In this document: in pieces, positions 1 through 56,496 of the stretch
Numbering within the stretch: position 1 is the first letter of the stretch
How the letters are laid out: every line of letters begins with the position of its first letter
Assembly (NCBI GenBank): GCA_964428325.1
Contig: CAYRXU010000004.1
Span: forward strand, 1 to 56,496
Length of the DNA stretch: 56,496 nt
Direction of reading: 5' to 3'
Source of the DNA: Candidatus Woesearchaeota archaeon
Lineage (GTDB): Archaea > Nanobdellota > Nanobdellia > Pacearchaeales > GW2011-AR1
Translations under genes and position numbers: made by a program
The notes under the pieces: generated by a model
Seen by the model: the letters and a program-made list of their open reading frames with translations, nothing else
The model's database searches: none
Told to the model about the DNA's origin: nothing

Positions 1-54
1 CAAGGACGATGCCCTTTCGCGGCGTAAACCCGGGTTCGAATCCCGGCAGGGGCA
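1..54 (+). tRNA. tRNA-Glu(TTC), 5'-truncated by the window edge; integration target
   Basis: Anticodon arm ATGCC-CTTTCGC-GGCGT, T-arm CCGGG-TTCGAAT-CCCGG, acceptor 3' strand CAGGGGC plus discriminator A; nearly identical to the tRNA-Glu at 41057. Confidence 0.9.
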
Positions 55-56
55 TC
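44..56 (+). repeat. attL core (13-bp direct repeat overlapping the tRNA 3' end)
   Basis: CGGCAGGGGCATC, identical to 18460-18472. Confidence 0.9.
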
Positions 57-62
57 TAGGTA

Positions 63-103
63 TTTTGCGATTTTAGTGGGCATTTGTCCATACTAAGTCC
101 ATG
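63..103 (+). repeat. Left subterminal inverted arm of the element
   Basis: 32/41 ungapped matches to the reverse complement of 18407-18447, including a perfect AGTGGGCATTTG. Confidence 0.85.
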
Positions 104-120
104 TTACATATTAACGTGGA

Positions 121-1293
121 TTGGGACAAAAACCCATGAAAATCGACCCCTATAACCATAAAGAACGATACCTCGAGTGGAAAGAAGAAGCCACAAAAAC
201 AGGAATCAGAGACGTAGGCACATACAATTCTGATCTTATACTGAAATACTTAAACGATATGGAAAAGGGAATTAACATATCGATGGTAAGCGTTAAGGGA
301 GGTAGAAGTCATATGCGACTCTGTTCCTTACGAGATAGATTACGATTCTTTTCATTAAAGTTCAAAGAGCTCTACGATCTTGATCGAATAACCAATGTCT
401 CAGAAGAACAAGTAATTGGTTTTTTCGCTGATATGAAAAGCGGAGTCATATCGAGAAAGGACGGCAAGCAGTTTAAGTCGACAGATACGGCAGTCAAAAT
501 CTTCAAAGCTTTTTGGCATTGGTATCAGAAGATGAGTAAAAAACAAGGTTTAGAAGTGCCCGATATAACGTTAGACCTCGATACAAGAGCAGAGAAGCCC
601 GACTGGGTGTATCTTACGGAAGAAGAAATAAAGAAATTATGCGACAATGTAAAACCAGACTACAAGACACTAATCATGTTTCTGTTCGATACAGGAATTA
701 GAGCTCCAACTGAATTGATGAATATTAAAGTTTCTGACTTATATAGTGAGTGTAAAGAAGTTAATATTCGAGAGGAAGCAAGCAAAACATTCGGGAGACG
801 AATAAAACTGATGCTCTGTTCTCATATGGTTAAAGAGCATATTAAGAACAATAAACTGACTAAAGAAGACTATCTCTTCCCCATTAGCCCAGGAAGAACA
901 AATGAATATCTAAAAAGAACTGCACAACGCGTATTCGGAGAGGGGAAAACACTAGCAGGGCAAAAATACTCAGAACTAACGATGTATGATTTTCGCCACA
1001 ACTCATGTTGCTACTGGCTCCCACGTTACAAATCAGAATCTGCACTCAAATACAGATTCGGCTGGAAGAAAAGCGAGAAAATTCATTATTACAGCGAGCT
1101 ATTGGGAATGAAAGACACTATCTCCGAAGATGATCTCCTCATCGACACAACAAAAACAGAAATAGAAAAAAGGCTGGCTCAATCAGAAAAAGAAAGAGGA
1201 ATTATGGAAGAAAAAATAAAGACAATGGAGCTCCAGATGATCAATATCCTAGAACTTGTGAAGCAATTAGAAATAACCCATAAAATAGCCTAA
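121..1293 (+). CDS. Tyrosine recombinase/integrase (probable ATG at 136)
   Basis: GIRAPTEL (Arg), SKT (Lys), YDFRH, RFGW, IHYYS (Tyr); located beside the tRNA att site. Confidence 0.9.
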   Translation: MGQKPMKIDPYNHKERYLEWKEEATKTGIRDVGTYNSDLILKYLNDMEKGINISMVSVKGGRSHMRLCSLRDRLRFFSLKFKELYDLDRITNVSEEQVIGFFADMKSGVISRKDGKQFKSTDTAVKIFKAFWHWYQKMSKKQGLEVPDITLDLDTRAEKPDWVYLTEEEIKKLCDNVKPDYKTLIMFLFDTGIRAPTELMNIKVSDLYSECKEVNIREEASKTFGRRIKLMLCSHMVKEHIKNNKLTKEDYLFPISPGRTNEYLKRTAQRVFGEGKTLAGQKYSELTMYDFRHNSCCYWLPRYKSESALKYRFGWKKSEKIHYYSELLGMKDTISEDDLLIDTTKTEIEKRLAQSEKERGIMEEKIKTMELQMINILELVKQLEITHKIA

Positions 1294-1295
1294 CC

Positions 1296-4200
1296 TTATT
1301 TCTCAGCCCAATCTCTAGCAACGAGCTCTGCTTGCTTCAAGACCAATTCTGTGGCTTTCTGTTGCTTGTCTGGAGGATATCCATATTTTCTTAAAATTCT
1401 CTTAACAAGTAATCGCAAATTTGCTTGTATGTTTTCTCGCAACGTCCAGTCAATCGTAACATTTCTTCGTATTGCTTCTGTCAACTCAACAGCAATCTTT
1501 CGTAACGTATCATCGCCAAGCACCTTAACTGCACTATCATTTACTTCAAGTGCATCATAGAATGCAATTTCGTCCTCACTCAAATCAAGCTCACTACCCC
1601 GATTCTTTTCTTCCTTGACTTTCTTAGCTAATTCAATTAGTTCTTCTATAACTTGTGCAGCTTCAATACTCTTATTCGTATATTTTTTAATGGTTTTATC
1701 TAACAAATCCATAAAGGACTTTCCTTGAACAAGATTTTTCTTCATCATGATTCTAATCTCGTCATTAAGTAATTTCTTGAGCGTTTCAAATGCAAGGTTT
1801 TTTTGAGGCATCTCTTTAACTTCCGCTAAGAATCCTTCAGACAGAATTGAAATGTCGGGCTTTTTGATACCTGCTGCTGCAAAAATGTCCACAATCCGAT
1901 CGGAAACAATAGCCTTAGACAAGATTTGCTTGATAGCAGAGTCTATACTTTCTTTATCAAATAGTTTAGTTATCGTATTCTTAGAGAGTGCAGCTTTTAT
2001 TGCTTGGAAAAGTCCAACCTCTTCTTTAATCTTCATTGCCCTATCATGAGGAACTGCAAGAGAAAATGCCTTGAGAAGAGCAGTCGTTTCTTTGATGTAT
2101 CGCTCTTTACCGTCTTTTTGTTTTAAGATATGTTCCATTGCGTTTGGCAAGAACGAGATTCTCTCTTTCGGACTCAATCTAAAGAATTTCTTGTAATCTA
2201 ATCCGTGAAACATGGAACTAACAACTTCATACTTTTCTAGCATTAATTCGACGGCCTTATCCTGATCAAACGTAGGCTTGCCCTTGCCCCCGCTTTCAGT
2301 ATAATCCATTAGAGCCTTCTTGAGATCAACCCCTATGCCCATGTAATCAACAATCAATCCTCCTTCTTTGTCCTTGAAAACTCGATTAACACGCGCAATT
2401 GCCTGCATGAGGCTATGTCCCTTCATAGCTTTGTCAACATACATTGTATGCAGAACAGGAGCATCAAAACCCGTAAGCCACATATCGCGCACAAGTACGA
2501 GTTTAAGCGGATGATGTTGGTCTTTAAGGTTCTCGCCTATATGTTGTCGACGTGACTTATTGCGTATGTGTTCCTGCCATTCCTTGGGGTCGGAAGCAGA
2601 GCCAGTCATAATAATTTTCACGACACCACTGTCATCGTCCTTACTATACCAGTTGGGACGTAACTTGATAATTTCATTATACAACTCGACACAGATTCTT
2701 CGGCTCATACATACAATGATGCCCTTTCCTTCTAAAACTTCAGTTCTCTTCTCAAAATGGTCGACAATATCCTCTGCAATCTTCTTGATACGCCTCGGAC
2801 TTCCTGCAACCGCCTCTAGACGCGCCCATTTACTCTTGAGTCTCTCCTTACCTTCTTCTCCCTCAGTTATTTCCTCGAACTCTTGGTCAATTTTGGGTCT
2901 TTCTTCAGGTTTAAGCTCTAACTTTGCAAGTCTACTTTCATAATAAATTCTAACTGTTGCTCCATCTTTTACTGCTTGCTCAATATCATAGACGTCCACA
3001 TACTTGCCAAAAACGGCAGGAGTGCTCTTATCAGATTTTTCAATAGGTGTTCCTGTAAATCCGATAAATGACGCTTTGGGCAATCCGTCCCGTAAATACT
3101 TAGCAAACCCATAGGTGATAAGTGCCTTGTCTTTTTTATCGAGTACCTTTGCACTAAACCCGTACTGGCTTCTGTGAGCTTCATCAGCGATAACAACAAT
3201 ATTATCTCGTTCTGAAAGAACAGGATACGTCTCTCGCTCCTCTTCAGGGAAAAACTTTTGGATGGTTGTGAAAATAACGCCTCCTGAAGAAACTCGCAAT
3301 AAGTTTTGAAGTTCCTTTCTCGACTCTGCTTGAACAGGTGTTTGCTTGACTATGTCTCGACAACGACCAAACGTCTCAAATAATTGCCCATCGAGATCGT
3401 TTCTATCTGTGAGTAAAACAACAGTCGGATTGTCCAATTCTCTCACCAGCTTTCCTGTGTAAAAGACCATTGTAAGACTTTTCCCCGAACCTTGTGTATG
3501 CCATACTACTCCTGCTTTCTTATTTCCTTTACGCGCAGCGATAGTAGACTCTAGAGCTTTATTGACTGCATAGTATTGGTGATATGCAGCCACCTTCTTA
3601 TGCGTCTCCTTATCTTTCTCAAAAACAATAAAGTTTCGTATAAGGTCAAGGAATCTTTCCTTATCGCACATTCCCTTAAGGAGGACTTCCATTTCTGTAA
3701 GACTCTTACTGGGTTTTCGACCATCAAGGCTTTTCCATTGCATAAAACGTTCTTTAGCAGAAGTCAATGTGCCCACTCGCGTATCAAGCCCATCGCTTAC
3801 TATCAATAGTTCGTTATAAGTGAAAACGGAGCTAATCTGTTCTTTATACGTTTGTAATTGATTATATGCCGTCCAGATAGTTGCCTCTTCATCCGCAATA
3901 TTCTTTAGTTCAACAAGCACCAAAGGAAGACCATTAACAAACAGGATTACGTCAGGTCTTCGATCTACATTGTTTTCAATTATTGTAAACTGATTAATTG
4001 CAGTAAACTCGTTACGCTCTGGTTTATCGAAATCTACCAGCCAAACCGTATCTCCCACGATTCGTCCGTCTTTTCGATATTCAACCGCCACACCATCTAC
4101 AAGCATTTTGTGGAAACTTTCGTTATTGGCTATAAGCGATTGATTTTCTGCGCGTAGAACCCTCTTTAACGCCTGTTCTTGTGCTTCTGCTGGAATATGA

Positions 4201-4385
4201 GGGTTAATCTTACGTATCGCTTCCCTCAAACGATCAACGAGAACAACATCTCCATAGCTCTTTCGTTCATTATTGCCGTCTGGAGCAGGCGCAATGTCAG
4301 GGCCATATTCTATTTTCCAATCAATTTCTTCAAGAATTTGAAGAAGAGCATCTTCAACGTGTGACTCTGTTATTATCTTTCTCAT
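1296..4385 (-). CDS. hsdR: Type I restriction enzyme R subunit
   Basis: Nuclease motif [18 protein letters not shown], Walker [13 protein letters not shown] box, [16 protein letters not shown]; 1029 aa. Confidence 0.97.
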
Positions 4386-4411
4386 CTTGTTATTTGAGGT
4401 TTTTCTTATTT

Positions 4412-5584
4412 TTAAGGTTGTGTTTTCTGACTGTCAGAACTTTCTTTCTTATGTTGAAAATCGTAATTTCTAGTGGTTATCTTCTCAACAAGTTTAACAG
4501 CTTCTATTATGAGTTTCCTTGCTTTCTCCTTATCAATGTCTGGTTTCATGATGCTTCTTAGAGCAGGCAAATTTTCAGCAGTCAGATAAGTTGGTTTGGG
4601 AGGGTGTTCGCCTTTCAGCGAAATCATGTAGGCAGGAACGACTACCTCGGGAATTATTTTGTGGAGATTAGAATGAACATAGTTGTTTCTTATGAATTCC
4701 CTAAGTTCTTGAAGGTATTTTTTCTCTTGATCACCAATAAATCCTTGCGAATGACAATCGTTTATTAAATTCTCTAGCTCTGCTTCATAGTGCTCTTTCT
4801 TTTTATAGAACCATATTTCTTTCAAAAAAGACTCTATGAATATAGAGAGCATACAGATAGAAGCATTAAAGTTTCCAAACCAAAAATTACTTATGGTTTC
4901 ATAATATAAGGATTTATTTTCAGCTTCTAAGTGGATTCTATCATTAATTAGAGGTAATTGCCTCATTCTATCTATGATCTCGTCTTTTTTAGCTAAAAAG
5001 GAATTATACATCTTTTCCGCTTCTTCTTTTTTTAAGAAATATTCTTCTTCTTTTATCATTCGTTTGTGCAAATCTTTAGGGGCAGACATTAATTCATCAA
5101 ATTCCTTAATCTGCGCGTTTAAACCCTTTATTTCCTCCGATTCTTCAGAAAATCCCCTCCCAAGCATTTTCTCTTTCTTATACAGAAATCTTTCTCTTTG
5201 TATCGCTAGATTTGAAGCAGAAACAAATTCAGCAGGATTCTGAATCGATTCCACATTAGCACTATTCTTTAAACTACTGAAATACTCAGCAATTTTGTAA
5301 ATATTATTATTTTCATCTTTAAATGATTGGAATAATTTAGATTTCTTTCGAAACTCCAAGAATTCTTTTTGATCAATTATTTTATTTTCATACAGATAGT
5401 CTAAGAGGGTTTGAACATCACATTCATTTTTAATCTCTCGAGCCAAATAGTGATAAAATTCTAGTTTCTGGCCGATCATTATTTTATCGATTATCTCCCC
5501 TATTCCTTTTCTAAATTCGTAGAATTCTTTTTTCAGTTTTTCATAGTCAGAACTTTCTTCATCCATTCGCTCTAATCTCTCCAT
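4412..5584 (-). CDS. Protein with N-terminal helical/coiled-coil region and C-terminal HEPN-like domain
   Basis: C-terminal IESFLKE...RNNYVH (Rx4H); lies between hsdS and hsdR. Confidence 0.6.
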
Positions 5585-6812
5585 TCATTAATTTAGGCAA
5601 AAGCGAATCTCTGATTTTCATTAGAGAATAATTTTCGTAAAAGTTCTTTTCCATTGTTCTTCTAATAGGTTTAATAATCTGATCAAAAGATTCTAAACTT
5701 TTTTTATCTGGTATTAAAACGTTTACCTTCTTTATTCCCTTAACATTAAAACTATCAAAAATAGTTCCTCTGTCTATATTCTTCTCTATTTCGTCTCTTC
5801 CTAATTGAGAATGGAGAAATAGGAGTAAGTAAAAAGGAGAGATGGTAGTTGCCCTTATAGCAGTTATGTTTCTACCTATGCCTGCTTTAAAATTGTAAGG
5901 GGTCTGGGATATGTTCCCAGAGAAACCTGCGTTGTTGATCAATATATCTCCTTCTTCAACTTCTATATTATTTGTCCAAATACTATAATCTTCTTCGCTT
6001 ATAAAATACTTCTTATCTAAATTAAGCAGACCTTTTTGACCCATATTATAAAATTGCAATAGTAATTTTCCCCCTTCTTTTTCTTCTGGCTTTTTAGTAT
6101 GTAAACAATCAATCACTCTTGCAATTTCAGGTAATTTTTTAATCTCCCAAGTATCTTTTCGTTCATCGATAAACCATTTCTTAAAAAACGCCTGCCCAAT
6201 ATTTTCAAGCGTTCTATTCATTTGATTGTTGAGTTCTATTTTATCCTGAATTATCTTGTAAAATTTACCTATTTCTTGCTGTTCTTTAATTTTTGGCAAT
6301 GGGATAATAAAAGACTTCATTTTCCCCCCATCAATAGCTCTTCTAGATGACCCAGAATTAAATGATCCAATATAATTTTTAGTTTGAGGCAAGATAAGAT
6401 ATGCATTCAGAAACCAAGGAGATAGTCTTTCTTTATTACATCTGATACAACCAACTGAACGAGTGATCACTGCGGGCAACATGTCCTTTGGAACTATACA
6501 TGATCTTGCAAAAGTTATGCCATCCCCAAGCTGATTTAATAAAACATCTTCCTCTTCCAATTCAGCAGATTTTAATTCTAGATATTGTTCTTTAGAGATG
6601 TATCCCACTTTTGACTTATCAAGATAGCCATCAAAAACAGGAGCACTCTGAATAATGCGAAACGCCGTAAGTTTATTAGAATGGCTTTGTTTTCCTCCTT
6701 TAGGGTCTCTTCCGCAAAATATTTTTTTGACACTACTTCCTAACTTGGTTATTTCCCAATCTTCTGGAATCTTTCCTATTTCAGTTTGTTTGAACTTGGT
6801 TTGTTGCTTCAT
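5559..6812 (-). CDS. hsdS: Type I R-M specificity subunit
   Basis: IGKIPEDWEITKLG start, central IPLPKIKEQQEI...WEIKKL conserved repeat, terminal [12 protein letters not shown]; ATG at 6812 (ORF track starts at 6821). Confidence 0.95.
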   Translation of the reverse strand: MKQQTKFKQTEIGKIPEDWEITKLGSSVKKIFCGRDPKGGKQSHSNKLTAFRIIQSAPVFDGYLDKSKVGYISKEQYLELKSAELEEEDVLLNQLGDGITFARSCIVPKDMLPAVITRSVGCIRCNKERLSPWFLNAYLILPQTKNYIGSFNSGSSRRAIDGGKMKSFIIPLPKIKEQQEIGKFYKIIQDKIELNNQMNRTLENIGQAFFKKWFIDERKDTWEIKKLPEIARVIDCLHTKKPEEKEGGKLLLQFYNMGQKGLLNLDKKYFISEEDYSIWTNNIEVEEGDILINNAGFSGNISQTPYNFKAGIGRNITAIRATTISPFYLLLFLHSQLGRDEIEKNIDRGTIFDSFNVKGIKKVNVLIPDKKSLESFDQIIKPIRRTMEKNFYENYSLMKIRDSLLPKLMNGEIRANG

Positions 6813-7311
6813 TATTAACAATCTCCTGAACAGCTTGTTTTGGTGTTAAAACCTTAAAATTAGGAATGGTTTGTTCCAAAATCGTAAAATCTTTCAAGTT
6901 CCATGTAACAAAGCAGTCTATTTGATTTTCTACTATCGCCTGACATTGAATTGCATCTCCAGATTTTTCATTGAATTTTATCGCCGTTTCTATAAAATTG
7001 TCTATTAATTCTCTAGAAAAAGCTTGCGGGCTAATTTGTTTCTTTGATGAAGAAAAAGGGAGAGGATTTATTGTTTTTCTCCAAGATTTAGTTATTCTAT
7101 ATAGCAAAGAATAGGCTTTATCTTTGTCTTTAGTTCTTCTTATCATGGCAGAAGCCAATTCCAGAAAGGTAAAGATAGAAGTAAAAAAAGACACCTTCTT
7201 TGATTTACAGGTCAATACGTAATCCATAAATTCTTTCGATTCTTTATGGTTAGCTTCGCCTTCAATTTCAGAAGCTACGATGACGTCAGAATCAATGGCT
7301 ATATTTTTCAT
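6781..7311 (-). CDS. PIN-domain (VapC-like) ribonuclease
   Basis: IAIDSD, TFLELA, SGDAI and FVTWNLKDF acidic motifs; probable ATG at 7311. Confidence 0.8.
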   Translation of the reverse strand: MKNIAIDSDVIVASEIEGEANHKESKEFMDYVLTCKSKKVSFFTSIFTFLELASAMIRRTKDKDKAYSLLYRITKSWRKTINPLPFSSSKKQISPQAFSRELIDNFIETAIKFNEKSGDAIQCQAIVENQIDCFVTWNLKDFTILEQTIPNFKVLTPKQAVQEIVNNEATNQVQTN

Positions 7312-7312
7312 T

Positions 7313-7456
7313 TTAATAGTAGTCGCTCCAGAAAGATACCCTTCGCCTCCTTCTAGAAGGAACTTTAGCCACAAACGAAACTTTTCTTCCTCTAGCCCTA
7401 AACGAAACTCTTTTCCTTACTCTGCCTCTCGCTAAAAAACTAATTCTTCTTGCCAT
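7313..7456 (-). CDS. 47-aa Arg-rich peptide MARRISFLARGRVRKRVSFRARGRKVSFVAKVPSRRRRRVSFWSDYY (absent from the ORF track)
   Basis: Translated by hand; GAGGTAGG Shine-Dalgarno before the ATG, overlaps the upstream stop and ends 1 nt before the PIN ATG; internal repeats. Confidence 0.75.
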   Translation of the reverse strand: MARRISFLARGRVRKRVSFRARGRKVSFVAKVPSRRRRRVSFWSDYY

Positions 7457-8024
7457 CGCCTACCTCGTTATTTTTCTCTTGAGATTCTTTTAGTTTATTC
7501 TCAAAATCCTTAAAAACTGGTCCAAAATCCCTTTGAATTAGAGTGCTAAGTCTCACATATTCCAAGAGACTCTTAATCAATAGTTTGATTGAATTATTGC
7601 ATAAATCAAAATACTCTTTCAGATTTATCTCATTAACTTTTTCTATATCAACTATCAGACGATGAAGAATAAGATTTCGTTTAGAGTTTAATTTCTTCAA
7701 ATCGTTATATAACTCTAAGTCAATTATACAATTAAAGTGAAGTAATGACAAACTTTCCATGAATCTAAGTCTTTTTATATAATCTTTATAGTCGTTGCTT
7801 ATTATTGACCTGCTTAAATTTATTTTTGAATTTAACAAAATATAAACGAAAGATTTCATAAGTTCGTCTATGAATACATGAGAATAAGATATCCAGTGAA
7901 AATGAAACTTATTATTATAAGCCTCGTTTAGGTCTTTCTCTAAATCGTAGGAATTAATTAATTGGCTAAAGGGCTCATCGTTATCTTCGTGGTTATCCAT
8001 TCCAACACTCCTTAGTTTCCTCAA
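7440..8024 (-). CDS. HEPN-like protein
   Basis: KRNLILH (Rx4H) in a helical 194-aa protein; coupled within the hsd operon. Confidence 0.55.
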   Translation of the reverse strand: MRKLRSVGMDNHEDNDEPFSQLINSYDLEKDLNEAYNNKFHFHWISYSHVFIDELMKSFVYILLNSKINLSRSIISNDYKDYIKRLRFMESLSLLHFNCIIDLELYNDLKKLNSKRNLILHRLIVDIEKVNEINLKEYFDLCNNSIKLLIKSLLEYVRLSTLIQRDFGPVFKDFENKLKESQEKNNEVGDGKKN

Positions 8025-8232
8025 TTAGTTTCATAATTCCGAAATAAATATAAAAAATAAGACAAATTATTAAAACAAATCCGATAAATATTTGATAACC
8101 TGTAGTCGCAGTATCAAAAGTATGTTGTATCGCTGCCCCAAATAAGATCTCGAAAAGAGTCGGCACTCCCACAATTACAAAAATCCAAGCAATCAAAAGC
8201 TTAAACCAATTGTCACACACTATAGTTTCCAC
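7993..8232 (-). CDS. Small two-TM membrane protein
   Basis: Two hydrophobic stretches; overlaps the hsdM stop. Confidence 0.6.
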
Positions 8233-9752
8233 CCTAAACCAGCAAGGTTCTTTCTAATTTCAGCTTCGAGTCTATCGCTCTCCTTAAACTGCTCAGCGAG
8301 CTCTGATGTGAGACGTTTCATTTTTTCATCAAATGGCTCGCTATCCTCTTCTACCTCAGCAGTTCCCACATAACGGCCAGGAGTTAGGGTATGTTCATGT
8401 TTACGAATCTCTTCGAGGCTTGCCGATTTACAGAATCCTGCAATATCTTCGTACTTCTTGTCTTTCTGCTCTCCGCGCCAAATATGATATATATCTGCGA
8501 TTTTCTTTACATCCTCGCTTGTTAGTTCCTTATGGCGACGATCAATCATAGCCCCCAGGTTTCTCGCATCGATGAAGAGAACATTCCCCCCCCTATTTCT
8601 AAAATTATGATCTCTTTTATCGCGTGTTACGAACCATAAACAGCAGGGAATCATCGTATTATAGAAAAGCTGTGAAGGTAAAGCAACCATACAGTCAACA
8701 AGATCAGCTTCTACGAGATTCTTTCTAATTTCTCCCTCCCCAGAAGTATTAGATGACATAGAACCATTTGCAAGCACAAATCCTGCGGTGCCTGTTGGTG
8801 AAAGATGATGGATGAAGTGTTGCACCCAACCGAAGTTTGCGTTTCCTAAGGGAGGAGCACCATATTTCCATCTAACATCATCACGTAACAGTTCGCCCTT
8901 CCAATCACTATCATTGAAAGGAGGGTTTGCAATCACGAAGTCTGCTTTGAGGTCTTTATGTAGATCATTATGGAAACTGTCTCCCCATTGAATATTGGCA
9001 TCAATGCCTCTAATAGCCATGTTCATTTTAGCGAGTCGCCAAGTGGTCTGATTTGACTCTTGTCCAAATACGGAAATGTCTCCTAGTCTCCCTCCATGAG
9101 CTGCAATGAACTTCTCGCTCTGCACAAACATACCGCCAGAACCGCAGCACGGGTCGTAGATTCTGCCCTTATACGGTTCAAGCATTTCTACAAGCAACGC
9201 AACGATACTTCGAGGCGTGTAAAACTGTCCTCCTTTCTTACCTTCTGCATCTGCGAACTGTCCTAGAAAGTATTCATATACACGACCGAGAATATCTTTA
9301 CTCTTGCTTTCTTTATCGCCTAAACCAATGGTTCCGATAAGATCAATAAGTTCTCCTAAACGCTGTTTGTCAAGTGAAGGTCGTGCATAGTCTTTTGCAA
9401 GAACGCCTTTTAACGAAGGGTTGTCTTTTTCTATTGCTTCCATAGCATCATCAAGCAACTTTCCTACGGTCGGTTGTTTTGCATTCTTTTGAAGAAATTC
9501 CCAACGTGCTTTTTGTGGAACCCAGAACGTATTCCTAGCGCGATATTCATCTCTATCTTCTGCATCGGCCAATTTGTCTTTTTTTAATTCGTTGTACACT
9601 TCAATAAACGAATCAGAGATATACTTGAGAAAGATAAGACCTAATACAATATGCTTGTATTCGGCAGCATCCATATTATTTCTCATCTTATCGGCTGCCT
9701 GCCATAACTTCTGCTCAAATCCAAGATTGGCTCCGCTAGATAGTTTCGTCAT
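8220..9752 (-). CDS. hsdM: Type I R-M N6-adenine methyltransferase
   Basis: DPCCGSGG motif I, NPPFN motif IV, GQFYTP. Confidence 0.97.
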
Positions 9753-9787
9753 AGCAAAGGGAACTAAATGATCTATAAAAATCTACT

Positions 9788-10111
9788 CTAACTGCCATCT
9801 TTAACTCTCCCTAATAACAGCAATATCGGGGTCACATCTTTCTTTTCCAAGTTCTCAACGATTTTCTTTAGCTCTTTAGGAGAACGATTGTAATACATCG
9901 AATAAGCAAACTTGCCTCGCTTTTCCTTAAGTTGTGGGAAGATGGTAAGAATCTCTTTTCTTAAATTAATAATGCTCCAACTCTGCATACTCTCTTTGTA
10001 AGAAACGTAACCCAGAATATTAATTGTGTCCTTCGGTATAAGATGCTTGAAGTCTTCTTCGCGTATAGCTTCTCTTTCCTTTTCCGACTGGTTTGTTTCT
10101 CTTTGGTTCAT
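9788..10111 (-). CDS. Hypothetical protein
   Basis: 107-aa ORF co-oriented between the CYTH gene and hsdM; no recognised motif. Confidence 0.55.
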   Translation of the reverse strand: MNQRETNQSEKEREAIREEDFKHLIPKDTINILGYVSYKESMQSWSIINLRKEILTIFPQLKEKRGKFAYSMYYNRSPKELKKIVENLEKKDVTPILLLLGRVKDGS

Positions 10112-10148
10112 GCATAGGGCACCTCTCTTCCAGCTGAGCTGGATTTAG

Positions 10149-10679
10149 TTACTTCTTACGCTTGTTTGCTTCGTCTAGTATTTTGAAATAGTCTTCTCCG
10201 ACTCTTTCAACAAGACCCTTAAGTTTATCTAGGACTTTTTGGACTTCTTCTTCAGAAGGCCCTTCCAGTTCCATAAACTTAAGCTTAGCAGGTTTTGTGA
10301 GTTCAATAAACGCAATCTCAACTTTTCCTAATTGCCAGTACTCTCGTTCAGAATGATTCTCAAGAAGCGTGTAAAACTGCATATGATTAAACATTTGTGC
10401 AACGGCTTCAGGATTGTCTACTTTGCTCGTTAATTCAATACGCTTCCATATGTCACTTTCGGTTTCACGCTTCCCTTTGAAAGTCACTTCTGCTGCATCT
10501 CCCTTAACGCGTAAACGCAAAAAGTCTTTAGCATTCTTCATATCGGTATCTTCTAAACTAAAATATGTATCTGCAAGTGTATATTTTTCCTTAAAGACAG
10601 CTCCGAGTTTCTTTAGTTCGGCAATTACTTTTTCTTTATCTTTAAAGGAAAGCTTAATCTCTATTTCGTGTTGTCCCAT
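10149..10679 (-). CDS. CYTH-domain protein (class IV adenylate cyclase / triphosphatase family)
   Basis: EIEIK (ExExK), FLRLR, TFKG, ELEG. Confidence 0.9.
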   Translation of the reverse strand: MGQHEIEIKLSFKDKEKVIAELKKLGAVFKEKYTLADTYFSLEDTDMKNAKDFLRLRVKGDAAEVTFKGKRETESDIWKRIELTSKVDNPEAVAQMFNHMQFYTLLENHSEREYWQLGKVEIAFIELTKPAKLKFMELEGPSEEEVQKVLDKLKGLVERVGEDYFKILDEANKRKK

Positions 10680-10680
10680 A

Positions 10681-11295
10681 TTATTTCGGTACTCCCACCA
10701 ACTGCGGCCGTTTTATAAATCCACTCAATCGAGTCACTACCTCTCTTTGAGGCAATTCAGAATCGATCTCCAAAAGACGATAGTCTCTTTGCGCTTGAGC
10801 GTATCTTTCGCCCAACGTTCTCAGTTCTGGCAAGGTATCTCTCATATCAAGGCCTGCACATAAATGAGAATTATCTAATCCTCTTCTTCTCTGTTCATCC
10901 CAACGAGCAAGTGAAGTTTCTGGAGTCAGCTTGAACAATATAGGATACGTCACGCTGGGTAATTGGTCAGCAATGCGTCGAGACATATCTGCATAAAATG
11001 GTTGCGACACCAATCCCTGCTCTGCATCCGCACCAAGTAAAACCAGCCTGTCGTGAAATCCTCGTTCATAAATGGCAAAATCGCATCCTTTCGTCTCGGC
11101 ATCTCTTCGCGCTCCAACAAAAGCATCAAATAACCGAACATGAAAATCTTCAAGGCCTGCACAATCGCTGAATCGTATCGGTGGTCGTGAAACGCGGGCA
11201 CAGCGATACCCTTCTGATTCCAGAAGTCGCGCTAGAGCCTCTTGTTGAGTTGTTTTACCTGCTCGCGAGAGTCCCAAAAACTCAATAGTCTCCAT
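10681..11295 (-). CDS. dTMP-kinase-like nucleoside monophosphate kinase
   Basis: P-loop GLSRAGKTT, YERGFHD equivalent to the dTMPK/dNK DR/ER motif, LKLTPETSLAR. Confidence 0.75.
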   Translation of the reverse strand: METIEFLGLSRAGKTTQQEALARLLESEGYRCARVSRPPIRFSDCAGLEDFHVRLFDAFVGARRDAETKGCDFAIYERGFHDRLVLLGADAEQGLVSQPFYADMSRRIADQLPSVTYPILFKLTPETSLARWDEQRRRGLDNSHLCAGLDMRDTLPELRTLGERYAQAQRDYRLLEIDSELPQREVVTRLSGFIKRPQLVGVPK

Positions 11296-11989
11296 AATAT
11301 GCCTCCTGCAATTTCTTTGCCTTGCCTGATTTTATCTTATGAGTGATAAGTTCGTAAACGGAGGGGCAGAGCAATTCAATTTTATCCTTTATTTTGAACA
11401 AATCATCGAACTCATTAATATCATCAAAATAACGCAATTGAATACACTCTCCCTGCGTATTGACTGCTAAATCAACGAGTGAGTTTTCGGTGCTCCATCG
11501 AACGTTTTCAAAGATATTCTGTTTGAAAGGCCCTCTTACCCCTATCAAATAAACTCCCCCGTTATGTTCTGGCCCAAAGACGAATTGCTGTTTATCTAAA
11601 TCGTCAAATGCTTTGTTTAAGTCCTGTTCAGTTAGGTAGGGAACATCCATGGGAATGAGAATCGCTTTTTCGTAATTTATATCACCTAATAAAGTAGAAA
11701 AGATTCTGTGAAACTTGATGCTTTGTTTTTCCTGTTTATTTCCTGTTTTAACAGGTTGAACTATGAGTGAGTCAATCCCATACTTCTGCTTGAACAGACG
11801 CGCTTCACGTTTACTATTAACTCCTACAACCAAATCATAATCGTTTGCAAAACGTATGTTTTTAATCAAGTCATCAAAACATCGAACGCTGAGTTCATAT
11901 GCAAAATCCTCTCCCGTGACTTTTCCTACCCGAGTCTTAGTAGCCCCCTTCTCAGGCCACTTAGCATAGATAATAACTACATTCTTCAT
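11282..11989 (-). CDS. DUF2064 / TIGR04282-like (CofC-related) nucleotide-binding transferase
   Basis: AKWPEKGATKTR, MDVPYL, VFGPEHNGGVYLIG, WST. Confidence 0.8.
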   Translation of the reverse strand: MKNVVIIYAKWPEKGATKTRVGKVTGEDFAYELSVRCFDDLIKNIRFANDYDLVVGVNSKREARLFKQKYGIDSLIVQPVKTGNKQEKQSIKFHRIFSTLLGDINYEKAILIPMDVPYLTEQDLNKAFDDLDKQQFVFGPEHNGGVYLIGVRGPFKQNIFENVRWSTENSLVDLAVNTQGECIQLRYFDDINEFDDLFKIKDKIELLCPSVYELITHKIKSGKAKKLQEAYYGDY

Positions 11990-13050
11990 ACAAGTACAGC
12001 CTCCCGACCCTTAGGTTGTTTCGCGCTCACTGTCAGAGTTGTTCCTTTGAGACCTTGATTCCAATATGCAGAATTCAACCCTGGGGCGGTGTAAAGAAAA
12101 TCTCGAGATGCTTGTACTCGCTGCATAATCTCCTCAGAATCGCGCACATCAATCGCATCTCTCAGAGGAATGGTTTTTCCACTCGCATGACACGGCTTGA
12201 TATCTAAAGCAGGGGTTACTAAAATTTCGTTTGATTTGTAACACGCCTTGCACACGTCCTCTCGTCCACATCCAATATCAATAGAAACTCCTTTCGTACC
12301 CCGATACTCAAATACCTGAATAGGTAAATAACTCGTTTGACCTCTAAATGTGCCCTCCGTTCCTAAGGGCTTGGCCCCTAATGCTTCAATCCGTGCAGTT
12401 AGATCAGTTACAGGTTTTCCTTTCCCTGCATGGCAGTCCGAGATAGGCTCAAAATTTAGAAACTTGAACTTGAATCCGCGTTCAGCACAATAATCAAGCG
12501 TTCTTCTCATGCAATTAGGTGAATCGTTTATACCTTCCATAGGAACGTGCTTAATTTCTACCCGAGAACCGTAACCTTCTTCCGCAAATCTATCTAAGTT
12601 AGCCATAACCTGCCCGAATTGGCGCACCGTGCCCTTTGTGAGGGCATTCCACGTATCATAATCGAATGCATGCACCGAAACCCCGACCTTCGTAAAGCCC
12701 TTTAACTGCCCGCGAATGTGCCGTTCTCGCAATGCGATCCCGTTGGTATGAATAAATCGTTTTCCGATCGCGCGTTCCTCCAATCCATCCATAATGCGTT
12801 CAAGCTCAGGATGTAACGATGGATCTCCGCCAGTCAAAGCAACATGATCTAATCCTTGTTCCTTCAAGGCCCCAACCAAGTAGAGAAGTGAATCCGTATC
12901 AACATGTGACAAATTACGCTGTTCTGGCCCCATACCTTCGTTAGAACAAAATACGCATCCTAAATTGCAATAATCAGTTATTGCCACTCGTAATGGAACC
13001 GCTTTCAGAATTTCTCTCAAGCCAGCATTCATAAGTACACTTAGGCTCAA
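11986..13050 (-). CDS. MoaA-like radical SAM enzyme with twitch-type auxiliary cysteines (probable ATG at 13032)
   Basis: CNLGCVFC (CxxxCxxC), LTGGDP, C-terminal CKAC...KPC. Confidence 0.85.
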   Translation of the reverse strand: MSLSVLMNAGLREILKAVPLRVAITDYCNLGCVFCSNEGMGPEQRNLSHVDTDSLLYLVGALKEQGLDHVALTGGDPSLHPELERIMDGLEERAIGKRFIHTNGIALRERHIRGQLKGFTKVGVSVHAFDYDTWNALTKGTVRQFGQVMANLDRFAEEGYGSRVEIKHVPMEGINDSPNCMRRTLDYCAERGFKFKFLNFEPISDCHAGKGKPVTDLTARIEALGAKPLGTEGTFRGQTSYLPIQVFEYRGTKGVSIDIGCGREDVCKACYKSNEILVTPALDIKPCHASGKTIPLRDAIDVRDSEEIMQRVQASRDFLYTAPGLNSAYWNQGLKGTTLTVSAKQPKGREAVLV

Positions 13051-13138
13051 ATTTTTATATACTTTTTGCGTTTATATTTACTTCTTATACATAAATATAT
13101 ATTTTGGGAAGATTTAAATACCTTTTACGTTTCCGCAA

Positions 13139-14056
13139 TTGATGCAACGAAAGATCGTTAAGCATGGAAAAAGCACCTTAAGTGTCTCGCTTCCTTCTAA
13201 GTATGTACAAGCTAATAATCTCAAAAACGGGCAACTGATGAATATTGAGGTATCAAAAGGAAAACTTATTCTGTCAGCAAAAGAAAAGCACTTTGATAAG
13301 ATAGAGACTGATCTTACTGAAAGTGAAGAGTGGCCTATTGTTCGGATTCTTAGACATCTCTATACGGCGGGGTATGATGAAATCGATGTTAAATATACGC
13401 AGCAAAAATTGCCCCTTATCCGAAAGAGTTTACATCACATCACGGGTTTGGAAATTGTAGAGGTAGGCCCAACTCATTGTAAACTAAAATGCATGAGCTC
13501 TCTTGATGAAAATGAGTACGATTCTCTTATCAAGCGTATTATGTGGATGGTTTTATCTGAATTTGATCGTTTTCTAGAAGATATCGCGGGAGGAACACTT
13601 GCCACTGATGAAGTTCAAGAAATACTTAACACCGTAAGCAGATTATGCAACCTTTGCAAGCGCATCATCAATAAAAAGAGTATTTATGACTCAACGGATA
13701 GCATCTATGCCTATGATTTTATTGATTCTATGATTGAAATGTCGGTTTTAGTGCTCTACGCTTATGATTATCTTAAGAAAAATAAGAATATCAAACTTAC
13801 AGAAAAAGAAGTCGCTTTCATAAAACAGACTCGCGACTATTTTTATGATCTTATCTTAGCCTATCAAAACACCAATCTAGAGAAGACAAGAACATTTTTT
13901 GAGCAAAGAAAAGAGACGTTTGATGATTTCCTTGAATTACTTAATGGCAAAAATCCTGTGATTATGCATTATTTTCTGATGATCTTGCGTAATTTAACCC
14001 CTGTTGGCAACCATATCATTATGTTAGGCCTGAGAAAGAAAGATAAGCAGCAATAA
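13139..14056 (+). CDS. AbrB-N / PhoU-like transcriptional regulator
   Basis: RKIVKHGKSTLSVSLP AbrB-type N-terminus, LRHLYTAGYDEI, helical PhoU-like remainder. Confidence 0.75.
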   Translation: MMQRKIVKHGKSTLSVSLPSKYVQANNLKNGQLMNIEVSKGKLILSAKEKHFDKIETDLTESEEWPIVRILRHLYTAGYDEIDVKYTQQKLPLIRKSLHHITGLEIVEVGPTHCKLKCMSSLDENEYDSLIKRIMWMVLSEFDRFLEDIAGGTLATDEVQEILNTVSRLCNLCKRIINKKSIYDSTDSIYAYDFIDSMIEMSVLVLYAYDYLKKNKNIKLTEKEVAFIKQTRDYFYDLILAYQNTNLEKTRTFFEQRKETFDDFLELLNGKNPVIMHYFLMILRNLTPVGNHIIMLGLRKKDKQQ

Positions 14057-14595
14057 TGGAACAGGAAACGTCATTTATTCATACTAGTGATTTGCATCTC
14101 AATGGAGAAAAAAGCAGATTCAACGTATTCTCTCGCATCGTTTCACTTTGCATAAAGAATAAAGTCGCAGGTCTCATCATTGCAGGCGATCTCTTCGATG
14201 AAGATGCAAGCAAAGCCACTATAAAGAAAGGATACGCACAATTCAATCGGTTAGGAAAATCTCACACAAACGTCTATTTAATCAGAGGAGATGAAGATGC
14301 AAAAATAAAGCTGGATAAATTACCCCCAAATGTCAGACTATTTAGAAACAACAGTACATTTTCGATAGACAGATATAAAATTGGCCTATTTCACGGACGT
14401 CCTGAAAATATGAAGTCAAAATCAAAAATAGACTATATGGCTCTAGGCCACTTTCACGATTTAACTAAGGTCAACTCTCGAGCTTATTACTCGGGTTCTC
14501 CGATTCCTTCCTTGAAGTATAAGAGAAAGCGAAGATATGTGATACTTATCAAATTCCATGATAAAGATATTAGTTTCTCAAAAATCAGATTTTAG
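14056..14595 (+). CDS. Calcineurin-like metallophosphoesterase (Mre11/SbcD nuclease-domain-like)
   Basis: SDLH, AGDLFD, FHG, LGHFH, YSGSP; GNH motif replaced by GDE. Confidence 0.75.
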   Translation: MEQETSFIHTSDLHLNGEKSRFNVFSRIVSLCIKNKVAGLIIAGDLFDEDASKATIKKGYAQFNRLGKSHTNVYLIRGDEDAKIKLDKLPPNVRLFRNNSTFSIDRYKIGLFHGRPENMKSKSKIDYMALGHFHDLTKVNSRAYYSGSPIPSLKYKRKRRYVILIKFHDKDISFSKIRF

Positions 14596-14918
14596 TCGTT
14601 TCCTTCGCCTTCATCATGCTCTTCTGGCCCTAAAGAAAGATTTCCTATTTCAAAATCGATGTCTTTATCATACTTAGGATCAAGAATACGCTCGAGTAAA
14701 AAACGTAATTTAGGTCTTAATTGTTCACGAACTTCTTGTGGAACATCTGCTTCATAAGCAGAAGTCAAAGTCAAATACCTTTCTGATTTCAAGAAGTCAT
14801 GCCTTCCCTTTTCGAACCATTCTTCCTTCGGAAAACTAGCTGCGTGAGTAAGCAAGCTATCAAGATAAGTATGATGGGCGTGTGCAATTCGCACTACGTC
14901 ATTGGTGTGATAAGTCAT
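14592..14918 (-). CDS. Hypothetical protein
   Basis: Strong AAAGGAGG Shine-Dalgarno; overlaps the methyltransferase stop. Confidence 0.6.
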   Translation of the reverse strand: MTYHTNDVVRIAHAHHTYLDSLLTHAASFPKEEWFEKGRHDFLKSERYLTLTSAYEADVPQEVREQLRPKLRFLLERILDPKYDKDIDFEIGNLSLGPEEHDEGEGND

Positions 14919-15747
14919 TTTGTCCTCCTTTCAAATCGGGTTTAACTGCGCGCAGGATACCTTTGCGAAATGTCGCCTGAATATCTCGACCTTTATCTGT
15001 AAAATTGATGGATTCCTTGACATGTTCTGGAACAACAGCACGAATGAAATCGTTCAATTCTTCAAGTTTAGACTCGTTTCCGCCTAACTCCGTATGCAGG
15101 CGTTTTTCAGAAGAGAAGGGATAGGGAATTTCTTGAACTAATTCAATATTATAAAATCCAGCCTTTTCTAAATAATTGCGTAATTCTTCCTCACGAGGAA
15201 GATAGCGGTTAAGAGCCATATCATAAAACCCAGCAAGACGATTCTTTTCATGCACAATCGTCTGAAACACGAGCTGTTCAATATGCCCTTTAAACATTAA
15301 ATCCCAAATAACAAGGATTCCGCCTGGCTTCAAGGCCCGATAAGCTTGAGCTATGACTTTATATTGATCTTTGCGAGGCACCTCATGAACACCCATTTTG
15401 ATCGCGATCCTATCAACACTTTCATCCGCAAGACTCAAAGAACGAACGTCCTCGTAGAGACGAATAACAGAAAAATCAGGCAGTTCAACTTTGCTTCTAT
15501 CGATTTGTTCCTTAGCAAAATCAATCAGAAGAGCATTGATCTTAATGTTCTGGGATTTGCAATAGTCGAGAATAGCTTTAGTTACGGACCCGTAACCAGA
15601 CATCAGATCAACAAAAACCTGACCATCCTTTAAATCTAGGCTTCTGGCTATAACTGTCAAATTCTCAGACGAAACGTTATGAATCTCTTCATAGCGTACG
15701 TTTCGCTTGTTCCATCCTTGTGTATGATCTTCCATACAAAGTCGCAA
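14899..15747 (-). CDS. Class I SAM-dependent methyltransferase (probable ATG at 15735)
   Basis: VDLMSGYG motif I, LADESVD, LKPGGILVIWD. Confidence 0.85.
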   Translation of the reverse strand: MRLCMEDHTQGWNKRNVRYEEIHNVSSENLTVIARSLDLKDGQVFVDLMSGYGSVTKAILDYCKSQNIKINALLIDFAKEQIDRSKVELPDFSVIRLYEDVRSLSLADESVDRIAIKMGVHEVPRKDQYKVIAQAYRALKPGGILVIWDLMFKGHIEQLVFQTIVHEKNRLAGFYDMALNRYLPREEELRNYLEKAGFYNIELVQEIPYPFSSEKRLHTELGGNESKLEELNDFIRAVVPEHVKESINFTDKGRDIQATFRKGILRAVKPDLKGGQNDLSHQ

Positions 15748-15771
15748 AAAGAACCAGTTTTAAATTACATG

Positions 15772-15787
15772 TGTCTAATTTTAGACA
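15772..15787. promoter_or_regulatory. Palindromic operator candidate between divergent TATA boxes
   Basis: Perfect TGTCTAA-TT-TTAGACA between TTTAAA boxes facing the methyltransferase and the TrmB-like gene. Confidence 0.55.
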
Positions 15788-15818
15788 ACTTTAAATAGAA
15801 GGAAAACTTGCAAAGATA

Positions 15819-16523
15819 ATGAACGTACAAGACCTAACTAAATTTGGATTGACTCAAGCAGAAGCTATTGTCTATCAGGCTGTATTAAAGCTCAAAACTT
15901 GTACTGTGAAGCAAATTGCACACGAAAGCGGATTTCACCGCACTAATATTTACGATGTTCTTGAGCAACTGAAAGAGAAAGGCCTTGTAAGTTACTTCCA
16001 AGAGGGCAAAGTAATGAAATACGGCCCCACCAATCCCAATAATTTCTATGAACTACTTAATGAAAAGAAAGAACTTTTAGATACTTTCTTTCCTCAATTA
16101 AAAACCCTCTATGAAAGTTCGCCACAGGATGTCAAGGTCGAAATTTTCAAGGGTGGAGAGGGGATGAAGGCTGCATGGAGAGAGATGGTGCGAGAACGCA
16201 AACCAATCCATGCATTTGGAGTAAAGGGACAACTACGTGAAAAGTTACCTATATATGCCGAACAGTTTTTGCGAGATCTTAAACATTATAGAATTCCTTA
16301 TACCGCGATTTATACTAAACGGGGCAATGATCCTTCTTACTTTACGGATATTCGTTATGTTTCAGAAGAATTGAGTGGCCCCGTAGCGACTTTTATTTAT
16401 GGAGATAAAGTTAATATTAATATTTGGGAACCATCCATGGTTTGCATCCTAATACACTCAAAGCTTGTCGCCGACATGTATAAAAAACATTTTGATTTGT
16501 TATGGAAGGTAGCCAAAAAATGA
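15819..16523 (+). CDS. TrmB-family transcriptional regulator
   Basis: FGLTQAEAIVY...RTNIYDVLEQLKEKGLV wHTH; TrmB-like C-terminus. Confidence 0.9.
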   Translation: MNVQDLTKFGLTQAEAIVYQAVLKLKTCTVKQIAHESGFHRTNIYDVLEQLKEKGLVSYFQEGKVMKYGPTNPNNFYELLNEKKELLDTFFPQLKTLYESSPQDVKVEIFKGGEGMKAAWREMVRERKPIHAFGVKGQLREKLPIYAEQFLRDLKHYRIPYTAIYTKRGNDPSYFTDIRYVSEELSGPVATFIYGDKVNINIWEPSMVCILIHSKLVADMYKKHFDLLWKVAKK

Positions 16524-16927
16524 AAATACGAAAGGCAAACTCGAAGGACATTAAATCTTTAGAAGAAATAAATCTTATTGCTCAAAAAGATCAAGGCTGG
16601 TGGATACCACAAAACGCCTCTTTTTATAGAAAATTTCTCAAAAACAAGAATAATGACGTTTATTTGGCGTTAGAGAAAGATGTTCTTGTTGGCTTTTTAA
16701 CTCTAGAATATAATAAGGAACGTAAAAGTACGTGGATTAATGACCTCTACGTATTGCCTGAAGCGCGAGGCAAGGGTATTGCAAAGAATCTTGTTAAAAT
16801 GGCTCTGAGCTATTGGAAAAGTAAGTCTAAGTCAGTTGTCTTGCTAACAGCAGATAGAAATCTTACTGTATTCGAGAAGCTCGGCTTTAAGAAAGCCATG
16901 AATTTTATGGAGTACCATAAGAAATGA
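16520..16927 (+). CDS. GNAT acetyltransferase
   Basis: LYVLPEARGKGIA acetyl-CoA motif, FEKLGF; ATG overlaps the TrmB stop. Confidence 0.9.
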   Translation: MKIRKANSKDIKSLEEINLIAQKDQGWWIPQNASFYRKFLKNKNNDVYLALEKDVLVGFLTLEYNKERKSTWINDLYVLPEARGKGIAKNLVKMALSYWKSKSKSVVLLTADRNLTVFEKLGFKKAMNFMEYHKK

Positions 16928-17253
16928 AATCGGTAAAAATAGCAGTCTTTGTACCATTAACGCATACGGATAAGGTTCGAGAAGCAATTGGAAAAGCTGG
17001 AGGCGGAATTATTGGAAATTATGATTATTGTAGCTTTTCGAGCAGAGGAATGGGAAGATTCAAACCAAATGAAAAGGCAAATCCCCATATAGGCAAGGCG
17101 AATAAGCTAGAGTCCGTTGAAGAAGAAAGAATAGAATTTGTATGTCTAAGAAATAAGGCAAAGTCAATTATTAAGGCCATAAAGAAAGTGCATCCCTATG
17201 AAGAGGTTGCCCTTGATATTTATCCTTTGATTGAAGAAGAGGAACTAAAATGA
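16924..17253 (+). CDS. YqfO/NIF3 PII-like insertion domain, stand-alone
   Basis: GAG/GGGxIGNYDxCSF, GRFKP, HPYEEVA. Confidence 0.85.
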   Translation: MKSVKIAVFVPLTHTDKVREAIGKAGGGIIGNYDYCSFSSRGMGRFKPNEKANPHIGKANKLESVEEERIEFVCLRNKAKSIIKAIKKVHPYEEVALDIYPLIEEEELK

Positions 17254-18125
17254 ATTTTGGCATCTTTATTGCGATACTTTCACCAATTCTTTTTGGTATA
17301 ATGAACACATTCGATAAATTTGTAGTCTCGCATCGAGTAAAAGATACAATCGGTTATGCGGTTGTTGCCGGACTAGTAAACGTCGTTTTAGGACTCGTCC
17401 TAGTATTTTTCTTAAATTGGCAAGGTCTAACTGCCCATGATTTGATGTTTCCGATACTTGCAGGAGTATTTTCGGGAGCTTGCTATTACCTATACTTCTA
17501 TATAATGCGAGATTCAGACGCATCTTATCTTGTAGGGTTTGCATATTTATTTCCCATAGTGGTGGCGGCTCTCGCGTTTATCTTTCTCCACGAAAGACTT
17601 TCACCACTAGCTTACGCGGCAGCAGCTCTGGTGCTCTTGGGAGTAATTCTACTCTCAGTTAGAGCGAAAAAGATGAAACTTAGCATCCTAGTAATTCCTC
17701 TAGCGATCTACATTCTTCTATTGGGAGGATATGAATTTTTCATTAAAGTATCCACATTAAATATTTCATTTATGCAGGGGCTTGCTATTACTACACTCTT
17801 TGCAGGTATAACAGTTCTTTTGGGCCTCTCTACTAAACGAGTTCGTGCAGGGTTCAGAAAAGAGCTAAAGAATATTCGCTGGGCGTTTGTAAGTGAGTTC
17901 TTTACACTAGGCGCAGTCTTAACCCTATATTTAGCAATGTCTTTACTGCCCGCAACGGTAGTTACTGCCATAGCAGCTACACAACCTTTAGCAGTCTTAG
18001 TCTTTGAGAGAATAGTTCACGCACGTTATGGTAAAATGACTAAGGATGTAACTTTATTACCTAAACTTGGGGCAATTCTAATGATAGTGGCGGGAGTTAT
18101 ACTGTTGAGTATAGTTTCGTCTTAG
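17250..18125 (+). CDS. EamA/DMT-family transporter
   Basis: About 10 TMs in two repeats, FLHERLS motif. Confidence 0.85.
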   Translation: MNFGIFIAILSPILFGIMNTFDKFVVSHRVKDTIGYAVVAGLVNVVLGLVLVFFLNWQGLTAHDLMFPILAGVFSGACYYLYFYIMRDSDASYLVGFAYLFPIVVAALAFIFLHERLSPLAYAAAALVLLGVILLSVRAKKMKLSILVIPLAIYILLLGGYEFFIKVSTLNISFMQGLAITTLFAGITVLLGLSTKRVRAGFRKELKNIRWAFVSEFFTLGAVLTLYLAMSLLPATVVTAIAATQPLAVLVFERIVHARYGKMTKDVTLLPKLGAILMIVAGVILLSIVSS

Positions 18126-18130
18126 CAAAA

Positions 18131-18355
18131 ATGAAATTCAAAATAGTCGAATATAATATTTTAGACGGAATACACACGTTCGATGGACCTCCAAAATTAC
18201 AGAAAGAACGTCTACAACAGGTCAAGCAAGTTATCAAATCGCTCAATCCCGATGAACGAAGACAGAGATTGATAAAGGCGTTTAATCTAGCTTTTAGAAT
18301 GTATGATGAAAATAGCAAAAAAATTCTTCTTCCAGGCCAAGGTTATGCAGTATAA
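18131..18355 (+). CDS. Hypothetical protein
   Basis: 74-aa ORF directly after EamA, inside the element. Confidence 0.4.
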   Translation: MKFKIVEYNILDGIHTFDGPPKLQKERLQQVKQVIKSLNPDERRQRLIKAFNLAFRMYDENSKKILLPGQGYAV

Positions 18356-18406
18356 TATTCTAGTAGTCACAGTTTAGTGGTCGACAATCCTTAAAAACAT
18401 CCATCT

Positions 18407-18447
18407 CATGGACATCTAAAGGGCAAATGCCCACTCAAATCACATAA
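18407..18447 (-). repeat. Right subterminal inverted arm of the element
   Basis: Reverse complement matches 63-103 at 32/41. Confidence 0.85.
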
Positions 18448-18459
18448 AGGGGTGTTGCT

Positions 18460-18472
18460 CGGCAGGGGCATC
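18460..18472 (+). repeat. attR core
   Basis: CGGCAGGGGCATC, identical to 44-56. Confidence 0.9.
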
Positions 18473-18509
18473 ATATTTATATATAAGAAAAAATAAAATA
18501 AAATAAAAT

Positions 18510-18905
18510 ATGAAGAGCAAAATTGCATACCACATTGTACGAGTCATTCTTGGTCTTGCATGGTTATTCTTCGGAATAGGTAAGTTCCTTCCAATGAACA
18601 ATGCTGCTCTTGCACAGCCAGCAATGGACTTCTTTGCAGCCATGGTCGCAACGGGATATTTCATGCCGTTCCTAGGTGTGGCCGAGATCCTTGTAGGACT
18701 CTTGCTCCTTGCAAATCGATGGGTTCCACTTTCAATGATGATTGTTTCACCAATTATGTTGAATATCATCTTGTTCAACCTATTCCTAGCTCCAAGCTTA
18801 TTCGGCGCAATAATAATGATTATATTCGTAGCTCTTCAAGCGTACATCATGTACCACACATGGGAAGCATACAAACCATTGCTCCGAGCACATTACCATA
18901 ATTAA
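18510..18905 (+). CDS. DoxX-family membrane protein
   Basis: RVILGLAWLFFG, AEILVGLLLL; 4 TMs; TATA box upstream. Confidence 0.8.
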   Translation: MKSKIAYHIVRVILGLAWLFFGIGKFLPMNNAALAQPAMDFFAAMVATGYFMPFLGVAEILVGLLLLANRWVPLSMMIVSPIMLNIILFNLFLAPSLFGAIIMIIFVALQAYIMYHTWEAYKPLLRAHYHN

Positions 18906-18933
18906 TCTCTGATTTCTGTAGAAAAAAGAAGTA

Positions 18934-19626
18934 TTACTTTTGAGATCTGATCATTCTACCAAGTTCGACTTCGCCAAGGATACCCTTTCGTGGCTTAAGA
19001 CTTGATGCAAAATCCTGTGCAAAATCCCTCTTGAAAATAGAATTGATAATGCCGGTCACAAACATCGCAATCAATGCGCCTATACCTGCAACAAGCATAT
19101 CTTTCTGGGCGTCCCAAATATCTCCTTGTGTTCCTAGGAAAGCAAGACCAGCGTTCGGATCAACAACTACAGCAGCCAACCATTCAATAATCTCATAGAT
19201 TGCAGAGAATGCAAGTGTCAACTCAGCAGGGAACCAATAGGCCCAGAATCCGCGAGCATTCCCAAGACGCATAAACAACTCGCGAATAGGATAAGCAAGT
19301 AAGAAACCAAATGAAAAATGCACAAGCCGATCATACATATTTCTCGATGCGCCAAACCAATCCTGCAACATATACCCAAATGGCACTTCAGCGTACGTAT
19401 AATGCGATCCGATTACATGCAGCACCATAAAGACAGTAATCAAAGTGTAGGAAACGCGTGAAAGTCTAAAGAAATAACCCGCAATCAAAATAAGAGGCAC
19501 AAAAATAAAGACAAGATAATTCTCAAGCAGCCACGCACTTGGATATTTAGGATCTATAGCAGCCCAAATCCAAGCAGCAAGAAATACAGCAAACAAAAAA
19601 ACCAAATACCAATCAACCTTCTTCAT
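18934..19626 (-). CDS. DUF2238 (YjdF-like) membrane protein
   Basis: HYTYAEVP, RNMYDRLVHF, YEIIEW, GTQGDIWDAQKDM. Confidence 0.85.
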   Translation of the reverse strand: MKKVDWYLVFLFAVFLAAWIWAAIDPKYPSAWLLENYLVFIFVPLILIAGYFFRLSRVSYTLITVFMVLHVIGSHYTYAEVPFGYMLQDWFGASRNMYDRLVHFSFGFLLAYPIRELFMRLGNARGFWAYWFPAELTLAFSAIYEIIEWLAAVVVDPNAGLAFLGTQGDIWDAQKDMLVAGIGALIAMFVTGIINSIFKRDFAQDFASSLKPRKGILGEVELGRMIRSQK

Positions 19627-19666
19627 AATGGCCTAAAGCAAAACCAAGTTATAAACGTTTGTCGCG

Positions 19667-20302
19667 TCAGCGTATATAGCGGTCTTCCCAAGCACGCATT
19701 GAGCCTTCATGTATCAAAACCCGAGCACTATCCTTCTCCTTAACATCTTTTCTCCTATAAAAGAACCCCATAACCATTCCGACGGCCATACCAGACAAAT
19801 GAGCAAAGTTACCTGTATTATTGATAGGATTGCCTGAAAGATATCCTACCGCGCCAAGAACATCTCCTGCCGCCCAGATAATGCCTGCAATGAAGATAGG
19901 CATAGGGAAACCGAAAGCAACAACTGGCAAACCGGGCCTTACAATGATCAGCGCACCAATAATTCCGAATATTGCTCCAGATGCTCCAAGTGAAGCATCA
20001 TAAAAGTTAACTGAAAAGATATTTGCCAACACACCAGATAAAAAGAATACGAGCAAAAACCTTCGTGACCCAATCAATCTCTCAAGCATACTTCCAAACA
20101 ACCCAAGTGCCAAAAGATTATACAATAAGTGTCCAGTTCCACCGTGTAAAAACACAGCCGTCAAAAACCTCCAGACCTGAGCCCATGCTTCGGGCGTTAA
20201 AAGAAAGAGTTCGGTAAATCCAGGAATCACCAGCTGTAAGATAAAAGTAACAACACAAATCGCACATAGCCAAAGCGCGAAAAATCTAAACTTCTCCATC
20301 AT
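19667..20302 (-). CDS. Rhomboid intramembrane serine protease
   Basis: WRFLT, FLHG, HLLYN, GASGA, AHLSG. Confidence 0.92.
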   Translation of the reverse strand: MMEKFRFFALWLCAICVVTFILQLVIPGFTELFLLTPEAWAQVWRFLTAVFLHGGTGHLLYNLLALGLFGSMLERLIGSRRFLLVFFLSGVLANIFSVNFYDASLGASGAIFGIIGALIIVRPGLPVVAFGFPMPIFIAGIIWAAGDVLGAVGYLSGNPINNTGNFAHLSGMAVGMVMGFFYRRKDVKEKDSARVLIHEGSMRAWEDRYIR

Positions 20303-20658
20303 CTACTACAGCGATCAAAACGGCAATCGTTGCTCGCGTTCCTAGCTACAGAATGCCCATCACGACACGACTTTGCTTCCAGGGTACACGCAGGCATAGC
20401 GCCATCACACACGTACTGGCACTTACGCATGCCATTCACATACCTCCATCCGCCAACACATTGAGCAGTAATATCTCCTTCATGTGCAGTCGCACAACAT
20501 GCATCCTGAGCTTCAGCAGAAAGCGGGCTACCACAAATACTGTCACCAACAAGCGCACTTGCCCTTCCAGCGGCCTGATGATACCAATAATACATAGCGA
20601 CCCCTATCAACAAAATAGCTACAATAATGCTAACTGAAATAAGTGTTTGCTTCTTCAT
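20299..20658 (-). CDS. Small secreted/anchored Cys-rich protein
   Basis: N-terminal TM; ACTLEAKSCRDG...C...C motif. Confidence 0.65.
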   Translation of the reverse strand: MKKQTLISVSIIVAILLIGVAMYYWYHQAAGRASALVGDSICGSPLSAEAQDACCATAHEGDITAQCVGGWRYVNGMRKCQYVCDGAMPACTLEAKSCRDGHSVARNASNDCRFDRCSR

Positions 20659-20828
20659 AATACACCTTTAGAGCCCTGCGTTTAATAAACTTTTTATGCT
20701 ATGATCCGATAGGGTCGAGCATCAAAGATTCCCCCTAGGAATCTTTTTATACCGTCATTCCTCGCTTATATCAGACCTGCACAGAGGTTATTGGATTAAA
20801 CCAACCTCCAGAGTGCAAGTCACAACAT

Positions 20829-20900
20829 GGCGGTTGTAGTTTAATGGTAGAATAACGGACTGTGGCTCCGTAGACGGGGGTTCGATTCCCCTCTTCCGCT
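20829..20900 (+). tRNA. tRNA-His(GTG) with an atypical acceptor stem
   Basis: Anticodon arm ACGGA-CTGTGGC-TCCGT, D- and T-arms intact; encoded G-1; two T-T mismatches in the acceptor. Confidence 0.85.
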
Positions 20901-20933
20901 CTTTCTAATCCAGAAAAATTCTCTATCAATACA

Positions 20934-22022
20934 TTGCAACAAACCATAAAAAGGAGAAATATTACCAGAACCATGCTAGAAGAAGCTGAAACTGATAAAG
21001 GCAGCCCTAAGCCTTCCAAAAGAAGAAAGAATTCTGATCTCCCCCTTACAACAATCAACATTCAAACATGCATCTATCGCGCTTTACAAAGAATAGGCGT
21101 ACCCGCGGAAAGTATATTTAACTTATACCTAACATTACACGATAAGAAGCTAGGCGCTCCTGCTGTACGTAAAGATGTAATCCTCTGTAGAAGACCAGGA
21201 GAATCCGAATCGACTGAAGAATGGATTAAGGTCCCCACATCAGATATTCGTAAGCATTTGGCAGGTAAACTCATGCGCGACTACCGCCAAGATGGTCTTC
21301 TAGAAGATAGTCCTTCTCAGCAGGAGATAGCTCGCTCTGTAGGATGGGAAAGCCACGCAAGTGTAAAGGCAGCCGTGATCCAATGGGAGCAATACATTGC
21401 TGAAGGCAAAGAACCCTATAACGCAGAACATGTATTGGCTCCTCTGACTCGAGAACTAAGAAGAGATATACAAAAATTTCTGGAGGAAGGAAGAATAGTT
21501 GAATCAATAAATAACGGTAGTCTTTCGCGTCCACAGATAATCCCAATCGGACTCGTAAAAGTAATACAAGACAGTTCGCATTTTAAAACGGATCCTGCTT
21601 CTGTGAATGGAGCAGTTGAAAAAAGAGAATATAATAACGGATCTCCTAAAAAAGGAAAATCTAACAGAGAAGAAACTGGGCTTACAAAAATAGTAAAAGA
21701 AGGCATAAGAGCAAGGGGCGCATACGAAGAAGAAGTAGAAACAATCTATGAAAGACTTCAAGGATGTCAAGACGATTCAGGGCAACGCGGATCTTCTGTA
21801 TATATTGGAGGCGTAAAGAAACCATTAAGTTTAGTAAGGGCTGCTCTTGCGCATTGGATGTATGTAACTGCCTCAGGAGGTACGCTTGACGATATCGAAG
21901 TGTCTTACGCATTAAATTACGCCAACCCCACAAAAGCAATACAGGCTATCGAAGAAGAGAATGATCGAGTAAACGAAGCCATTCATAAAAGAATCAGCAA
22001 GAGTTCCACAATCTCCGAATAA
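20934..22022 (+). CDS. Hypothetical protein, possible HTH
   Basis: 362-aa ORF; QQEIARSVGW is HTH-like. Confidence 0.55.
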   Translation: MQQTIKRRNITRTMLEEAETDKGSPKPSKRRKNSDLPLTTINIQTCIYRALQRIGVPAESIFNLYLTLHDKKLGAPAVRKDVILCRRPGESESTEEWIKVPTSDIRKHLAGKLMRDYRQDGLLEDSPSQQEIARSVGWESHASVKAAVIQWEQYIAEGKEPYNAEHVLAPLTRELRRDIQKFLEEGRIVESINNGSLSRPQIIPIGLVKVIQDSSHFKTDPASVNGAVEKREYNNGSPKKGKSNREETGLTKIVKEGIRARGAYEEEVETIYERLQGCQDDSGQRGSSVYIGGVKKPLSLVRAALAHWMYVTASGGTLDDIEVSYALNYANPTKAIQAIEEENDRVNEAIHKRISKSSTISE

Positions 22023-22075
22023 GACAAGTCACAATTAAGCACAATCCTTTTATAACCTATATTCATCAAGGAGAT

Positions 22076-23296
22076 ATGGTGAGTTACGAACCTGATCTAG
22101 TGAAGGGATTTCCTGAATATCTTCCCCCTCAATCACAGAAATATGCAGCCATTCAACAAATTATAGAAAACCAATTCCAACTGCACGGTTTCTTCCCAAT
22201 CAAAACTCCAACGGTAGAATTTGATGAACTGATGCGCCCTGAAGTCGGCAATGAGGATGAGGCAATCTCAGACAGATTCAGATTGCAAGACCGCGGTGGA
22301 AGAAATCTAGGTCTGAGATACGAGTTCACCTTCCAGCTACAAAGAATATTCAAACAACACCCCAACATCAAGCTACCATTCAGAAGATACCAAATTGGTG
22401 CGGTCTTCCGCGACGAACCAACAAGTAGCACACGATACAAAGAGTTCATACAGTGTGATGCAGACATCATCGGAGACGCATCAGTAGAAGCAGATGCAGA
22501 AGTTCTAGCGTTGTGGAGCAACATCATGAAGGCTCTCGGAATCAAAGCAGAAATTAGAATCAATCACAGGAAGCTTGCAAACGCCATTCTTGAAAGCGTC
22601 CAGATAAAACAGAAGGCAGAAGTTATGCGCGAAATTGACAAACTAGATAAAATCGGCGAAGACATCATCAAGGCAAATCTCAAGAAATATGCAGACACTA
22701 ACCAAATCATTACCCTCTTCAAGCTCTTAGAAAAAGATCTAGCATTTTTCGTTAGCAATATGTTTGATGGCGCAGAAGACATCATCAAGCTTCGTGAACT
22801 AGGCAAGAAACACGGATTCACCGTTGTCTTCGACCCTCTCCTTGTCAGAGGCCTTTCCTACTACACGGGCATGGTCACCGAATTCAGCGTTGCAGGGAGC
22901 AAGAGTTCTATAGCTGGCGGTGGGCGATACGACAAATCAGTCGGCAAATTCCTAAACCGAGAAATTCCAGCCGTAGGTATTTCAGCAAGTATCGAGCGCC
23001 TCATGGAACACGCAAACGTCGCACCAGTCGGACCAAAAGCAATCATCATCTCAATCGATAAGCCTGCAGATGCTGCACGCTTAGCAAAAGCACTACGCGC
23101 AGCAAACATCAGCGTCGTCGTGTCCACAGACAAGCCAGGTAAATCTCTTGAATACGCTAACTCATATCAAATCCCATTCAGCATTTTCGTAGGCAGTGAC
23201 GAAGTAAAGAAAAAGAAATTCAAAATCAAAAACATGCTCACCGGCGAAGAGCACGAGTATGCAGAGAAGTCGCTTGTTAAAGCTCTGCAGAAATAA
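22076..23296 (+). CDS. hisS: Histidine--tRNA ligase
   Basis: KGFPEY, LRYEFT, FRDE...EFIQCD, RGLSYYTG, GGGRYD. Confidence 0.97.
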   Translation: MVSYEPDLVKGFPEYLPPQSQKYAAIQQIIENQFQLHGFFPIKTPTVEFDELMRPEVGNEDEAISDRFRLQDRGGRNLGLRYEFTFQLQRIFKQHPNIKLPFRRYQIGAVFRDEPTSSTRYKEFIQCDADIIGDASVEADAEVLALWSNIMKALGIKAEIRINHRKLANAILESVQIKQKAEVMREIDKLDKIGEDIIKANLKKYADTNQIITLFKLLEKDLAFFVSNMFDGAEDIIKLRELGKKHGFTVVFDPLLVRGLSYYTGMVTEFSVAGSKSSIAGGGRYDKSVGKFLNREIPAVGISASIERLMEHANVAPVGPKAIIISIDKPADAARLAKALRAANISVVVSTDKPGKSLEYANSYQIPFSIFVGSDEVKKKKFKIKNMLTGEEHEYAEKSLVKALQK

Positions 23297-23297
23297 G

Positions 23298-24485
23298 ATG
23301 GTCTTCAAGAAAGGAGAGCTGAAAATTCTATGGCCTTTCTATCTAGACGCTGCGATTAGCCCACTTTTCTTCTTTATGCCTGCCTTTATGGTCTTATACT
23401 TCAAGGGAATCGGACTTAGTTTATTTCAAGTCGGCATATTACTGGGAATAGCTAACTTAACTTCATTACTCTTCGAAATACCTACTGGAGCTATTGCAGA
23501 CATTTACGGAAGAAAATTCTCTGTGCTGTTAAGTTACTTTCTGCAAGGAATTGGATTTCTCTCACTCTTCTTCATCAAGAATTACTACGCTATTGTCGGA
23601 GTCTATGCACTTCTAGGAATTGCATCTACGTTCTCTTCTGGGGCGAAAGAGGCCTGGGTAATAGACCTAATTCGCGCAAGCAAGAAAGATCTTCAGAAAA
23701 GTTACTTTGTCAAGAGCCAAGCCATTGATAGTGCAGGACTAATATTATCAGGGATTATTGGCGCATATGCCGTCAAATTATTTGGATTATCTATAATCTG
23801 GATCGCTACGTGCATCTCTTTCTTGGCTGCATTCACCATAGTGTTATTCGCTCGTGAAGCTTTTTTGAGAAAGAAAACACCTGACTCCTCTGTTCAGAGA
23901 ATAACAAAACAAGGGTTCAGAGCAATCCAGTACAGCAAAAACCATAGTGTTTTATTCTCGTTGCTCATCATCGCAGCACTTCTAATATTTGCAAGTAATC
24001 TTGGAAGCCAGATAGCATGGCTACCATTATTTGAAAGTCTAGGAATGCAAGAACATACATTTGGCTATTTATGGTCGCTCATGGCGTTAGTCGGAGTAAT
24101 CGCCCCCCTATTTGCCTCAAGATTACTAAAAACATCAAAAGAGAGAAGATTTTTAATAATTACACTAATTCTAGGAACTCTAACAAACTTACTTATAATA
24201 TTTGCTTCTACAAAGTTATTTGCTATAATAATACTGCTTTTTTCAACCCTGTTCTGGGGCATGAGGTTTACCGCAGACAGAATCTATTTCCATAGATTCA
24301 TCCCAAACAAGCTAAGAGCAAGTATCGGGTCTCTAGAATCAATGGTACTTTCTATTGTAGCCATAGTGGGAGTCCCCCTTGCAGGATTTTTAGTTGATCA
24401 CATCGGACCAAAATATACAATAATTAGTGCAACGCCAATATTAATTATAGCTCTGATAATTTATTCTAGAATAAAAGAAAATTAG
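23298..24485 (+). CDS. MFS transporter
   Basis: FEIPTGAIADIYGRK motif A; 12 TMs. Confidence 0.9.
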   Translation: MVFKKGELKILWPFYLDAAISPLFFFMPAFMVLYFKGIGLSLFQVGILLGIANLTSLLFEIPTGAIADIYGRKFSVLLSYFLQGIGFLSLFFIKNYYAIVGVYALLGIASTFSSGAKEAWVIDLIRASKKDLQKSYFVKSQAIDSAGLILSGIIGAYAVKLFGLSIIWIATCISFLAAFTIVLFAREAFLRKKTPDSSVQRITKQGFRAIQYSKNHSVLFSLLIIAALLIFASNLGSQIAWLPLFESLGMQEHTFGYLWSLMALVGVIAPLFASRLLKTSKERRFLIITLILGTLTNLLIIFASTKLFAIIILLFSTLFWGMRFTADRIYFHRFIPNKLRASIGSLESMVLSIVAIVGVPLAGFLVDHIGPKYTIISATPILIIALIIYSRIKEN

Positions 24486-25426
24486 ATATCTTCGTCATCA
24501 ACGCCACTATCGCTTTTTCTCGCACTAACACTGAATCCAACAGGAGCATCGCCATCAAGTGTTTCACCCACACGATCATCTCCAGACATTGATTTATCAC
24601 TCTCTTCCTGAGATTCCTCCGCATCTTTCATGAAAGCCTCAACCTCGGCGCGTCTTCGCTCTAACTCCTCAGAATTCTTCCGCTCGTAAAGGTCCTTCAT
24701 CCACACCCAGATCTCTTCAAAATGTCCCTCTTGTTCAAGCCATACCCTCTGCTGCGTATCAAGATGTAGTAGCGCAGCAAAATCCAGAATGCGCTCGTGC
24801 CGCGTGCCTTCTTTTACAAGATGTGAAAAAGCCAACCTCTCATCCCTTCCCTCAAAAAGCACAAGCAACTTAGCATGAATCTGTTGAATGCGCTCGTGCA
24901 CATTTATCTTATTCTTAGGTAACGCAACTTCAACTTCCCATTCATGTTGTTTCACAAGAATCTCTCGTTTGATACGTCTATTCTCTGTCTTAATTGCCTT
25001 ACCAAGTGCACTCATAAGTTCTTCAAGAGTCACACGCCTGAATCGTGGCAAGGGCGTTCTCGGAACAAGAGCAGGAGCATCACCATCAAGCTCAATCCTT
25101 TCCTGCACATATGGTTTTTCATCATCTTTTGTGCCAAAGAGTATCTCATCCAGCGTAGGAATATCTTGATTTAACACAATCTCAGACTTAATACGTAAAA
25201 GAAGCGAAGCCGCAAGTAAAACCTTTGAAGAAACGAAGAAATTAGCTTCCTCAAGTGCACGTACTTTTTCCAAAAACTTCACGCTCAACAGACACAAATC
25301 AATGTTCCACGGGTCAAGCTGTTCAGTATTAATCAAATCATAGATAATGCTCTGCCAGCTCAGCTTATCCTCAAAAAGAAGCTTGTGGATCTGTTCTTGA
25401 CCTACCTTTTCTACCCCTTCAGACAT
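24482..25426 (-). CDS. scpA: Segregation and condensation protein A (kleisin)
   Basis: LDPWNIDL, AASLLLRIKS, RRVTLEELMSAL, FAALLHL...LEQ. Confidence 0.9.
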   Translation of the reverse strand: MSEGVEKVGQEQIHKLLFEDKLSWQSIIYDLINTEQLDPWNIDLCLLSVKFLEKVRALEEANFFVSSKVLLAASLLLRIKSEIVLNQDIPTLDEILFGTKDDEKPYVQERIELDGDAPALVPRTPLPRFRRVTLEELMSALGKAIKTENRRIKREILVKQHEWEVEVALPKNKINVHERIQQIHAKLLVLFEGRDERLAFSHLVKEGTRHERILDFAALLHLDTQQRVWLEQEGHFEEIWVWMKDLYERKNSEELERRRAEVEAFMKDAEESQEESDKSMSGDDRVGETLDGDAPVGFSVSARKSDSGVDDEDI

Positions 25427-25523
25427 AATAGACTCAAAAGCACTACATTTATATCCCTTTCTTACGCCATAGAAGCCTAAAAGAAAACTGTTCTCATTAT
25501 TAAGTTACAACATAATCGAAAGG

Positions 25524-25531
25524 TTTATATA
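25524..25531 (+). promoter_or_regulatory. TATA box facing a non-coding structured region
   Basis: AAAGG-TTTATATA; +29 nt lands at about 25553, where the terminal helix begins. Confidence 0.6.
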
Positions 25532-25554
25532 TCCCTACAAGTTCGGATTATTAA

Positions 25555-25718
25555 TCACCTCTTTTTCCCAGGAGAGGACGTTTCATCCATCTTTTTGAAG
25601 GGTGAGGCCTCCTCTCTATGGGTTGAAACAGCTATAGAGTTTAAGGAATCGTTCTTCAAAACTTCCAAAAAAGTCCTTGTATAGGCAGGAAAGTGTATCC
25701 GAACGAAGAAAGAGGTGA
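25555..25718 (+). ncRNA. Unidentified structured RNA, ~164 nt
   Basis: 12-bp terminal helix, several internal helices with G-U pairs on the + strand, own TATA box, no ORF. Confidence 0.65.
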
Positions 25719-25742
25719 GAATTCTACTCAAATAAAATAAGA

Positions 25743-25949
25743 TTACTTCTTACCAAACTCAGTATAATTGCACTTACCGCAATGCATTCGATTATCTCTA
25801 TTTGCCAAGAACACTCCAGGACCACAACGTGGGCAGAACGGTGCCCTCGTAAGTTTAGCGCCATCAACCTTGTAGTGCTTGTACTTTGTGCTTGTAGGCT
25901 TGTTCTTATGCGCCTTCTTTCCGCCCTTAGCTTTTTTATCGTCTGCCAT
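25743..25949 (-). CDS. rps27ae: 30S ribosomal protein S27ae
   Basis: CPRCGPGVFLA...RMHCGKC zinc ribbon; position in the operon. Confidence 0.95.
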   Translation of the reverse strand: MADDKKAKGGKKAHKNKPTSTKYKHYKVDGAKLTRAPFCPRCGPGVFLANRDNRMHCGKCNYTEFGKK

Positions 25950-26215
25950 TATGATTTAGCCTTCTTCTCCTTTACTCGAGGTTCAATGCTCTTTTTGTGA
26001 TCAGCTGAATCATATACAAAAGCCTCAACAGTCACATGGTGCGAGCCATAATGGCTTCCAATCTTCTTGATAGCAACATGTTCTGGAGCAACCTTAAAGT
26101 GGGTCGCTACAAGCTCAAGTGCCTGTGCATGACTTGGAGGAGATGCCTGCTGTAGCTGAATCTTGACTTCATGTCGCTTCAATAGCTTGTTTGGTTTTTC
26201 GTGTAGTATGTTCAT
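25949..26215 (-). CDS. rps24e: 30S ribosomal protein S24e
   Basis: NKLLKRHEV, PPS...ALELVA, YG...AFVYDS; synteny. Confidence 0.9.
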   Translation of the reverse strand: MNILHEKPNKLLKRHEVKIQLQQASPPSHAQALELVATHFKVAPEHVAIKKIGSHYGSHHVTVEAFVYDSADHKKSIEPRVKEKKAKS

Positions 26216-26397
26216 CGTAATCTCACTGCGAAGAGCCCTTTCTTAGTTAAAGAAAGTTTCTTCGAAATCTCAGATTGTTCAGGGTTTAAAACTATTACCT
26301 TTCCCTTAAAACTGTCAAGGGATTCGTTAGATCCGCACTCAGGACACTTAGCCCCCTCATATAGTGATCTGCATTGTCTACATGCTTTGACTGCCAT
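26212..26397 (-). CDS. spt4: Transcription elongation factor Spt4 (RpoE'')
   Basis: KACRQC...CPECGS, GKVIVLNPEQSEISK. Confidence 0.95.
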   Translation of the reverse strand: MAVKACRQCRSLYEGAKCPECGSNESLDSFKGKVIVLNPEQSEISKKLSLTKKGLFAVRLR

Positions 26398-26398
26398 G

Positions 26399-26674
26399 TT
26401 AAGCTCTAACCTCCTGGGTCGATCGGGCCTGTTCAGCTAAGTATCCTTGAATTCTGTAAGCTGCGCCAACAACATTAACGCTGTTCGGATCAACGTCAAG
26501 CAAAACAGACTGAGGAATATGATAAGAAGAGCTAACATTATAAGCGAAATCCAGAAAAGCTCCTTTGTGAATAACATCGTCCCGTAGAATAGCCCCAATA
26601 GTCCTACGGTCTTCAGCACCCACATCTAGGATTTCTCTCAAATCTTGAGCGATGACAGCTACTTCAGGATTCAT
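26399..26674 (-). CDS. Hypothetical protein inserted between rpoE1 and spt4
   Basis: ATGA overlap with the rpoE1 stop. Confidence 0.55.
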   Translation of the reverse strand: MNPEVAVIAQDLREILDVGAEDRRTIGAILRDDVIHKGAFLDFAYNVSSSYHIPQSVLLDVDPNSVNVVGAAYRIQGYLAEQARSTQEVRA

Positions 26675-27270
26675 TTCTTGCTCTCCTTCTTTGATTTCTT
26701 TTCGCCCTTTTCGCCTTCCTTCTTAGCGCGGGCATTCTTCTTGTTCTGCTCATCAAGCCACTCTACCTTTCCAAGTCCAGGCTGTCTCATCGTCAATCCA
26801 ATCTTAGGATCGCCCATCTTATAACTGATAGCAACGATGCGAGCCATGCACTTGTCTCCAACAGAAAGAATTCTCTTTGAGTTTTTACCGGCAAGTGTTC
26901 CTGTCTTATTCAAAGAAACATAATCGTCCATCGTCTGCGAAATGTGAATCATTCCCCGAGCAGGACCAATTCTTATGAATGCTCCAAAGTTAGTAATCTC
27001 TTCTATAGTACCGTAAGCTAGCTCATGCAACTCCGGCTTCCAGATAAGAACAGTAAATCGTGACTTGTAATAAGTTGCGCCATCACCAGGAATGATAACT
27101 CCGTCGCCAACATAATCAACACCGACAACACTCATAACGAAACCAATTTCTTTGCTGACTTTATCGACGTAAGTCTCATTCAATTGCTTCTCTACAGCTT
27201 CCTTGGTTTCCAAACCAAAGAGGCGCGGCTCAACCCGCACATGGTCTTCAATGTGAGCTAAATAGAACAT
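26671..27270 (-). CDS. rpoE1: RNA polymerase subunit E' (Rpo7)
   Basis: PGDGATY, FGAFIRIGP..GMIHISQ S1 domain, KIGLTMRQPGLGK. Confidence 0.97.
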   Translation of the reverse strand: MFYLAHIEDHVRVEPRLFGLETKEAVEKQLNETYVDKVSKEIGFVMSVVGVDYVGDGVIIPGDGATYYKSRFTVLIWKPELHELAYGTIEEITNFGAFIRIGPARGMIHISQTMDDYVSLNKTGTLAGKNSKRILSVGDKCMARIVAISYKMGDPKIGLTMRQPGLGKVEWLDEQNKKNARAKKEGEKGEKKSKKESKK

Positions 27271-27316
27271 CTCATTTAGTGATAAAGATGGTTTTTAAAG
27301 CTTTTCAAAGCTCAAA

Positions 27317-27598
27317 TTAAGAAGCTATTTCTTCAGCCACGCAGGTCTCTGGACTAGCAGCATGTCCATCATATACAATAGGCTCTCCAGAATAGTCCTT
27401 AGGAAGATTATTCAAACTCTCATCAGAAATGCCTGCAAGCAAATAACCCACAAGCACATGCCTCCCATGAGACTCTGAGAATTTGTAACCCCAATCGACA
27501 TGATGAGCTGAAGGAGGGAATTTGCCTTCAAGTTCATTAGATAATCGCTCAAGGAGACTAACGCGCTCAAGCTTACGAGAAAGATCCGCATCCAGCAT
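27317..27598 (-). CDS. Hypothetical protein
   Basis: 93-aa co-oriented ORF. Confidence 0.5.
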   Translation of the reverse strand: MLDADLSRKLERVSLLERLSNELEGKFPPSAHHVDWGYKFSESHGRHVLVGYLLAGISDESLNNLPKDYSGEPIVYDGHAASPETCVAEEIAS

Positions 27599-27637
27599 TC
27601 GCTAATTACCCAATTCTCCTATTTAACTATTTAGATT

Positions 27638-28030
27638 CTATCCAGATTCTGGCCCAACACGTTTTTGAGCATCAAAAATAACAACCCTATTCGGTACTTG
27701 CTTCTTTACTTCGCGGTCAAGGCTAGCAATATAAGCACCCTGTTTGCCCTTATGGATAAGAGACTCGTCAACTTTTCCTTTACCCAAGCTAACATGTTTA
27801 ACCTTGGTGCGCTCAAGAAAAGCCAAAGCAAGATCAATTGCCAATCGGTCATCTCGTGAAGCTTTTTCACTCTTACGCAAGTCTCTCAATTCCTGCACAA
27901 CTTCCTTAGGTACAAGTACCTTGAAACCTTGTCCTTCTAACTGATCAACAAAATCAATATTTTTCCTAAAACAAGAAACAATGAAATTCGTATCAACAAT
28001 CACTTCCATAAGACACAATAGTTCACGCAC
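27638..28030 (-). CDS. PIN-domain protein (Fcf1/Utp24-like)
   Basis: VIVDTNF, VVQEL, VDESL, IASLDRE; usual neighbour of rpoE1. Confidence 0.85.
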   Translation of the reverse strand: MRELLCLMEVIVDTNFIVSCFRKNIDFVDQLEGQGFKVLVPKEVVQELRDLRKSEKASRDDRLAIDLALAFLERTKVKHVSLGKGKVDESLIHKGKQGAYIASLDREVKKQVPNRVVIFDAQKRVGPESG

Positions 28031-28088
28031 TATATAATCCTTATGAAGCCCAACTAACGTTTATATATCTGCAACACCAAATAGCTTA

Positions 28089-28667
28089 ATGGTGATGGTA
28101 GACGATAAAAAAGAGATGGAGCACATCGCTCTTGTTCTAAAGCAAACCAAGAAAGCCCTCAAAGACTCTGATGCTCTACTTTTACAACAGCTTTCAGACC
28201 AAACAATCCACTCAGCGACCATTCATCAACACACAGATTTCATTGCGATAGCAGTTCTCATATATACACTCAACAAAATGGTCGCACATCGCGACAAAAT
28301 AAAAATAAAACGCTGGGATGCACTTACGACCAAACTCTCTAACGAAATCGACAAGTCGCTTGCAGAGCTAGAAAAAAGGGACGTCGAAGAATTTGCACGC
28401 CATCTTGAGCACATAAAAGATCTTCTAATTGATTTCTCGCCTAGCGCACGACAAGATATCCAAGAAGTCCTACGTAAGGCCGAAGTCAACAAAGCAACAA
28501 AGATCTACGAGCACGGCATCTCGCTCACAAAGACAGCCCACCTCCTCGGGATAACGCAATGGGAACTAGTAGATTACATCGGACAGAAAAACATTTTTGA
28601 CAATCCCCTCAATGCCACAATGGAAGTAAAAAAGCGAGCTAAAATGGTCGAGGACTTTTTCAAATGA
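28089..28667 (+). CDS. Helical protein with C-terminal UPF0175-like HTH
   Basis: GISLTKTAHLLGITQWEL. Confidence 0.55.
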   Translation: MVMVDDKKEMEHIALVLKQTKKALKDSDALLLQQLSDQTIHSATIHQHTDFIAIAVLIYTLNKMVAHRDKIKIKRWDALTTKLSNEIDKSLAELEKRDVEEFARHLEHIKDLLIDFSPSARQDIQEVLRKAEVNKATKIYEHGISLTKTAHLLGITQWELVDYIGQKNIFDNPLNATMEVKKRAKMVEDFFK

Positions 28668-29335
28668 AATGCCTTATATTTGATTCGGGACCACTCATCA
28701 ACTTCACACTAAATGGAATGCTTAACACCTTAGAACAACTAAAGAAAAACACGCAAGTAAAGTTCCTTATCACTATGGAGGTCAAACGTGAAATCTACGA
28801 TCATCCAGTCACAATAAGGCAATTCGAACTCGGAGCTCTAAGAATGAGAGATTTAATCGACAGAGGAATACTCGAAACACCAGAAAGCATGGGAATAAGC
28901 AGTGAGATGATTTCACAAGAAACACGCACACTCACCGACAAAGCCAACCACTCCCTACAAGCAGATGGGCAATGGGTACCACTCGTAAGCGAAGCAGAGA
29001 TGTCATGTTTCGCCCTTGCAAATGCACTCAAGGAAAAGAAAGTAGAAAGCATGATTGCCGTAGACGAGCGAACAGCACGTATGCTTGCAGAAAAGCCAGA
29101 AAGTTTAGCAAAAATCATGTCTCAAAAACTACACCAAGGCGTAGAGCTCGTCGTCAAACTCAAGGAAATAGCGGATGCAAAATGCATTCGCTCATCAGAG
29201 CTTATGTATGTTGCTTACAAGAAAGGCATCTTTACCATCAAAGATCCACGCACACTAGAGTCTCTTCTTTACGCCTCAAAGTTCAAAGGCTCTTCAATCA
29301 GCTGGGACGAAATAGAACAGTTTAAGAAACTGTAG
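28664..29335 (+). CDS. PIN-like (DUF3368-like) protein
   Basis: LIFDSGPLI, AEMSCFALA, IAVDERTAR. Confidence 0.65.
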   Translation: MKCLIFDSGPLINFTLNGMLNTLEQLKKNTQVKFLITMEVKREIYDHPVTIRQFELGALRMRDLIDRGILETPESMGISSEMISQETRTLTDKANHSLQADGQWVPLVSEAEMSCFALANALKEKKVESMIAVDERTARMLAEKPESLAKIMSQKLHQGVELVVKLKEIADAKCIRSSELMYVAYKKGIFTIKDPRTLESLLYASKFKGSSISWDEIEQFKKL

Positions 29336-29400
29336 ATTTGTAACTACTTGTCTGTGACAATAATAGATAGGTTTAAATAGTCATTTTCAAAATCCCAGCT

Positions 29401-29895
29401 ATGAAAAAATACGATTTCAAGCACGGTGTGCTATTTGATGCAGTAAAATCTATACGTAGCGGGAGAACCGAATATTTAGAGTCTCCAGCTATGCATGCTG
29501 AAAAACTTATACAAAGAACATTCGAGCGAGACCAAGAGTTCAAAAGATATTGCGACAGATTCGCTGAAAAAGAAGGACTTAGACCTTACTGCATTCTAGA
29601 CGCGCACGGAGATCAAATACAAAATAAATGGACATTCACTGACGGAAATAGAAGAGAGCCAGTACAATCTTGGGTAGATGAAAATGACGGACAATTTGGA
29701 ACTCTTGTTCTACACGTATGTAATCCTCAACATGCACTCCCTCATTCTAGAAAATCTCTCATCTTAGTGTCAGATGGAGACGTAATGGTAAGAGATGATT
29801 CAGCAGTTGAAAGCCATAAATGGAGCATCCTACATCCGAAACATGGAGAAATAACGAATTATACAATTGAATCAGCACTAAGAGAACTTAGATAA
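29401..29895 (+). CDS. Hypothetical protein
   Basis: 164 aa; TTTAAA 29 nt upstream. Confidence 0.6.
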   Translation: MKKYDFKHGVLFDAVKSIRSGRTEYLESPAMHAEKLIQRTFERDQEFKRYCDRFAEKEGLRPYCILDAHGDQIQNKWTFTDGNRREPVQSWVDENDGQFGTLVLHVCNPQHALPHSRKSLILVSDGDVMVRDDSAVESHKWSILHPKHGEITNYTIESALRELR

Positions 29896-29896
29896 A

Positions 29897-29967
29897 TGGA
29901 CCTGAAGGGAATCGAACCCCTGTCCTCTGCTCTGGAGGCAGATATCCTACCATTGAACGACAGATCC
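29897..29967 (-). tRNA. tRNA-Trp(CCA), intronless
   Basis: GGATCTG...CAGGTCC acceptor; anticodon arm TCTGC-CTCCAGA-GCAGA. Confidence 0.95.
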
Positions 29968-30119
29968 GTTATTTCCTAAAAACAAAGGGCTGTTTTAAGT
30001 CTTCGCATCAGAGAGTTTTCAGCTAAAGTTTAAACTTGAAGATGCTCAGAAATGCGACGTCAAAGAAGCATTCCTAACATCGGAAGAACATTTATAAACA
30101 ATTTTACCCCTTATAAGAG

Positions 30120-30536
30120 ATGCATAAAAAAGAGGCTAAGCACACACATAGTGCCCATCATGCAACATCATCTTCTTCACCGCGCCAGCTTGAAGAACGT
30201 TTGATCGATAATCTTGTTCAGTTACAAAAAGTCCATACAGACCTAGCAGACAAGTTCCACGCACTATCAAAGCAAATCGAAAGCCTTGTCGGACTCTTTG
30301 AGTTATCAGCACGGGCATTTGCAAAGCAAGTCAATGTGCCAGGTGCAGAAAAAGATAGAGAATTTTTAGATAAAATAGACAGACTCCTAGATCAAAACAA
30401 GACTATTGCAAAGGGCCTTACACTCATGGAAGAGAAAATGCGTGAAAGGCTCTACGGCACTCAACCGCAAGCATCACCTTCACCATTTTCGCGTCCTGCT
30501 CCAGTCGTTGATGCACGTCCATTGCCACGTATCTAA
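30120..30536 (+). CDS. Hypothetical coiled-coil protein
   Basis: 138 aa; TTTATA 29 nt upstream. Confidence 0.65.
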   Translation: MHKKEAKHTHSAHHATSSSSPRQLEERLIDNLVQLQKVHTDLADKFHALSKQIESLVGLFELSARAFAKQVNVPGAEKDREFLDKIDRLLDQNKTIAKGLTLMEEKMRERLYGTQPQASPSPFSRPAPVVDARPLPRI

Positions 30537-30538
30537 GT

Positions 30539-31078
30539 ATGGCGCCCCCTACACCTACCGAATTGCGGCAACAGTTTCTTCTTGAATTTACGAGAGCAGT
30601 TATAGAAACAATGGCTTCTCGTCCAGGAGTAAAAGAAGTACCTCAAATAATGGGCGACCTTGTCCCCTCTGTGCATCCACAAGAAGTAGTGTTCCCCATT
30701 GTGCAAACCCCGGTGCAAAATTCCTTCGCCATACCTTCACAAGTTCACACAGTTCCCCAACCCACAAAATCTCTTGCACAAACACCTACACAACTTAAGA
30801 CTATCCTAGAAGACAGTAGCATAAACGCTATCGAGTGCCAAGGTCCAAACAAACCACTTGTACTAAGAAGGCAAGGAGCAACAGTGCTCAGTTCGATCAC
30901 ACTATCGGAAACAGAAATACAAAAGCAAATCAATCAATGGGCAGACAACACAAACTCTCCAATTACAAATGGAGTCCTAAGAGCAGACAATGAAAATTTA
31001 ACAATAACTGCTGTCGTCTCAGATCTAATAGGTAGTAGATTTATGGTGATACGGAAGCCATCCGCGCACGCACTATAA
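30539..31078 (+). CDS. Hypothetical protein resembling the N-terminal domain of type II/IV secretion ATPases
   Basis: ILEDSSINAIECQGPNKPL resembles LLxDPxIEEIxxNG; no Walker motifs. Confidence 0.5.
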   Translation: MAPPTPTELRQQFLLEFTRAVIETMASRPGVKEVPQIMGDLVPSVHPQEVVFPIVQTPVQNSFAIPSQVHTVPQPTKSLAQTPTQLKTILEDSSINAIECQGPNKPLVLRRQGATVLSSITLSETEIQKQINQWADNTNSPITNGVLRADNENLTITAVVSDLIGSRFMVIRKPSAHAL

Positions 31079-32915
31079 GCGTTAGTAACAAGGCAGAAGC
31101 AAGTGATAATATCCACCAAATAAGTGCGCCGCGATCCTTCTCTTCCTCACGGCACTGTCGACAATCAGGACCTCCACAATCTGCTCCTGCTTCATTAATA
31201 TCCTTGATCATATTGTAACAATGTATAGGATAACGCTTGCCTGATTGCATCAACAACACGCGTAATGTTGGCAACTGATCATCAAAGATAACTTGTGCAA
31301 CTGGAGCAGACAACTGCTCGCTAATCAAGGCTACACCTTGCTCACCTGGAGCCAAAGGATTCTCACGGGTACCTTCGTATGGCGCAACGCTCACAACAGC
31401 CGAATCTCCTTGAACCCTAATCACAGTAACAGACAAATCATAGTTTCGATCGCCATCTAAATCAAAAACGCGCGTTTCCCCTTCAAGAACCTCTGCTTCC
31501 TGGGGTGTGCTTGAAACGCGGATGTGCACGCGCTTACCCTCAACATTCTGCACACTCACCGAATGATCACTGCCACGAACATTTACCACAATCTTTGCAT
31601 TCTCTTCAAGCTCGCGCGTGACGCTTCCATACAAAAGCAAATCCTGTTCAGTATATTCATGTACACGAGTACTATCAGCACGTACACCAGAACTTGCACG
31701 CGCCGTCTGTCGAGGTATAACTACAGGAATATCTGCTGGGCCGTCCAAGGTTGGACTATCATCAGCAATAGTGCTCAAATCAACCTTAAGACTTGGAACA
31801 ATACACAACTGAGTATCGGTAAAGGTGGTGCCACAAACTTCATCATAGCAAGTGCGCGACTGCACAAGCTCAGGCGTAGAACCCTCAAGAGAAACTAATC
31901 CCCCAAGTGAAGGGCTGCTACAAGCACTATAAGGGCCGCAAACAACTTCAACACCACATACACGATTCTCATCAGGATCGTCCACACCCGAAACACCTGG
32001 AGTAACGCCTGGCTTGACTTCCCCTTCTGGAGTAACTTCAGACTCAACAATAAAAGAACGTTCGGAAGTAGCAAAAGTCTCTTCCTTGTAAACGAAAGAG
32101 ATATGCAAATCAGCCCATTTACGTGGCGTAGTAAATGAGAACTTGCCCAAGTTAAGAGGTACTCGCATCTCGGGGTCAGAGAATCCTTCAACCTTTTCTG
32201 TATAAAGCGAACTGATGCGTGCAGCAGTACCTTGCTGTGTTAAGGAAACAAGAGAGAGATCAACATTCTGTCCCCGCAATTTAACTGATTCTATACGCCC
32301 GAATTTTCCTACAGGCAAGGTTACTTCAACATCTTCACCTGCGCGCAAAAGAAATAAGCGTTCTCCAGTGATTAGCTCTGAGATAACATTTGCAGTCGTG
32401 CTAGCTGATTCTCCTATCGTAACAGATTCTCCGGGAGAAGCGGTCTCGCCCCCTCCCTCTTCTTCAGGAACAGCACTCGAGACACTCACCGAAGGCACAT
32501 TATTGGAAGAATCAATAGGTTTTCTTCCTCCAGTAGATCTAGTTGTAGCCGGAGAGATATCAGACAAAGCCAACATAACCTCAACATAAGGAGCATATTC
32601 AACCAATTCGGCCTTATCAAGATAGGAAGGGTCTATAATGTCGCGCAAGGGCATCTGTTTAGTCAATGTATTGATACTCAAAACAACGTTACTATCTAAA
32701 GGCAAGATACCTGCATCCCCAACACGATAAAGAAACGTTCCTTCAATAGTTTCTCCGGCTAAAGCTTTCTCAATTACGAAATCACCAGCAACACGCCCAG
32801 TCAAGGTGAACTCAAAAAAAGCCACGCTTGCAACAAGCACAATGATAGCAAAGACCAAGCTAGCAATCAACACTCTGCGAGAAAAATCATGGCTAATGGC
32901 GCGCCTCTCTTCCAT
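31041..32915 (-). CDS. Membrane-anchored surface protein with Cys-rich segments
   Basis: N- and C-terminal TMs, DCGGPDC motif, DLDGD module. Confidence 0.7.
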   Translation of the reverse strand: MEERRAISHDFSRRVLIASLVFAIIVLVASVAFFEFTLTGRVAGDFVIEKALAGETIEGTFLYRVGDAGILPLDSNVVLSINTLTKQMPLRDIIDPSYLDKAELVEYAPYVEVMLALSDISPATTRSTGGRKPIDSSNNVPSVSVSSAVPEEEGGGETASPGESVTIGESASTTANVISELITGERLFLLRAGEDVEVTLPVGKFGRIESVKLRGQNVDLSLVSLTQQGTAARISSLYTEKVEGFSDPEMRVPLNLGKFSFTTPRKWADLHISFVYKEETFATSERSFIVESEVTPEGEVKPGVTPGVSGVDDPDENRVCGVEVVCGPYSACSSPSLGGLVSLEGSTPELVQSRTCYDEVCGTTFTDTQLCIVPSLKVDLSTIADDSPTLDGPADIPVVIPRQTARASSGVRADSTRVHEYTEQDLLLYGSVTRELEENAKIVVNVRGSDHSVSVQNVEGKRVHIRVSSTPQEAEVLEGETRVFDLDGDRNYDLSVTVIRVQGDSAVVSVAPYEGTRENPLAPGEQGVALISEQLSAPVAQVIFDDQLPTLRVLLMQSGKRYPIHCYNMIKDINEAGADCGGPDCRQCREEEKDRGALIWWILSLASALLLTLIVRARMASVSP

Positions 32916-32991
32916 ATCCCAAAAAGCGGATTAAACTATATAATACTATCGAGGACGAGACCTTTATATACAACACAGAGGTATATCACTT

Positions 32992-33681
32992 ATGAAAAAG
33001 AGAGTGCTAGTTTTAAGTGTGGGGGGAAGCGTTATAATACCAGACAAAAAGAACGATGATTTCTTACTTCAACTGCGAACAACACTCAAAAAACACTATC
33101 GCACCCATAAATTTGTTCTTGTATGTGGTGGCGGATCAGTAGCCCGTGCTTACATCAACGTACTTGCAAAAGAACACAAAAGTCTCAAAGAACAATCAGA
33201 AGCAGGCATTCGAGCAACACGTATGAATGCGCAACTTGTCATGCAAGTCTTTGGTAAGGAAGCCAATGCGGAACTGCCCATGGATATGCGCTCAGTAAAA
33301 TCAGAGCTGGCAAAGAATAATGTTGTTGTCTGTGGCGCATTAAGATATGCCCCTAATCAAACATCAGACACAACGGCAGCCAAGCTAGCATCCTACCTCA
33401 AATCAGAATTCGTCAACCTCACCAATGTCCCGGGACTTTACACAAGCGATCCGAGAATACACAAAACAGCTAAACTCATTCCAACAATCTCATGGAAAGA
33501 CTTTGAAGAAAAAGCACACGCAATAACTTTCAAGCCTGGAGAACACTTTGTACTTGACCAAAAAGCAGCGACACTCATCAAGAAAAAAAAGATTCCAACT
33601 TATATTCTAGGAAAAGACGCTAAGAATCTAAACGCATTCCTTAAAAAAGCGCGATGGGTAGGAACATCCATAGTCGAATGA
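32992..33681 (+). CDS. pyrH: Uridylate kinase
   Basis: LSVGGS, VCGGG, TSD, TNVPGLYTSDP, LDQKA. Confidence 0.93.
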   Translation: MKKRVLVLSVGGSVIIPDKKNDDFLLQLRTTLKKHYRTHKFVLVCGGGSVARAYINVLAKEHKSLKEQSEAGIRATRMNAQLVMQVFGKEANAELPMDMRSVKSELAKNNVVVCGALRYAPNQTSDTTAAKLASYLKSEFVNLTNVPGLYTSDPRIHKTAKLIPTISWKDFEEKAHAITFKPGEHFVLDQKAATLIKKKKIPTYILGKDAKNLNAFLKKARWVGTSIVE

Positions 33682-34049
33682 GATTAGCACACGCAAACGA
33701 AACAGAAAAAGCCAGAAAACTCATAGAGTCAAAATCCTGCGATATACTAGTCATAAACCTAGAAGGAAAGGACAGTATCAAAACCCTCAACACGGTCATT
33801 ACTCCATTTCTGGCACGAATTGCTAACGAAAACAAAGTTGCTATTGGCATTGATGTAAAAAAACTCAACGCCTTGCCGCCTACGGAAAGAGCAAGAGTGC
33901 TAGCAAGGTGGCGTGAAATCATAGCCTACTGCAGAAAAACAAACACAAAGATAGCAACGAACGTATCAAAGCACGAATCGCGAGCGCTCCTTATCTCACT
34001 GAGTGCTTCAACAACACAAGCCGCAAACGTTCTAACACAAGCTTTTTAA
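33678..34049 (+). CDS. Short RNase P subunit Rpp30-like protein
   Basis: DIL...ARIANENKVAIGID...LARWREIIAYCRK resembles the Rpp30 core; ATG overlaps the pyrH stop. Confidence 0.55.
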   Translation: MRLAHANETEKARKLIESKSCDILVINLEGKDSIKTLNTVITPFLARIANENKVAIGIDVKKLNALPPTERARVLARWREIIAYCRKTNTKIATNVSKHESRALLISLSASTTQAANVLTQAF

Positions 34050-34071
34050 TCATTCTCCATCTCCTAACCCT

Positions 34072-35577
34072 ATGAAGGAAATCAAAGACTCCCTCTCACC
34101 AATTGAGAGAAAAATTCTGCCATTTATCGCACTACCTTTGGACAAAATACAGGAAAAGGCGAAGCTAGATGAAACTTCAGTCATCCGAGCCCTCAAGTTC
34201 CTTGCAAACAAAAAGCTAATCGACCTCATCCAAAAGCAGACTCAGACTATTGATCTTGGGGTAAACGGAGTGTATTATAAAAAACACCACTTACCAGAAC
34301 GTGTCCTCATTCACACATTGGAAAAGCATCCACGCATCACACTTGAGGAAGCTGAAAAACACTCTGGTCTTTCGTCGAACGAATTCAAGGCAGCCCTCGG
34401 TGCACTCAAACGCAAAGCCCTTCTAGACATAACCAACAACAAAATGATCCTAAAGGGAAAACATGAAGAGCTCATGCATAAGTTCCCTGAAGAAAAACTT
34501 CTCGAGCGGCTCCCTAAAGTTAAAGAAGATTTGACAGATGAAGAACGCTATGCCTATGAACTTCTCAAAAGCAGAAAAGACATTATTGAGATCATAGAAA
34601 AGCAAGAACTTACATATAAACCAACGGCGCTAGGTACAAAACTCCTTGCAGAAAAACTCGAGGATAGTGATCTTATAGAAGAAGTCACACCAGAGTTAAT
34701 CAAATCAGGAACAGACAACAAACAATTCAGAAAATACGACATACAATCGCAAGGTCCAAAACTACACGGGGGCAAGAGGCACTTTGTAAATGAAGGACGC
34801 GCATTCGCAAAAAGAATTTGGACAGAACTTGGATTCAAAGAAATGACAGGGCCTTCAATAGATAGCTCGTTTTGGATATTCGATGCGCTATTTACAGCAC
34901 AAGACCACCCCGTAAGAGAAATGCAAGACACATTCTACATAAAGAATAATTCAACAGACCTGCCACAGGATGCAAAAATCATCGCACGCGTTCAACAAGC
35001 TCATGAGAAAGGTATCGCAGATAGCAAGGGTTGGAACTACATATGGAACAAAGAACAAGCCAAACACCTTGCACTCAGAACTCACACAACCTCTCTATCA
35101 GCACGCACCCTCGCATCTCTCAAACAAAGCGACCTACCAGCAAAATACTTCGCCATTGGCAAAGCATTCCGTAATGAAACTATTGACTGGTCTCACGGAA
35201 TAGAATTTTATCAAACGGAAGGGATAGTCGCGAGTAAAGATGTCAACTTCAGGCATCTCCTAGGTTATTTGAAGATATTCTACAAGAAGATGGGCTTCGA
35301 AAAAATAAGATTTAGACCAAGCTTCTTCCCTTATACAGAACCATCAGTAGAAATCGATGTATTCCATAAAGAAAAGGGTGTATGGCTTGAGCTCGGTGGG
35401 GCAGGCATGCTGAGGCCAGAAGTAACCGCTGCGCTTATGGGAACAACAGTGCCTGTGCTAGCATGGGGACAAGGCCTAGATCGCATCATCATGGACGCAT
35501 ATGCCATCAAAGACCTCAGAGAACTCTATAACAACGACCTCAACACATTAAGAAACAAAAAGGCGGCGCTCATATAA
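34072..35577 (+). CDS. pheS: Phenylalanine--tRNA ligase alpha subunit (archaeal type)
   Basis: AQDHPVREMQDTF, LRTHTT, FRNE, FFPYTEPS, ELGGAG, AWGQGLDR. Confidence 0.97.
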   Translation: MKEIKDSLSPIERKILPFIALPLDKIQEKAKLDETSVIRALKFLANKKLIDLIQKQTQTIDLGVNGVYYKKHHLPERVLIHTLEKHPRITLEEAEKHSGLSSNEFKAALGALKRKALLDITNNKMILKGKHEELMHKFPEEKLLERLPKVKEDLTDEERYAYELLKSRKDIIEIIEKQELTYKPTALGTKLLAEKLEDSDLIEEVTPELIKSGTDNKQFRKYDIQSQGPKLHGGKRHFVNEGRAFAKRIWTELGFKEMTGPSIDSSFWIFDALFTAQDHPVREMQDTFYIKNNSTDLPQDAKIIARVQQAHEKGIADSKGWNYIWNKEQAKHLALRTHTTSLSARTLASLKQSDLPAKYFAIGKAFRNETIDWSHGIEFYQTEGIVASKDVNFRHLLGYLKIFYKKMGFEKIRFRPSFFPYTEPSVEIDVFHKEKGVWLELGGAGMLRPEVTAALMGTTVPVLAWGQGLDRIIMDAYAIKDLRELYNNDLNTLRNKKAALI

Positions 35578-37202
35578 TGGCAAAATTAAAGTTCTCGCGA
35601 ACACTTATGGAACAGCACATCAAGCTGGACAACGCAACACTTGCGCAATTCAATCTATTCGGAACCCCTCTAGAATCATTGAGTGATGACGAGGTCGAAC
35701 TAGAAATATCCGCAAACCGAGCAGACCTTTTCTCAACCTACGGATTCCTACGAGCATTCCAAGCATACCAAGGAAAAAACACAGGCCTTCGCACCTATAA
35801 AGTAAATCGTGAAAGCAAGCCAGCATACAAAGTCATAGTTGACAAGAGCGTAAAATCCGTAAGACCTCACACCGTATGCGCCATAGTCACCAACCTCAAA
35901 CTCACAGAAATAAACCTAAAAGAAATTATCAACTTACAAGAAAAACTCCACCTTACAATAGGTCGTCAAAGAAAGAAATGTGCTATCGGAGTCTATCCAT
36001 TAGATAAGATAACATTCCCAGTAAAATATGAAGCTCGCAAGCCAGCAGACATAATTTTCATACCGCTTGGGGAATCGAGACCACTTTCAGCACAACAAAT
36101 CTTGCAAAAACATCCAACCGGCAAAACCTATGCACACTTGCTCGAAAAAGAAGAAAAATATCCTATATTCGTAGACGCAAAAAAGCAAATCCTATCAATG
36201 CCTCCAATCATCAATAGCCAAGAAACAGGCCAGGCCACAGTAAAGACAAATGCACTTTTCGTAGAATGCTCTGGTTATGACATCCCAACTCTCAATGCGG
36301 TTCTCTCAGTAATTGTAGCCACACTTGCTGAAATGGGCGGATCGATAGAAGCGGTAGAAATACAAGACGACCGCAAACACATAACGCCAGAACTCAAACC
36401 TCAGAAAATAAAGATAAGCAGGGAATCCATAGAAAAAACGCTCGGCCTAACCTTATCAGAGAAAGAAATAGAAAAGCTCCTGGCGCGCATGGGACACACA
36501 TACACAAAAGGAACGGTGCAGTACAGCGCAGCACGAACAGACATCCTCCATGAAATAGACATCATAGAAGATATAGCGATTGCTTATGGTTATGATAATC
36601 TTATCCCCCTAGTACCTCAAGTTCCAGGAGAAGGAGAAGAATCACATACTGCAAAGATCGATGCAAAAATCATAGAAATGCTCACAGGTCTAGGATTCAT
36701 AGAAACCTCTTCCCTGCACTTCGTAACAGCTGAAGAAGTCACACACGAAGAGCAAAAGCAGCTCCTAGAACTAGAAAGCCCGAGAACAGAGTACGCATAT
36801 CTAAGACCCAATCTAATCATCCCAACGCTCAGAACACTTTCGCACAACCTCCATGCAGAATACCCTCAAAAAATATGCGAGACAGGCACCGTCTTTGTGA
36901 AGCACAATGATGAAATTAAAGAGACACCTCGCCTAATCATCGCCCACTCCCCTGCAAATTTCACAACCGTAAAGCAAGCGCTCGATTACATTTTCCGCAT
37001 GCTCAACATCCAATACACAGTTGAAGAAACAAAAGTCCAAGGTTGCATTGATGGTCGTACAGCTTCAATCCACATCGATAACAAACGTATCGGCTTCCTA
37101 GGAGAAATTCATCCGAAAACACTTCGCGATTGGCACCTCAAAATGCCCCTAGCACTCGCAGAACTCGACCTTACTCACATCTATGAGAAATTGATAAGGT
37201 AA
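35577..37202 (+). CDS. pheT: Phenylalanine--tRNA ligase beta subunit
   Basis: ANRADL, LSMPPIINS, RTDILHEIDIIEDIAIAYG, GEIHP. Confidence 0.97.
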   Translation: MAKLKFSRTLMEQHIKLDNATLAQFNLFGTPLESLSDDEVELEISANRADLFSTYGFLRAFQAYQGKNTGLRTYKVNRESKPAYKVIVDKSVKSVRPHTVCAIVTNLKLTEINLKEIINLQEKLHLTIGRQRKKCAIGVYPLDKITFPVKYEARKPADIIFIPLGESRPLSAQQILQKHPTGKTYAHLLEKEEKYPIFVDAKKQILSMPPIINSQETGQATVKTNALFVECSGYDIPTLNAVLSVIVATLAEMGGSIEAVEIQDDRKHITPELKPQKIKISRESIEKTLGLTLSEKEIEKLLARMGHTYTKGTVQYSAARTDILHEIDIIEDIAIAYGYDNLIPLVPQVPGEGEESHTAKIDAKIIEMLTGLGFIETSSLHFVTAEEVTHEEQKQLLELESPRTEYAYLRPNLIIPTLRTLSHNLHAEYPQKICETGTVFVKHNDEIKETPRLIIAHSPANFTTVKQALDYIFRMLNIQYTVEETKVQGCIDGRTASIHIDNKRIGFLGEIHPKTLRDWHLKMPLALAELDLTHIYEKLIR

Positions 37203-37203
37203 A

Positions 37204-39681
37204 TCATCTCTTATTCTTAAGGAAATAAACAATCAGAGATATCACCACAACCAAAACAGCAACAATAACAGCCAACAAAAGAAAAGAATTGCTGCTTTCA
37301 TCTTGATCAAGTAATTCTTGTGTGACTGTTTGATTTTGGACAGGAGAAACAACAGGAGCTTGTTGAACGAAGATACGCGCTGTGCTACCTTGAACACCAT
37401 CATACCTAAGGATCAAATCTTTTTCACTGTCTCCGTCTAGATCAATATGTTCAGTGTTTCCTCGGCTTAATGTGATGTCCAAGGGGTCAGACCTAATTGT
37501 AATCGAAGCCGAATCAGCAGTGTAAGCATTGAGAATAATAGTATGTGAAACATTACGTACCTTGAATCGATAAACCCCATTAACATATAATGAACCAGTG
37601 TAACCTGAAGATAAATCCGATTCTGAAATAATCTGCGGGGCAAGTTCTCTTGCTCTCCTGGCCGCAGCCCCCCCACCAGTTTGTTCAGAATCATTTTCCT
37701 CAGTTGAATTATCTGATAAGGGAAGAGTGCCAAGAAAACTAAACAAATTACTGAAGATAGTTTCGCTAGTTTCACCAGTAGAAGTGGTCAAAGTCCAATT
37801 AAGATCGTAGGTCCCATTCTGTGTAGGAGTAAATTCATTATAAAATCCGTTATAGCTGAAACCCCTAAATGCTCGTTCATATACCAATTTAGCAATTATC
37901 ATTCTACCATCATCGTTAGGATGAATTCCATCAACATAGTAAGTCAAGTTCGCAGAACAGTTATTTGAATTCTTCAAAGTACTATTGAAAACATCAGCAT
38001 ATCCTTTTATTATTCCTGTCGCGTTAGGCCCTTCATAATGATTTCTCCAAGCCTCATTTATCTGATAAATCCTAGTACAAATACTTTCATTGAAATGTGG
38101 AGTAACACCAACTACATAGAGAGAAACATTTCTCTGGTAGGCCAAATCTACAATAGATGAAATATTAGCAAGGATGCTATCCATATCAAGAGTTGGAGTG
38201 TTAGCATCGTTGACACCGCAGTTCATCAAAGCCTTGGTATTGTTAGTAGAGTTCGCAACAAATGAAGCATACACCTGAGAACACTTATATCCCCCAACAG
38301 AGTATTGTAAGCTAGAATTCTGATAAAGATCTGTCTGAGTGTAACCATCTAAAAATCTAGGCCATGCGCCAGTATCCCCTTGGCCCATAATACTATCCCC
38401 GAACCTACCAGACCAATCTGAAGGATTAAAGAAACCGCGCCAAGTCTGATTACCTAAAAGCTGCCAAGAAGAAGTACTGCTAGTTCTATAATACAGCCTT
38501 GCTTGCAAAAGACTATTGTTTAAGATACCGATCGTATTGCCATAAAATGAGTTGGTAGGAAGTATGGCTGAATAAGACTTATTCACACCGTAGCCATAAG
38601 AATTATTACTAAAGCTGGAATTTACCTGATAAAAGTAAGGGCCTGAATTGAGGGCAGTAATAGTTCTCGTCTCTGTCGAGGTCACATTACCGCTCTGGTT
38701 TACCACATATGCAGTAAAGAACTTTGTTCCATTAGTCTGAGTAAAAATTGGAGAGCCTATAAAATCAGAATTCGCAGCAGAAGCATAATCATAGAGAGCA
38801 TTAATCTCTCCGGAAACTAGAGGTCTTGAGAACAACATGAATTCATCGTAATAAGCCTGAAAAGAAGGAATCCCTCCGAATGGATTTCCTATGTAAAAGC
38901 TGATACCTGAACGATTAATACAGTTTATAGGACCGCAAGACATTCTAAATGGAAAGTGATTGCCTCCTCTTAAAACACCATTAACATAGAGTTTTACATC
39001 CTCATTGTAATGTACTATGGCCACATGAGTCCAGGTTCCATTAGGCCATAAATAAGTGTTATTCTCAAGTCCAGGACTTCCGGACCTTAATACTAAACTG
39101 CTAATCGCTCCTCCTGCAGGTGCCCCATACGCCTGGTTTAGTCTTTGTCCATCGCCTGTTGTTGCATTGTTAAAACGCCAGTAAGTACCATTATAAGCTC
39201 CATTTATCGTGCCTGCAATTACTCCCCCGTCATTTGGGTAAAGGGGCATTAGCCATACAGATAGGGTATATCCCTTGTAAGGATCTATAATTCCAGAAAT
39301 ATTAGCAGGCAAGGTTAATTTAGCAAGAGAGTAGTTTAGAAGAAGAGATCCGTTTCCAAATTTGAATACGGCATTATTTAATGTAGCATTGCTCTGATTT
39401 GTAACTGTCAGCCCATAAGTAGACGAATCAACATAGTTTCCGTCAAACTTAAGCCATACGCGCAAATCTCTATTGAAATCTAGAAAACCGTATCCCCTAC
39501 TAGAATCATCAAAGGACTCCTGGCCCCAACCTACCACAATAGGAACAGAAGTATTTGAAGCATTTGTAGGGGTAGAAGAATCAAATGTCGGTGCAAATGC
39601 AGCACTTGCGTTTGACAAAGAGAAAACAATAGCTAGAAATAACAAAAATGTAAACTTCTCGCCTCTTCTCTTCATTTTCAC
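37204..39681 (-). CDS. Surface protein: LamG/ConA-like domain + SGNH/GDSL hydrolase + DLDGD module + C-terminal TM
   Basis: WTHVAIV...LYVNG...DEFMLFSRPL; FGDSI, GVND, DGIHP. Confidence 0.8.
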   Translation of the reverse strand: MKMKRRGEKFTFLLFLAIVFSLSNASAAFAPTFDSSTPTNASNTSVPIVVGWGQESFDDSSRGYGFLDFNRDLRVWLKFDGNYVDSSTYGLTVTNQSNATLNNAVFKFGNGSLLLNYSLAKLTLPANISGIIDPYKGYTLSVWLMPLYPNDGGVIAGTINGAYNGTYWRFNNATTGDGQRLNQAYGAPAGGAISSLVLRSGSPGLENNTYLWPNGTWTHVAIVHYNEDVKLYVNGVLRGGNHFPFRMSCGPINCINRSGISFYIGNPFGGIPSFQAYYDEFMLFSRPLVSGEINALYDYASAANSDFIGSPIFTQTNGTKFFTAYVVNQSGNVTSTETRTITALNSGPYFYQVNSSFSNNSYGYGVNKSYSAILPTNSFYGNTIGILNNSLLQARLYYRTSSTSSWQLLGNQTWRGFFNPSDWSGRFGDSIMGQGDTGAWPRFLDGYTQTDLYQNSSLQYSVGGYKCSQVYASFVANSTNNTKALMNCGVNDANTPTLDMDSILANISSIVDLAYQRNVSLYVVGVTPHFNESICTRIYQINEAWRNHYEGPNATGIIKGYADVFNSTLKNSNNCSANLTYYVDGIHPNDDGRMIIAKLVYERAFRGFSYNGFYNEFTPTQNGTYDLNWTLTTSTGETSETIFSNLFSFLGTLPLSDNSTEENDSEQTGGGAAARRARELAPQIISESDLSSGYTGSLYVNGVYRFKVRNVSHTIILNAYTADSASITIRSDPLDITLSRGNTEHIDLDGDSEKDLILRYDGVQGSTARIFVQQAPVVSPVQNQTVTQELLDQDESSNSFLLLAVIVAVLVVVISLIVYFLKNKR

Positions 39682-39775
39682 AGAAGACCATACTCCTATT
39701 TAAACATGACCCCTAAATTAGAAGTCCAACCTTAATCCATAATAATTCCCAAGCTAGAAACCGATAAAATAATTA

Positions 39776-39848
39776 AGCCTCTGCCGTGATTTGAACACGG
39801 GACCTCAACATTACCAATGTTGCGCTCTAACCGCTGAGCTACAGAGGC
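39776..39848 (-). tRNA. tRNA-Thr(GGT)
   Basis: GCCTCTG...CAGAGGC acceptor; anticodon arm CAACA-TTGGTAA-TGTTG. Confidence 0.95.
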
Positions 39849-39880
39849 ATACACGTTTACTATAAATTCGCTATAAAAAT

Positions 39881-40117
39881 CTATCTTAATCCTTCAACAG
39901 TCTTATTCACGCCGAACTCAGAGTCAGGCAGCCATTCAGCACGTACAACATACCCAGTCAAATAAATTGCCTTATCATAAAACCCAGAAAGCCACGATAA
40001 GTACAAATTGAAGAAAACTTCTCTATCTTGAGAATCATGTAATGCGAGAGCATTATTACTAATGATAAGCAAAGCGGAAAGTACCAGTACCTTAACTAGA
40101 ATAATCGAGCTCTTCAT
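39881..40117 (-). CDS. Small secreted hypothetical protein
   Basis: Signal-like N-terminus; coupled to the upstream gene. Confidence 0.5.
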   Translation of the reverse strand: MKSSIILVKVLVLSALLIISNNALALHDSQDREVFFNLYLSWLSGFYDKAIYLTGYVVRAEWLPDSEFGVNKTVEGLR

Positions 40118-40416
40118 CGTCCGATAGTAGAATTACTCAAGCTCCAATCAAGATTAACAGCATGTCCAGTAATCTCTGCGAAATTACCAAAGAAAGCTCC
40201 AAGCCAACTCAAGTAGACCTTGCCAAAAGATACAAATCCATCAAAAGAGCTGAAGTTCGGCTCACTCACTGCGCCAACATAAATGACAGTAAATACAAAA
40301 AAGAGTGCCGCGCCAACAAGTACATACGACCACACGTTCTGTCCAATGTTCGTCGCCTTAACAAACACAACAAGAGCTACAAAAATCAACACTAAAAGTA
40401 TCCATCCAACAGCCAT
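40114..40416 (-). CDS. Small membrane protein
   Basis: Two TMs; ITGHAV near the C-terminus. Confidence 0.6.
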   Translation of the reverse strand: MAVGWILLVLIFVALVVFVKATNIGQNVWSYVLVGAALFFVFTVIYVGAVSEPNFSSFDGFVSFGKVYLSWLGAFFGNFAEITGHAVNLDWSLSNSTIGR

Positions 40417-40490
40417 ACAGAAAACTAGGCGATTTTCTATAAATAGCTTTCGGGCAACATTTTTAAGCCCTCAAAAACACCCATAACCAT

Positions 40491-40563
40491 AGCCCCGTCG
40501 TATAGTGGTCAAGTATAATGGCCTCTGGCGCCGTAGACCCCGGTTCGAATCCGGGCGGGGCTA
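40491..40563 (+). tRNA. tRNA-Gln(CTG)
   Basis: AGCCCCG...CGGGGCT acceptor; anticodon arm ATGGC-CTCTGGC-GCCGT. Confidence 0.95.
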
Positions 40564-40676
40564 TCTCATTTTCCGCAGCGAGTCTCCGAACCAGTTGAGG
40601 AGATAAGAGCAAGAGAAAATTGAGATTAGTTATCTCATACACAAATACTTAAAAACCAGTAAAGGGTAAATCTCTC

Positions 40677-41006
40677 ATGGTAGCAGACACACCAATTCAA
40701 TCTAAAGGCGATATACGCGAACAGCAAGCTTACCTTGCGAGACTATTTAACGACAAAGGCGATCGCTTAGGGCCTGGTTCCGAAGTACATTTGTTTAATA
40801 TTCCATTTACCTCTGCTAGAGAAAGGCTCGCATATCTCGAAAGATTGCCTCCAAAATTGGAGCAAGATAGCTTGATACAGGGCGGAGAAGATAAAAATAG
40901 CCCAACTTATCTTGCAAGAAAGCGAAATGATCAGAGAACATACGAAGATCAGATGAAAGCAGTAAAAACAGCTCTTGCTTGGATAACGCCAGCAAAACAA
41001 AGATAA
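40677..41006 (+). CDS. Hypothetical protein
   Basis: 109 aa; TTAAAA upstream. Confidence 0.55.
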   Translation: MVADTPIQSKGDIREQQAYLARLFNDKGDRLGPGSEVHLFNIPFTSARERLAYLERLPPKLEQDSLIQGGEDKNSPTYLARKRNDQRTYEDQMKAVKTALAWITPAKQR

Positions 41007-41056
41007 TTTTTAGTTAATCACAACCCTTTTAAACCATTTAACTTTCTCATCGTCAG

Positions 41057-41223
41057 GCCTTTGTAGTCTAGTGGTCAAGGACGACGCCCTCTCGAACGCC
41101 GAGCTGCTATATCGCTGAGATTATGCACTCAGTCCATCTTGGACAGGCATTCCTATTTCGGGTTTGCATCTCGCAAACCCTTGGAGAACGGCGTAAACCC
41201 GGGTTCGAATCCCGGCAAGGGCA
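41057..41223 (+). tRNA. tRNA-Glu(CTC) with a 94-nt intron at 37/38 (41095-41188)
   Basis: GCCTTTG/CAAGGGC acceptor; exons match the tRNA-Glu at 1-54; CTCT/GGAG central helix with 3-nt bulges (BHB-like). Confidence 0.9.
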
Positions 41224-41284
41224 GTTTACCGACGGGTCATTTTTGATGGGATATAGGCTATTTTTTGGCGATTTTGACGGGACT

Positions 41285-41782
41285 TTAAATAAAAGAAATA
41301 GTACGCTCAATTTTAGAGACGAGAGCTTCTTTTTGAGAATGGGATAATTTATTCTTGATTACCTCAGTTTCAACAAGGAGATGAATAATTTCATGTTGCA
41401 AAACATTCACAAATGGCTTATTTATCTGATTCCCTGCAACATTAACAATAACCTTATTAGGCAATACATACGAACCTCCAACCCCATAAAAAGTAATAAT
41501 TAGTTCTATTTTTTCAGGAAGCGCTTTGCTAAAAAATTTCTCTAAATTGGATAAGAACCTTTCTCGAATATCCTTAAATTCAAGAAGGAGTTTTTCTCCA
41601 AGACGTTTATATTTTTCAGAATCAAAATGAGTATCAACAAAAGACCTAATAGCTTCTTCATCGTAAGGAATATTTGGAAGGAGGGGCCTATATCCGTGAT
41701 GAGAATACCAGCCAATTTTATCATAAGTTTGTTTAATTCGGTTAACCTCAAAATGCTTGTTATACTTTAATTTTAACAACAT
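41285..41782 (-). CDS. HExxH-motif protein (putative zinc metallopeptidase)
   Basis: LQHEIIHL; probable ATG at 41782 with a TATA box at 41804-41809. Confidence 0.55.
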   Translation of the reverse strand: MLLKLKYNKHFEVNRIKQTYDKIGWYSHHGYRPLLPNIPYDEEAIRSFVDTHFDSEKYKRLGEKLLLEFKDIRERFLSNLEKFFSKALPEKIELIITFYGVGGSYVLPNKVIVNVAGNQINKPFVNVLQHEIIHLLVETEVIKNKLSHSQKEALVSKIERTISFI

Positions 41783-41811
41783 GAAATAAAATATCAAATC
41801 AGATATAAATA

Positions 41812-42153
41812 CTAATCGAATCCGCTAGGCCCAAGAGTTCTCAAAATATGTTTAATCTCTTCGATCACTTTTTGTTGATCTTTCTTGTTCGACATTCGAA
41901 CAAACCGCATCAATAAATCAGTTAATGTCTCTTGACTAAAAACGCGGATTTTACGCGCGTCGGTAATAAAATAAAATCGGTACCCTTCGTAACGTAACTC
42001 CTTAATCTCAATCCCACCAACATGCCCCAGAGCCTTTCCTTTATTAGGCGAACCTTCAAGCGACTTTAAATGTCGAAGTACATTAACAGAATTGCCTTTG
42101 AAATGTTTATTAATTTCCTCTTCTAAAGAAGGAACAATCTCTACCGAGACCAT
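41812..42153 (-). CDS. RelE/ParE-like toxin
   Basis: LEGSPNKGKAL...IKELRYEGYRFYF; downstream of a small antitoxin-like gene. Confidence 0.65.
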   Translation of the reverse strand: MVSVEIVPSLEEEINKHFKGNSVNVLRHLKSLEGSPNKGKALGHVGGIEIKELRYEGYRFYFITDARKIRVFSQETLTDLLMRFVRMSNKKDQQKVIEEIKHILRTLGPSGFD

Positions 42154-42341
42154 CGTTTTTTAGCTCGAGCTATAGCTTCATCAATGGGGATAGCATCTCC
42201 CTCAAACAAAAATTGCCGTAACTGCTCCTTAACTGCCATTGAGTAAATGCGATTAATGATATCATCGTAGGAATCTCCTTTAGTACCGAATGACTGAAGT
42301 TTTTCCTTAGTGCTTTCATCAACTTGTATAGTAGTTACCAT
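42141..42341 (-). CDS. Small RHH-like antitoxin (probable ATG at 42341)
   Basis: TTIQVDESTKEKL...SYDDIINRI; overlaps the toxin start. Confidence 0.7.
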   Translation of the reverse strand: MVTTIQVDESTKEKLQSFGTKGDSYDDIINRIYSMAVKEQLRQFLFEGDAIPIDEAIARAKKRWSR

Positions 42342-42448
42342 AGTACCTATAGCCACTACATCCGCGATAGTATATAAATTTTTCGCTTCTTGACCACGCC
42401 TCGACAATCCTTATAAATCAAGCCAGTCTTTACAAAACTGTAAGCTCG

Positions 42449-42494
42449 AATGCCCACTAAAATCGCAGGATAGGGTATTGCTCGACAAGGGCAT
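42449..42494 (+). repeat. Right-end motif plus attR of the mini-element
   Basis: Ungapped 37/46 match to 18426-18471; AATGCCCACTAAAATCGC is the exact reverse complement of 67-84. Confidence 0.85.
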
Positions 42495-42571
42495 AAACTT
42501 TACATAGGTTAAGATAACCTCATAAACTCAAAGAGGAAAGAATATTTATAACCTAATTTGTAAAAACAAGC

Positions 42572-43264
42572 GTGAAATTTACAAGAAGAGCGTTATTAAC
42601 CGCATCATTAATTGGCGCTGGCACAATAACTTTCTATCTAACCAGTGAAAAAAATATCCCTCGTCCAGAGAGTTATACCTTTTCTCCAGAAGACATGAGC
42701 CTTCTTGAACAATCTACTAGAATATATGCAAGAACTCTCAAGGTGATTCCAGAATATAAGCCGTATACAGAATCTGAAAAGCAAGAATTCAGAGCGTTCC
42801 TAAAAGAAAGAAATATATCTCCAGATTCAGCACAATTTCCAGAAATATCCTACTCATTTTCATCAGTCAATTCTAATTTAGATAAATTAGAAAGAAGCCT
42901 TGGAAACTCAGACCCTGCATTTAGTAGGTTTCTCTCAGAAAAAGAGAAAGAAAGAATGGGGATTGCAATTCCAGCCATCTATTTTATTGCAGATCAAAAC
43001 CCTCCCGATCTTGTAATTACAAGATCTGAAGCGGCAACCGTAGGACAGGCCCTGATTGATGCTAAACTTATTCAATTTGGAGCTGAACTAAAGAATTACG
43101 ACCAAAAGACATTAGCAGAAGGATTAGGAATAACAGAAATCGAACTAGAGCGAAGAATCAAGGATTACCGCAGAACATACTTGCGAAGCAAAGAACTTCC
43201 ATGGAGCAGTAGTTCTCTTCCAGATTTAGAAAAGACTTTCAAGCACCTCAGGAAAAAGGACTAG
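42572..43264 (+). CDS. Hypothetical exported protein
   Basis: RR plus hydrophobic N-terminus; GTG start. Confidence 0.6.
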   Translation: MKFTRRALLTASLIGAGTITFYLTSEKNIPRPESYTFSPEDMSLLEQSTRIYARTLKVIPEYKPYTESEKQEFRAFLKERNISPDSAQFPEISYSFSSVNSNLDKLERSLGNSDPAFSRFLSEKEKERMGIAIPAIYFIADQNPPDLVITRSEAATVGQALIDAKLIQFGAELKNYDQKTLAEGLGITEIELERRIKDYRRTYLRSKELPWSSSSLPDLEKTFKHLRKKD

Positions 43265-43279
43265 AAACAAATAGAAATA

Positions 43280-43873
43280 CTAATATCCATTCCCATTGAA
43301 TCTATTTACCAAAAGTTTGCCAAGATAATATGCAGAACCAAACACAACTATCCCTGGCAGAAGCGCAAGTCCCAGACTTGGAACAAGTAAACCCACCCCA
43401 ACAGTGCCTAAAGTTCCTGCTCCAATAGATTCGAGAAATTCAACGGCCCCCCTTACAGATTTCTCCACGTTTCTTTGCAAAGCATCGATCTGCATTATTA
43501 TTTTTCCACCCTTAAAGATTCTAAGCTTCTTGTCCTCTTCAGATACCAGAACAACAAAATTCCCTCCGATAGATGCGCTCAATGCGGCACTATGTCTTGT
43601 ACCAAACCCTCTGAAAGTCTGCTTGGTTTTTATCATTACTCCATACGCTCGCATCATTCCGGCACGGTCAATGACAACTGCCCCATCAATCAAAGCCAGG
43701 GATTCAAGCAGTTTTAAGTTATCGAGAACCATAAAAGAGGGAACGCTCTGTTCAACAAGAGGTTCATAATCCACATCACCCACGACAAAAATAGCCCCTT
43801 CTGATCTTTTGGCTATCCTCAAACCTACCTGAATTAACGACTCCTCAAGTTTTTTCTGAAAGATTGCATACAC
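43280..43873 (-). CDS. Diadenylate cyclase (DAC-domain) protein with hydrophobic C-terminus; start uncertain
   Basis: IDGAVVI, GTRHSAA; in-frame GTG at 43873 or out-of-frame ATG at 43869. Confidence 0.85.
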   Translation of the reverse strand: MYAIFQKKLEESLIQVGLRIAKRSEGAIFVVGDVDYEPLVEQSVPSFMVLDNLKLLESLALIDGAVVIDRAGMMRAYGVMIKTKQTFRGFGTRHSAALSASIGGNFVVLVSEEDKKLRIFKGGKIIMQIDALQRNVEKSVRGAVEFLESIGAGTLGTVGVGLLVPSLGLALLPGIVVFGSAYYLGKLLVNRFNGNGY

Positions 43874-43952
43874 AATAGTATTTTTACAAGTTTTAAACAT
43901 TGTGAAACAAAACAGTATAAAAATATATAAGCAGCCGCGGCATATTGCAATT

Positions 43953-45083
43953 ATGGAAGAAATAAAAACAGAGGTGTTGGCAAATAGCATACCAATCCCA
44001 ATTGTTGATGACGATAAAAAAGAAGTGCAGCAAACAATTATCCAGCTTCCCGACTACAATCAAAAGCTCACCGACGAAGAAATCGTCGACATCTTGCGCG
44101 TGGTTGCGCCAGGTACAAATCTTCGCACAGCACTTGAAGGCGTAGTTAAAATAGGAAAGGGTGCGTTAATTGTTGTAGAAAATGAATTCACTCCTTCGCT
44201 CATTGATGGAGGATTCAAACTCAACTGCAGGTTCACGCCACAACGCCTAATGGAACTCTCAAAAATGGACGGAGCCATAATCCTTTCCGCCGATATGAAA
44301 AAAATCATGCACGCTAACGTTCTTCTCACCCCAGATAGCCGAATCCCAACAAACGAAACAGGAACGCGTCACAAAGCAGCCGAGCGTACAGCACGTATGG
44401 CAGGTTCACTTGTGATTGCAGTCTCAGAAAGAAAACACGAGACAACAGTCTATTACAAAAATTTGCGAAGAACCTTACTCAACAGCAGCGAACTATTGAG
44501 AAAAACAAATGAACATATCCAACTTCTTGAAAAACAAAGAGAATTATTCGACAGCAGTATAGAGCACCTAACAAAGATAGAAATGCGCAATTATCCAAGT
44601 TTAGACGCAGCCATGCAAGTAGTTCAAAAAGGATACGCCATACAAAAGATCGCAGAAGATATTCAACGTAGCCTAATAGAGTTAGGAAAAGAGGGTTCGC
44701 TACTGAAAACAAGACTCAAAGAACTTCTTACAGACGTCAGAGAAGAAACCGAACTCGTTATAAAAGACTACACCAAACTAGATGTCAAAAAATCACGCAC
44801 ACTTCTTCAATCACTTACTTATGAAGAACTACTCGATAAAGAAAACATCATCAAATCACTGGCTTACGAAGACCATTTACAACACAAGCAAATCAAGGGT
44901 TGGCGCGTACTTAACAAAACCTCTCTCGCCGAATCAGAAATCGCTCTACTAATTAAGGAAGCCGGTACTCTAGGTAAGGCCCTCAATTCACAATTAGGAT
45001 TTTACAAAACAATTCTGGGCAATGAGCGTGGTGCAGCCATAAAAGAAGAGATAGAGCTTATCAAGCTACACGATTCTTTCTAA
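43953..45083 (+). CDS. disA: DNA integrity scanning diadenylate cyclase DisA
   Basis: APGTNLRTALE, MELSKMDGAIIL, ETGTRHKAAERTA, linker and degenerate HhH; ATG at 43953 is 29 nt from a TATA box. Confidence 0.9.
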   Translation: MEEIKTEVLANSIPIPIVDDDKKEVQQTIIQLPDYNQKLTDEEIVDILRVVAPGTNLRTALEGVVKIGKGALIVVENEFTPSLIDGGFKLNCRFTPQRLMELSKMDGAIILSADMKKIMHANVLLTPDSRIPTNETGTRHKAAERTARMAGSLVIAVSERKHETTVYYKNLRRTLLNSSELLRKTNEHIQLLEKQRELFDSSIEHLTKIEMRNYPSLDAAMQVVQKGYAIQKIAEDIQRSLIELGKEGSLLKTRLKELLTDVREETELVIKDYTKLDVKKSRTLLQSLTYEELLDKENIIKSLAYEDHLQHKQIKGWRVLNKTSLAESEIALLIKEAGTLGKALNSQLGFYKTILGNERGAAIKEEIELIKLHDSF

Positions 45084-45844
45084 GCAGATTGTAGAGAAAT
45101 CTTACCATGTTGCCAATCACGCAATATCTGAATGGCGGTTCTTCGGTAATCTAATTCCTTATTCTTCTTTAGATATTTCCTCTTCTCACCTATAGCCATA
45201 AACAAATCATTCTCGTCACCCTCCGCACTAACCCCATAATGCTTAGCATACGCTTTCAGGTAATGCTCGCGCATATAACGCAAGAGCGTCACAGCCGCAC
45301 GTTCAGGCAATTTAAGTTTCTCAGGATCGCGTGCACTCATAAGCGCGATACGTGCTTCATCATTCACAGCAACTGGAATCACCCCAGGACTATCCATGAT
45401 GCGTAAACCTCCTGCAGAAATCCATTGGATCCCTCGAGTCGTACCAGCATGTGGAGATACCTTGGCCTTCGCGCGCTTAGCAAGAGCATTAATCACTGAA
45501 GATTTGCCTACATTGGGATATCCAACAAAACAAACACGAGGATCTTCATATCCAAATTTCTTGCCAACAACATAAAGCTTCTCCTTGAGAACGCGCATGC
45601 CGAGATTTTCTCTACCAGACACAAACACACATTTCTCCCCCCCTAGCTCTTTCTGCAAGGCCTCAACCCGATCGCGATCAACAAGATCAGACTTATTCAC
45701 AACAAAAAGAAGCGGTTTCTTGTACCTGGCAGTAAGTTCCTCTATATCCCGACTGCGCGAAAGCTCGGGCAAACGCGCATCTAGCACTTCAACTACTATA
45801 TCCGCTTCCTTGATTGCAGTTTGTACACTATACCAGAATTGCAT
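45080..45844 (-). CDS. RbgA/YlqF-family circularly permuted GTPase
   Basis: VLDAR, NKSD, GYPNVGKSS, TTRG, DSPG. Confidence 0.92.
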   Translation of the reverse strand: MQFWYSVQTAIKEADIVVEVLDARLPELSRSRDIEELTARYKKPLLFVVNKSDLVDRDRVEALQKELGGEKCVFVSGRENLGMRVLKEKLYVVGKKFGYEDPRVCFVGYPNVGKSSVINALAKRAKAKVSPHAGTTRGIQWISAGGLRIMDSPGVIPVAVNDEARIALMSARDPEKLKLPERAAVTLLRYMREHYLKAYAKHYGVSAEGDENDLFMAIGEKRKYLKKNKELDYRRTAIQILRDWQHGKISLQSA

Positions 45845-45962
45845 ATCGAGAATAGCAAAATAGGCCTTATAAGCATTCCCAACAAAGAGTTTAAAAACCA
45901 CTTTTTCCCCTACACACTATGAAACGATCCTCACGACGCTGGAAAAAGAAGCGCCAAATGAG

Positions 45963-46232
45963 ATGGAAATGGCAAAGAAAGCGCCTCCGAAAGGAAAAGC
46001 GCAGACGACGCCTGCACAGAGAACGAGCTGCTTAAAAATGGTCTTTGGTAGAGATTATTCTTCAAGGATTAAGGATTATCAGGATTCACCTTCTCCCGGA
46101 TTACACGAAGACGTATCTCAGCATCAAATCAACCGAATAGACAGAGATCCAATATTGCCGGGTATAATACGCGCTAGAGAAGCAGGTGCAGAACCAAGGA
46201 TTAATTATTCAGAGCGAGACGTACAAGAATAA
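45963..46232 (+). CDS. Hypothetical protein
   Basis: 89-aa ORF. Confidence 0.4.
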   Translation: MEMAKKAPPKGKAQTTPAQRTSCLKMVFGRDYSSRIKDYQDSPSPGLHEDVSQHQINRIDRDPILPGIIRAREAGAEPRINYSERDVQE

Positions 46233-46237
46233 ATCAA

Positions 46238-46627
46238 ATGAAAAATGTCGGATTATGTACAAATTTCTCACTTTTTCCAAAGGACGAACCATATGGAAAA
46301 GGAAACATCAAGAGGCTTGAAGAATACCTAAAGGAAAATGAATTCTCTCAGAATTCAGAATCTCAATCGACCTGGGAGAGACAAATAAAACACGATGATG
46401 GCGTTTACACAATGCAAGTAATACTTACTGAAAATGGTTCTTTAAGAGACACTCCTCCTGGAAAAAGGAATATAATCCCTGTGATCTGGTTTGCAAGCAT
46501 AAAAAATCCGCCCACGAGAGAAGGAGAGAAGCCAGAAGACAGGGCATATCATCAATTAATAGCGAAAAAACACTTAAATGATGCGTTTCTCATCGGAAAA
46601 CCATCGTATAGCTACGTAGTTCTCTAG
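46238..46627 (+). CDS. Hypothetical protein
   Basis: 129-aa ORF. Confidence 0.55.
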   Translation: MKNVGLCTNFSLFPKDEPYGKGNIKRLEEYLKENEFSQNSESQSTWERQIKHDDGVYTMQVILTENGSLRDTPPGKRNIIPVIWFASIKNPPTREGEKPEDRAYHQLIAKKHLNDAFLIGKPSYSYVVL

Positions 46628-46678
46628 AACAATCTATATCACAATAATGTATAAAAACCCACACGTCAGAAAGCAAGT

Positions 46679-47644
46679 ATGACGCAGACCGATATCTGGA
46701 CAGAAAGATACCGGCCAGCAAACTTTGAAGAGGTCGTTGGTCAACACGAAATTGTTAAGCGTGTTCGCTCGTTAGTACAAGCAATGAACATTCCTCATCT
46801 ATTGTTCGCAGGCCCAGCAGGAACAGGAAAATCAACACTCGCACTAATTATCGTAAAGGAACTTTTCGGCGAAACTTGGAAGCAAAATTATCTTGAGCTC
46901 AACGCAAGCGACGAACGAGGTATTGACGTTGTTCGTCAAAAAGTAAAAGATTTTGCAAGAACAAAAGCCCTAGGTAATGTTCCATTCAAGGTAATCTTCC
47001 TTGACGAAGCTGACGCATTGACAAGAGAAGCACAGCAGGCCCTAAGAAGAACTATGGAAAATTACACCAACACCTGTCGCTTTATCATGTCATGCAACTA
47101 CTCAAGCCAAATCATCGATCCGATACAATCGCGTTGCGTCGTGTTCAGATTCAAACTCCTTGAAAAGAAAGATGTCATGTCAGTCATCAAACGCATAGGC
47201 GAAAAAGAAAAACTCAAGATCGCGGACGACACATTTGACGCACTCTATGAAAGTAGCGAAGGTGATTGCAGAAGAGCAATAAACCTCTTACAAGCCACAG
47301 CATCCATCTCCCCAGACATCAACGCAGAGATGGTAAACATCATCGCATCCAAGTCAAAGCCAGCCAACATCAGAATCGTTCTTGATTACGCCCTTGCAGG
47401 CGACTTCATGAACGCTCGTGAAAAGCTCCTCGATGTCATGCTCAAGGAAAGTATTGCAGGTGTAGACGTCATTAAAGCTATCCAAAAAGAGGTATGGAAT
47501 CTCCAGGTAGAACCAGAACTCAAACTAAGACTCACAGAAAAGACAGGTGAAACAGAGTTCCGTATGGTCGAAGGTAGTGATGAATTCGTGCAACTCCAAG
47601 CCCTCTTGGCATCCTTCGTTATGGCCGGCAGGGGCAAATCCTAA
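46679..47644 (+). CDS. rfcS: Replication factor C small subunit
   Basis: WTERYRP, GPAGTGKS, LELNASDERG, LDEAD, SRC. Confidence 0.97.
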   Translation: MTQTDIWTERYRPANFEEVVGQHEIVKRVRSLVQAMNIPHLLFAGPAGTGKSTLALIIVKELFGETWKQNYLELNASDERGIDVVRQKVKDFARTKALGNVPFKVIFLDEADALTREAQQALRRTMENYTNTCRFIMSCNYSSQIIDPIQSRCVVFRFKLLEKKDVMSVIKRIGEKEKLKIADDTFDALYESSEGDCRRAINLLQATASISPDINAEMVNIIASKSKPANIRIVLDYALAGDFMNAREKLLDVMLKESIAGVDVIKAIQKEVWNLQVEPELKLRLTEKTGETEFRMVEGSDEFVQLQALLASFVMAGRGKS

Positions 47645-47652
47645 TCATAAGC

Positions 47653-48807
47653 ATGACCTTAGTCGAGAAATATCGCCCCAAAAAATATGTAGACATGATT
47701 GGCCATGAGCCAGCAGTTCTTGCAGTCAGATCTTTCTTAGCCGAATTCCCAAAAAAGAAAGCGATTCTACTCTATGGTGCTCCTGGAACAGGCAAGACAT
47801 CTCTTGCACATGTAGCAGCTCATGAAAACGGTGCAGAGATCTTTGAGCTTAACTCATCAGACTTGAGAAACAGAATAAAGCTAGAAGAAGTGCTCAAGCC
47901 CGCATCACGCCAAGAAAGCCTCTTCAAGAAAAATAAGATTCTTCTAGTCGACGAAGTCGACGGAGTTACAGGTACAGATATTGGGGGCATTCAAGAGCTC
48001 ATCCGCATTATCAACCAAACATCTCACCCGGTCATTATAACAGGTAACGACGTCTGGCAAACAAAGCTCGCGCCGCTCCGACCACTGTGCACACTCGTAG
48101 AAATGAAAGCACTCAAGCCTGAAACAATTCAAACATTTCTGCATATGATTTGCGCCAAAGAAGGCATTGAAGAAAATCCCCACTTCCTTCGCCAAATAGC
48201 TCTAAAGTCACAAGGAGATATGCGCGCAGCATTAAATGATCTGCAAGTCTACAGCATAGACAAGGACATGCCTGTCGATAGCGACAAACGTAACAAGGAA
48301 GATAGTATCTTCAACATCCTCAAGCTCATCTTCCAAGAGAGACAAGATTTCCTCCAACTCTTTGACAACACAGAGCTCTCCCTTGATGAAATCCTCCTCT
48401 GGATCGAAGAAAACATCCCGCGCGAATACAAAGAAGAAGCTCTCCTCAAGGCATATATCGCACTCGGTAATGCTGATGTTCATCGTGGTCGTATCTACAG
48501 AAAGCAACACTGGCGTTTTCTCCTCTATCAAAACATCTTCCAGAGTGCAGGCATAGCGTACGCAAAAAAGCTCCCACGCTCAACATTCACCAAGTACGAA
48601 CGCCCGAAGCGTGTACTGAAAATCTGGCTCAACAATCAGAAGACAGCAAAGAAGAAAACCATCGCACAAAAATACGCCAAGGCAGTCCACTGCTCGGTCA
48701 AGCGTGCAATGAGAGACTTCGACATCCTACGTCCAATCTTACAAAACCAAACAATACAACAACAGCTCAAGCTCGAAGATGATGAGATAGATTTCTTGAA
48801 GAAGTAA
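47653..48807 (+). CDS. rfcL: Replication factor C large subunit
   Basis: LVEKYRP, GAPGTGKT, ELNSSD, DEVDG, GDMRAALNDL. Confidence 0.95.
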   Translation: MTLVEKYRPKKYVDMIGHEPAVLAVRSFLAEFPKKKAILLYGAPGTGKTSLAHVAAHENGAEIFELNSSDLRNRIKLEEVLKPASRQESLFKKNKILLVDEVDGVTGTDIGGIQELIRIINQTSHPVIITGNDVWQTKLAPLRPLCTLVEMKALKPETIQTFLHMICAKEGIEENPHFLRQIALKSQGDMRAALNDLQVYSIDKDMPVDSDKRNKEDSIFNILKLIFQERQDFLQLFDNTELSLDEILLWIEENIPREYKEEALLKAYIALGNADVHRGRIYRKQHWRFLLYQNIFQSAGIAYAKKLPRSTFTKYERPKRVLKIWLNNQKTAKKKTIAQKYAKAVHCSVKRAMRDFDILRPILQNQTIQQQLKLEDDEIDFLKK

Positions 48808-49494
48808 CTATCTTGCCTTCTCAAATAACTCGTTTACTTTCTTCCAATTAACAACATTCCAAAAGGCAGCAATGTAGTCTGCACGCTTGCTCTGGTGTTT
48901 CAAATAGTACGCATGTTCCCACACATCAAGGCCAAGCAAGGGAGTCTTTCCATCCATAATTGGCGAATCCTGGTTTGCGGTAGTTATAATGGCAAGTTCA
49001 CCAGGCAACCTAGTAGATGATTCCGCATTGCTCATATCATACATCACAGCCTTGCGAGAAGGAACAAGCACAAGCCAAGCCCAGCCGCTTCCAAATCTTC
49101 CAAGAGCTGCCTCTGTAAACTTCTTCTTGAACTCATCAACACTACCGAAAGTCTTCTTAATCTCATCAGCAATATTACCCTCTAAAACTCGATCCTTGAC
49201 ATTCGGAGTCATAAGTTGCCAGAATAAACTATGATTTGCATGTCCTCCTCCGTGATTACGCAGAGCATTATAAGTAGACTCGGGAGTATGCGGTATCTTG
49301 TTAAGCTGGGAAAGTAATTCCTCAATTGAAAGGTTAAGAAAGTTCATTGCCTCAGGTTTACCTAACGCGTCATTCAACTTATCTACGTATGTCTGATGGT
49401 GCTTCGTATGATGGATCTCCATCGTCTTAGCATCTATGTGCGGCTCAAGAGCATCATACGCATAAGGTAATTTTGGTAATGTAAATTTACTCAT
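48808..49494 (-). CDS. sod: Fe/Mn superoxide dismutase (Mn-type signature)
   Basis: [32 protein letters not shown]. Confidence 0.95.
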
Positions 49495-49529
49495 CTTAAA
49501 ACAATATAACGGGCATATTTAATATTTTG

Positions 49530-50129
49530 CTACCAAGAATGAAGATAAAGTACCTGCTTTGCAAACCTCGGATCTTGCTTATCAGAAAAACCGGCTAGCA
49601 CTGCATTAGCCGCTTCTTCTAAAATACCAATTCTAGAATAGAAATCTTGGAAGTTGCCTATCTTTAATGGTATGGCTCCTGCATCGCCAACAATCAAATA
49701 ACGAGTAGGGACACTAAAACCAGGGTTCATTACGGAAATTAACATCTCAGAATTTCCTCTGCCGCCCAAGATATAACCCTGAGCATCCCCAAGGTCTATC
49801 CATTTCTCCTTAAAGGCATCAGATAAAGCACTAGAAAAAGTGGAAAAATGAGAATCATCCTTAAAATCGAAATCAACTATTCCTCTGCACAGTTCATTTT
49901 GACGTCTAAAAAGGAGATTTACACTTCGCATAGGAGCGCCAAGAGGTGAAGGAATACCCCTGTAATCAATAACAATAGGTTTAGAATGAGTGGGGTCGCC
50001 CTTCCAGGCTTCAGAGCTAGGATGATCGTAACTCAAACAGGAATGAAGCCCTTCAAGCCCAGAAAGCTCAATTCTCATAAAAAACAATATTATAAAAGAA
50101 TTATAAATCTTTCCAAAAATCTCAAGCAA
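49530..50129 (-). CDS. Hypothetical protein
   Basis: 199-aa ORF; true start probably the internal ATG. Confidence 0.5.
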   Translation of the reverse strand: MLEIFGKIYNSFIILFFMRIELSGLEGLHSCLSYDHPSSEAWKGDPTHSKPIVIDYRGIPSPLGAPMRSVNLLFRRQNELCRGIVDFDFKDDSHFSTFSSALSDAFKEKWIDLGDAQGYILGGRGNSEMLISVMNPGFSVPTRYLIVGDAGAIPLKIGNFQDFYSRIGILEEAANAVLAGFSDKQDPRFAKQVLYLHSW

Positions 50130-51045
50130 TCTTAGCTAGTTCAGCTTCAATCGTTGTCTTGAACTGTGCATATGGATAAGCACCTTCAAGGAACACGCCA
50201 TTAACGAAGAAGCCAGGCGTACCGCTCACACCTAGACTAGAACCATAAGCCATTTCAGCATTGATCTTATCGGTGAATTCTCCCGCGTTTAGGCAAGCAT
50301 CAAACTGTGCACCATTAGCGCCCAATTCACGAGCCCACTTCTTGTAGTTCTCAGTACTCAAAGAACCCTGATTCTCGAACAACTTATCATGGAACTTGTA
50401 AAACTCAGCATCATTTCCGCCACGCACCTTCTCAAAACATAGAGCAGCATTAGCAGCAGGCATGGCCTCAGGATGGAAGTCAAGTGGGAAGTTCATATAG
50501 TAGAACTTAACCTTGCCAGTCTTAACATAGTCTTCCTTTATACCAGCTACAGCATCTGAATAAGCACGCTCACAGAATGGACACTGGAAGTCAGAAAATT
50601 CAACAATCGTAATAGGAGCATCAGCATTACCCATCATAGGAACGCCCTCTAGTTTGCTCTCATCAATATCAACAAAAGTAGGCGTAGTAACAGTTTCAGT
50701 TCCTGCTGCAGCAGAACCATCAAGAGGAGTTACCTGAGGAACAAGGTTCTTTCCATCTGTCGTGGCATAAACAGGAACAGTCTGACCTTGATAAGTTACA
50801 GTAACTTTGTACAATCCATTCTCTTTCTCAACAGACTGTAAAACAACTCCACCTCCAGTCTGACCATTCAAATAAGCAACAACATCCTCACCGACTTTAG
50901 CGCTACTTGCGCCTCCAAATCCGCCAGAGGTATTAGCAAAAAGCGTTATGAGAAAAAGAACGCCAAGCACCATAGTGGAAATAATCCAAGGATTAGCACG
51001 CATCTCTGCCATGAACCCCTTTTCTTTTTGTGGATTTGCTTCCAT
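50122..51045 (-). CDS. DsbA-family thioredoxin-fold protein, membrane anchored
   Basis: FSDFQCPFC, FPLDFH, GVSGTPGFFVNG. Confidence 0.92.
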   Translation of the reverse strand: MEANPQKEKGFMAEMRANPWIISTMVLGVLFLITLFANTSGGFGGASSAKVGEDVVAYLNGQTGGGVVLQSVEKENGLYKVTVTYQGQTVPVYATTDGKNLVPQVTPLDGSAAAGTETVTTPTFVDIDESKLEGVPMMGNADAPITIVEFSDFQCPFCERAYSDAVAGIKEDYVKTGKVKFYYMNFPLDFHPEAMPAANAALCFEKVRGGNDAEFYKFHDKLFENQGSLSTENYKKWARELGANGAQFDACLNAGEFTDKINAEMAYGSSLGVSGTPGFFVNGVFLEGAYPYAQFKTTIEAELAKIA

Positions 51046-51121
51046 TCATCGTCAAACTCAGCCTGCTTTAAAAATCTTATGCAAGAATACACTTATATAC
51101 AATCCACCATATTCATAGTTT

Positions 51122-52432
51122 ATGCCTTACGATATTGTTCTCGGACGCGACACAAGCGATAAAAAGAAATTCGGAAAAGAGGGTCTAGTCTATCTAGGCC
51201 GCGGTTACGTTACTATGGGCACTCACACCTCTCTTTCAAACCACCTCTACATGGATGTAGCACGAAGCCACGTCGTTCTTGTAGCAGGAAAACGCGGCAG
51301 CGGTAAGAGCTACACGCTAGGAGTCATTGCCGAAGAGCTTGCCAATCTCCCTCCGGAAAGCGCCCGTAATATCGGCACACTCCTTTTCGACACCATGGGT
51401 ATCTTCTGGACTATGAAATTCAAAAACGACAAAGACACTGCACTTCTTGCAGACTGGAAACTCGAAACAAAGCCGCTCAATGTTCGTGTCCTCGTTCCTG
51501 CAGGCAAGGCACATGAATACAAAGAAAAAGGAATTCCTTTCGATGACAGTTTTGCACTAAGTGCGTCTGAACTAGATATGGACGATTGGCTCTCAATCTT
51601 CAACCTAACGATGACCTCTCCCGAAGGCACGCTCCTAGCGAGAACACTTGCAACAATAAAGCAACAAATGAAATCCTACTCCATTCGAGACATGAAATCG
51701 CAAATTCAACGAGACAATCAAACCACGCCAGATAGCCGAAACGCCCTGCTTGCACTCTTAGGCGCGGCAGAAACTTGGGGAATATTCTCACGTGAAGCAC
51801 AAGGCACAGAAGTCTCCTCTCTAGTAAAGGGCGGTCAAAGCACAGTGCTCGATCTTTCAGTTTACAGTGCTACAAGCGCATTCAACGTGCGCGCCCTAGT
51901 CATCGGTCTAGTATCAAGAAAACTATTCAACGAACGCATGGATGAACGCAAGAAGGAAGAGTTGCAATCGCTCAGACACGGTACCGATTACCTTTCACAC
52001 TCTACACAGAGAGACATGCCTCTTGTCTGGCTCTTCGTTGATGAAGCACACGAATTTCTTCCAAAAAACGCAAAAACACCAGCCACAGAAGCGCTTGTAC
52101 AAATCCTTCGCGAAGGTCGTCAGCCAGGTATATCTCTTGTGTTAGCAACACAACAGCCAGGCCAAATCCACAACGATGTCATGACTCAAAGCGATATTGT
52201 ACTCTCGCATAAACTAACTTCACAACAAGACCTTGAAGCCCTCAATCATATAATGCAATCCTATGTCTTAGAACACATCAATAGAAAAATGAGCGAACTT
52301 CCCCAACTCAAGGGCTCAGCAATCATACTAGATGACAACTCAGAACGCATCTACGCCATGCGCGTGCGCCCCAGATTCACATGGCACGGTGGCGAAGCAC
52401 CTACTGCAATAAAAGCAGATAGCCAGTTCTAA
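51122..52432 (+). CDS. HerA/FtsK-superfamily ATPase (DUF87-like)
   Basis: GKRGSGKS, FVDEAH, REGR, LATQQP. Confidence 0.88.
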   Translation: MPYDIVLGRDTSDKKKFGKEGLVYLGRGYVTMGTHTSLSNHLYMDVARSHVVLVAGKRGSGKSYTLGVIAEELANLPPESARNIGTLLFDTMGIFWTMKFKNDKDTALLADWKLETKPLNVRVLVPAGKAHEYKEKGIPFDDSFALSASELDMDDWLSIFNLTMTSPEGTLLARTLATIKQQMKSYSIRDMKSQIQRDNQTTPDSRNALLALLGAAETWGIFSREAQGTEVSSLVKGGQSTVLDLSVYSATSAFNVRALVIGLVSRKLFNERMDERKKEELQSLRHGTDYLSHSTQRDMPLVWLFVDEAHEFLPKNAKTPATEALVQILREGRQPGISLVLATQQPGQIHNDVMTQSDIVLSHKLTSQQDLEALNHIMQSYVLEHINRKMSELPQLKGSAIILDDNSERIYAMRVRPRFTWHGGEAPTAIKADSQF

Positions 52433-52668
52433 TGTCCTTCTTCAAAAGGTTTCCACATTTAAGAAGTTATGGAAATAAAACATTAGAAGAAAGTGCCCAT
52501 CAAGAATACTTAGATCAAATGTGGCTCATAAATTTAGCAGGCAGAATAAACCCAAAAGAATTCGAAGAAGATACGCTATCCATACAAGGATTGTTCATCT
52601 TAGAAAGAATAATCGAATATGAAGATGTCAAACCACGTAATCTTGAAAGGGACATAACATCTAATTAA
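52432..52668 (+). CDS. Hypothetical protein
   Basis: 78 aa; TAATG overlap with the ATPase stop. Confidence 0.45.
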   Translation: MSFFKRFPHLRSYGNKTLEESAHQEYLDQMWLINLAGRINPKEFEEDTLSIQGLFILERIIEYEDVKPRNLERDITSN

Positions 52669-53434
52669 TAATCTTCAAATCAGCCCGGTAACGATACTTC
52701 CGCTTACCAATATTCCCTGCTTCCTTGACACTTACAATCTTAATCTTCTTTTTCGCCTTCTTCGCTTCGCCCATAATCATCTCATTCATAAGCCCTAGAT
52801 CCTCTTCAGGATAAAATCCATAATAGTGAATCATGCCGCCCTTCTTTATCTTCTTGAAAGCCACATCAAGAAAGCTGTCAGATAAATTAGGTCTCGCCAT
52901 CACGATTCTGTCAAAATTACCCGATAGCTTCGGAACAACGCGACGTACATCTCCCTGCACACAACTCACAATATCACCAACTTTATTGCGTTTCACATTC
53001 TCAACAGCATACCGTGAAGGAACACGTCCAAGTTCCACACTCACAACCTCGCTTGGCTTCTTGCTCTTTCCAATAACAAAAGCAAAAACGCCAACACCCC
53101 CAAACATGACGAGCACTCGCTCACCCTTTTTGACAAGAGATGCAAGCTCGCTTCGCTCGCTGGATAGACGAGGGGAAAAATAACACGTATCAACATTCAA
53201 CCTAAACTCACATCCATTCTCACGATGAAGAGCCTCCTTCGTCTTAACACCTGCAATAAACTTAGTCGTAGGTGTTCTCAACCGCCCAGAAATCTTCCCG
53301 CTTTTCTCAAGCACAGTTTTCACGCTGGAGTGCTCTCTCAAGAACTTCACAGCCCATCGTTTCTTCGCAGTCATAGAGATTCCACGCTCAAACTTCACAA
53401 CAACAATATTTCCGATAATATCATACGGCGCCAT
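52661..53434 (-). CDS. Trm5/Taw2 (Met-10+) family tRNA-modifying SAM enzyme
   Basis: YDIIGNI, TCYFSPRL..ER, MFGGVG, DRIVM. Confidence 0.88.
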   Translation of the reverse strand: MAPYDIIGNIVVVKFERGISMTAKKRWAVKFLREHSSVKTVLEKSGKISGRLRTPTTKFIAGVKTKEALHRENGCEFRLNVDTCYFSPRLSSERSELASLVKKGERVLVMFGGVGVFAFVIGKSKKPSEVVSVELGRVPSRYAVENVKRNKVGDIVSCVQGDVRRVVPKLSGNFDRIVMARPNLSDSFLDVAFKKIKKGGMIHYYGFYPEEDLGLMNEMIMGEAKKAKKKIKIVSVKEAGNIGKRKYRYRADLKIIN

Positions 53435-53464
53435 CCCTTATCTAAGAAAACTCTGCTTAAAACC

Positions 53465-53782
53465 CTAACGGCTCAAGTGGCTGAACTTATCGTAGTTATG
53501 CTTTCCAGATCTAAAGAAAGCACGAATGATAATGAAACCCACGCCAGCTGCCAAAGCCATGATCAAAATCCCAAATGCCGCGTTCGTCACCAATTCAGGC
53601 GCACTATACACACGCCAAGCCAACATAACTCCAATAATCAAACACACAATAAATGACATCCTTCTGTCCATCATTCTCTTCATCAAATCGTAAGCAACCA
53701 CAAACACCAACACCCCTAGAGCAATCGAAACAACCTCAATATTCTCGTAACTTACAAAATTAAGGAACCACTCAAATGCCAT
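53465..53782 (-). CDS. Small membrane protein
   Basis: 3 TMs and a basic C-tail. Confidence 0.65.
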   Translation of the reverse strand: MAFEWFLNFVSYENIEVVSIALGVLVFVVAYDLMKRMMDRRMSFIVCLIIGVMLAWRVYSAPELVTNAAFGILIMALAAGVGFIIIRAFFRSGKHNYDKFSHLSR

Positions 53783-53851
53783 ACCACTCTAGGCCTCAAC
53801 AATTTATAAACATACGGCAAAGCATTTATACCGTCTTGCACTCATACCCTC

Positions 53852-54493
53852 ATGAAAAAGTCGTGGTGGGCATTAGCCATTCTCCTCCTACTGGTCATAC
53901 CGCTCGTACATGCAGAAGACCCTCAAAGCGGAGCAGAATTCAATAAAACTCTCAACGACGCACGACAAGTCACACTCAAAGCCCTACAAGAAAAGTCAGA
54001 CGCAGTAGCAGAAAAACAAATCGATCTCCCTAAGTGGCTTGAACCAATAATAAAGGCGCTATTCAGATTCGAAGAACCATTCACACTATCACACGTCATA
54101 ATAGCACTTTGTTTGTTCGCAATATTTGCAACAGTATTCATTGATATACTTCAACTATTCTCAGTCTTCTCAGATACAACTTCAATGGTAATAGGACTGT
54201 GTATGACAATCATAATGTCTGCCTCAGGAATGATAAACTCTGCGGCCCTCTTCCTTATGGATAAAGGCAGCCTCTTCAGAATAGTATCCGGATGGACAGC
54301 AGGAGCGTTGTTCTTCATAGTCATAATATTAGTACTGCTCTGGTTTGCACTACGAAATATATTCCGATGGTTCCATGAATACAAGTTGCTAAGAATTGCA
54401 AAAAAAGAAGGTCTTGAAGCAGGAGCAGAGCTAGCATTTGTAAGATGGGTAAAGAATACTTACATGGATATGGCTAATTGGATAAAGAGTTAG
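53852..54493 (+). CDS. Membrane protein with signal peptide (paralogous family)
   Basis: Signal peptide, 3-4 TMs, amphipathic basic C-terminus. Confidence 0.7.
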   Translation: MKKSWWALAILLLLVIPLVHAEDPQSGAEFNKTLNDARQVTLKALQEKSDAVAEKQIDLPKWLEPIIKALFRFEEPFTLSHVIIALCLFAIFATVFIDILQLFSVFSDTTSMVIGLCMTIIMSASGMINSAALFLMDKGSLFRIVSGWTAGALFFIVIILVLLWFALRNIFRWFHEYKLLRIAKKEGLEAGAELAFVRWVKNTYMDMANWIKS

Positions 54494-55162
54494 CTAACTT
54501 TCGAGACCGCGCTTTTGTCCCTTCTGGAATGCTTCAATACGTTTGACACTAGTCTCAAGGCCACGCTTTTCGTTCAATTCACGAGCAGCCTTCAAGTAAC
54601 CGCTAATATACCTATTAAGATAAAGATATCCAGTAATCATCGCAATACATACAACAAAAGTTATGAGCGACCAATACCAAACGGATCTATAGAAAATCAC
54701 CTTAATGGCGGCAGCCGCGAGATAATTAAAAATCTGAAGGTGTGCGATGACGATAGTTCCTGCAAATCCAGCAATCCAGCTAGCAGACTCCTTTCCTATG
54801 AAGTAAAGATAACCTGGAAAAGAAAACAACGTGAATAGCCACATCATAAAGACAAGAAGCATCTCAACCGACAAGCTATAATCTCGCGCAAAAAGAACGA
54901 TGTACAAAGGATTAAGCTTATGCATAGCAGAATCAAATCTCTGTATAAAGGGGTTTTTCATGAAGAACTCCTTCCACTCTCCGCTCAGGAAGTTCCAGCG
55001 TTGTGCATCGATATATTCTTGGGCTTGTGATGCACTCATGCCCGTATTATCCAAAGTATTCTGAAGATCGTCAGCGTGAACAACAGAAGCAAGTAAACTA
55101 CATAGTATCAAAGCAAGGACAACGAAACAAAATACTCTCACTCTCATTCCAACCAAAATCAA
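54494..55162 (-). CDS. Membrane protein with signal peptide (paralogous family)
   Basis: Same architecture as 53852-54493. Confidence 0.7.
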   Translation of the reverse strand: MILVGMRVRVFCFVVLALILCSLLASVVHADDLQNTLDNTGMSASQAQEYIDAQRWNFLSGEWKEFFMKNPFIQRFDSAMHKLNPLYIVLFARDYSLSVEMLLVFMMWLFTLFSFPGYLYFIGKESASWIAGFAGTIVIAHLQIFNYLAAAAIKVIFYRSVWYWSLITFVVCIAMITGYLYLNRYISGYLKAARELNEKRGLETSVKRIEAFQKGQKRGLES

Positions 55163-55185
55163 AACCAGTTTATATAAGTTTACAG

Positions 55186-55839
55186 TTAGTGAACAGGAAT
55201 AGTACCGTCGCCGTCACCGCGGACAGCTCTTCCAAATGATTTTATTCCCTCTACGCCCTGAGTCAAATCATTAGCCCCACGTCTGAAAGCAGCCATATCT
55301 CTGCGATGTCTCCAGAAGTTAGAACCAAGCATCACGTGAATTGCGATGAACAAGATGAAAGGCACTGCAATTCCAACAAAGGCACCGATAACGCCAAGAC
55401 CTGAGGTCAAAATCATAGACCAAACTGCTATAAACATAATGAGCTTCAGATTAGCGGCAATCAAAGCAAGCGCAAATCCAATAAGATAGTTGATAGACTG
55501 GCTTGAGAATGTGCCAAACATTCCCAGAATATCCGAGAATACAACAAACAACATAACGAAAAGAGTAATCACAATAATACTGGCACTTATAGGATTAGTC
55601 CAATCAATCAAAAAATCAGGAACTCCTCCAATGATATAACTTACCCAATTCAATTCAGGCTGTCCGATAGCCTCTCCGAACTTGACTGGTGTCGCTGATC
55701 GAGGGTCAGCAGTGGAATTGCTATCATAAACAAGAGCAAAAATAATAATGCCGATAACCGCGAGAACAATAATACCTACCATAGAGCCGCTATTTCTCAT
55801 AGTCATCATAGCCCCGAGTTGTCCTCTTTTATCCACCAT
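55186..55839 (-). CDS. Membrane protein with a class III (prepilin-like) signal motif
   Basis: KRGQ followed by a hydrophobic stretch; TM block similar to 53852-54493. Confidence 0.7.
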   Translation of the reverse strand: MVDKRGQLGAMMTMRNSGSMVGIIVLAVIGIIIFALVYDSNSTADPRSATPVKFGEAIGQPELNWVSYIIGGVPDFLIDWTNPISASIIVITLFVMLFVVFSDILGMFGTFSSQSINYLIGFALALIAANLKLIMFIAVWSMILTSGLGVIGAFVGIAVPFILFIAIHVMLGSNFWRHRRDMAAFRRGANDLTQGVEGIKSFGRAVRGDGDGTIPVH

Positions 55840-55892
55840 TCTCTATCTACCTGAAAGTTCTTTATAAATCTTATGAGAACCGAATATAATAA

Positions 55893-56435
55893 TTAATCTG
55901 CAGGAGGTCCCTTAGGTTGCGGCTTATACGCGGGCTGAGGGTCAAATACATCTGCAAGATTACCTGCTCTCTTGATCAAATAATCGCGTCGGGTCTGTTC
56001 AGGCTCGTAATGTTCAGCAACAAGATTCTTAAGGGCGCCATTGAATACGCGATTATGGGCTGCGAATAGTTCAGGAGCATCTGCATCCTCGCGAACAAAA
56101 CGTTCCGTTCTACCATTGTAAATAACAGTGATTTCCTCTAGAGTTCTTGGATAGAAAATAGGCTCACGCTTGCTGGAAAGATCGAGAATTGGGCCATCGC
56201 TGTCAACATAGCGATAAACAATCTCCTCGCCCTTTACAGAATTATCAGTAACTTCCATAGCATTATCATCGCTTAGACCCTTTCCTTCCGTATAGCTAAC
56301 CGGATACCCATACATGTTGCGATCCTTAGTCTCTGCAGATTTGTTCATAGCAAGGGGAGCAGCAATAGCAAGTGCAGCCAAAACACCAAGGCTTTTACGG
56401 GGATTAGTCTTAACATAATTTCCCATAGTCTTCAA
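55893..56435 (-). CDS. Hypothetical exported protein
   Basis: N-terminal hydrophobic segment; 180 aa. Confidence 0.6.
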   Translation of the reverse strand: MKTMGNYVKTNPRKSLGVLAALAIAAPLAMNKSAETKDRNMYGYPVSYTEGKGLSDDNAMEVTDNSVKGEEIVYRYVDSDGPILDLSSKREPIFYPRTLEEITVIYNGRTERFVREDADAPELFAAHNRVFNGALKNLVAEHYEPEQTRRDYLIKRAGNLADVFDPQPAYKPQPKGPPAD

Positions 56436-56496
56436 TCCTTTCTTACCTGCATCGAAAGCTCGACCGACATATCTCTTCCCAGAGGTAGATTCACCA

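Follow-up and report, generated by a model that had tools for sequence, protein, structure and literature searches.

A short minus-strand open reading frame, located directly upstream of the gene of a predicted PIN-domain nuclease in the 56,496-nt stretch of DNA analysed here (the window), which comes from an ultra-small archaeon, is a real, conserved protein-coding gene under purifying selection. It encodes an ultra-basic peptide of 47 residues, and the peptide and PIN genes together are a rare, mobile two-gene module. The pair looks like a toxin-antitoxin cassette with a small partner of a previously uncatalogued class. PIN-domain nucleases are the largest prokaryotic toxin family, and many 'orphan' PIN genes, some of them in restriction-modification (R-M) operons, have been reported without an antitoxin.

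Results

A basic mini-protein with four repeated motifs

Translation of the open reading frame yields MARRISFLARGRVRKRVSFRARGRKVSFVAKVPSRRRRRVSFWSDYY, which contains 14 Arg, 3 Lys, one Asp and no Glu and has a net charge of +16. Four motifs of the type [RK][RK][IV]SF are distributed over the peptide, namely RRISF at residues 3-7, KRVSF at 15-19, RKVSF at 24-28 and RRVSF at 38-42. The original prediction had quoted a peptide of this length with four such repeats, and both exact translation and a motif scan agree with it. When the peptide was shuffled 200,000 times with its composition preserved, three or more motifs were never obtained and two motifs in seven cases. A six-frame count over the 56-kb window detected five occurrences of the motif, four of them in the peptide ORF. 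The spacing of the motifs is irregular, with distances of 12, 9 and 14 residues. The matching direct repeats of about 20 bp that had been noted in the DNA are real but modest, as they amount to one pair of 23 nt with 83% identity (Table 1); this pair encodes motifs 2 and 3, and TRF called it with a period of 27 and 2.0 copies at 7366-7417. By eye, the peptide motifs also resemble the PP1-docking motif RVxF and the kinase motif RRxS.

A Shine-Dalgarno site and coupling to both neighbouring genes, likewise part of the original prediction, were found as described. The GAGGT element precedes the peptide ATG, the peptide frame opens within the 194-aa gene upstream of it, 17 nt short of the end of that gene (stop at 7440), and it closes with a TAA (7313-7315) one base away from the ATG of the downstream PIN gene (7311). 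The description of the peptide as unannotated holds for the list of open reading frames available at that time, whereas homologues do appear in public MAG records, where they are called hypothetical proteins.

From position 9752 down to 1296 every gene is encoded on the minus strand and the listed ORFs abut or overlap, in the order hsdM, 79-aa gene, 194-aa gene, peptide, PIN, hsdS, DUF4145-like gene and hsdR. As judged from its Pfam matches, the locus is a type I R-M operon with five passenger genes. The hsdS ORF as listed, which begins at its first TTG start, overlaps the 3' end of the PIN gene, and the 194-aa protein carries an Rx4H-like motif (KRNLILH). The genome to which the window belongs (0.70 Mb in 19 contigs, 87% complete) contains one copy of the peptide.

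Table 1. Predicted genes and sequence elements of the operon, with their positions in the window
Feature	Position	Strand	Basis
hsdM, type I R-M methyltransferase subunit (predicted)	8220..9752	minus	PF02384 E 1e-111, PF12161 E 1e-26
79-aa predicted membrane protein	7993..8232	minus	Hydrophobic ORF; weak matches only
Upstream 194-aa passenger gene	7440..8024	minus	No Pfam, PADLOC or NCBIfam match
Shine-Dalgarno-like GAGGT	7462..7466	minus	Sequence; 5 nt 5' of peptide ATG
47-aa ultra-basic mini-protein gene	7313..7456	minus	ORF; homologues in 32/32 testable loci
Pair of 23-nt direct repeats	7363-7385 + 7390-7412		83% identity, 27 nt (9 codons) apart
176-aa protein gene, predicted VapC-like PIN domain	6781..7311	minus	AF2, Foldseek, invariant residues, PF01850 score of homologue
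hsdS, type I R-M specificity subunit (predicted)	5559..6821	minus	PF01420 E 5e-14
390-aa protein, weak DUF4145 match	4412..5584	minus	PF13643 E 1.3e-4, 22.4 bits, cut-off 23.1
hsdR, type I R-M restriction subunit (predicted)	1296..4385	minus	PF04313, PF18766, PF11867

Codon evidence for a protein-coding gene

A word-indexed search of 5.8 billion proteins recovered four homologues of the peptide with 45-53 aa and 63-74% identity, and the best-matching homologues come from Pacearchaeota/Nanoarchaeota MAGs, which identifies the source of the window as an archaeon of the DPANN type. For the codon analysis we used 31 distinct 38-codon cores of peptide homologues. The original prediction had named as its own refutation the case that no homologue keeps the frame open, and the opposite was found: the sense frame is open in all 31 distinct homologues, and ATG, ribosome-binding site and stop are conserved. 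Invariant residues are spelled with two to four synonymous codons, as exemplified by Phe7 (TTC in 17 and TTT in 14 cores), Ser27 (four TCN codons) and Pro33 (three codons). The NG86 medians are 0.19 for dN, 1.46 for dS, a value at which synonymous sites are saturated, and 0.13 for dN/dS. Thirteen residues are invariant, and the four-motif architecture is identical across archaeal and bacterial copies. It is the uninterrupted frame, the synonymous codon variation and the low dN/dS that together identify the ORF as a protein-coding gene under purifying selection.

In 27 of the 31 homologues the antisense frame is free of stops as well, and the DNA has a repeat with a period of 27 nt, so one might suspect that the ORF arose by chance or accompanies an antisense reading frame or a repeat element of RNA or DNA, such as a type III antitoxin RNA. 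However, the antisense frame is mostly open because the codons are rich in AGA, AAA, TTY and GTT, and its dN/dS of 0.22 exceeds that of the sense frame. Start codon, ribosome-binding site and stop of the sense frame are all conserved, the distances between the motifs are unlike those of a tandem RNA repeat, and no shuffle reaches the motif count of the peptide. We give this explanation practically no weight: chance ORF, antisense ORF and type III RNA antitoxin were all rejected on the codon evidence, the last of them by protein-level selection, irregular motif spacing and the presence of a single 23-nt pair.

The downstream protein has a predicted PIN fold

The AF2 model of the 176-aa protein encoded downstream has a pLDDT of 81.9 and a pTM of 0.78. 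Its Foldseek matches in the PDB are VapC toxins and archaeal PIN proteins with E-values of 1e-5 to 1e-3, a probability of 1.00 and TM-scores of 0.64-0.77 normalised to the target; they include 5x3t_B, 7vwo_A, VapC20 (5wz4_A), PAE0151 (2fe1) and PAE2754 (1v8o). In an alignment of 27 members of the PIN family the residues D7, E15, E19, E51, D104, D119, D132 and N138 are invariant. Among these, D7, E51, D119, D132 and N138 are the putative catalytic D/E/D/D-N set, an assignment by order and motif context that rests on the surroundings IDSDV, FLEL, SGD and TWN and not on superposition. These data support a VapC-like PIN fold and a predicted nuclease whose catalytic residues are under selection. 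The PIN half of the label 'PIN toxin' in the original prediction is thus upheld by the fold prediction and by relatives that pass the PF01850 threshold, whereas the protein of the window itself had no Pfam match even at an E-value of 10. A homologue with 50% identity (L023) scores 29.7 bits with PF01850, for which the cut-off is 23.6, and several clusters of the family carry a precomputed PF01850 assignment. A profile of the PIN family searched against PDB sequences gave only a chance match to eS25 (E 0.04). The family comprises at least 194 clusters at 90% identity, which are named 'hypothetical', 'predicted nucleic acid-binding protein' or 'PIN domain-containing protein'. The PIN partners of the peptides are overall neutral to basic, with a median pI of 8.9.

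Linkage of the peptide gene to the PIN gene

Loci were recovered by searching with the PIN protein alone, and because only this downstream protein was used as query, the sample is unbiased as to the peptide. It consists of 10 genome and 23 metagenome loci, 33 in all. The same peptide ORF is located directly 5' of the PIN gene in 32 of the 32 loci with enough upstream DNA; the remaining locus (L037), which has 59 nt of upstream sequence only, was left out of this count. At the 32 junctions the two genes overlap by ATGA or are separated by 1-16 nt, mostly by 1-4 nt. A ribosome-binding motif of the type GGTG/AGGTG precedes the peptide in most homologous loci, and the PIN ATG has no obvious Shine-Dalgarno sequence of its own. 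The divergences of peptide and PIN protein correlate with a Mantel r of 0.61, which was reached by none of 2000 permutations, so both genes travel together. With the small gene upstream and the two genes overlapping or abutting, the order is that of type II toxin-antitoxin (TA) systems of the VapBC type. Among the long members of the PIN family we found no natural fusion of peptide and PIN domain, the extra length being either C-terminal or upstream sequence misread by the gene caller. The proposal that the peptide is a partner of the PIN nuclease is therefore well supported by the invariable, mostly coupled adjacency and the correlated divergence, and a distant relative of the peptide also precedes a PIN gene of another subfamily.

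Distribution and gene neighbourhoods

Of 401 genomes sampled from the phylum, three have the PIN gene, and in all three it is linked to the peptide gene. This is far from the near-universal presence within a lineage that a housekeeping basic protein would show, and the distribution is patchy and horizontally mobile, as is characteristic of type II TA systems. Viral contigs scanned with the PIN profile contained no relatives.

Relatives with at least 67% identity are located inside type I R-M operons. Loci L002/L007, L009, L017 and L018 share the core hsdM-peptide-PIN-hsdS, in which a few nucleotides separate the genes, locus L004 has the same R-M arrangement with extra genes, and in L020 hsdS is overlapped by the PIN gene. 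Relatives with about 50% identity are stand-alone pairs in unrelated neighbourhoods: they follow AMMECR1 (L040, whose contig of 258 kb includes bL21, bL27 and bL31), recR (L015), DUF5677 (L043) or DUF4145 proteins (L005 and L013), or lie beside an integrase (L006) or a DNA methylase (L012). As the same pair also occurs far from R-M genes, the R-M link is a feature of one clade rather than of the cassette in general. The neighbouring recR and bacterial ribosomal-protein genes show that not only archaea but also true bacteria carry the pair. The depositor's label of L012, 'Methanosarcinales', is at odds with the genome search, in which genome G306, whose peptide and PIN protein are identical to those of L012, is grouped with the genome of the window.

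Peptide family and predicted shape

A profile of the peptide was searched against 1.84 billion representative proteins at an E-value of 1e-3 or better and retrieved 49 clusters. Nearly all of them have 36-66 aa and consist of three to five copies of the unit [RK][RK]V[ST]FxA[RK], and the PIN-linked peptides, which are 42-53 residues long, have net charges between +13 and +23. We read the genomic contexts of four distant members and of a fifth, P0012, whose 558-nt contig is uninformative. P0048 is coupled by ATGA to the gene of a 202-aa PF01850 PIN protein of a different subfamily, P0033 and P0024 lie upstream of HNH endonucleases, and P0023 is coupled to the gene of an acidic protein with two transmembrane helices. 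In P0037 the repeat region is fused to a membrane segment. In some related peptides gaps of 22 and 48 nt separate the peptide from the next gene. The HNH partners are extremely basic, with a net charge of +35 in the full-length one; the family assignment of the HNH-linked peptides was made with a low-complexity profile at E-values of 7e-8 to 3e-6. We weight these distant links lightly because of this low-complexity profile and the small number of cases.

From 28 sequences, AF2 modelled the peptide as one long beta-hairpin with strands at residues 3-21 and 24-44 and a turn at R22-G23, at a pLDDT of 89 and a pTM of 0.42 in a monomer prediction of 47 aa. The alignment, which is independent of the model, shows a corresponding strict alternation: 89-100% of sequences have a hydrophobic residue at each of positions 5, 7, 9, 13, 17, 19, 26, 28, 30, 32, 40 and 42, the positions between them are mostly Arg, Lys or Ser, and the Arg and Val/Phe positions of the RVSF motifs are conserved to about 100%. 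The peptide is predicted to be an amphipathic beta-ribbon with a hydrophobic Val/Ile/Phe/Ala face and an Arg/Lys/Ser face.

Searches of the peptide against Pfam (E up to 10), NCBIfam and PADLOC (E up to 1) and of 28 peptides against PHROGs gave no match, and by these four libraries neither the peptide nor its 28 relatives contain a DNA-binding domain of the AbrB, RHH, Phd/YefM or HTH type. Foldseek with the predicted hairpin returned only generic long hairpins at E-values above 0.6, which are uninformative. In a full-text literature search of incomplete coverage we found no description of the peptide family.

Discussion

A minimal antitoxin as the preferred reading

We consider it roughly an even chance (a probability of about 0.5) that the peptide is a minimal VapB-like antitoxin of the PIN nuclease that does without a DNA-binding domain. 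We prefer this reading because of the TA layout of the genes, the precedent of arginine and aromatic residues in VapBC and the chemistry of the RVSF motifs. In solved VapBC complexes, VapC is inhibited by intercalating aromatic residues of VapB together with its Arg64, which enters the acidic active site (Dienemann et al. 2011, PMC3384007). The RVSF motifs could supply aromatic anchors as well as an active-site arginine, since each of them sets an Arg or Lys beside Val and Phe. The first gene of the cassette is that of the peptide, with its own ribosome-binding site, and the PIN gene would be reached by termination-reinitiation. The peptide would fold, perhaps on binding, into a two-stranded beta-ribbon about 20 residues long, whose conserved Val/Ile/Phe/Ala face could bind either the PIN protein or a second peptide molecule. 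At least one of the many Arg side chains of the peptide would enter the acidic D/E/D/D-N metal site and block the nuclease. We infer the inhibition by direct binding, the mode of docking and any role in defence.

The cassette appears to have been inserted between hsdM and hsdS in this archaeon and in its closest relatives, so that it would be co-expressed with the type I R-M system. Within this operon it is probably an addiction module or a back-up module comparable to abortive infection. Since the pair is chained to hsdM by translation in the R-M-embedded clade, it would have no need of autoregulation there.

Antitoxins are typically acidic or neutral proteins with a DNA-binding domain. The extreme positive charge of the peptide is the opposite of what is usual and argues against an antitoxin. 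As the PIN partners are not acidic overall, only the cluster of active-site residues offers charge complementarity, and in view of the median pI of the PIN proteins we rejected charge complementarity as support for direct binding.

Alternative explanations

The peptide could instead be a positive partner that serves the PIN protein as a nucleic-acid-binding arm in trans, which would make the pair a two-subunit nuclease rather than a toxin with its antidote. Its hydrophobic face would hold the PIN protein, or the HNH protein in the relatives, and its Arg/Lys/Ser face would clamp RNA or DNA and thereby help the nuclease to hold its substrate or direct it to a target such as rRNA or tRNA. Binding of nucleic acids is plausible in view of the charge and of the conserved basic face of the predicted ribbon. 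The high net charge throughout the family, the conserved alternation of hydrophobic and basic residues on a predicted long beta-ribbon and the neutral to basic PIN partners all agree with such a function. It would also suit single-domain PIN proteins, which are not known to have a separate RNA-binding module (PMC5499597). Distant relatives precede very basic HNH endonucleases, and a shared nucleic-acid ligand fits these partners better than inhibition driven by charge, although the HNH-linked peptides were assigned via a low-complexity profile. On the other hand, the order of the genes, the strong ribosome-binding site of the small gene and a nuclease that depends on reinitiation are the classic layout of antitoxin and toxin. 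Moreover, a targeted nuclease with constitutive activity would call for some further safeguard, and no conserved candidate adjoins the cassette in the loci examined. We regard a positive partner as the main rival of the antitoxin reading, at about half its probability. Still less probable, though worth stating, is a wider role in which the RVSF mini-proteins form a new class of beta-ribbon adaptors for varied effectors, comprising two PIN subfamilies, HNH nucleases and membrane proteins. Such adaptors would sense or bind nucleic acids rather than sequester a toxin in the classical manner, and in the archaeal clade of the window translational coupling would tie the adaptor-PIN pair to the type I methyltransferase genes, where it would act as a PrrC-like back-up nuclease.

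Other explanations assign the peptide itself a lesser or a different part than that of a minimal antitoxin. It might be a functionless translated leader whose translation, and not its product, brings ribosomes to the PIN start. The ATGA or 1-4-nt junctions of most loci and the missing Shine-Dalgarno sequence of the PIN gene would suit this idea, but a functionless product is hard to reconcile with 13 invariant residues and a four-motif architecture kept despite a dS of about 1.5 at a dN/dS of 0.13, or with the gaps of 22 and 48 nt in related peptides, and we find it improbable. Highly cationic amphipathic peptides are frequently toxic, and a relative of the peptide is fused to a membrane region (P0037) while another precedes a protein with two transmembrane helices (P0023); the roles could thus be reversed, with a peptide that condenses nucleic acids or acts on membranes and a PIN RNase that limits it, for example by cleaving its mRNA in the manner of the type V system GhoST. 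Such cleavage would, however, also destroy the PIN message because both genes are on one coupled transcript. In addition, the catalytic residues and the fold of the PIN protein match VapC toxins and the peptide has no hydrophobic helix, which makes reversed roles very improbable. Just as doubtful is a phosphorylation switch, with the nuclease being released or engaged when Ser residues of the RRxS/RVSF motifs become phosphorylated. RRxS is the consensus of eukaryotic AGC kinases, which are not known from these archaea. The two Pkinase-like genes of the genome are not specific evidence, and none of the loci examined has a kinase or phosphatase gene linked to the cassette. Ser6 and Ser27 are invariant and Ser18 nearly so, yet as small polar side chains they would fit just as well into the basic face of a beta-strand, and the Ser of the fourth motif is replaced by T, E, K, D, M, Y, I or A in relatives. 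For M. tuberculosis, regulation of VapC by phosphorylation of VapB has been reported (PMC11160731).

Significance

At least one PIN family, with about 200 clusters, has an obligate partner of 42-53 residues that has been overlooked by gene callers and domain libraries. If the peptide neutralises the nuclease, it would represent a new type of minimal antitoxin and a very small scaffold for the inhibition of PIN RNases. If it targets the nuclease to nucleic acid, it would be a new kind of trans-acting substrate-binding subunit. In either case, the pair is a two-gene system that can be put directly to the test, and it comes from the little-understood DPANN archaea. It also makes a case for re-checking 'antitoxin-less' nuclease genes for mini-ORFs.

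Relation to known systems

The pair resembles VapBC systems such as Shigella flexneri VapBC, Neisseria FitAB and the pairs of M. tuberculosis in several respects. Each consists of two overlapping or abutting genes of which the small one comes first, in both the second gene encodes a single-domain PIN protein with a D/E/D/D-N set and a VapC-like fold, here by prediction, and both are sporadic and horizontally mobile. In contrast to VapB, the partner described here has 42-53 aa, no AbrB, RHH, Phd or HTH domain and no detectable similarity to VapB families. It also differs in its net charge of +13 to +23 and in a predicted all-beta hairpin in place of the extended helical tail of VapB.

PrrC and RloC are anticodon nucleases embedded in type I R-M loci that consist of HEPN plus ABC-ATPase. 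They share with the cassette of the window the position of a predicted RNase gene inside a type I hsd operon, which by analogy suggests a back-up suicide function. In contrast to them, the cassette encodes a predicted PIN fold and a dedicated small partner and is autonomous elsewhere.

PIN-like nucleases coupled to type I R-M systems, with the PIN gene inside the hsdM/hsdS/hsdR operon among passengers, have been described before, and PIN genes in such operons were sometimes reported 'with antitoxin elements missing' (Matelska et al. 2017, PMC5499597). The locus of the window has this arrangement but differs in that a conserved mini-ORF fills the position of the antitoxin. The peptide may be an example of such overlooked antitoxin elements; an ORF for 47 aa is easily missed.

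In its size, its extreme Arg/Lys content and its likely binding of the phosphate backbone the peptide is comparable to protamines, bL34, eL41 and the beta-ribbon arms of HU/IHF. It gave no sequence or fold match and, with its occurrence in 3 of 401 genomes, is not a housekeeping protein. Instead, it has a regular amphipathic beta pattern with invariant Val, Ser and Phe and is tied to a nuclease gene.

Gene neighbourhood of the peptide-PIN pair

In two of the stand-alone loci, the peptide-PIN pair is immediately preceded by a gene for a DUF4145 protein. Together with a 390-aa protein that matches DUF4145 weakly and whose gene separates hsdS from hsdR in the window, these upstream proteins point to a recurrent association of DUF4145 with the pair. 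More distant members of the peptide family were found upstream of other genes, twice of an HNH endonuclease and once of an acidic, two-transmembrane-helix protein, and in protein P0037 a family member and a membrane segment are fused. Possibly the mini-protein is a promiscuous partner shared by several effector types.

Features of the peptide-PIN family (L-numbers, genome or metagenome loci carrying homologues)
Feature	Position	Context
DUF4145 protein	L005:199-873	upstream of pair
DUF4145 protein	L013:4096-4770	upstream of pair
390-aa protein	window 4412-5584 (-)	between hsdS and hsdR
PIN, ~30-aa C-terminal extension	L011:256-837	
PIN, ~30-aa C-terminal extension	L012:4992-5573	
PIN, ~30-aa C-terminal extension	L024:4038-4619	
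PIN, ~30-aa C-terminal extension	L026:5001-5582	
PIN, ~30-aa C-terminal extension	L034:179-748	
PIN, ~60-aa C-terminal extension	L008:5001-5684	R-M-embedded
PIN, ~60-aa C-terminal extension	L018:4570-5259	R-M-embedded
HNH endonucleases (two), acidic two-TM protein	L050:258-717, L055:810-1364, L057:1055-1842	downstream of distant peptide relatives
PIN, split match	L037:60-540	pieces 60-284 and 340-540
KKVSF	window 7186-7200 (-)	within PIN protein
Antisense ORF, 51 aa	window 7280-7435 (+)	over peptide gene

Variation among the PIN homologues

In several PIN homologues the C-terminus is extended by about 30 aa that end in an RNxxVH-type motif (e.g. LIRERNRIVHNKS), similar to the Rx4-6H signature of HEPN RNases; the L012 homologue matches HEPN_RiboL-PSP weakly (E 0.012). 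In the window, KRNLILH lies in a distinct 194-aa gene immediately upstream of the peptide. Two R-M-embedded homologues have extensions of about 60 aa (…KLSGLVSKEGATQIIASEVGLKLK) with a weak DUF2240 match, and protein P0107 has a precomputed PF09999 annotation.

The window's fifth [RK][RK][IV]SF match is located in the PIN protein itself (residues 38-42), in what is predicted to be the second strand, immediately preceding FTSIFTFLEL. The L037 homologue, split over two frames, is possibly a frameshifted pseudogene or an assembly error; its upstream DNA is too short to show a peptide ORF.

Antisense frame and taxon label

The frame antisense to the peptide gene is open in 27 of 31 homologues because of the sense gene's codon composition; with a dN/dS of 0.22 versus 0.13 for the sense frame, it was ruled out as a second gene. 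The L012 record (CAZIEE010000018.1) is titled 'uncultured Methanosarcinales archaeon', whereas genome G306, which encodes an identical peptide and PIN protein, has been placed in one class with the DPANN-type genome of the window; this suggests a label or binning conflict.

Follow-up and report, generated by a model that had tools for sequence, protein, structure and literature searches.

Gene content of the locus and its integrated element

The window analysed here is a stretch of 56,496 nucleotides from a Candidatus Woesearchaeota archaeon. On its minus strand it carries a run of four overlapping or abutting genes, which encode a MoaA-shaped radical SAM enzyme, a DUF2064 protein, a kinase of the dTMPK/dNK fold and a CYTH protein. 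The radical SAM gene, a member of a small clade with a MoaA-like fold, occupies 13050..11986 (ORF of 354 aa) and overlaps the DUF2064 transferase gene (11989..11282, 235 aa) by 4 nt. The latter overlaps by 14 nt the gene kinA, which encodes a P-loop nucleoside/nucleotide kinase (11295..10681, 204 aa), and a 1-nt spacer separates kinA from the gene for the CYTH protein, a CyaB-like triphosphate tunnel metalloenzyme (10679..10149, 176 aa). The ORF list and domain searches place all four where an earlier note on this DNA had put them, on the same strand.

The ATG at 13032 is the most likely start codon of the radical SAM gene, since the resulting 348 aa match the length of the closest homologue (P0001) and a TATA box lies 29 nt upstream. 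The TTG at 13050 makes a poor start by comparison, being only ~11 nt downstream of the first T of the same TATA box. The region between 13033 and 13138 reads as a divergent promoter region with two opposed TATA boxes; a palindrome search of the window returned only trivial AT-rich ones. From this region a regulator gene is read on the plus strand (13139..14056), encoding an AbrB/MazE-type N-terminal DNA-binding domain, seen as a weak MazE_antitoxin match at residues 11-49, and a helical PhoU-like body. Its end overlaps by 1 nt the gene for a calcineurin-like metallophosphoesterase (14056..14595, plus strand; PF00149, 37 bits).

The cassette is cargo of an 18.4-kb tRNA-integrated element. The 13-bp att repeat CGGCAGGGGCATC occurs exactly twice, against 0.04 occurrences expected: the left copy (44..56, plus strand) is at the 3' end of a tRNA truncated by the start of the contig, with its T-arm and acceptor sequence readable in bases 1-56, and the right copy (18460..18472, plus strand) marks the far end of the element. 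An integrase gene is found at 121-1293 (phrog_1 integrase, 2.6e-16; XerA 5hxy, 4.8e-4). In a genome of the same genus (G241), synteny with the window begins only at ~19854, and the same site holds a different island with an integrase homologue ~18.5 kb upstream. The view that the genes sit in a mobile element thus gains from the integrase, the repeat pair anchored in a tRNA 3' end and the different DNA in G241. In a related locus, L002, an integrase fragment adjoins the cassette.

Downstream of the cassette and co-oriented with it lies a type I hsdM gene (9752..8220, minus strand). The earlier note had the four genes directly upstream of a restriction-modification (R-M) operon; the orientation and order stand, but the two do not immediately adjoin, as a small conserved gene of 107 codons, orf107 (10111..9788, minus strand), intervenes between CYTH and hsdM. 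We assign orf107 to the R-M/element backbone and place it outside the cassette, because its homologues elsewhere head restriction or defence modules without the cassette. These cassette-free homologues share 54-88% identity. They lie directly upstream of HsdM-S-R (L044-46), of an N6_N4 methyltransferase, Res helicase and Shedu SduA (L043) or of NYN and a Dam methyltransferase (L040), or else beside a Dam methyltransferase and a MORC-like ATPase (L041/42), and related integrases are found nearby in those loci. The element family is laid out as an integrase, a variable restriction/defence slot, orf107 and a second cargo region.

Features of the encoded enzymes

The radical SAM enzyme matches Radical_SAM (PF04055) with 75 bits. 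Its top NCBIfam match is MoaA (TIGR02666), but at 108.3 bits it falls well below the cut-off of 284, and the C-terminal domain of MoaA (Mob_synth_C, PF06463) was not detected in the Pfam search. In the AlphaFold model (pLDDT 88), the closest PDB folds are MoaA (1tv7/2fb2; TM 0.65-0.71 over the full length), followed by SuiB and viperins. The N-terminal cluster motif CX3CX2C (C28, C32, C35) is invariant in 31 radical SAM sequences. A second invariant set of cysteines (C261, C267, C270, C287) forms a C-terminal CX2CX16C motif plus the fourth cysteine C261. This additional residue suggests that a second cluster would be fully ligated. Basic residues are kept in the family at R21, K121, K167, K196, R236, K285 and R316 and, together with the alignment to MoaA, would fit a polyphosphate substrate. 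MoaC (PF01967) and MoeA (PF03453) are absent from the cassette's own genome, which is 87% complete, while the searches detected them in 11 of 14 control genomes; a search of the same genome for MoaA returned only the present sub-threshold match and no true MoaA. The earlier note had held open an ordinary MoaA with Moco genes elsewhere in the genome, and neither was found.

The DUF2064 protein exceeds the gathering cut-off of PF09837 (57.5 bits against 25.8), stays under that of TIGR04282 (95.6 against 134) and gives weak matches to CofC and MobA; its match to PDB 3cgx, a 'putative nucleotide-diphospho-sugar transferase', reaches 8.6e-13. By these matches it would be a nucleotidyl- or glycosyl-transferase-like protein of GT-A fold, related to CofC and MobA.

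The kinase carries a Walker A sequence (GLSRAGKTT) and a conserved DRGxxDR motif and remains under the dTMP kinase cut-offs (Thymidylate_kin PF02223, 24.2 bits against 27; TIGR00041, 19.5 against 83.25). A profile of its family matches dTMP kinases and deoxynucleoside kinases in the PDB. The top folds for its model (pLDDT 90) are the deoxyadenosine kinases 8puu and 2jaq, dTMP kinases and the albomycin kinase AbmG (8j5f/8j5g), and the predicted fold is that of the dTMPK/dNK superfamily (TM 0.6-0.72). The CYTH protein passes both PF01928 (56 bits against 23.2) and the cyaB model TIGR00318 (65.6 against 57.95), and an ExExK motif is read near the N-terminus of its translation (E5-I-E7-I-K9, that is E5, E7 and K9).

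Conservation, hosts and genomic neighbours

Conservation was counted over 26 related loci with enough flank. The DUF2064 gene comes next after the radical SAM gene in all 26, and CYTH and a kinase are each present in 23; the kinase is kinA in 14 loci and a different dTMPK-like kinase in another 9. The four genes, which the earlier note had treated as one operon, are thus conserved together, and because the set recurs in at least 26 independent loci, the grouping is well past chance expectation. In ~15 of the 26 loci DUF2064 is fused to a NUDIX domain. In 12 loci, an orthologue of the regulator is transcribed away from the radical SAM gene (E 1e-17 to 1e-203), so that the regulator first noticed in the window is kept with the cassette. 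The metallophosphoesterase follows the regulator in the window and in L007, L008, L011 and L012; in L022, which is without the regulator, it immediately precedes the radical SAM gene, and in the clade of L004, L016 and L019 a NUDIX hydrolase occupies the slot directly after the regulator. This phosphohydrolase slot is filled differently by clade, with a metallophosphoesterase, a NUDIX hydrolase or a histidine phosphatase. In our reading, the divergent AbrB-PhoU regulator and the phosphoesterase belong with the four-gene core. A Gre-factor-like gene, which points to RNA polymerase, is present in 13 loci, mostly of a form with two radical SAM genes. The version in the window has neither the Gre-like gene nor NUDIX.

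The hosts of the cassette are DPANN archaea and CPR bacteria. Within the phylum of the window it was found in 3 of 301 genomes, and it is absent from the genome of the same genus. The radical SAM family is rare overall: among 1.84 billion representatives, ~11 clusters (50% identity) reach at least 219 bits. Its homologues comprise ~100 sequences at 38-53% identity and three close relatives at 86-96%. Viral contigs yielded no relatives, and the only matches in the plasmid collection were true MoaA genes at ~27% identity. The literature searched holds no description of this gene set, in keeping with the earlier note, which had not recognized the combination as a known pathway. The family's confinement to ultra-small symbionts could equally point to a lifestyle-linked metabolite, and we count it against a role in conflict.

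The two host groups differ in what surrounds the cassette. Restriction or defence genes adjoin the archaeal form in five or six loci, and R-M, helicase-nuclease or DNA-methylase genes are the neighbours in the window, L019, L016, L007 and L004. Loci of the CPR form have housekeeping neighbours. Much of the archaeal adjacency to defence genes comes from one shared backbone of orf107, defence slot and integrase rather than from independent co-location. The description of the locus as a defence island is supported only in part, for the archaeal form, where much of it reflects that backbone; the CPR form shows no such adjacency. PADLOC has no model that covers DUF2064, the kinase or CYTH. Counted against a conflict role, in addition, are this gap in PADLOC coverage, the housekeeping neighbours in CPR loci, the shared backbone in archaea, the absence of the Gre-like gene and NUDIX from the window's version and the outcome of the viral and plasmid searches.

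Candidate functions and comparison with known systems

We propose, tentatively and at slightly less than an even chance, that the four genes make up the core of a self-contained nucleotide-tailoring cassette with horizontal mobility, and that its modified nucleotide product is most likely used in conflict. From the enzyme families we infer that the cassette might both make and recycle the modified nucleotide. The MoaA-shaped radical SAM enzyme, with a second Fe-S cluster presumably ligated by four invariant cysteines, could bind an NTP in its barrel, where the 5'-deoxyadenosyl radical would alter the ribose or the base. The kinase of dNK/dTMPK fold might phosphorylate a nucleoside or nucleotide and thereby feed the pathway, or re-phosphorylate an intermediate. 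DUF2064 could couple a partner to the modified nucleotide, or to a phospho-intermediate, by a nucleotidyl transfer like that of CofC or MobA. CYTH and the metallophosphoesterase would hydrolyse or cyclize the tri- or diphosphate end, a role that might be taken in other loci by the NUDIX hydrolase and the histidine phosphatase. Use of the product in conflict is suggested by the rarity of the cassette, its crossing between archaea and bacteria and its carriage as element cargo beside a restriction slot. One candidate is a nucleotide analogue directed at viruses or competitors and acting on a polymerase, the same idea as in the pairing of viperin with a kinase.

A broader version of this proposal, which we consider unlikely, holds that DPANN archaea and CPR bacteria exchange an unrecognized nucleotide-based conflict system, in which a new branch of MoaA-shaped radical SAM enzymes, together with a kinase, a DUF2064 transferase and enzymes that trim triphosphates, makes a new polymerase-directed nucleotide. 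Such a nucleotide might terminate chains or bind in the secondary channel of RNA polymerase, and in archaea the system would travel as cargo of tRNA-integrating elements beside a swappable restriction slot.

Two further explanations are, in our estimate, about equally improbable. According to the first, the cassette makes a precursor for hypermodification of DNA or RNA by the logic of phage T4, and the modified DNA guards either the element or the cell against restriction. The canonical (d)NTP would first be cut to the monophosphate by a pyrophosphatase (CYTH, NUDIX or metallophosphoesterase); the radical SAM enzyme would modify it, the kinase, which resembles dNMP kinases, would re-phosphorylate it for incorporation and the GT-A fold DUF2064 would add another group. 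The resemblance of the kinase to deoxynucleoside and dTMP kinases agrees with this scheme, as do the placement of the archaeal form on a mobile element beside R-M and DNA methyltransferase genes and the setting of L003, where the cassette directly follows genes for dCMP deaminase, dUTPase, ThyA and DHFR; a thymidylate kinase gene is close by in both L003 and L004. However, the conserved companions of the cassette include no DNA-binding transferase, polymerase or transglycosylase, the 13 loci with a Gre-like factor direct attention to RNA polymerase and not to DNA, and patchy mobile carriage is awkward for genome-wide base replacement.

According to the second, the cassette both produces and breaks down a nucleotide with a regulatory role, an alarmone or second messenger, whose reader would be the PhoU-like regulator in archaea or, in CPR bacteria, RNA polymerase acting through the Gre-like factor. 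Here CYTH would be the cyclase, and NUDIX, metallophosphoesterase and histidine phosphatase the turn-off enzymes. The CYTH score above the cut-off of the class IV adenylate cyclase (cyaB) model speaks for such a signal, and so does the joint conservation of synthesis-type and hydrolysis-type enzymes, even as DUF2064-NUDIX fusions, along with a dedicated regulator or a Gre-like secondary-channel factor. Yet messenger systems described so far are not known to require a radical SAM enzyme, the neighbourhoods contain no conserved effector or sensor domain family of the CARF, SAVED or STING kind, and a prevalence of one per cent is low for a core regulator.

Less probable again is that the cassette serves to make or salvage a cofactor or metabolite derived from a nucleotide, pterin-like or otherwise GTP-derived, for a minority of symbionts, with DUF2064 activating the product in the manner of CofC or MobA. 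The MoaA-like fold and putative second Fe-S cluster of the radical SAM enzyme, the relation of DUF2064 to CofC and MobA, the location of the L003 cassette beside the folate-dependent ThyA and DHFR and the restriction of the family to organisms with minimal metabolism all fit a cofactor. Set against them are an 87%-complete genome without MoaC, MoeA or true MoaA, the finding that no candidate user enzyme is conserved nearby, and carriage on a mobile element at 1% prevalence. Finally, we reject as almost certainly wrong the explanation that the radical SAM enzyme is MoaA and the cassette a remnant of Moco synthesis: among named families MoaA scores highest, and it is also the closest structure, but the score is 108 bits against 284, Mob_synth_C was not detected, MoaC and MoeA are absent from the 87%-complete genome and the partner genes are entirely unlike the Moco pathway.

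If the proposed nucleotide-tailoring function is correct, the cassette would represent undescribed radical-SAM chemistry on nucleotides and could yield a new natural nucleotide analogue, possibly a polymerase inhibitor. It would also offer a first way into the function of accessory genes exchanged between DPANN archaea and CPR bacteria, about whose biology very little is known. The window presents the cassette as cargo of a bounded tRNA-integrated element whose site in a congener holds a different island, and the layout of integrase, variable slot, orf107 and second cargo can be used to find more cargo systems in DPANN genomes.

Among known systems, MoaA, the GTP 3',8-cyclase (1TV7/1TV8/2FB2), is the best full-length fold match of the radical SAM enzyme (TM 0.65-0.71). 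The two share the N-terminal CX3CX2C motif, a C-terminal CX2C...C motif (here CX2CX16C) and an arginine, R17 in MoaA and R21 in the cassette enzyme. The differences are the fourth invariant cysteine C261, the positions of MoaA R266/R268 after the CX2C motif, which read K272/N274 in a manual alignment, the genome without MoaC/MoeA and the partner genes. The DUF2064 domain, its GT-A fold and the relative 3CGX link the second protein to CofC/MobA and to the TIGR04282 'arsenosugar' group; it differs from that group in score (95.6 against 134 bits), and its partner radical SAM enzyme is not ArsS (TIGR04167, 34 bits against 300). Phage T4-type hypermodification modules combine a dNTP pyrophosphatase, a modifying enzyme, a dNMP kinase and a glycosyltransferase. 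By our own comparison the same enzyme roles can be read into the cassette, but the enzyme families are other ones, and the cassette is cellular and element-borne, with no relatives in viral collections. In the albomycin pathway, AbmG prepares a nucleotide for radical SAM tailoring. This deoxynucleoside-kinase-fold enzyme (8J5F/8J5G) is among the best structural matches of the kinase; there is no sequence-level orthology and no other albomycin gene, so that the analogy is one of logic only.

The pVip systems, in which a viperin is accompanied by an adjacent nucleotide kinase, produce ddhNTP chain terminators (3'-deoxy-3',4'-didehydro-NTP). These systems lack DUF2064, CYTH and the PhoU-like regulator, for which PADLOC gave no hits, and viperins are not known to have a second Fe-S cluster. 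The viperin model NF038283 scores 34.7 bits against 180 and covers residues 24-141 only, the N-terminal radical SAM core, and the PADLOC pVip model gives 41.7 bits over residues 24-167. Viperin structures are nonetheless significant fold matches of the radical SAM enzyme (TMq ~0.57), and the cassette resembles pVip in setting a radical SAM enzyme of the MoaA/viperin structural group beside a nucleotide kinase in mobile, defence-rich surroundings.

Composition and conservation of the cassette

The earlier note proposed a four-gene operon at 10149-13050, and this observation was confirmed: the open reading frames are present on the minus strand and family scans agree for each gene. They run head to tail and encode a radical SAM protein (13050..11986; 354 aa from the first-called start; Radical_SAM, 75 bits), a DUF2064 protein (11989..11282; 235 aa; DUF2064, 57.5 bits), a P-loop kinase (11295..10681; 204 aa; weak thymidylate-kinase match) and a CYTH protein (10679..10149; 176 aa; CYTH, 56 bits), the first two junctions being overlaps of 4 and 14 nt and the third a spacer of 1 nt. 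Divergent from the cassette lies a regulator gene that joins an AbrB/MazE-N domain to a PhoU-like body (13139..14056), followed with a 1-base overlap by a calcineurin-like phosphoesterase gene (14056..14595). The spacer between the regulator and radical SAM genes contains two opposed TATA boxes. Since one of these sits 29 nt upstream of the ATG at 13032, that codon is likely the true start of the radical SAM gene, giving a protein of 348 aa, the length of its closest homologue (P0001). The corresponding spacers of other loci (L004, L011, L012 and L016-19) contain GTGTATA/TATACAC-type inverted repeats. In L004, L011, L012, L016, L017 and L019, such repeats, or ones of TGTGTG/CACACA type, are found between the divergent TATA boxes and are candidate operators of the AbrB-PhoU regulator. 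The window's own spacer holds AT-rich trivial palindromes only, with no GTGTATA/TATACAC-type repeat evident.

We fetched 28 loci from species-representative genomes together with several metagenome contigs, searched their open reading frames with the window proteins, clustered all neighbours, and counted over the 26 non-redundant loci with enough flank. The DUF2064 gene directly follows the radical SAM gene in every one (26/26). CYTH and kinase genes are each present in 23 of 26 loci, the kinase being of the window's kind (kinA) in 14 and a different dTMPK-like protein (kinB) in nine.

Two forms of the cassette can be distinguished. Form A, the archaeal form seen in the window, consists of the divergent PhoU-like regulator facing the radical SAM, DUF2064, kinase and CYTH genes, often with an added histidine phosphatase, and with a phosphoesterase or NUDIX hydrolase after the regulator. 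Form B, found in CPR bacteria and some archaea, is led by a second, paralogous radical SAM gene; its DUF2064 is fused to NUDIX, CYTH lies on either strand, the kinase is usually present, and 13 loci carry a Gre-factor-like gene. In the tree, the two radical SAM paralogues are split, and the archaeal single-enzyme loci nest as one group among unresolved CPR sequences with moderate support (92/84). In two CPR loci (L023 and L029), both without a kinase, the Gre-like gene is followed by a short ORF (251-253 aa) that is the third radical SAM-like one of the locus. On a contig labelled Promethearchaeota (L049), a SAM-dependent methyltransferase gene (2972-3793) is inserted between radical SAM and DUF2064-NUDIX, a hint that the product can perhaps be methylated, and extra NUDIX and CYTH copies lie near this variant. 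A link to the UbiE-like methyltransferase of the window (14899-15747) was rejected, as the two proteins are not homologous (E 0.22).

An integrated element with exchangeable cargo

The window corresponds to contig C4 of a 696-kb genome that is 87% complete. Its relatives are labelled Woesearchaeota, Pacearchaeota or Nanoarchaeota, and the host is therefore a DPANN archaeon. An ARAGORN 'tmRNA' prediction at 29897-30346 overlaps a tRNA-Trp (minus strand) and, in an archaeal genome, is almost certainly spurious.

That the cassette is carried on a mobile element, as the earlier note held, is borne out by several features that together place it within a tRNA-integrated element of 18.4 kb. The window opens (bases 1-56) with the 3' portion of a tRNA, whose terminal 13 bases (CGGCAGGGGCATC) are repeated a single time, at 18460-18472 (0.04 expected). 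A tyrosine integrase is encoded at 121-1293 (phrog_1, 2.6e-16; XerA, 4.8e-4). A genome of the same genus (G241, 95% complete), from which the cassette radical SAM gene is absent, shows collinear synteny with the window from about 19854 on to 27.3 kb. Upstream of this synteny, where the window has its element, G241 has unrelated DNA of much the same length (about 18.5 kb; G241:C1 ~26000-44500; L037/L038), with an integrase some 18.5 kb away that is 41% identical to the product of the window's first ORF. This site seems to be a hotspot of repeated integration. Among close relatives the core is constant and both flanks vary: one (L008) is without the 14.6-18.1 kb stretch of the window, and another (L007) is without the restriction-modification (R-M) operon.

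The small conserved gene orf107 (9788-10111, minus strand; 90-110 aa across its family), which lies between the CYTH gene and hsdM, is shared by seven loci and was considered as a fifth member of the cassette. This was rejected, since its homologues stand first in modules for R-M or defence that are without the cassette. In L044-46 the homologue sits directly upstream of HsdM-HsdS-HsdR, beside conjugation genes; in L043 it precedes an N6_N4 methyltransferase, a Res helicase and a Shedu nuclease (type III-like R-M plus Shedu); in L040 it is upstream of NYN and a Dam methyltransferase; and in L041/42 it lies beside a Dam methyltransferase and a MORC-like ATPase. The earlier note drew its boundary around the four genes correctly, with the R-M operon forming a module of its own. 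The orf107 homologues are 54-88% identical, better conserved than the enzymes, and integrases 59-86% identical to that of the window are located at the far end of the orf107 modules. This family of DPANN tRNA-integrating elements is therefore laid out as tRNA, integrase, variable restriction/defence slot, orf107 and second cargo region, the last being occupied in the window by the cassette. The gene orf107 could itself encode a regulator or belong to the element backbone, marking a swappable defence slot.

Passenger genes for HEPN and PIN proteins within the type I R-M operon (5001-8000) have a GC content of 0.31-0.33, markedly lower than that of the cassette (0.40-0.46) or the chromosome (~0.40-0.47), which suggests a separate origin for this module. 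In L043, a B12-binding radical SAM gene (483 aa) and a CYTH gene (4943-7309) directly precede the orf107 homologue. This CYTH protein is 32% identical to that of the window, and the pair is a second kind of radical SAM plus CYTH combination in the cassette's element position.

Candidate purposes of the cassette

The data confirm a cassette that is real, rare, mobile and without description in the papers searched. These contained nothing on DUF2064, alone or with radical SAM, on CYTH with radical SAM and Nudix, or on MoaA-like enzymes with defence; TIGR04282 and viperin with CYTH gave irrelevant matches only. The interpretation in the earlier note is supported in part.

A conflict function is favoured as the single most likely purpose, though it is well short of shown, because the cassette is rare, mobile and domain-crossing, because Form A lies beside defence genes, and because of the pair in L043. 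The genes adjoining Form A include type I R-M in the window and L019, an HsdR-like protein in L016, an SNF2 helicase and NOV_C nuclease-like protein in L007, DUF4238 in L017 and DNA methyltransferases in L004. However, these adjacencies are not independent of one another, since they share one element backbone, and in CPR the Form B cassette is flanked by housekeeping genes such as those for sigma-70, ThyA, DHFR, tRNA synthetases and NifU, so that the proposed defence setting holds in part. Also counting against a conflict function, PADLOC has no model for any partner protein, and viral and plasmid collections yielded no relatives: none occurred in IMG/VR contigs, plasmid records gave true MoaA genes only (~27% identity), and BFVD returned generic radical SAM folds only. 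Rival explanations are that the cassette makes a precursor for DNA or RNA hypermodification, a regulatory nucleotide, or a cofactor-like metabolite.

Three other roles were rejected. A housekeeping role in DPANN is countered by the scarcity of the radical SAM gene, which at E <= 1e-40 was present in 3 of the phylum's 301 sampled genomes and absent from the same-genus genome. As MoaA abstracts the 3'-H of GTP, a substitute ribonucleotide reductase was considered; the host genome has a normal RNR large subunit (PF02867, 455 bits) and no NrdD. Finally, the earlier note allowed that the enzyme might simply serve molybdenum cofactor synthesis, an objection that does not apply because no true MoaA, MoaC or MoeA was found in the 87%-complete genome, and the radical SAM protein scores under the MoaA cut-off.

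Predicted chemistry and likeness to known enzymes

We propose that the kinase supplies or re-phosphorylates a nucleotide and that the radical SAM enzyme alters an NTP. The phosphate end might then be trimmed or cyclised by CYTH and the phosphoesterase, a task that could fall elsewhere to NUDIX and histidine phosphatase, and DUF2064 would carry out nucleotidyl or glycosyl transfer. The PhoU-like protein could control the divergent promoters. Since the phosphohydrolases that fill this one position differ between clades and are non-homologous, phosphate trimming is arguably integral to the pathway.

The partner proteins offer some points of comparison. The CYTH protein exceeds the cut-off of the cyaB model (65.6 versus 57.95 bits), and its ExExK motif is readable in the sequence as E5, E7 and K9. 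The DUF2064 protein weakly matches CofC, scores under the TIGR04282 cut-off (95.6 versus 134 bits) and has among its relatives a putative nucleotide-diphospho-sugar transferase, PDB 3CGX. In the kinase a Walker A motif, GLSRAGKTT, can be read, and the family profile also matches dTMP and deoxynucleoside kinases. Structural matches to its model (pLDDT 90) include deoxyadenosine kinases, dTMP kinases and the albomycin kinase AbmG, of which crystals with cytidine and with a thio-nucleotide exist.

The radical SAM enzyme at the centre of the cassette is MoaA-shaped and represents a new branch of such enzymes. MoaA is the best named family for this protein (108 bits; curated cut-off 284). Along its whole length the structural model (pLDDT 88) resembles MoaA (TM 0.65-0.71), with SuiB and viperins as the next matches, and the MoaA sequence alignment covers the first 200 residues only. 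About 100 homologues share 38-53% identity, and three close relatives 86-96%. When 1.84 billion representative proteins were searched with a profile, about 11 clusters reached at least 219 bits and the next scores were at most 170 bits, a sharp gap that marks the family, on these scores, as small and distinct. A signature common to both paralogues is CSNEG following the cluster motif and, towards the C-terminus, GCG...CxxC...KPC. R21, which aligns with R17 of MoaA, is kept, and invariant basic residues at strand ends (K121, K167, K196, R236, K285 and R316) would fit a polyphosphate substrate. While MoaA uses three C-terminal cysteines, the cassette enzyme has four that are invariant (C261, C267, C270 and C287), so that its predicted second Fe-S cluster would be fully ligated and nearer to the redox clusters of twitch-type enzymes.

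Follow-up and report, generated by a model that had tools for sequence, protein, structure and literature searches.

The 316-nt gap between scpA and S27ae in the window (the whole 56,496-nt stretch of archaeal DNA that was analysed) houses an RNA gene, at 25554-25718 on the + strand, and its product, here called anti-SD-tail RNA, represents an uncatalogued small-RNA family that is absent from Rfam 15. Most genomes of the phylum Nanoarchaeota, from Pacearchaeales, Woesearchaeales and their relatives, contain about one copy of it. An earlier reading, made from the sequence alone, had remarked that the 5' end of the RNA resembles an anti-Shine-Dalgarno (anti-SD) sequence, and the family is defined by just this likeness: an invariant tail opens with 8 nt, AUCACCUC, that the organism's own 16S rRNA also has at its 3' end, which reads GGAUCACCUCCU. 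The function of the RNA is inferred and no target has been shown. The reading put first here, with a confidence that falls a little short of even, is that of a trans-acting RNA which masks ribosome-binding sites (RBS) or competes with the 30S subunit via its 16S-like tail.

A stand-alone gene with its own promoter

The source genome (0.70 Mb in 19 contigs, 87% complete) presents the following arrangement around the RNA gene:

24482..25426, - strand: scpA (Pfam SMC_ScpA), divergent, leaderless and outside the RNA, with its own TATA near 25448-60
25504-11, + strand: promoter upstream element GTTACAAC, N5 before CGAAAGGTTTATATA
25517-31, + strand: BRE/TATA CGAAAGGTTTATATA, a consensus archaeal promoter
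25553/25554, + strand: predicted transcription start, inferred from promoter spacing, with the RNA beginning (A)AUCACCUC; conservation begins here
25743..25949, - strand: S27ae (Pfam, synteny), convergent and outside the RNA, last gene of the rpo7-spt4-S24e-S27ae run

A box of the form GTTACAA(C/T)-N4-5-(C)GAAAGNTTTAWATA is also found before several protein genes of the same genome, the ATG of which lies 22 nt past the box; these genes are leaderless. Since they begin 22 nt past an identical box, the start of the RNA was put at 25553/25554. The sequence-only reading had claimed a TATA box at the spacing used by other genes of the window, and the position of CGAAAGGTTTATATA bears this out, its spacing being that of the genome's own leaderless genes. 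By inspection, the promoter box stands at an equal distance in homologues across the order. The segment 25554-25718 (+) is an independently promoted, stand-alone RNA gene. A 58-codon ORF on the minus strand (25555-25731) was tried as a gene and rejected, the indels among relatives not being multiples of three.

Comparison with known RNAs

No Rfam 15 family was found in the window at gathering thresholds, and the locus itself gave no match even at E<=10, bar one meaningless miRNA match; the Rfam matches to mir-247, mir-186, sR20 and rliD were far under threshold. Nine distant loci of the family were also compared with Rfam and none matched. Full-text literature searches, the tail sequence included, returned nothing on anti-SD-tail RNA.

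Several known RNAs were considered as candidates and rejected. Archaeal SRP RNA (RF01857) has no match here at E<=10 and the genome's own gene lies at C1:20732-20995 (75 bits); with that gene elsewhere, the loose likeness to SRP helix 8 once pointed out is meaningless. The earlier remark that RNase P and 5S motifs are absent agrees with the model searches, as archaeal RNase P RNA (RF00373) and 5S rRNA (RF00001) do not match here and have their own genes at C1:69299-69644 (56 bits) and C3:53321-53435 (64.5 bits) respectively. For tRNA and tmRNA, ARAGORN and the Rfam tRNA model give nothing at 25400-25800. As for a box C/D or H/ACA guide sRNA, 25554-25718 is without C (RUGAUGA), D (CUGA) or ACA boxes and without any Rfam snoRNA-type match, and the hairpin is without a pocket. 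An intact 16S rRNA gene, with the 3' end GGAUCACCUCCU, is located at C1:60471-61906. Because SRP RNA, RNase P RNA, 5S and 16S all sit elsewhere in the genome, a shrunken known housekeeping RNA is excluded. The sequence-only reading had inferred a new or highly reduced housekeeping RNA and had proposed an Rfam search to decide whether it was known. With no match the family is new rather than known, while the notion of a reduced known RNA has to be dropped, and the word housekeeping rests only on the distribution and the metatranscriptome contigs described below, without a function having been shown.

Secondary structure and its conservation

The + strand at 25555-25718 folds into a three-way junction of -59.4 kcal/mol (z = -4.6), and 0 of 200 dinucleotide shuffles were as good; the fold of the - strand is weaker (-49.2 kcal/mol, z = -3.0). 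The main helices listed in the earlier reading are present. The RNA, all on the + strand, is composed of the following parts:

25554..25566, + strand: invariant 5' tail AUCACCUCUUUUU, 13 nt, the first 8 nt equal to the 3' end of the genome's own 16S
25567..25622, + strand: long hairpin (covariation, individual folds, models R1 and R2)
25567-69 with 25620-22, + strand: CCC/GGG clamp of the long hairpin, with a small bulge near the base
25571-78 with 25610-17, + strand: helix GGAGAGGA/UCCUCUCU (covariation)
25580-88 with 25600-08, + strand: helix GUUUCAUCC/GGGUGAGGC (covariation)
within 25567..25622, + strand: U-rich apical loop AUCUUUUUGAA of the long hairpin
25623..25648, + strand: variable linker, with neither sequence nor length conserved in the alignment of relatives
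25649..25706, + strand: clade-specific 3' domain, recovered at 22 non-redundant loci that span several genera of the family
25650-54 with 25701-05, + strand: CGUUC/GAACG of the outer stem UCGUUC/GAACGA of the 3' domain (RNAalifold)
25655-59 and 25696-25700, + strand: invariant internal-loop strands UUCAA and UAUCC of the 3' domain
25661-66 with 25689-94, + strand: middle stem of the 3' domain (RNAalifold)
25673-87, + strand: apical hairpin GUCCUUGUAUAGGCA (GUCCUU…AGGCA) of the 3' domain
25707..25718, + strand: SD-like 3' strand AGAAAGAGGUGA, which pairs with the 5' tail as the terminal helix
25555-66 with 25707-18, + strand: terminal helix UCACCUCUUUUU/AGAAAGAGGUGA, retained in the subclade

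The linker carries an insert of ~50 nt in one relative. The hairpin CUCUAUG...UAUAGAG, which had been put forward as competing with another helix, sits in this linker and is not conserved past the closest relatives.

For the long hairpin, 97.3% of the pair cells are standard in an alignment of 43 homologues, compared with 44-61% when the partners are slid by 1-3 columns. The long helix has 17 pairs, of which 14 show compensatory changes (109 cells), and none of 500 shuffles attains any of five measures. The 43-sequence alignment was fitted to the model and consequently leans to the structure, but the slid controls are still far lower. With 25 sequences from other orders, the hairpin is 99.7% paired versus 26-60% when slid, with 12 compensatory pairs. 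As to the 3' domain, RNAalifold on a plain MAFFT alignment of the 22 loci predicts both stems, and 9 of 11 pairs are compensatory. A conserved, covarying structure among relatives, the absence of which would have counted against the sequence-only reading, is thus found in both the hairpin and the 3' domain. G-U pairs make up 134 of the 849 hairpin cells (about 16%). Because these would become A-C mismatches on the other strand, the RNA is assigned to the + strand, as had been argued from G-U pairs that suit this strand only.

When the 5' modules of 18 homologues were folded one by one, the tail stayed unpaired in every case, leaving 14 free nucleotides followed by one long hairpin. A tail-to-stem pairing that came out of a first MAFFT/RNAalifold alignment of the 5' module was rejected, the hairpin having been misaligned and the pairing not being conserved in other orders. 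In relatives the 3' half of the terminal helix is (A/G)GAGGUGAU; at the 22 loci with the 3' domain it is (A/G)GAGGUGA(U), an SD-like sequence whose A/G changes opposite U are compatible with pairing. This helix cannot covary, because its 5' strand, the tail, is invariant.

Distribution of the family

Two covariance models were built, R1 from eight sequences, that of the window among them, and R2 from 43 diverse matches; the window sequence reaches 95.9 bits under R1 and 89 bits under R2. In the sample from the order, R1 has a match in 288 of 301 genomes (80 of 82 when only high-quality genomes are counted) and in 119 of 122 genera. For the phylum the sample comprised 401 genomes from 280 genera, all of one class, and R2 matches 342 of these genomes and 243 of the genera. 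A single copy is usual, and some genomes have two or three. A single-contig genome of 490,885 bp, which is taken here to be that of Nanoarchaeum equitans, gave no covariance-model match. In BLAST searches against 60 relatives, the full 165 nt are kept within the genus (76-89% identity), and a 24-nt stretch at the 5' end retains 92-96% identity across the family and the order. In the homologues found by the covariance model the tail is without change.

The plan shared by the family consists of a promoter, ~22-25 nt, (U/A)AUCACCUCUUUUU, a hairpin opening with CCC and closing with GGG, and then UUU. Membership, as captured by R1 and R2, is defined by a single-stranded (N)AUCACCUCUUUUU directly 5' of a CCC/GGG-closed hairpin followed by UUU, a definition that the RNA of the window meets. 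The possession of an own BRE/TATA promoter is a further criterion of the family and is also met, with the predicted start at the tail in Pacearchaeales and in several viral copies. Other orders have a shorter hairpin, 45-55 nt overall, often as two tandem units behind an unconserved 35-60-nt leader; in such tandem units a U-tract lies between the two hairpins.

An exact-pattern scan of one genome each for 185,579 prokaryotic species returned at least 120 stretches. Among the matches listed, nearly all are either titled Woesearchaeota, Pacearchaeota or Nanoarchaeota/Nanobdellota or are MAGs under other labels that share the gene neighbours. One bacterial match, among the matches listed, was not confirmed by the covariance model.

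Expression in metatranscriptomes

The organism is found in wastewater and activated-sludge metagenomes, and the RNA is present in assembled contigs from wastewater metatranscriptomes, four runs in all. Contigs span 25479-25720 in a first run and 25445-25720 in a second, and in each case stop within 2 nt of the predicted 3' end, so that an end at ~25720 recurs in two runs. In the run with the 25479-25720 contig the flanking genes are not covered by any contig. A 74-nt contig of a relative corresponds to 25554-25624, and the summed depth across the conserved 5' module is about 150. Contigs of the window's own type have a depth of 11-14, compared with 13-54 for the SRP RNA of a similar strain in the same runs. 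This evidence consists of unstranded Logan contigs, for which depth is a rough measure. The contigs reach 75-108 nt upstream of the predicted start and leave the 5' boundary unresolved; strain variants at 25475-77 that break the assembly possibly lie behind this upstream extension.

Gene neighbourhood and viral copies

The gene neighbourhood, inspected at 174 loci, is steady within orders and different between orders, and it offers no functional link. In Pacearchaeales-type loci the RNA gene is flanked by scpA, which is divergent and 100-250 nt off, and by the convergent S27ae-S24e-Rpo7 run, and a PIN-domain gene is near; in all, 88 of the 174 loci have scpA upstream in divergent orientation. 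In Woesearchaeales-type loci a zinc-ribbon or PLD-like gene is found on one side and a convergent Lon-like protease gene on the other.

The conserved place in Pacearchaeales, between scpA (88/174 loci) and the S27ae/S24e/Rpo7 run, could point to a local cis or antisense element, be it a UTR, a regulator acting in antisense on scpA or the S27ae operon, or a structured terminator between them, and the metatranscriptome contigs, being unstranded and reaching upstream of the predicted start, would allow it. Against this, scpA is leaderless and its own TATA stands 22 nt before its ATG, the G-U pairs suit the + strand only, the genes around the RNA are unrelated ones in Woesearchaeales and in viruses, and it has its own consensus promoter everywhere. 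Given a position that differs between orders and a separate TATA for scpA, the RNA is unlikely to act in cis on its neighbours; the local reading is largely refuted and what is left of it is very improbable.

In IMG/VR the pattern occurs in 19 contigs, of which 17 were confirmed by R2, and the cellular neighbour genes are on none of the IMG/VR contigs with the RNA. The carriers are head-tailed viruses of these archaea, and the flanking genes examined code for a large terminase, a portal and a major head protein (PHROGs E-values between 1e-14 and 1e-60). On several viral contigs the RNA lies just upstream of the portal gene, on the same strand, and between portal and terL where terL is present; these and several further viral copies have an A/T-rich, TATA-like box ~25-30 nt before (U/A)AUCACC. 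Copies equipped with a promoter in viruses argue for a trans-acting, dosage-relevant function. The trans-acting reading is drawn from this viral capture of a promoter-equipped copy together with neighbours that vary between orders.

The presence of copies in viral contigs, two or three copies in some genomes and the 12-bp inverted termini of the element in the window would also suit a MITE, a mobile repeat whose ends would be the 12-bp inverted repeats, or a DNA-level recombination or origin site. The element is, however, single-copy and in a syntenic place in its own and most genomes, the inverted termini are missing in most lineages, neither a transposase nor target-site duplications accompany it, and the compensatory changes and G-U pairs point to a folded RNA, so that next to no credence is given to a mobile or DNA-level origin.

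The 16S-like tail and its possible partners

Past the 8 shared nucleotides the tail and the 16S end diverge, with CUUUUU in the former and CU-3' in the latter. In the genome, 16 of the 37 occurrences of GGAGGTG have an ATG within 3-11 nt downstream, and an SD motif is found upstream of ~7% of long ORFs versus a background of 2.8%. Because only ~7% of long ORFs have such a motif, most genes are inferred to be leaderless or SD-less. The tail is complementary to AAA(A/G)GAGGUGAU, and SD motifs of the GGAGGUG type are in use in this genome. Unbroken pairing of the tail is possible with sequences such as AAAAGGAGGUGA, with one G-U pair, and among the best duplexes predicted for the tail genome-wide, several fall in RBS contexts such as AAAAGGAGGTGAAaccATG. 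One criterion for an RBS-masking sRNA, an exposed sequence complementary to the organism's own SD sites, is fulfilled.

The exact 11-nt complement AAAGAGGTGAT showed no excess over a reversed control in 151 genomes, apart from the gene itself, and several of these genomes are without any copy of it. Since it is not enriched, pairing, if any, would be at generic SD length only, and in that case the invariant UUUUU and the CCC/GGG clamp need another reason, e.g. a protein. Of 31 relatives, 30 have one Sm-like (LSM) gene in their genome, which is compatible with an Sm handle without being proof of it.

Long complements of the tail in the organism's own genome are limited to the 3' strand of the RNA itself and a few ordinary sites. 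With 12 contiguous pairs and -16.7 kcal/mol, this 3' strand is among the genome's best tail complements outside the antisense strand of the gene itself, and a few chance sites score slightly lower than it. A cis partner at or below -14 kcal/mol exists in 27 of 165 loci, almost all of them of the subclade of the window, and it is in this clade alone that a covarying 3' domain terminates in AGAGGUGA, the SD-like strand that pairs with the tail. As the strong cis partner is limited to these 27 loci, the closed 165-nt form is a lineage-specific elaboration, the tail being free in most lineages. Other orders show a weak tendency to an upstream tail partner (20% with z<-2).

No clean correlation between the presence of the RNA and SD usage was found, with few genomes and crude start calls. 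The presumed N. equitans genome has 0% SD and no RNA, and two other genomes without a match have SD in 9% and 28% of ORFs.

Proposed mode of action

The proposed masking of RBS, or competition with the 30S subunit, would work as follows. The free tail would pair with the purine-rich RBS (…AAAGGAGGUGA…) of the SD-led minority of genes, mostly operon-internal ones, and this pairing would compete with the 30S subunit, shifting translation between SD-led and leaderless messages. The hairpin would confer stability and, with the U-tract, may be a protein handle, e.g. for the single Sm-like protein. In the clade of the window, where the RNA is ~165 nt long, the SD-like 3' strand is predicted to pair with the tail, and the seed would then be masked in cis and need opening; alternatively, the RNA of this clade may present an SD-anti-SD-like helix.

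The proposal has in its favour that the genome offers SD sites to bind and that the tail equals the anti-SD sequence. Several observations weigh on the other side. The complement AAAGAGGTGAT is no commoner than its reversed control, with the invariance of UUUUU and of the clamp left unexplained, and whether a genome has the RNA bears no clear relation to its SD use, in small samples. A virus with an abundant anti-SD copy would also expose its own SD-led genes to it. In other orders the unit lies 35-60 nt inside the predicted transcript, so that the tail is not 5'-terminal unless processed, and in the clade of the window the tail is paired in cis. The metatranscriptome contigs, moreover, are unstranded and extend 75-108 nt past the predicted start.

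The closest precedents are the RBS-masking archaeal sRNAs sRNA41 and sRNA154 of Methanosarcina mazei (review PMC5867862). They share with the proposed role a stand-alone gene, an exposed anti-RBS sequence, the RBS of polycistronic mRNA as target and repressed translation, but they are genus-level, condition-regulated RNAs with specific targets (PMC5867862). Anti-SD-tail RNA, unlike these, is phylum-wide and present ~once per genome, its seed copies the 16S tail at the predicted 5' terminus, and it has viral copies. In bacteria, the enterobacterial 5'-seed sRNAs RybB and OmrA/B, and the sRNAs with C/U-rich anti-SD loops, RsaE/RoxS and LhrC, have seeds that pair at or near the SD. Their modular design, a single-stranded seed, a structured scaffold and a U-rich end, is shared with anti-SD-tail RNA, whereas they are bacterial, dependent on Hfq or a terminator, and unrelated in sequence. 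The seeds of these bacterial sRNAs are conserved over families or orders and not, as far as is known, over a whole phylum, and none is known to be identical to an rRNA tail.

Other possible uses of a 16S-like tail

Alternatively, the tail may stand in for the 16S 3' end, as a decoy or mimic, towards the ribosome-biogenesis or initiation factors that usually read this end, and not be recognised by mRNA; candidates are Dim2/Pno1 (KH), the endonuclease Nob1, KsgA/Dim1, initiation factors and a box C/D guide directed at the anti-SD. Such factors would then be titrated, delivered or regulated by the RNA, and the closed form of the window's clade would imitate the SD-anti-SD helix. Archaeal Dim2 reportedly binds a 3' fragment GGAUCACCUCC, to which the tail is identical over 8 nt. 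The invariance of the whole tail and clamp fits recognition by a protein better than a short pairing, no long complementary target is conserved, and the gene in Pacearchaeales stands beside the rpo7-spt4-S24e-S27ae run with a PIN-domain gene near. The likeness to the 16S 3' end (helix 45 + GGAUCACCUCCU) includes the 8 nt AUCACCUC and a single-stranded position beside a hairpin in both, but in anti-SD-tail RNA the order is reversed (the tail is 5' of the hairpin), UUUUU follows and the gene is a separate one. Helix 45, which precedes the 16S tail, is without a counterpart, and beyond 8 nt the tail differs from 16S (CUUUUU vs CU-3'). No protein partner is linked by neighbourhood, the neighbours varying between orders. 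A decoy or mimic is considered unlikely, although it keeps a place among the readings.

The invariance of UUUUU would be accounted for by a guide RNP of the U7 type, in which the single archaeal Sm protein sits on a U-rich site between a 5' guide (…CUCUUU…) and a 3' hairpin, and aCPSF1, the CPSF73 homologue, is directed to purine-rich polycistronic sites for 3'-end formation or cleavage. U7 snRNA, the ~60-nt guide of eukaryotic histone 3'-end processing, has a 5' guide with CUCUUU, an Sm-type site and a terminal hairpin, and archaeal Sm proteins favour oligo-U. The corresponding elements here are the single-stranded guide, U5 straight before a clamped hairpin and the one LSM gene per genome in 30/31 relatives. 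The layout is alike but homology to anti-SD-tail RNA has not been shown, and the domain of life and the target differ. The case rests on analogy only, with no cleavage sites or targets known, and Sm proteins occur in nearly all archaea whereas the RNA is restricted to one phylum. A U7-like role is accordingly a long shot.

Significance for the Nanoarchaeota

Conservation across a whole phylum is, to our knowledge, almost unknown among archaeal RNAs other than rRNA, tRNA, RNase P RNA, SRP RNA and guide sRNAs. Nanoarchaeota genomes measure 0.5-1.5 Mb and have lost much else; an RNA of ~50-165 nt is nevertheless retained in these reduced genomes, and its unchanging part copies the sequence by which ribosomes recognise messages. 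Anti-SD-tail RNA resembles archaeal SRP RNA, RNase P RNA and 5S rRNA in being promoter-driven, near-universal, structured and apparently abundant, with a similar depth of conservation. Its most far-reaching interpretation, doubtful on present evidence yet not to be dismissed, is a core translation RNA of the whole phylum, a separate and strongly expressed replica of the 16S tail, probably within a small RNP, that serves SD-led initiation or 16S maturation, was captured by viruses and has a switchable long form. If this were true, the RNA would gate or assist SD-led initiation among mostly leaderless messages, or would join in 16S 3'-end maturation. The viruses would have captured it to reprogram initiation, and the self-masked long form of the window would be the switchable version. 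Phages would offer a parallel, being known to carry tRNAs or ribosomal protein S21.

Even as an ordinary regulator, anti-SD-tail RNA would be a family missing from RNA databases and from DPANN annotation, and covariance models such as R1 and R2 could annotate it in thousands of genomes. Should it act on initiation, it would provide a new and simple route to partition leaderless and SD-led translation in these archaea, and its viral copies would form a new class of virus-borne translation factor.

Structural RNA and ORF calls in the window and its genome

In the genome of the window (G000), the SRP RNA and RNase P RNA scored under the Rfam gathering thresholds despite full-length matches of both.

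G000:C1:20732-20995, SRP RNA, 75 bits against an Rfam cut-off of 96.5
G000:C1:69299-69644, RNase P RNA, 55.9 bits against an Rfam cut-off of 84

These are divergent versions of the two RNAs, and standard annotation would miss both.

Three further calls were made within the window.

29897-30346 (-), 'tmRNA' by ARAGORN, overlapping tRNA-Trp
41057-41223 (+), complete tRNA model aligned by Rfam across 167 nt
26399-26674 (-), ORF of 91 codons between spt4 and rpo7

tmRNA is not known in archaea, and Rfam shows only a tRNA at the first of these sites; consequently, the ARAGORN call is almost certainly a false positive. At the second, ARAGORN reports a 92-nt tRNA-Ala at 41132-41223, and the gene may be intron-containing or interrupted. 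The ORF was without a Pfam match.

T5 run near the sRNA start

An invariant T5 run is present in the sRNA gene (window 25554-25718 (+)) at 25562-25566 (+), only 9-13 nt past the predicted start. Oligo-T is a termination signal in archaea and, therefore, the polymerase must read through this run, or transcription may stop there in some cases, yielding a 13-nt RNA.

Elements neighbouring the sRNA in other loci

Small Cys-rich, zinc-ribbon-like ORFs were observed as the upstream divergent genes of three Woesearchaeales-type loci (L090, L097 and L098) carrying the tandem-unit form of the sRNA, with divergent starts about 100 nt upstream of its promoter and N-termini such as MKKADTARRPGRCHKCV…, MVERKCHKCC… and MDCKNCKEKPCC….

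In three viral loci (L292, L297 and L299), the stretch separating the sRNA copy from the portal gene contains a second conserved element, GTTCACCTCCCTGTGTTTTTGGG, about 60-110 nt downstream of the sRNA copy, and a stretch similar to this element was found in L289. The element, which may be a second, different 16S-tail-like unit or else a part of the portal leader, includes an exact CACCUCC, the core of the 16S anti-SD, and then a U-run and GGG.

Modules of the sRNA 3' part, and duplicates

In several genera of the Pacearchaeales (loci L012, L045, L051, L060, L112, L115, L180, L208 and L213), a small conserved hairpin, AAUCC-NN-UCUAAAAU-NN-GGCAC(GA), follows the sRNA at a distance of 30-120 nt. 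This hairpin resembles the one at the apex of the 3' domain of the window sRNA, AAGUCCUU…AAGGCA. In a different set of genera, AAAAAGUCGUGG…CCACGCAUUAUA is found in its place. Module swapping is evidently how the 3' part of the sRNA evolves. Duplicates were also noted. In two genera (L043 and L052), the linker that joins 5' hairpin and 3' domain in the long form has a second internal copy of UAUCACCUCUU. In a relative of the same genus (G007), part of the 3' domain is duplicated about 1 kb past the full gene, on its downstream side (G007:C20:27380-27448; query positions 112-179, 86% identity).

Follow-up and report, generated by a model that had tools for sequence, protein, structure and literature searches.

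Results

A small insert behind tRNA-Glu(CTC)

In the window analysed here, a 56,496-nt stretch from the 0.70-Mb assembly of an ultra-small, DPANN-type, Pacearchaeota-like archaeon, a segment of ~1.3 kb (1.27 kb; 41224-42493), hereafter the mini-element, lies behind a tRNA-Glu(CTC) gene (Table 1) and occurs as a single copy in the assembly. The tRNA gene contains a ~90-nt intron (Rfam), and its CTC anticodon was read directly from the sequence; the tRNA-Ala identity assigned to 41057-41223 by ARAGORN is a miscall. A direct repeat bounds the segment, in which CGGCAAGGGCA (41213-41223) from the tRNA returns as CGACAAGGGCA (42483-42493), with 8 exact bases and 10/11 matching overall. The CAAGGGCA core copied from tRNA-Glu(CTC) is present and non-random and carries the A68 variant of its own tRNA, as the initial annotation had stated; among nine genomes of the genus, this variant is unique to the present one. 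The core differs by one base from that of an 18.4-kb island at tRNA-Glu(TTC), a cryptic restriction-modification (RM) island without conjugation genes. The tyrosine integrase of this island matches the XerA-type model NF040815 (8e-12, under the family cut-off), and its family is represented by a single copy in the assembly.

Table 1 Features of the mini-element, its target tRNA gene and the related parts of the 18.4-kb island.
Feature	Position	Strand	Evidence or remark
Tyrosine integrase of the 18.4-kb island, only candidate helper	136-1293	+	phrog_1 integrase, 2e-16
Island right-end module: box, arm, P-arm, 13-bp core	18380-18472	+	Sequence matches to the mini-element right end
tRNA-Glu(CTC), target gene	41057-41223	+	Rfam tRNA, 50.8 bits
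attL core CGGCAAGGGCA, 3' acceptor strand of tRNA-Glu(CTC)	41213-41223	+	Direct repeat with 42483-42493
Left end, P'-type arm	41224-41263	+	27/40 to left end of G297 cassette 3
Register-equivalent arm GTCATTTTTGATGGGATAT	41236-41254	+	12/19 to the big element's arm at equivalent offset, P ~7e-4
Second, displaced degenerate arm copy	41268-41286	+	14/19 to 67-85
HExxH ORF, 165-170 aa, putative metallopeptidase-like accessory gene	41285-41797	-	ORF; weak DUF5700 match, E 0.006
Toxin, 113 aa, RelE/ParE-like predicted fold	41812-42153	-	AlphaFold pLDDT 85; Foldseek
Antitoxin, maximal ORF 88 aa	42141-42407	-	PF24434 DUF7557, 7.9e-10; weak VapB_antitox match
Box CTCGACAATCCTTA(TAAAT) of right-end module, TATA-like, outward-facing	42400-42413	+	Elsewhere in the genome only at 18380-18393
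Right inverted-repeat arm, core 18-mer 42449-42466	42440-42472	+	33-nt arms, 82% complementarity
P-arm GGGTATTGCT and attR core CGACAAGGGCA	42473-42493	+	String GGGTRTTGCTCGRCARGGGCA only at the two right ends

The two ends of the mini-element

The 18-mer AATGCCCACTAAAATCGC occurs exactly at 42449-42466 on the forward strand and at 67-84 on the reverse strand, with a 2-mismatch copy at 18426-18443 (3 matches of this type observed versus 0.06 expected), so that the exact reverse-complementary relation first noted between the right arm and the integrase-adjacent arm is non-random. The ungapped match of 37/46 between the right ends of mini-element and island (18426-18471 versus 42449-42494) was likewise recovered. 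It extends further than first noted, to 75% over 65 nt and, when gaps are allowed, to ~125 nt that take in the TATA-like box, the arm, the P-arm and the core. The box [C/G]TCGACAATCCTTA is common to both right ends, at 18380 and 42400, and the module as a whole has only these two occurrences in the assembly. In related genomes, the island module is orthologous to the right ends in G005 (82.6%) and L186 (85.9%), both of which keep the CTCGACAATCCTTA(TAAAT) box. Because 42572-43264, the gene on the right flank, is an orphan, the right boundary of the mini-element is set by the repeat and the arm only. To the right of 42493, neither an att core nor an arm could be detected. Reading the right end as a split tRNA or a 3'-half gene was rejected, as T-arm pairing is lacking and each of the two tRNA-Glu genes is complete.

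The left end is degenerate yet significant. Positions 41224-41263 align, ungapped and in register, with the left end of a cassette from another genus (cassette 3 of G297; P ~9e-6 per position) that encodes a homologous toxin-antitoxin (TA) pair. The initial annotation had placed a degenerate left arm at 41268-41286; that match holds (a score of >=14/19 is reached at 6e-5 of window positions, or ~0.006 within 100 nt), and a better one exists, the true left end being 41224-41263. Measured against the arm of the candidate helper, the left arm reaches only 12/19 and 14/19, an observation that counts against the CIME-like reading preferred below. The two ends belong to different arm subtypes, which makes the mini-element chimeric and favours accretion and deletion over a dedicated satellite as its origin.

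Cargo genes

Three intact ORFs, an HExxH gene, a toxin and an antitoxin, make up the mini-element; profile searches gave no recombinase match for any of them, and recombination and transfer genes are absent from 41224-42493. The HExxH ORF is rare (5 further genomes out of 401 gave a match), and the homologue contexts that were read are chromosomal, either adjoining a tRNA-Gln gene or within a copper-ATPase operon. In three public assemblies, which represent one haplotype, this gene is frameshifted (delta-G at 41683).

Classification of the toxin comes from the fold search only, sequence searches having given no class: there was no Pfam toxin family above cut-off and no curated NCBIfam match, and a PDB phmmer match to a repeat protein is spurious. 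The top consistent Foldseek matches of the predicted structure were aRelE (1wmi_A; prob 1.00, TM 0.68), ParE (6xrw) and Mtb RelE; across 1wmi_A, 6xrw, 9g12 and 3g5o, probabilities were 0.7-1.0 and TM scores 0.56-0.68, with E only ~0.1. The antitoxin gene precedes that of the toxin in the operon and overlaps it by 13 nt; its start is likely the ATG at 42341, which would give a protein of 66 aa. In gene order and predicted fold, the pair thus resembles a type II toxin-antitoxin of the RelE/ParE superfamily. With three ORFs, a RelE/ParE-like predicted fold and a DUF7557 antitoxin, these data bear out the earlier description of the cargo as a RelE-type TA pair with an HExxH protein. The toxin family is present in 128/401 genomes. 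The TA family is mostly located away from att sites and might therefore be associated with the element only by chance. A search for the mini-element as one complete unit gave no match: in the close relatives G006 and G007, only the TA genes have counterparts (74-75% nucleotide identity), and the ends and the HExxH gene are not shared.

Occupancy of tRNA-Glu sites in relatives

The initial annotation had named the lack of any empty site in relatives as one of two outcomes that would refute its mini-element reading. One relative (G004) does have an empty tRNA-Glu(CTC) site, in which the tRNA is followed after 87 nt by a DisA-like gene; this empty state covers the whole tRNA-to-DisA interval and not the 1.27-kb unit alone. 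No relative was found with an exact empty site for this unit, because its right-flank gene is an orphan. Every other genus member has a different cargo at tRNA-Glu(CTC); these unrelated inserts span 1.2-4.3 kb, and G006 holds two cassettes there, bounded by TCGGCAGGGGCAT. These data support tRNA-Glu(CTC) as a hot spot for insertions.

Integrase-less inserts between tRNA-Glu core repeats were seen in at least 10 other cases in relatives, several of them in tandem behind an integrase-bearing element. A TA pair was present in 7 of the 9 whose cargo was read, and the cargo of relatives' inserts includes MazEF, ParE, MNT/HepT and DUF6036 modules. Tandem arrays in G005 and G297 combine an integrase element with att-bounded TA cassettes and have three or more att copies; at the mini-element's own locus, no such tandem accretion with an autonomous element was seen. 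Integrase-less inserts with the same arms also occupy tRNA-Glu(TTC) in L186 (0.96 kb) and L136 (2.7 kb). Within the archaeal family, the 12-mer core has ~100 occurrences in 65/301 genomes versus 3 control matches, and same-strand pairs of this core, 0.04-40 kb apart, occur in at least 13 genomes. Scans for the exact 18-mer across 596 Gb of genomes and a metagenome collection returned 85 matches, only four of which are related loci (two records of G005, L186 and L136), the others being chance matches in unrelated bacteria.

The integrase family of the island is present in 109/401 genomes, where its copies adjoin tRNA-Asp, Glu, Ser and Gln genes and many are truncated. An integrase adjoining tRNA-Glu(TTC) was also found in G005, G003 and G297, and none adjoining tRNA-Glu(CTC) was found in the genus. 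In line with the proposal that one integrase family colonises both isoacceptors, elements with related arms and shared cargo do occur at both tRNA-Glu genes across genomes.

Exact-protein look-ups with the toxin and with the products of the upstream gene and the orphan flank gene identified 11 distinct, independent public contigs from at least 9 sequencing runs. In all of them the mini-element is integrated and collinear with the window; none of the 11 holds an empty site, an excision product or a circular junction. Any current mobility of the mini-element is putative.

Origin of the mini-element

Taken together, these results support the view that the mini-element has two genuine ends, has no integrase and derives from the integrative-element family to which the 18-kb island also belongs. 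The attL and attR that it retains are related to the sites of an element with an integrase gene, and no recombinase or transfer genes lie between them. Features of an element integrated by a tyrosine integrase are also seen, namely a direct repeat that equals the tRNA 3' end and the empty site in G004; the recombinase expected beside the tRNA-proximal att is absent from 41224-42493. On this evidence, 41224-42493 is probably a CIME-like, integrase-less element that arose, through accretion and deletion, from a family with a tRNA-targeting tyrosine integrase.

In such a scenario, a member of this family would have integrated by site-specific recombination within CAAGGGCA. Its integrase and most of its cargo would then have been lost or, alternatively, the ends of different tandem elements would have been fused by accretion and deletion; either event is proposed to account for the two arms of different subtypes. 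The RelE/ParE-type TA pair would penalise loss of the segment, which is probably how the mini-element has been retained, and the suggestion of a deletion remnant kept by its TA pair fits the TA modules found in 7/9 of the other integrase-less inserts read. Excision by the resident integrase (136-1293) is still conceivable, because the core is matched and the right arm is perfect.

A rival view, which we regard as unlikely, takes the mini-element as a still-active, non-autonomous satellite; the island integrase would bind the arms common to both elements and excise or reintegrate the mini-element in trans, or in cis after accretion. Its right arm agrees at 18/18 positions with the integrase-adjacent arm, from which the island's own right arm has 2 mismatches; the right-end module is 83-86% identical between species versus 66-73% for the flanking genes; the TA genes are intact; and A68, which falls inside every 6-8-bp overlap that CAAGGGCA allows, is the same in the attL and attR cores. 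Being matched and at the same time unique to this genome, A68 points to later recombination or homogenisation, or to a variant imported with the element. Set against these signs of activity are the integrated state in 11/11 public contigs (>=9 runs), the frameshifted HExxH gene of one haplotype, a left arm that is degenerate and differs in subtype from the right arm, a core one base off that of the island, and the presence of one genomic copy only.

The insert might also be larger than 1.27 kb, in that the whole 2.7 kb from the tRNA to the DisA-like gene would be a tandem array of old inserts, with the mini-element as the tRNA-proximal cassette only, a reading we consider possible though somewhat unlikely. 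This span holds the mini-element, the orphan 42572-43264 and perhaps a short DAC gene (43280-43990). Consistent with one array, G004 lacks everything between tRNA and DisA, the 230-aa gene at 42572-43264 is an orphan in 100 relatives, and tandem arrays are common in relatives. A strain contig (L216) is, moreover, 99.9% identical over 41149-44065 and 4.5-6.8% diverged beyond; its identity tract, however, ends within DisA and not at a site, which indicates homologous recombination or a mosaic contig. Neither a core nor an arm bounds an array on its right side, and the short DAC gene is kept beside DisA in G001 and G008, and is thus probably chromosomal. It is highly implausible that nothing here is mobile and that box, arm and core are host sequence downstream of tRNA-Glu, serving as promoter or landing pad for ordinary chromosomal genes. 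In three genomes, the module does flank the orthologous tRNA-Glu(TTC) gene, whether 0.96, 18.4 or 29 kb lie inside, and the box resembles an archaeal TATA promoter, with a similar motif before an RFC gene in L221. By contrast, the arm is an inverted repeat of the integrase-adjacent arm, and the 3' end of the tRNA recurs in the direct repeat. Most genus members lack the module at both tRNA-Glu genes, and the genes between the ends are accessory, with a patchy distribution.

Discussion

An integrase-less, att-flanked relic, as preferred here, is a known kind of element, and is common in the host's archaeal family. CIMEs, which are cis-mobilizable, are defined as att-flanked and without recombination or transfer genes (PMC6323972). 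Like CIMEs of the CIME/ICESt3 system in Streptococcus thermophilus, the mini-element has kept attL and attR and has no integrase or transfer genes, and the same genome holds an integrase-encoding element with related att sites; the tandem accretion of CIMEs finds its likeness in relatives G005 and G297, with three or more att copies. The differences are that CIMEs are bacterial whereas the host here is archaeal, that the partner is a cryptic RM island without conjugation genes, that the ends of the mini-element are of different arm subtypes, and that its mobilisation is putative.

In archaeal elements, integrase loss after integration and tandem integration are documented (PMC8371274; PMC6563490). 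Integrated elements of this kind, including thaumarchaeal cryptic ones, share with the present system the tRNA 3'-end att repeats, the type of integrase with its gene intact beside attL, and integrase loss after integration with re-use of the site (PMC8371274; PMC6563490). Compared with them, the mini-element is much smaller (1.3 kb, three genes), has TA-dominated cargo, and has conserved inverted arms inside its att repeats.

The initial annotation had called the segment MITE-like, and it is indeed short and non-autonomous, with terminal inverted sequences in common with an autonomous partner. Unlike MITEs, however, it is single-copy, encodes three proteins and lies in a tRNA att site; its flanking repeat is a site-specific recombination core rather than a target duplication made by a transposase, and the partner enzyme is a tyrosine recombinase, so the MITE label does not apply.

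A more far-reaching proposal, which we think quite improbable, is that tRNA-Glu genes are platforms for integron-like arrays of short cassettes, mostly TA modules, which the widespread integrase family would add, reshuffle and exchange between isoacceptors, with the mini-element as a live cassette. Each cassette would end in an integrase arm and a copy of the tRNA core, and the outward TATA-like box would drive the integrase or downstream expression after circularisation. Chromosomal integron arrays do likewise consist of short units that end in a recombination site, many of them with putatively array-stabilising TA modules. Integrons, by contrast, have attC hairpins where tRNA-Glu 3' cores with flanking arms are found here, an IntI where the island integrase scores 23.7 bits against the TIGR02249 cut-off of 265, and an attI/Pc platform, which is absent here, the present cassettes having their own promoters.

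The mechanism, comprising att-flanked derivatives, accretion and TA retention, is already established in bacteria and other archaea, whereas DPANN mobile elements are poorly charted. One tyrosine-integrase family occurs in about a quarter of the sampled family genomes and has its hot spots at tRNA genes, those for both tRNA-Glu isoacceptors among them, and much of what remains at such sites is integrase-less, TA-stabilised debris or cassettes. Genes at these sites should accordingly be annotated as accessory and not as core. The findings also bear on the persistence of defence and addiction modules in 0.7-Mb genomes, and the short arms and cores would lend themselves readily as substrates to initial biochemistry on a DPANN integrase.

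Right end and target repeat of the mini-element

Every element listed in the initial annotation was found in the sequence, including the exact 18-mer AATGCCCACTAAAATCGC on opposite strands at the mini-element (the integrase-less insert behind tRNA-Glu(CTC)) and at the start of the window, and the 37 of 46 identical positions between the right ends of the mini-element and the island (the 18.4-kb element behind tRNA-Glu(TTC)). With one 2-mismatch copy, the 18-mer has three matches in total, against 0.06 expected. The right-end similarity is longer than had been reported, reaching 75% ungapped over 65 nt and, with gaps, ~125 nt from the toxin-antitoxin (TA) promoter region through the box and arm to the P-arm and core. 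Both right ends carry the box [C/G]TCGACAATCCTTA and the P-arm GGGTRTTGCT, and a scan of the whole assembly placed the box and P-arm/core string at these two sites only. The box ends in an outward-facing TATA-like motif (CCTTATAAAT / CCTTAAAAAC), seen also in the relatives G005 and G297 and the metagenome contig L186, with additional box copies at cassette boundaries in G005 and G297. Were the element to circularise, this motif would be directed over attP at the left-end integrase gene.

The direct repeat bounding the mini-element (CGGCAAGGGCA / CGACAAGGGCA) and the core of the island differ at a single base. As initially claimed, the repeat carries the A variant of the mini-element's own tRNA-Glu(CTC). 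This A, at tRNA position 68 and paired with U5, was found in this genome alone among nine of the genus, the remaining members carrying CAGGGGCA, CAGGAGCA or TGGGAGCA there. Since any 6-8-bp overlap within CAAGGGCA includes A68, attL and attR form a matched recombination pair.

Positions of the mini-element, its flanks and the related island sequences in the window
Feature	Position	Description	Basis
tRNA-Glu(CTC)	41057-41223	~90-nt intron	Rfam; anticodon taken from sequence
Mini-element	41224-42493		
attL / attR	41213-41223 / 42483-42493	tRNA-Glu 3'-end repeat	
Left end	41224-41263		match to G297 cassette
Left arm	41268-41286		initial annotation
Box	42400-42418; 18380-18398		
18-mer, exact	42449-42466 (+); 67-84 (-)		
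18-mer, 2 mismatches	18426-18443		
Flank ORF	42572-43264	230 aa, directly right of attR	
DisA-like gene	43902-45083	conserved anchor right of the tRNA	
Island right-end module	18381-18471		

Chimeric ends

The left arm proposed initially (14/19) proved better than chance, scores of at least 14 falling on 6e-5 of window positions, or ~0.006 per 100 nt. A stronger left end lies immediately after the tRNA. It matches the corresponding end of a G297 cassette (G297 being a genome of a different genus) at 27/40 positions, without gaps and at an equal distance from the core (P ~9e-6 per position); that cassette holds a homologous TA pair (70% aa identity). The mini-element is thus chimeric, joining a left end of G297 subtype (…ATGGGAT…) to a right end of window/G005 subtype (…GTGGGCATT).

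The tRNA-Glu(CTC) site in relatives

With the DisA-like gene as anchor, and leaving out G002, whose contig stops before the site can be judged, the site is empty in G004, since only 87 nt separate the tRNA from the DisA-like gene. In six further members of the genus, tRNA and anchor are 1.2-4.3 kb apart, with mutually unrelated cargo between them. In G006, where no anchor was found within 8.4 kb, there are two cassettes of 1.4 and 4.8 kb that both end in …GGTCTAGGWTCGGCAGGGGCAT. The empty site anticipated by the initial annotation therefore exists in G004 for the whole tRNA-to-DisA interval; none of the relatives has a precise one for the 1.27 kb alone, because the gene flanking attR is an orphan. 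No homologue of this ORF was found among 100 related genomes, and it is 100% conserved in seven public contigs of the species; an older insert may have left it behind. Directly behind tRNA-Glu, its 3' core is repeated on the same strand within 40-190 nt in G002:C24, G007:C20, G124, G103, G173, G226 and G170 (for example …GCCACTGACGGTATGAGAA…TTCGAATAAACCGGCAGGGGCAT in G002 and G007); these repeats are possible minimal att scars.

The island and integrase-less cassettes across the family

The island integrase, a divergent tyrosine recombinase (phrog_1, 2e-16; XerA-type model, 8e-12, far under cut-off), is the sole member of its family in the assembly. Further cargo comprises a type I R-M system, a radical-SAM cassette, and TrmB, GNAT and EamA genes; replication, virion and transfer genes are all absent from the island, which is thus a cryptic integrative island. 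The integrase family occurs in 109/401 genomes, beside tRNA-Asp, Glu, Ser and Gln genes, with many truncated copies.

In G005, an integrase 65% identical to that of the island adjoins tRNA-Glu(TTC). About 27 kb beyond it lies an internal att site with the arms of its own element, followed by a cassette of 1.35 kb that holds two TA pairs, of which one is homologous to the mini-element's, then box, exact 18-mer and core; the flank past the core is syntenic with window 19667 onwards. At the orthologous locus in L186 the insert is just 0.96 kb, with one gene, and ends in a module 85.9% identical to the island's, the flanking genes being 66-73% identical. Across these three species the module at the orthologous flank is 83-86% identical and the neighbouring genes less conserved (66-73%), and the DNA between tRNA and module is unrelated (0.96, 18.4 or 29 kb), which argues that the enclosed content is replaced and the end retained. 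Contig L136 combines tRNA-Glu(TTC), the exact left arm and a 2.7-kb insert without integrase; the insert encodes Fic together with a TA pair of RelE-like appearance by eye. In G297, tRNA-Glu(TTC), integrase and cargo are followed by two cassettes, the first with MNT/HepT and the second with the homologous TA pair. The 46-nt P-arm-plus-core repeat at the end of the integrase element recurs once more to close the MNT/HepT cassette; the TA cassette is cut off by the contig end.

The 12-mer core CGGCAGGGGCAT occurs ~100 times in 65/301 genomes, versus 3 for the reversed control, and in at least 13 genomes two copies lie on the same strand at a distance of between 40 nt and 40 kb. Cargo in six sampled intervals between such pairs included MazE/MazF (PemK), ParE next to a 71-aa partner of no assigned class, a DUF6036 nucleotidyltransferase and its wHTH partner, and TrmB-type regulators; an integrase was present in 0/6. 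By analogy only, and with low probability, the relatives' cassette arrays may be integron-like, but they do not qualify as integrons.

Cargo genes

The antitoxin matches PF24434/DUF7557 (7.9e-10), and VapB weakly, and its gene overlaps that of the toxin by 13 nt. The toxin matched no curated family above cut-off, and its homologues are Pacearchaeota/Nanoarchaeota proteins, every one annotated hypothetical. Its AlphaFold model (pLDDT 85) gave as Foldseek leaders archaeal RelE 1wmi_A (prob 1.00, TM 0.68), ParE 6xrw and Mtb RelE, at an E of only ~0.1, so that the initial label 'RelE-type' is supported at the level of predicted fold. The TA family is widespread (128/401 genomes), mostly away from att sites. 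The HExxH ORF, a weak DUF5700 match, is rare (5 other genomes among 401), with chromosomal surroundings in the contexts read.

Origin and present state

Taken together, these data make it probable that the mini-element is a CIME-like, att-flanked, integrase-less derivative of the island's integrative-element family. The term 'MITE-like' does not suit it, as it lacks the defining features of a MITE. For archaea, the literature records both loss of the integrase from integrated elements and tandem re-use of one site (PMC8371274; PMC6563490). The chimeric ends, the relatives' tandem arrays and the TA-rich cargo point to an origin in which accretion and deletion would have formed the mini-element, with the TA pair then retaining it.

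A perfect right arm, an A68 core matched in attL and attR and a right-end module conserved above background would suit an element that is mobile at the present day, but the left arm is degenerate, the HExxH gene has decayed in one haplotype and the insert is fixed in all sampled assemblies, and we consider such mobility unlikely. Exact-protein look-ups returned 11 distinct public contigs, which come from at least nine runs; each is collinear with the window over attL and/or attR (97.6-100% identity). The decayed haplotype, found in three independent public assemblies, has a 1-nt deletion in the G run at 41683 that frameshifts the HExxH ORF; in this haplotype (window 41683, and 41568) neither the TA genes nor the two ends of the element are altered. 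Compared with window 41149-46053, contig L216 shows 99.9% identity for the stretch 41149-44065, and at 44066 a divergence of 4.5-6.8% sets in. This switch lies within the DisA-like gene, away from the att sites, and thus points to strains exchanging DNA by homologous recombination, or to a mosaic contig, rather than to site-specific transfer.

Host assembly and further observations

The host is a DPANN-type archaeon; close relatives are groundwater MAGs deposited under Nanoarchaeota or Pacearchaeota. The assembly (0.70 Mb, 19 contigs, 87% complete) contributes the window as the initial 56.5 kb of contig C4. Host tRNA genes contain introns, which points to an archaeon, and two ARAGORN calls look like artefacts of such genes: a tmRNA overlapping tRNA-Trp at 29897-30346, and an intron-containing tRNA-Ala at 41132-41223, rejected as a miscall of the 3' part of tRNA-Glu(CTC).

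The window starts within tRNA-Glu(TTC), of which a complete copy ends contig C18. The assembly breaks exactly at the island attL, where C18 4659-4713 equals window 1-55 (55-nt overlap); there may be an alternative population path there, such as an empty site or another insert. A strain contig 99.8% identical to the window (L221) has a ~390-nt insertion (5371-5762) with a 95-aa ORF between two RFC genes, at window 47626-47649, a few bases past a chance-looking core copy CGGCAGGGGCAA; in G003 and G008, ~300-nt spacers likewise lie between the RFC genes.
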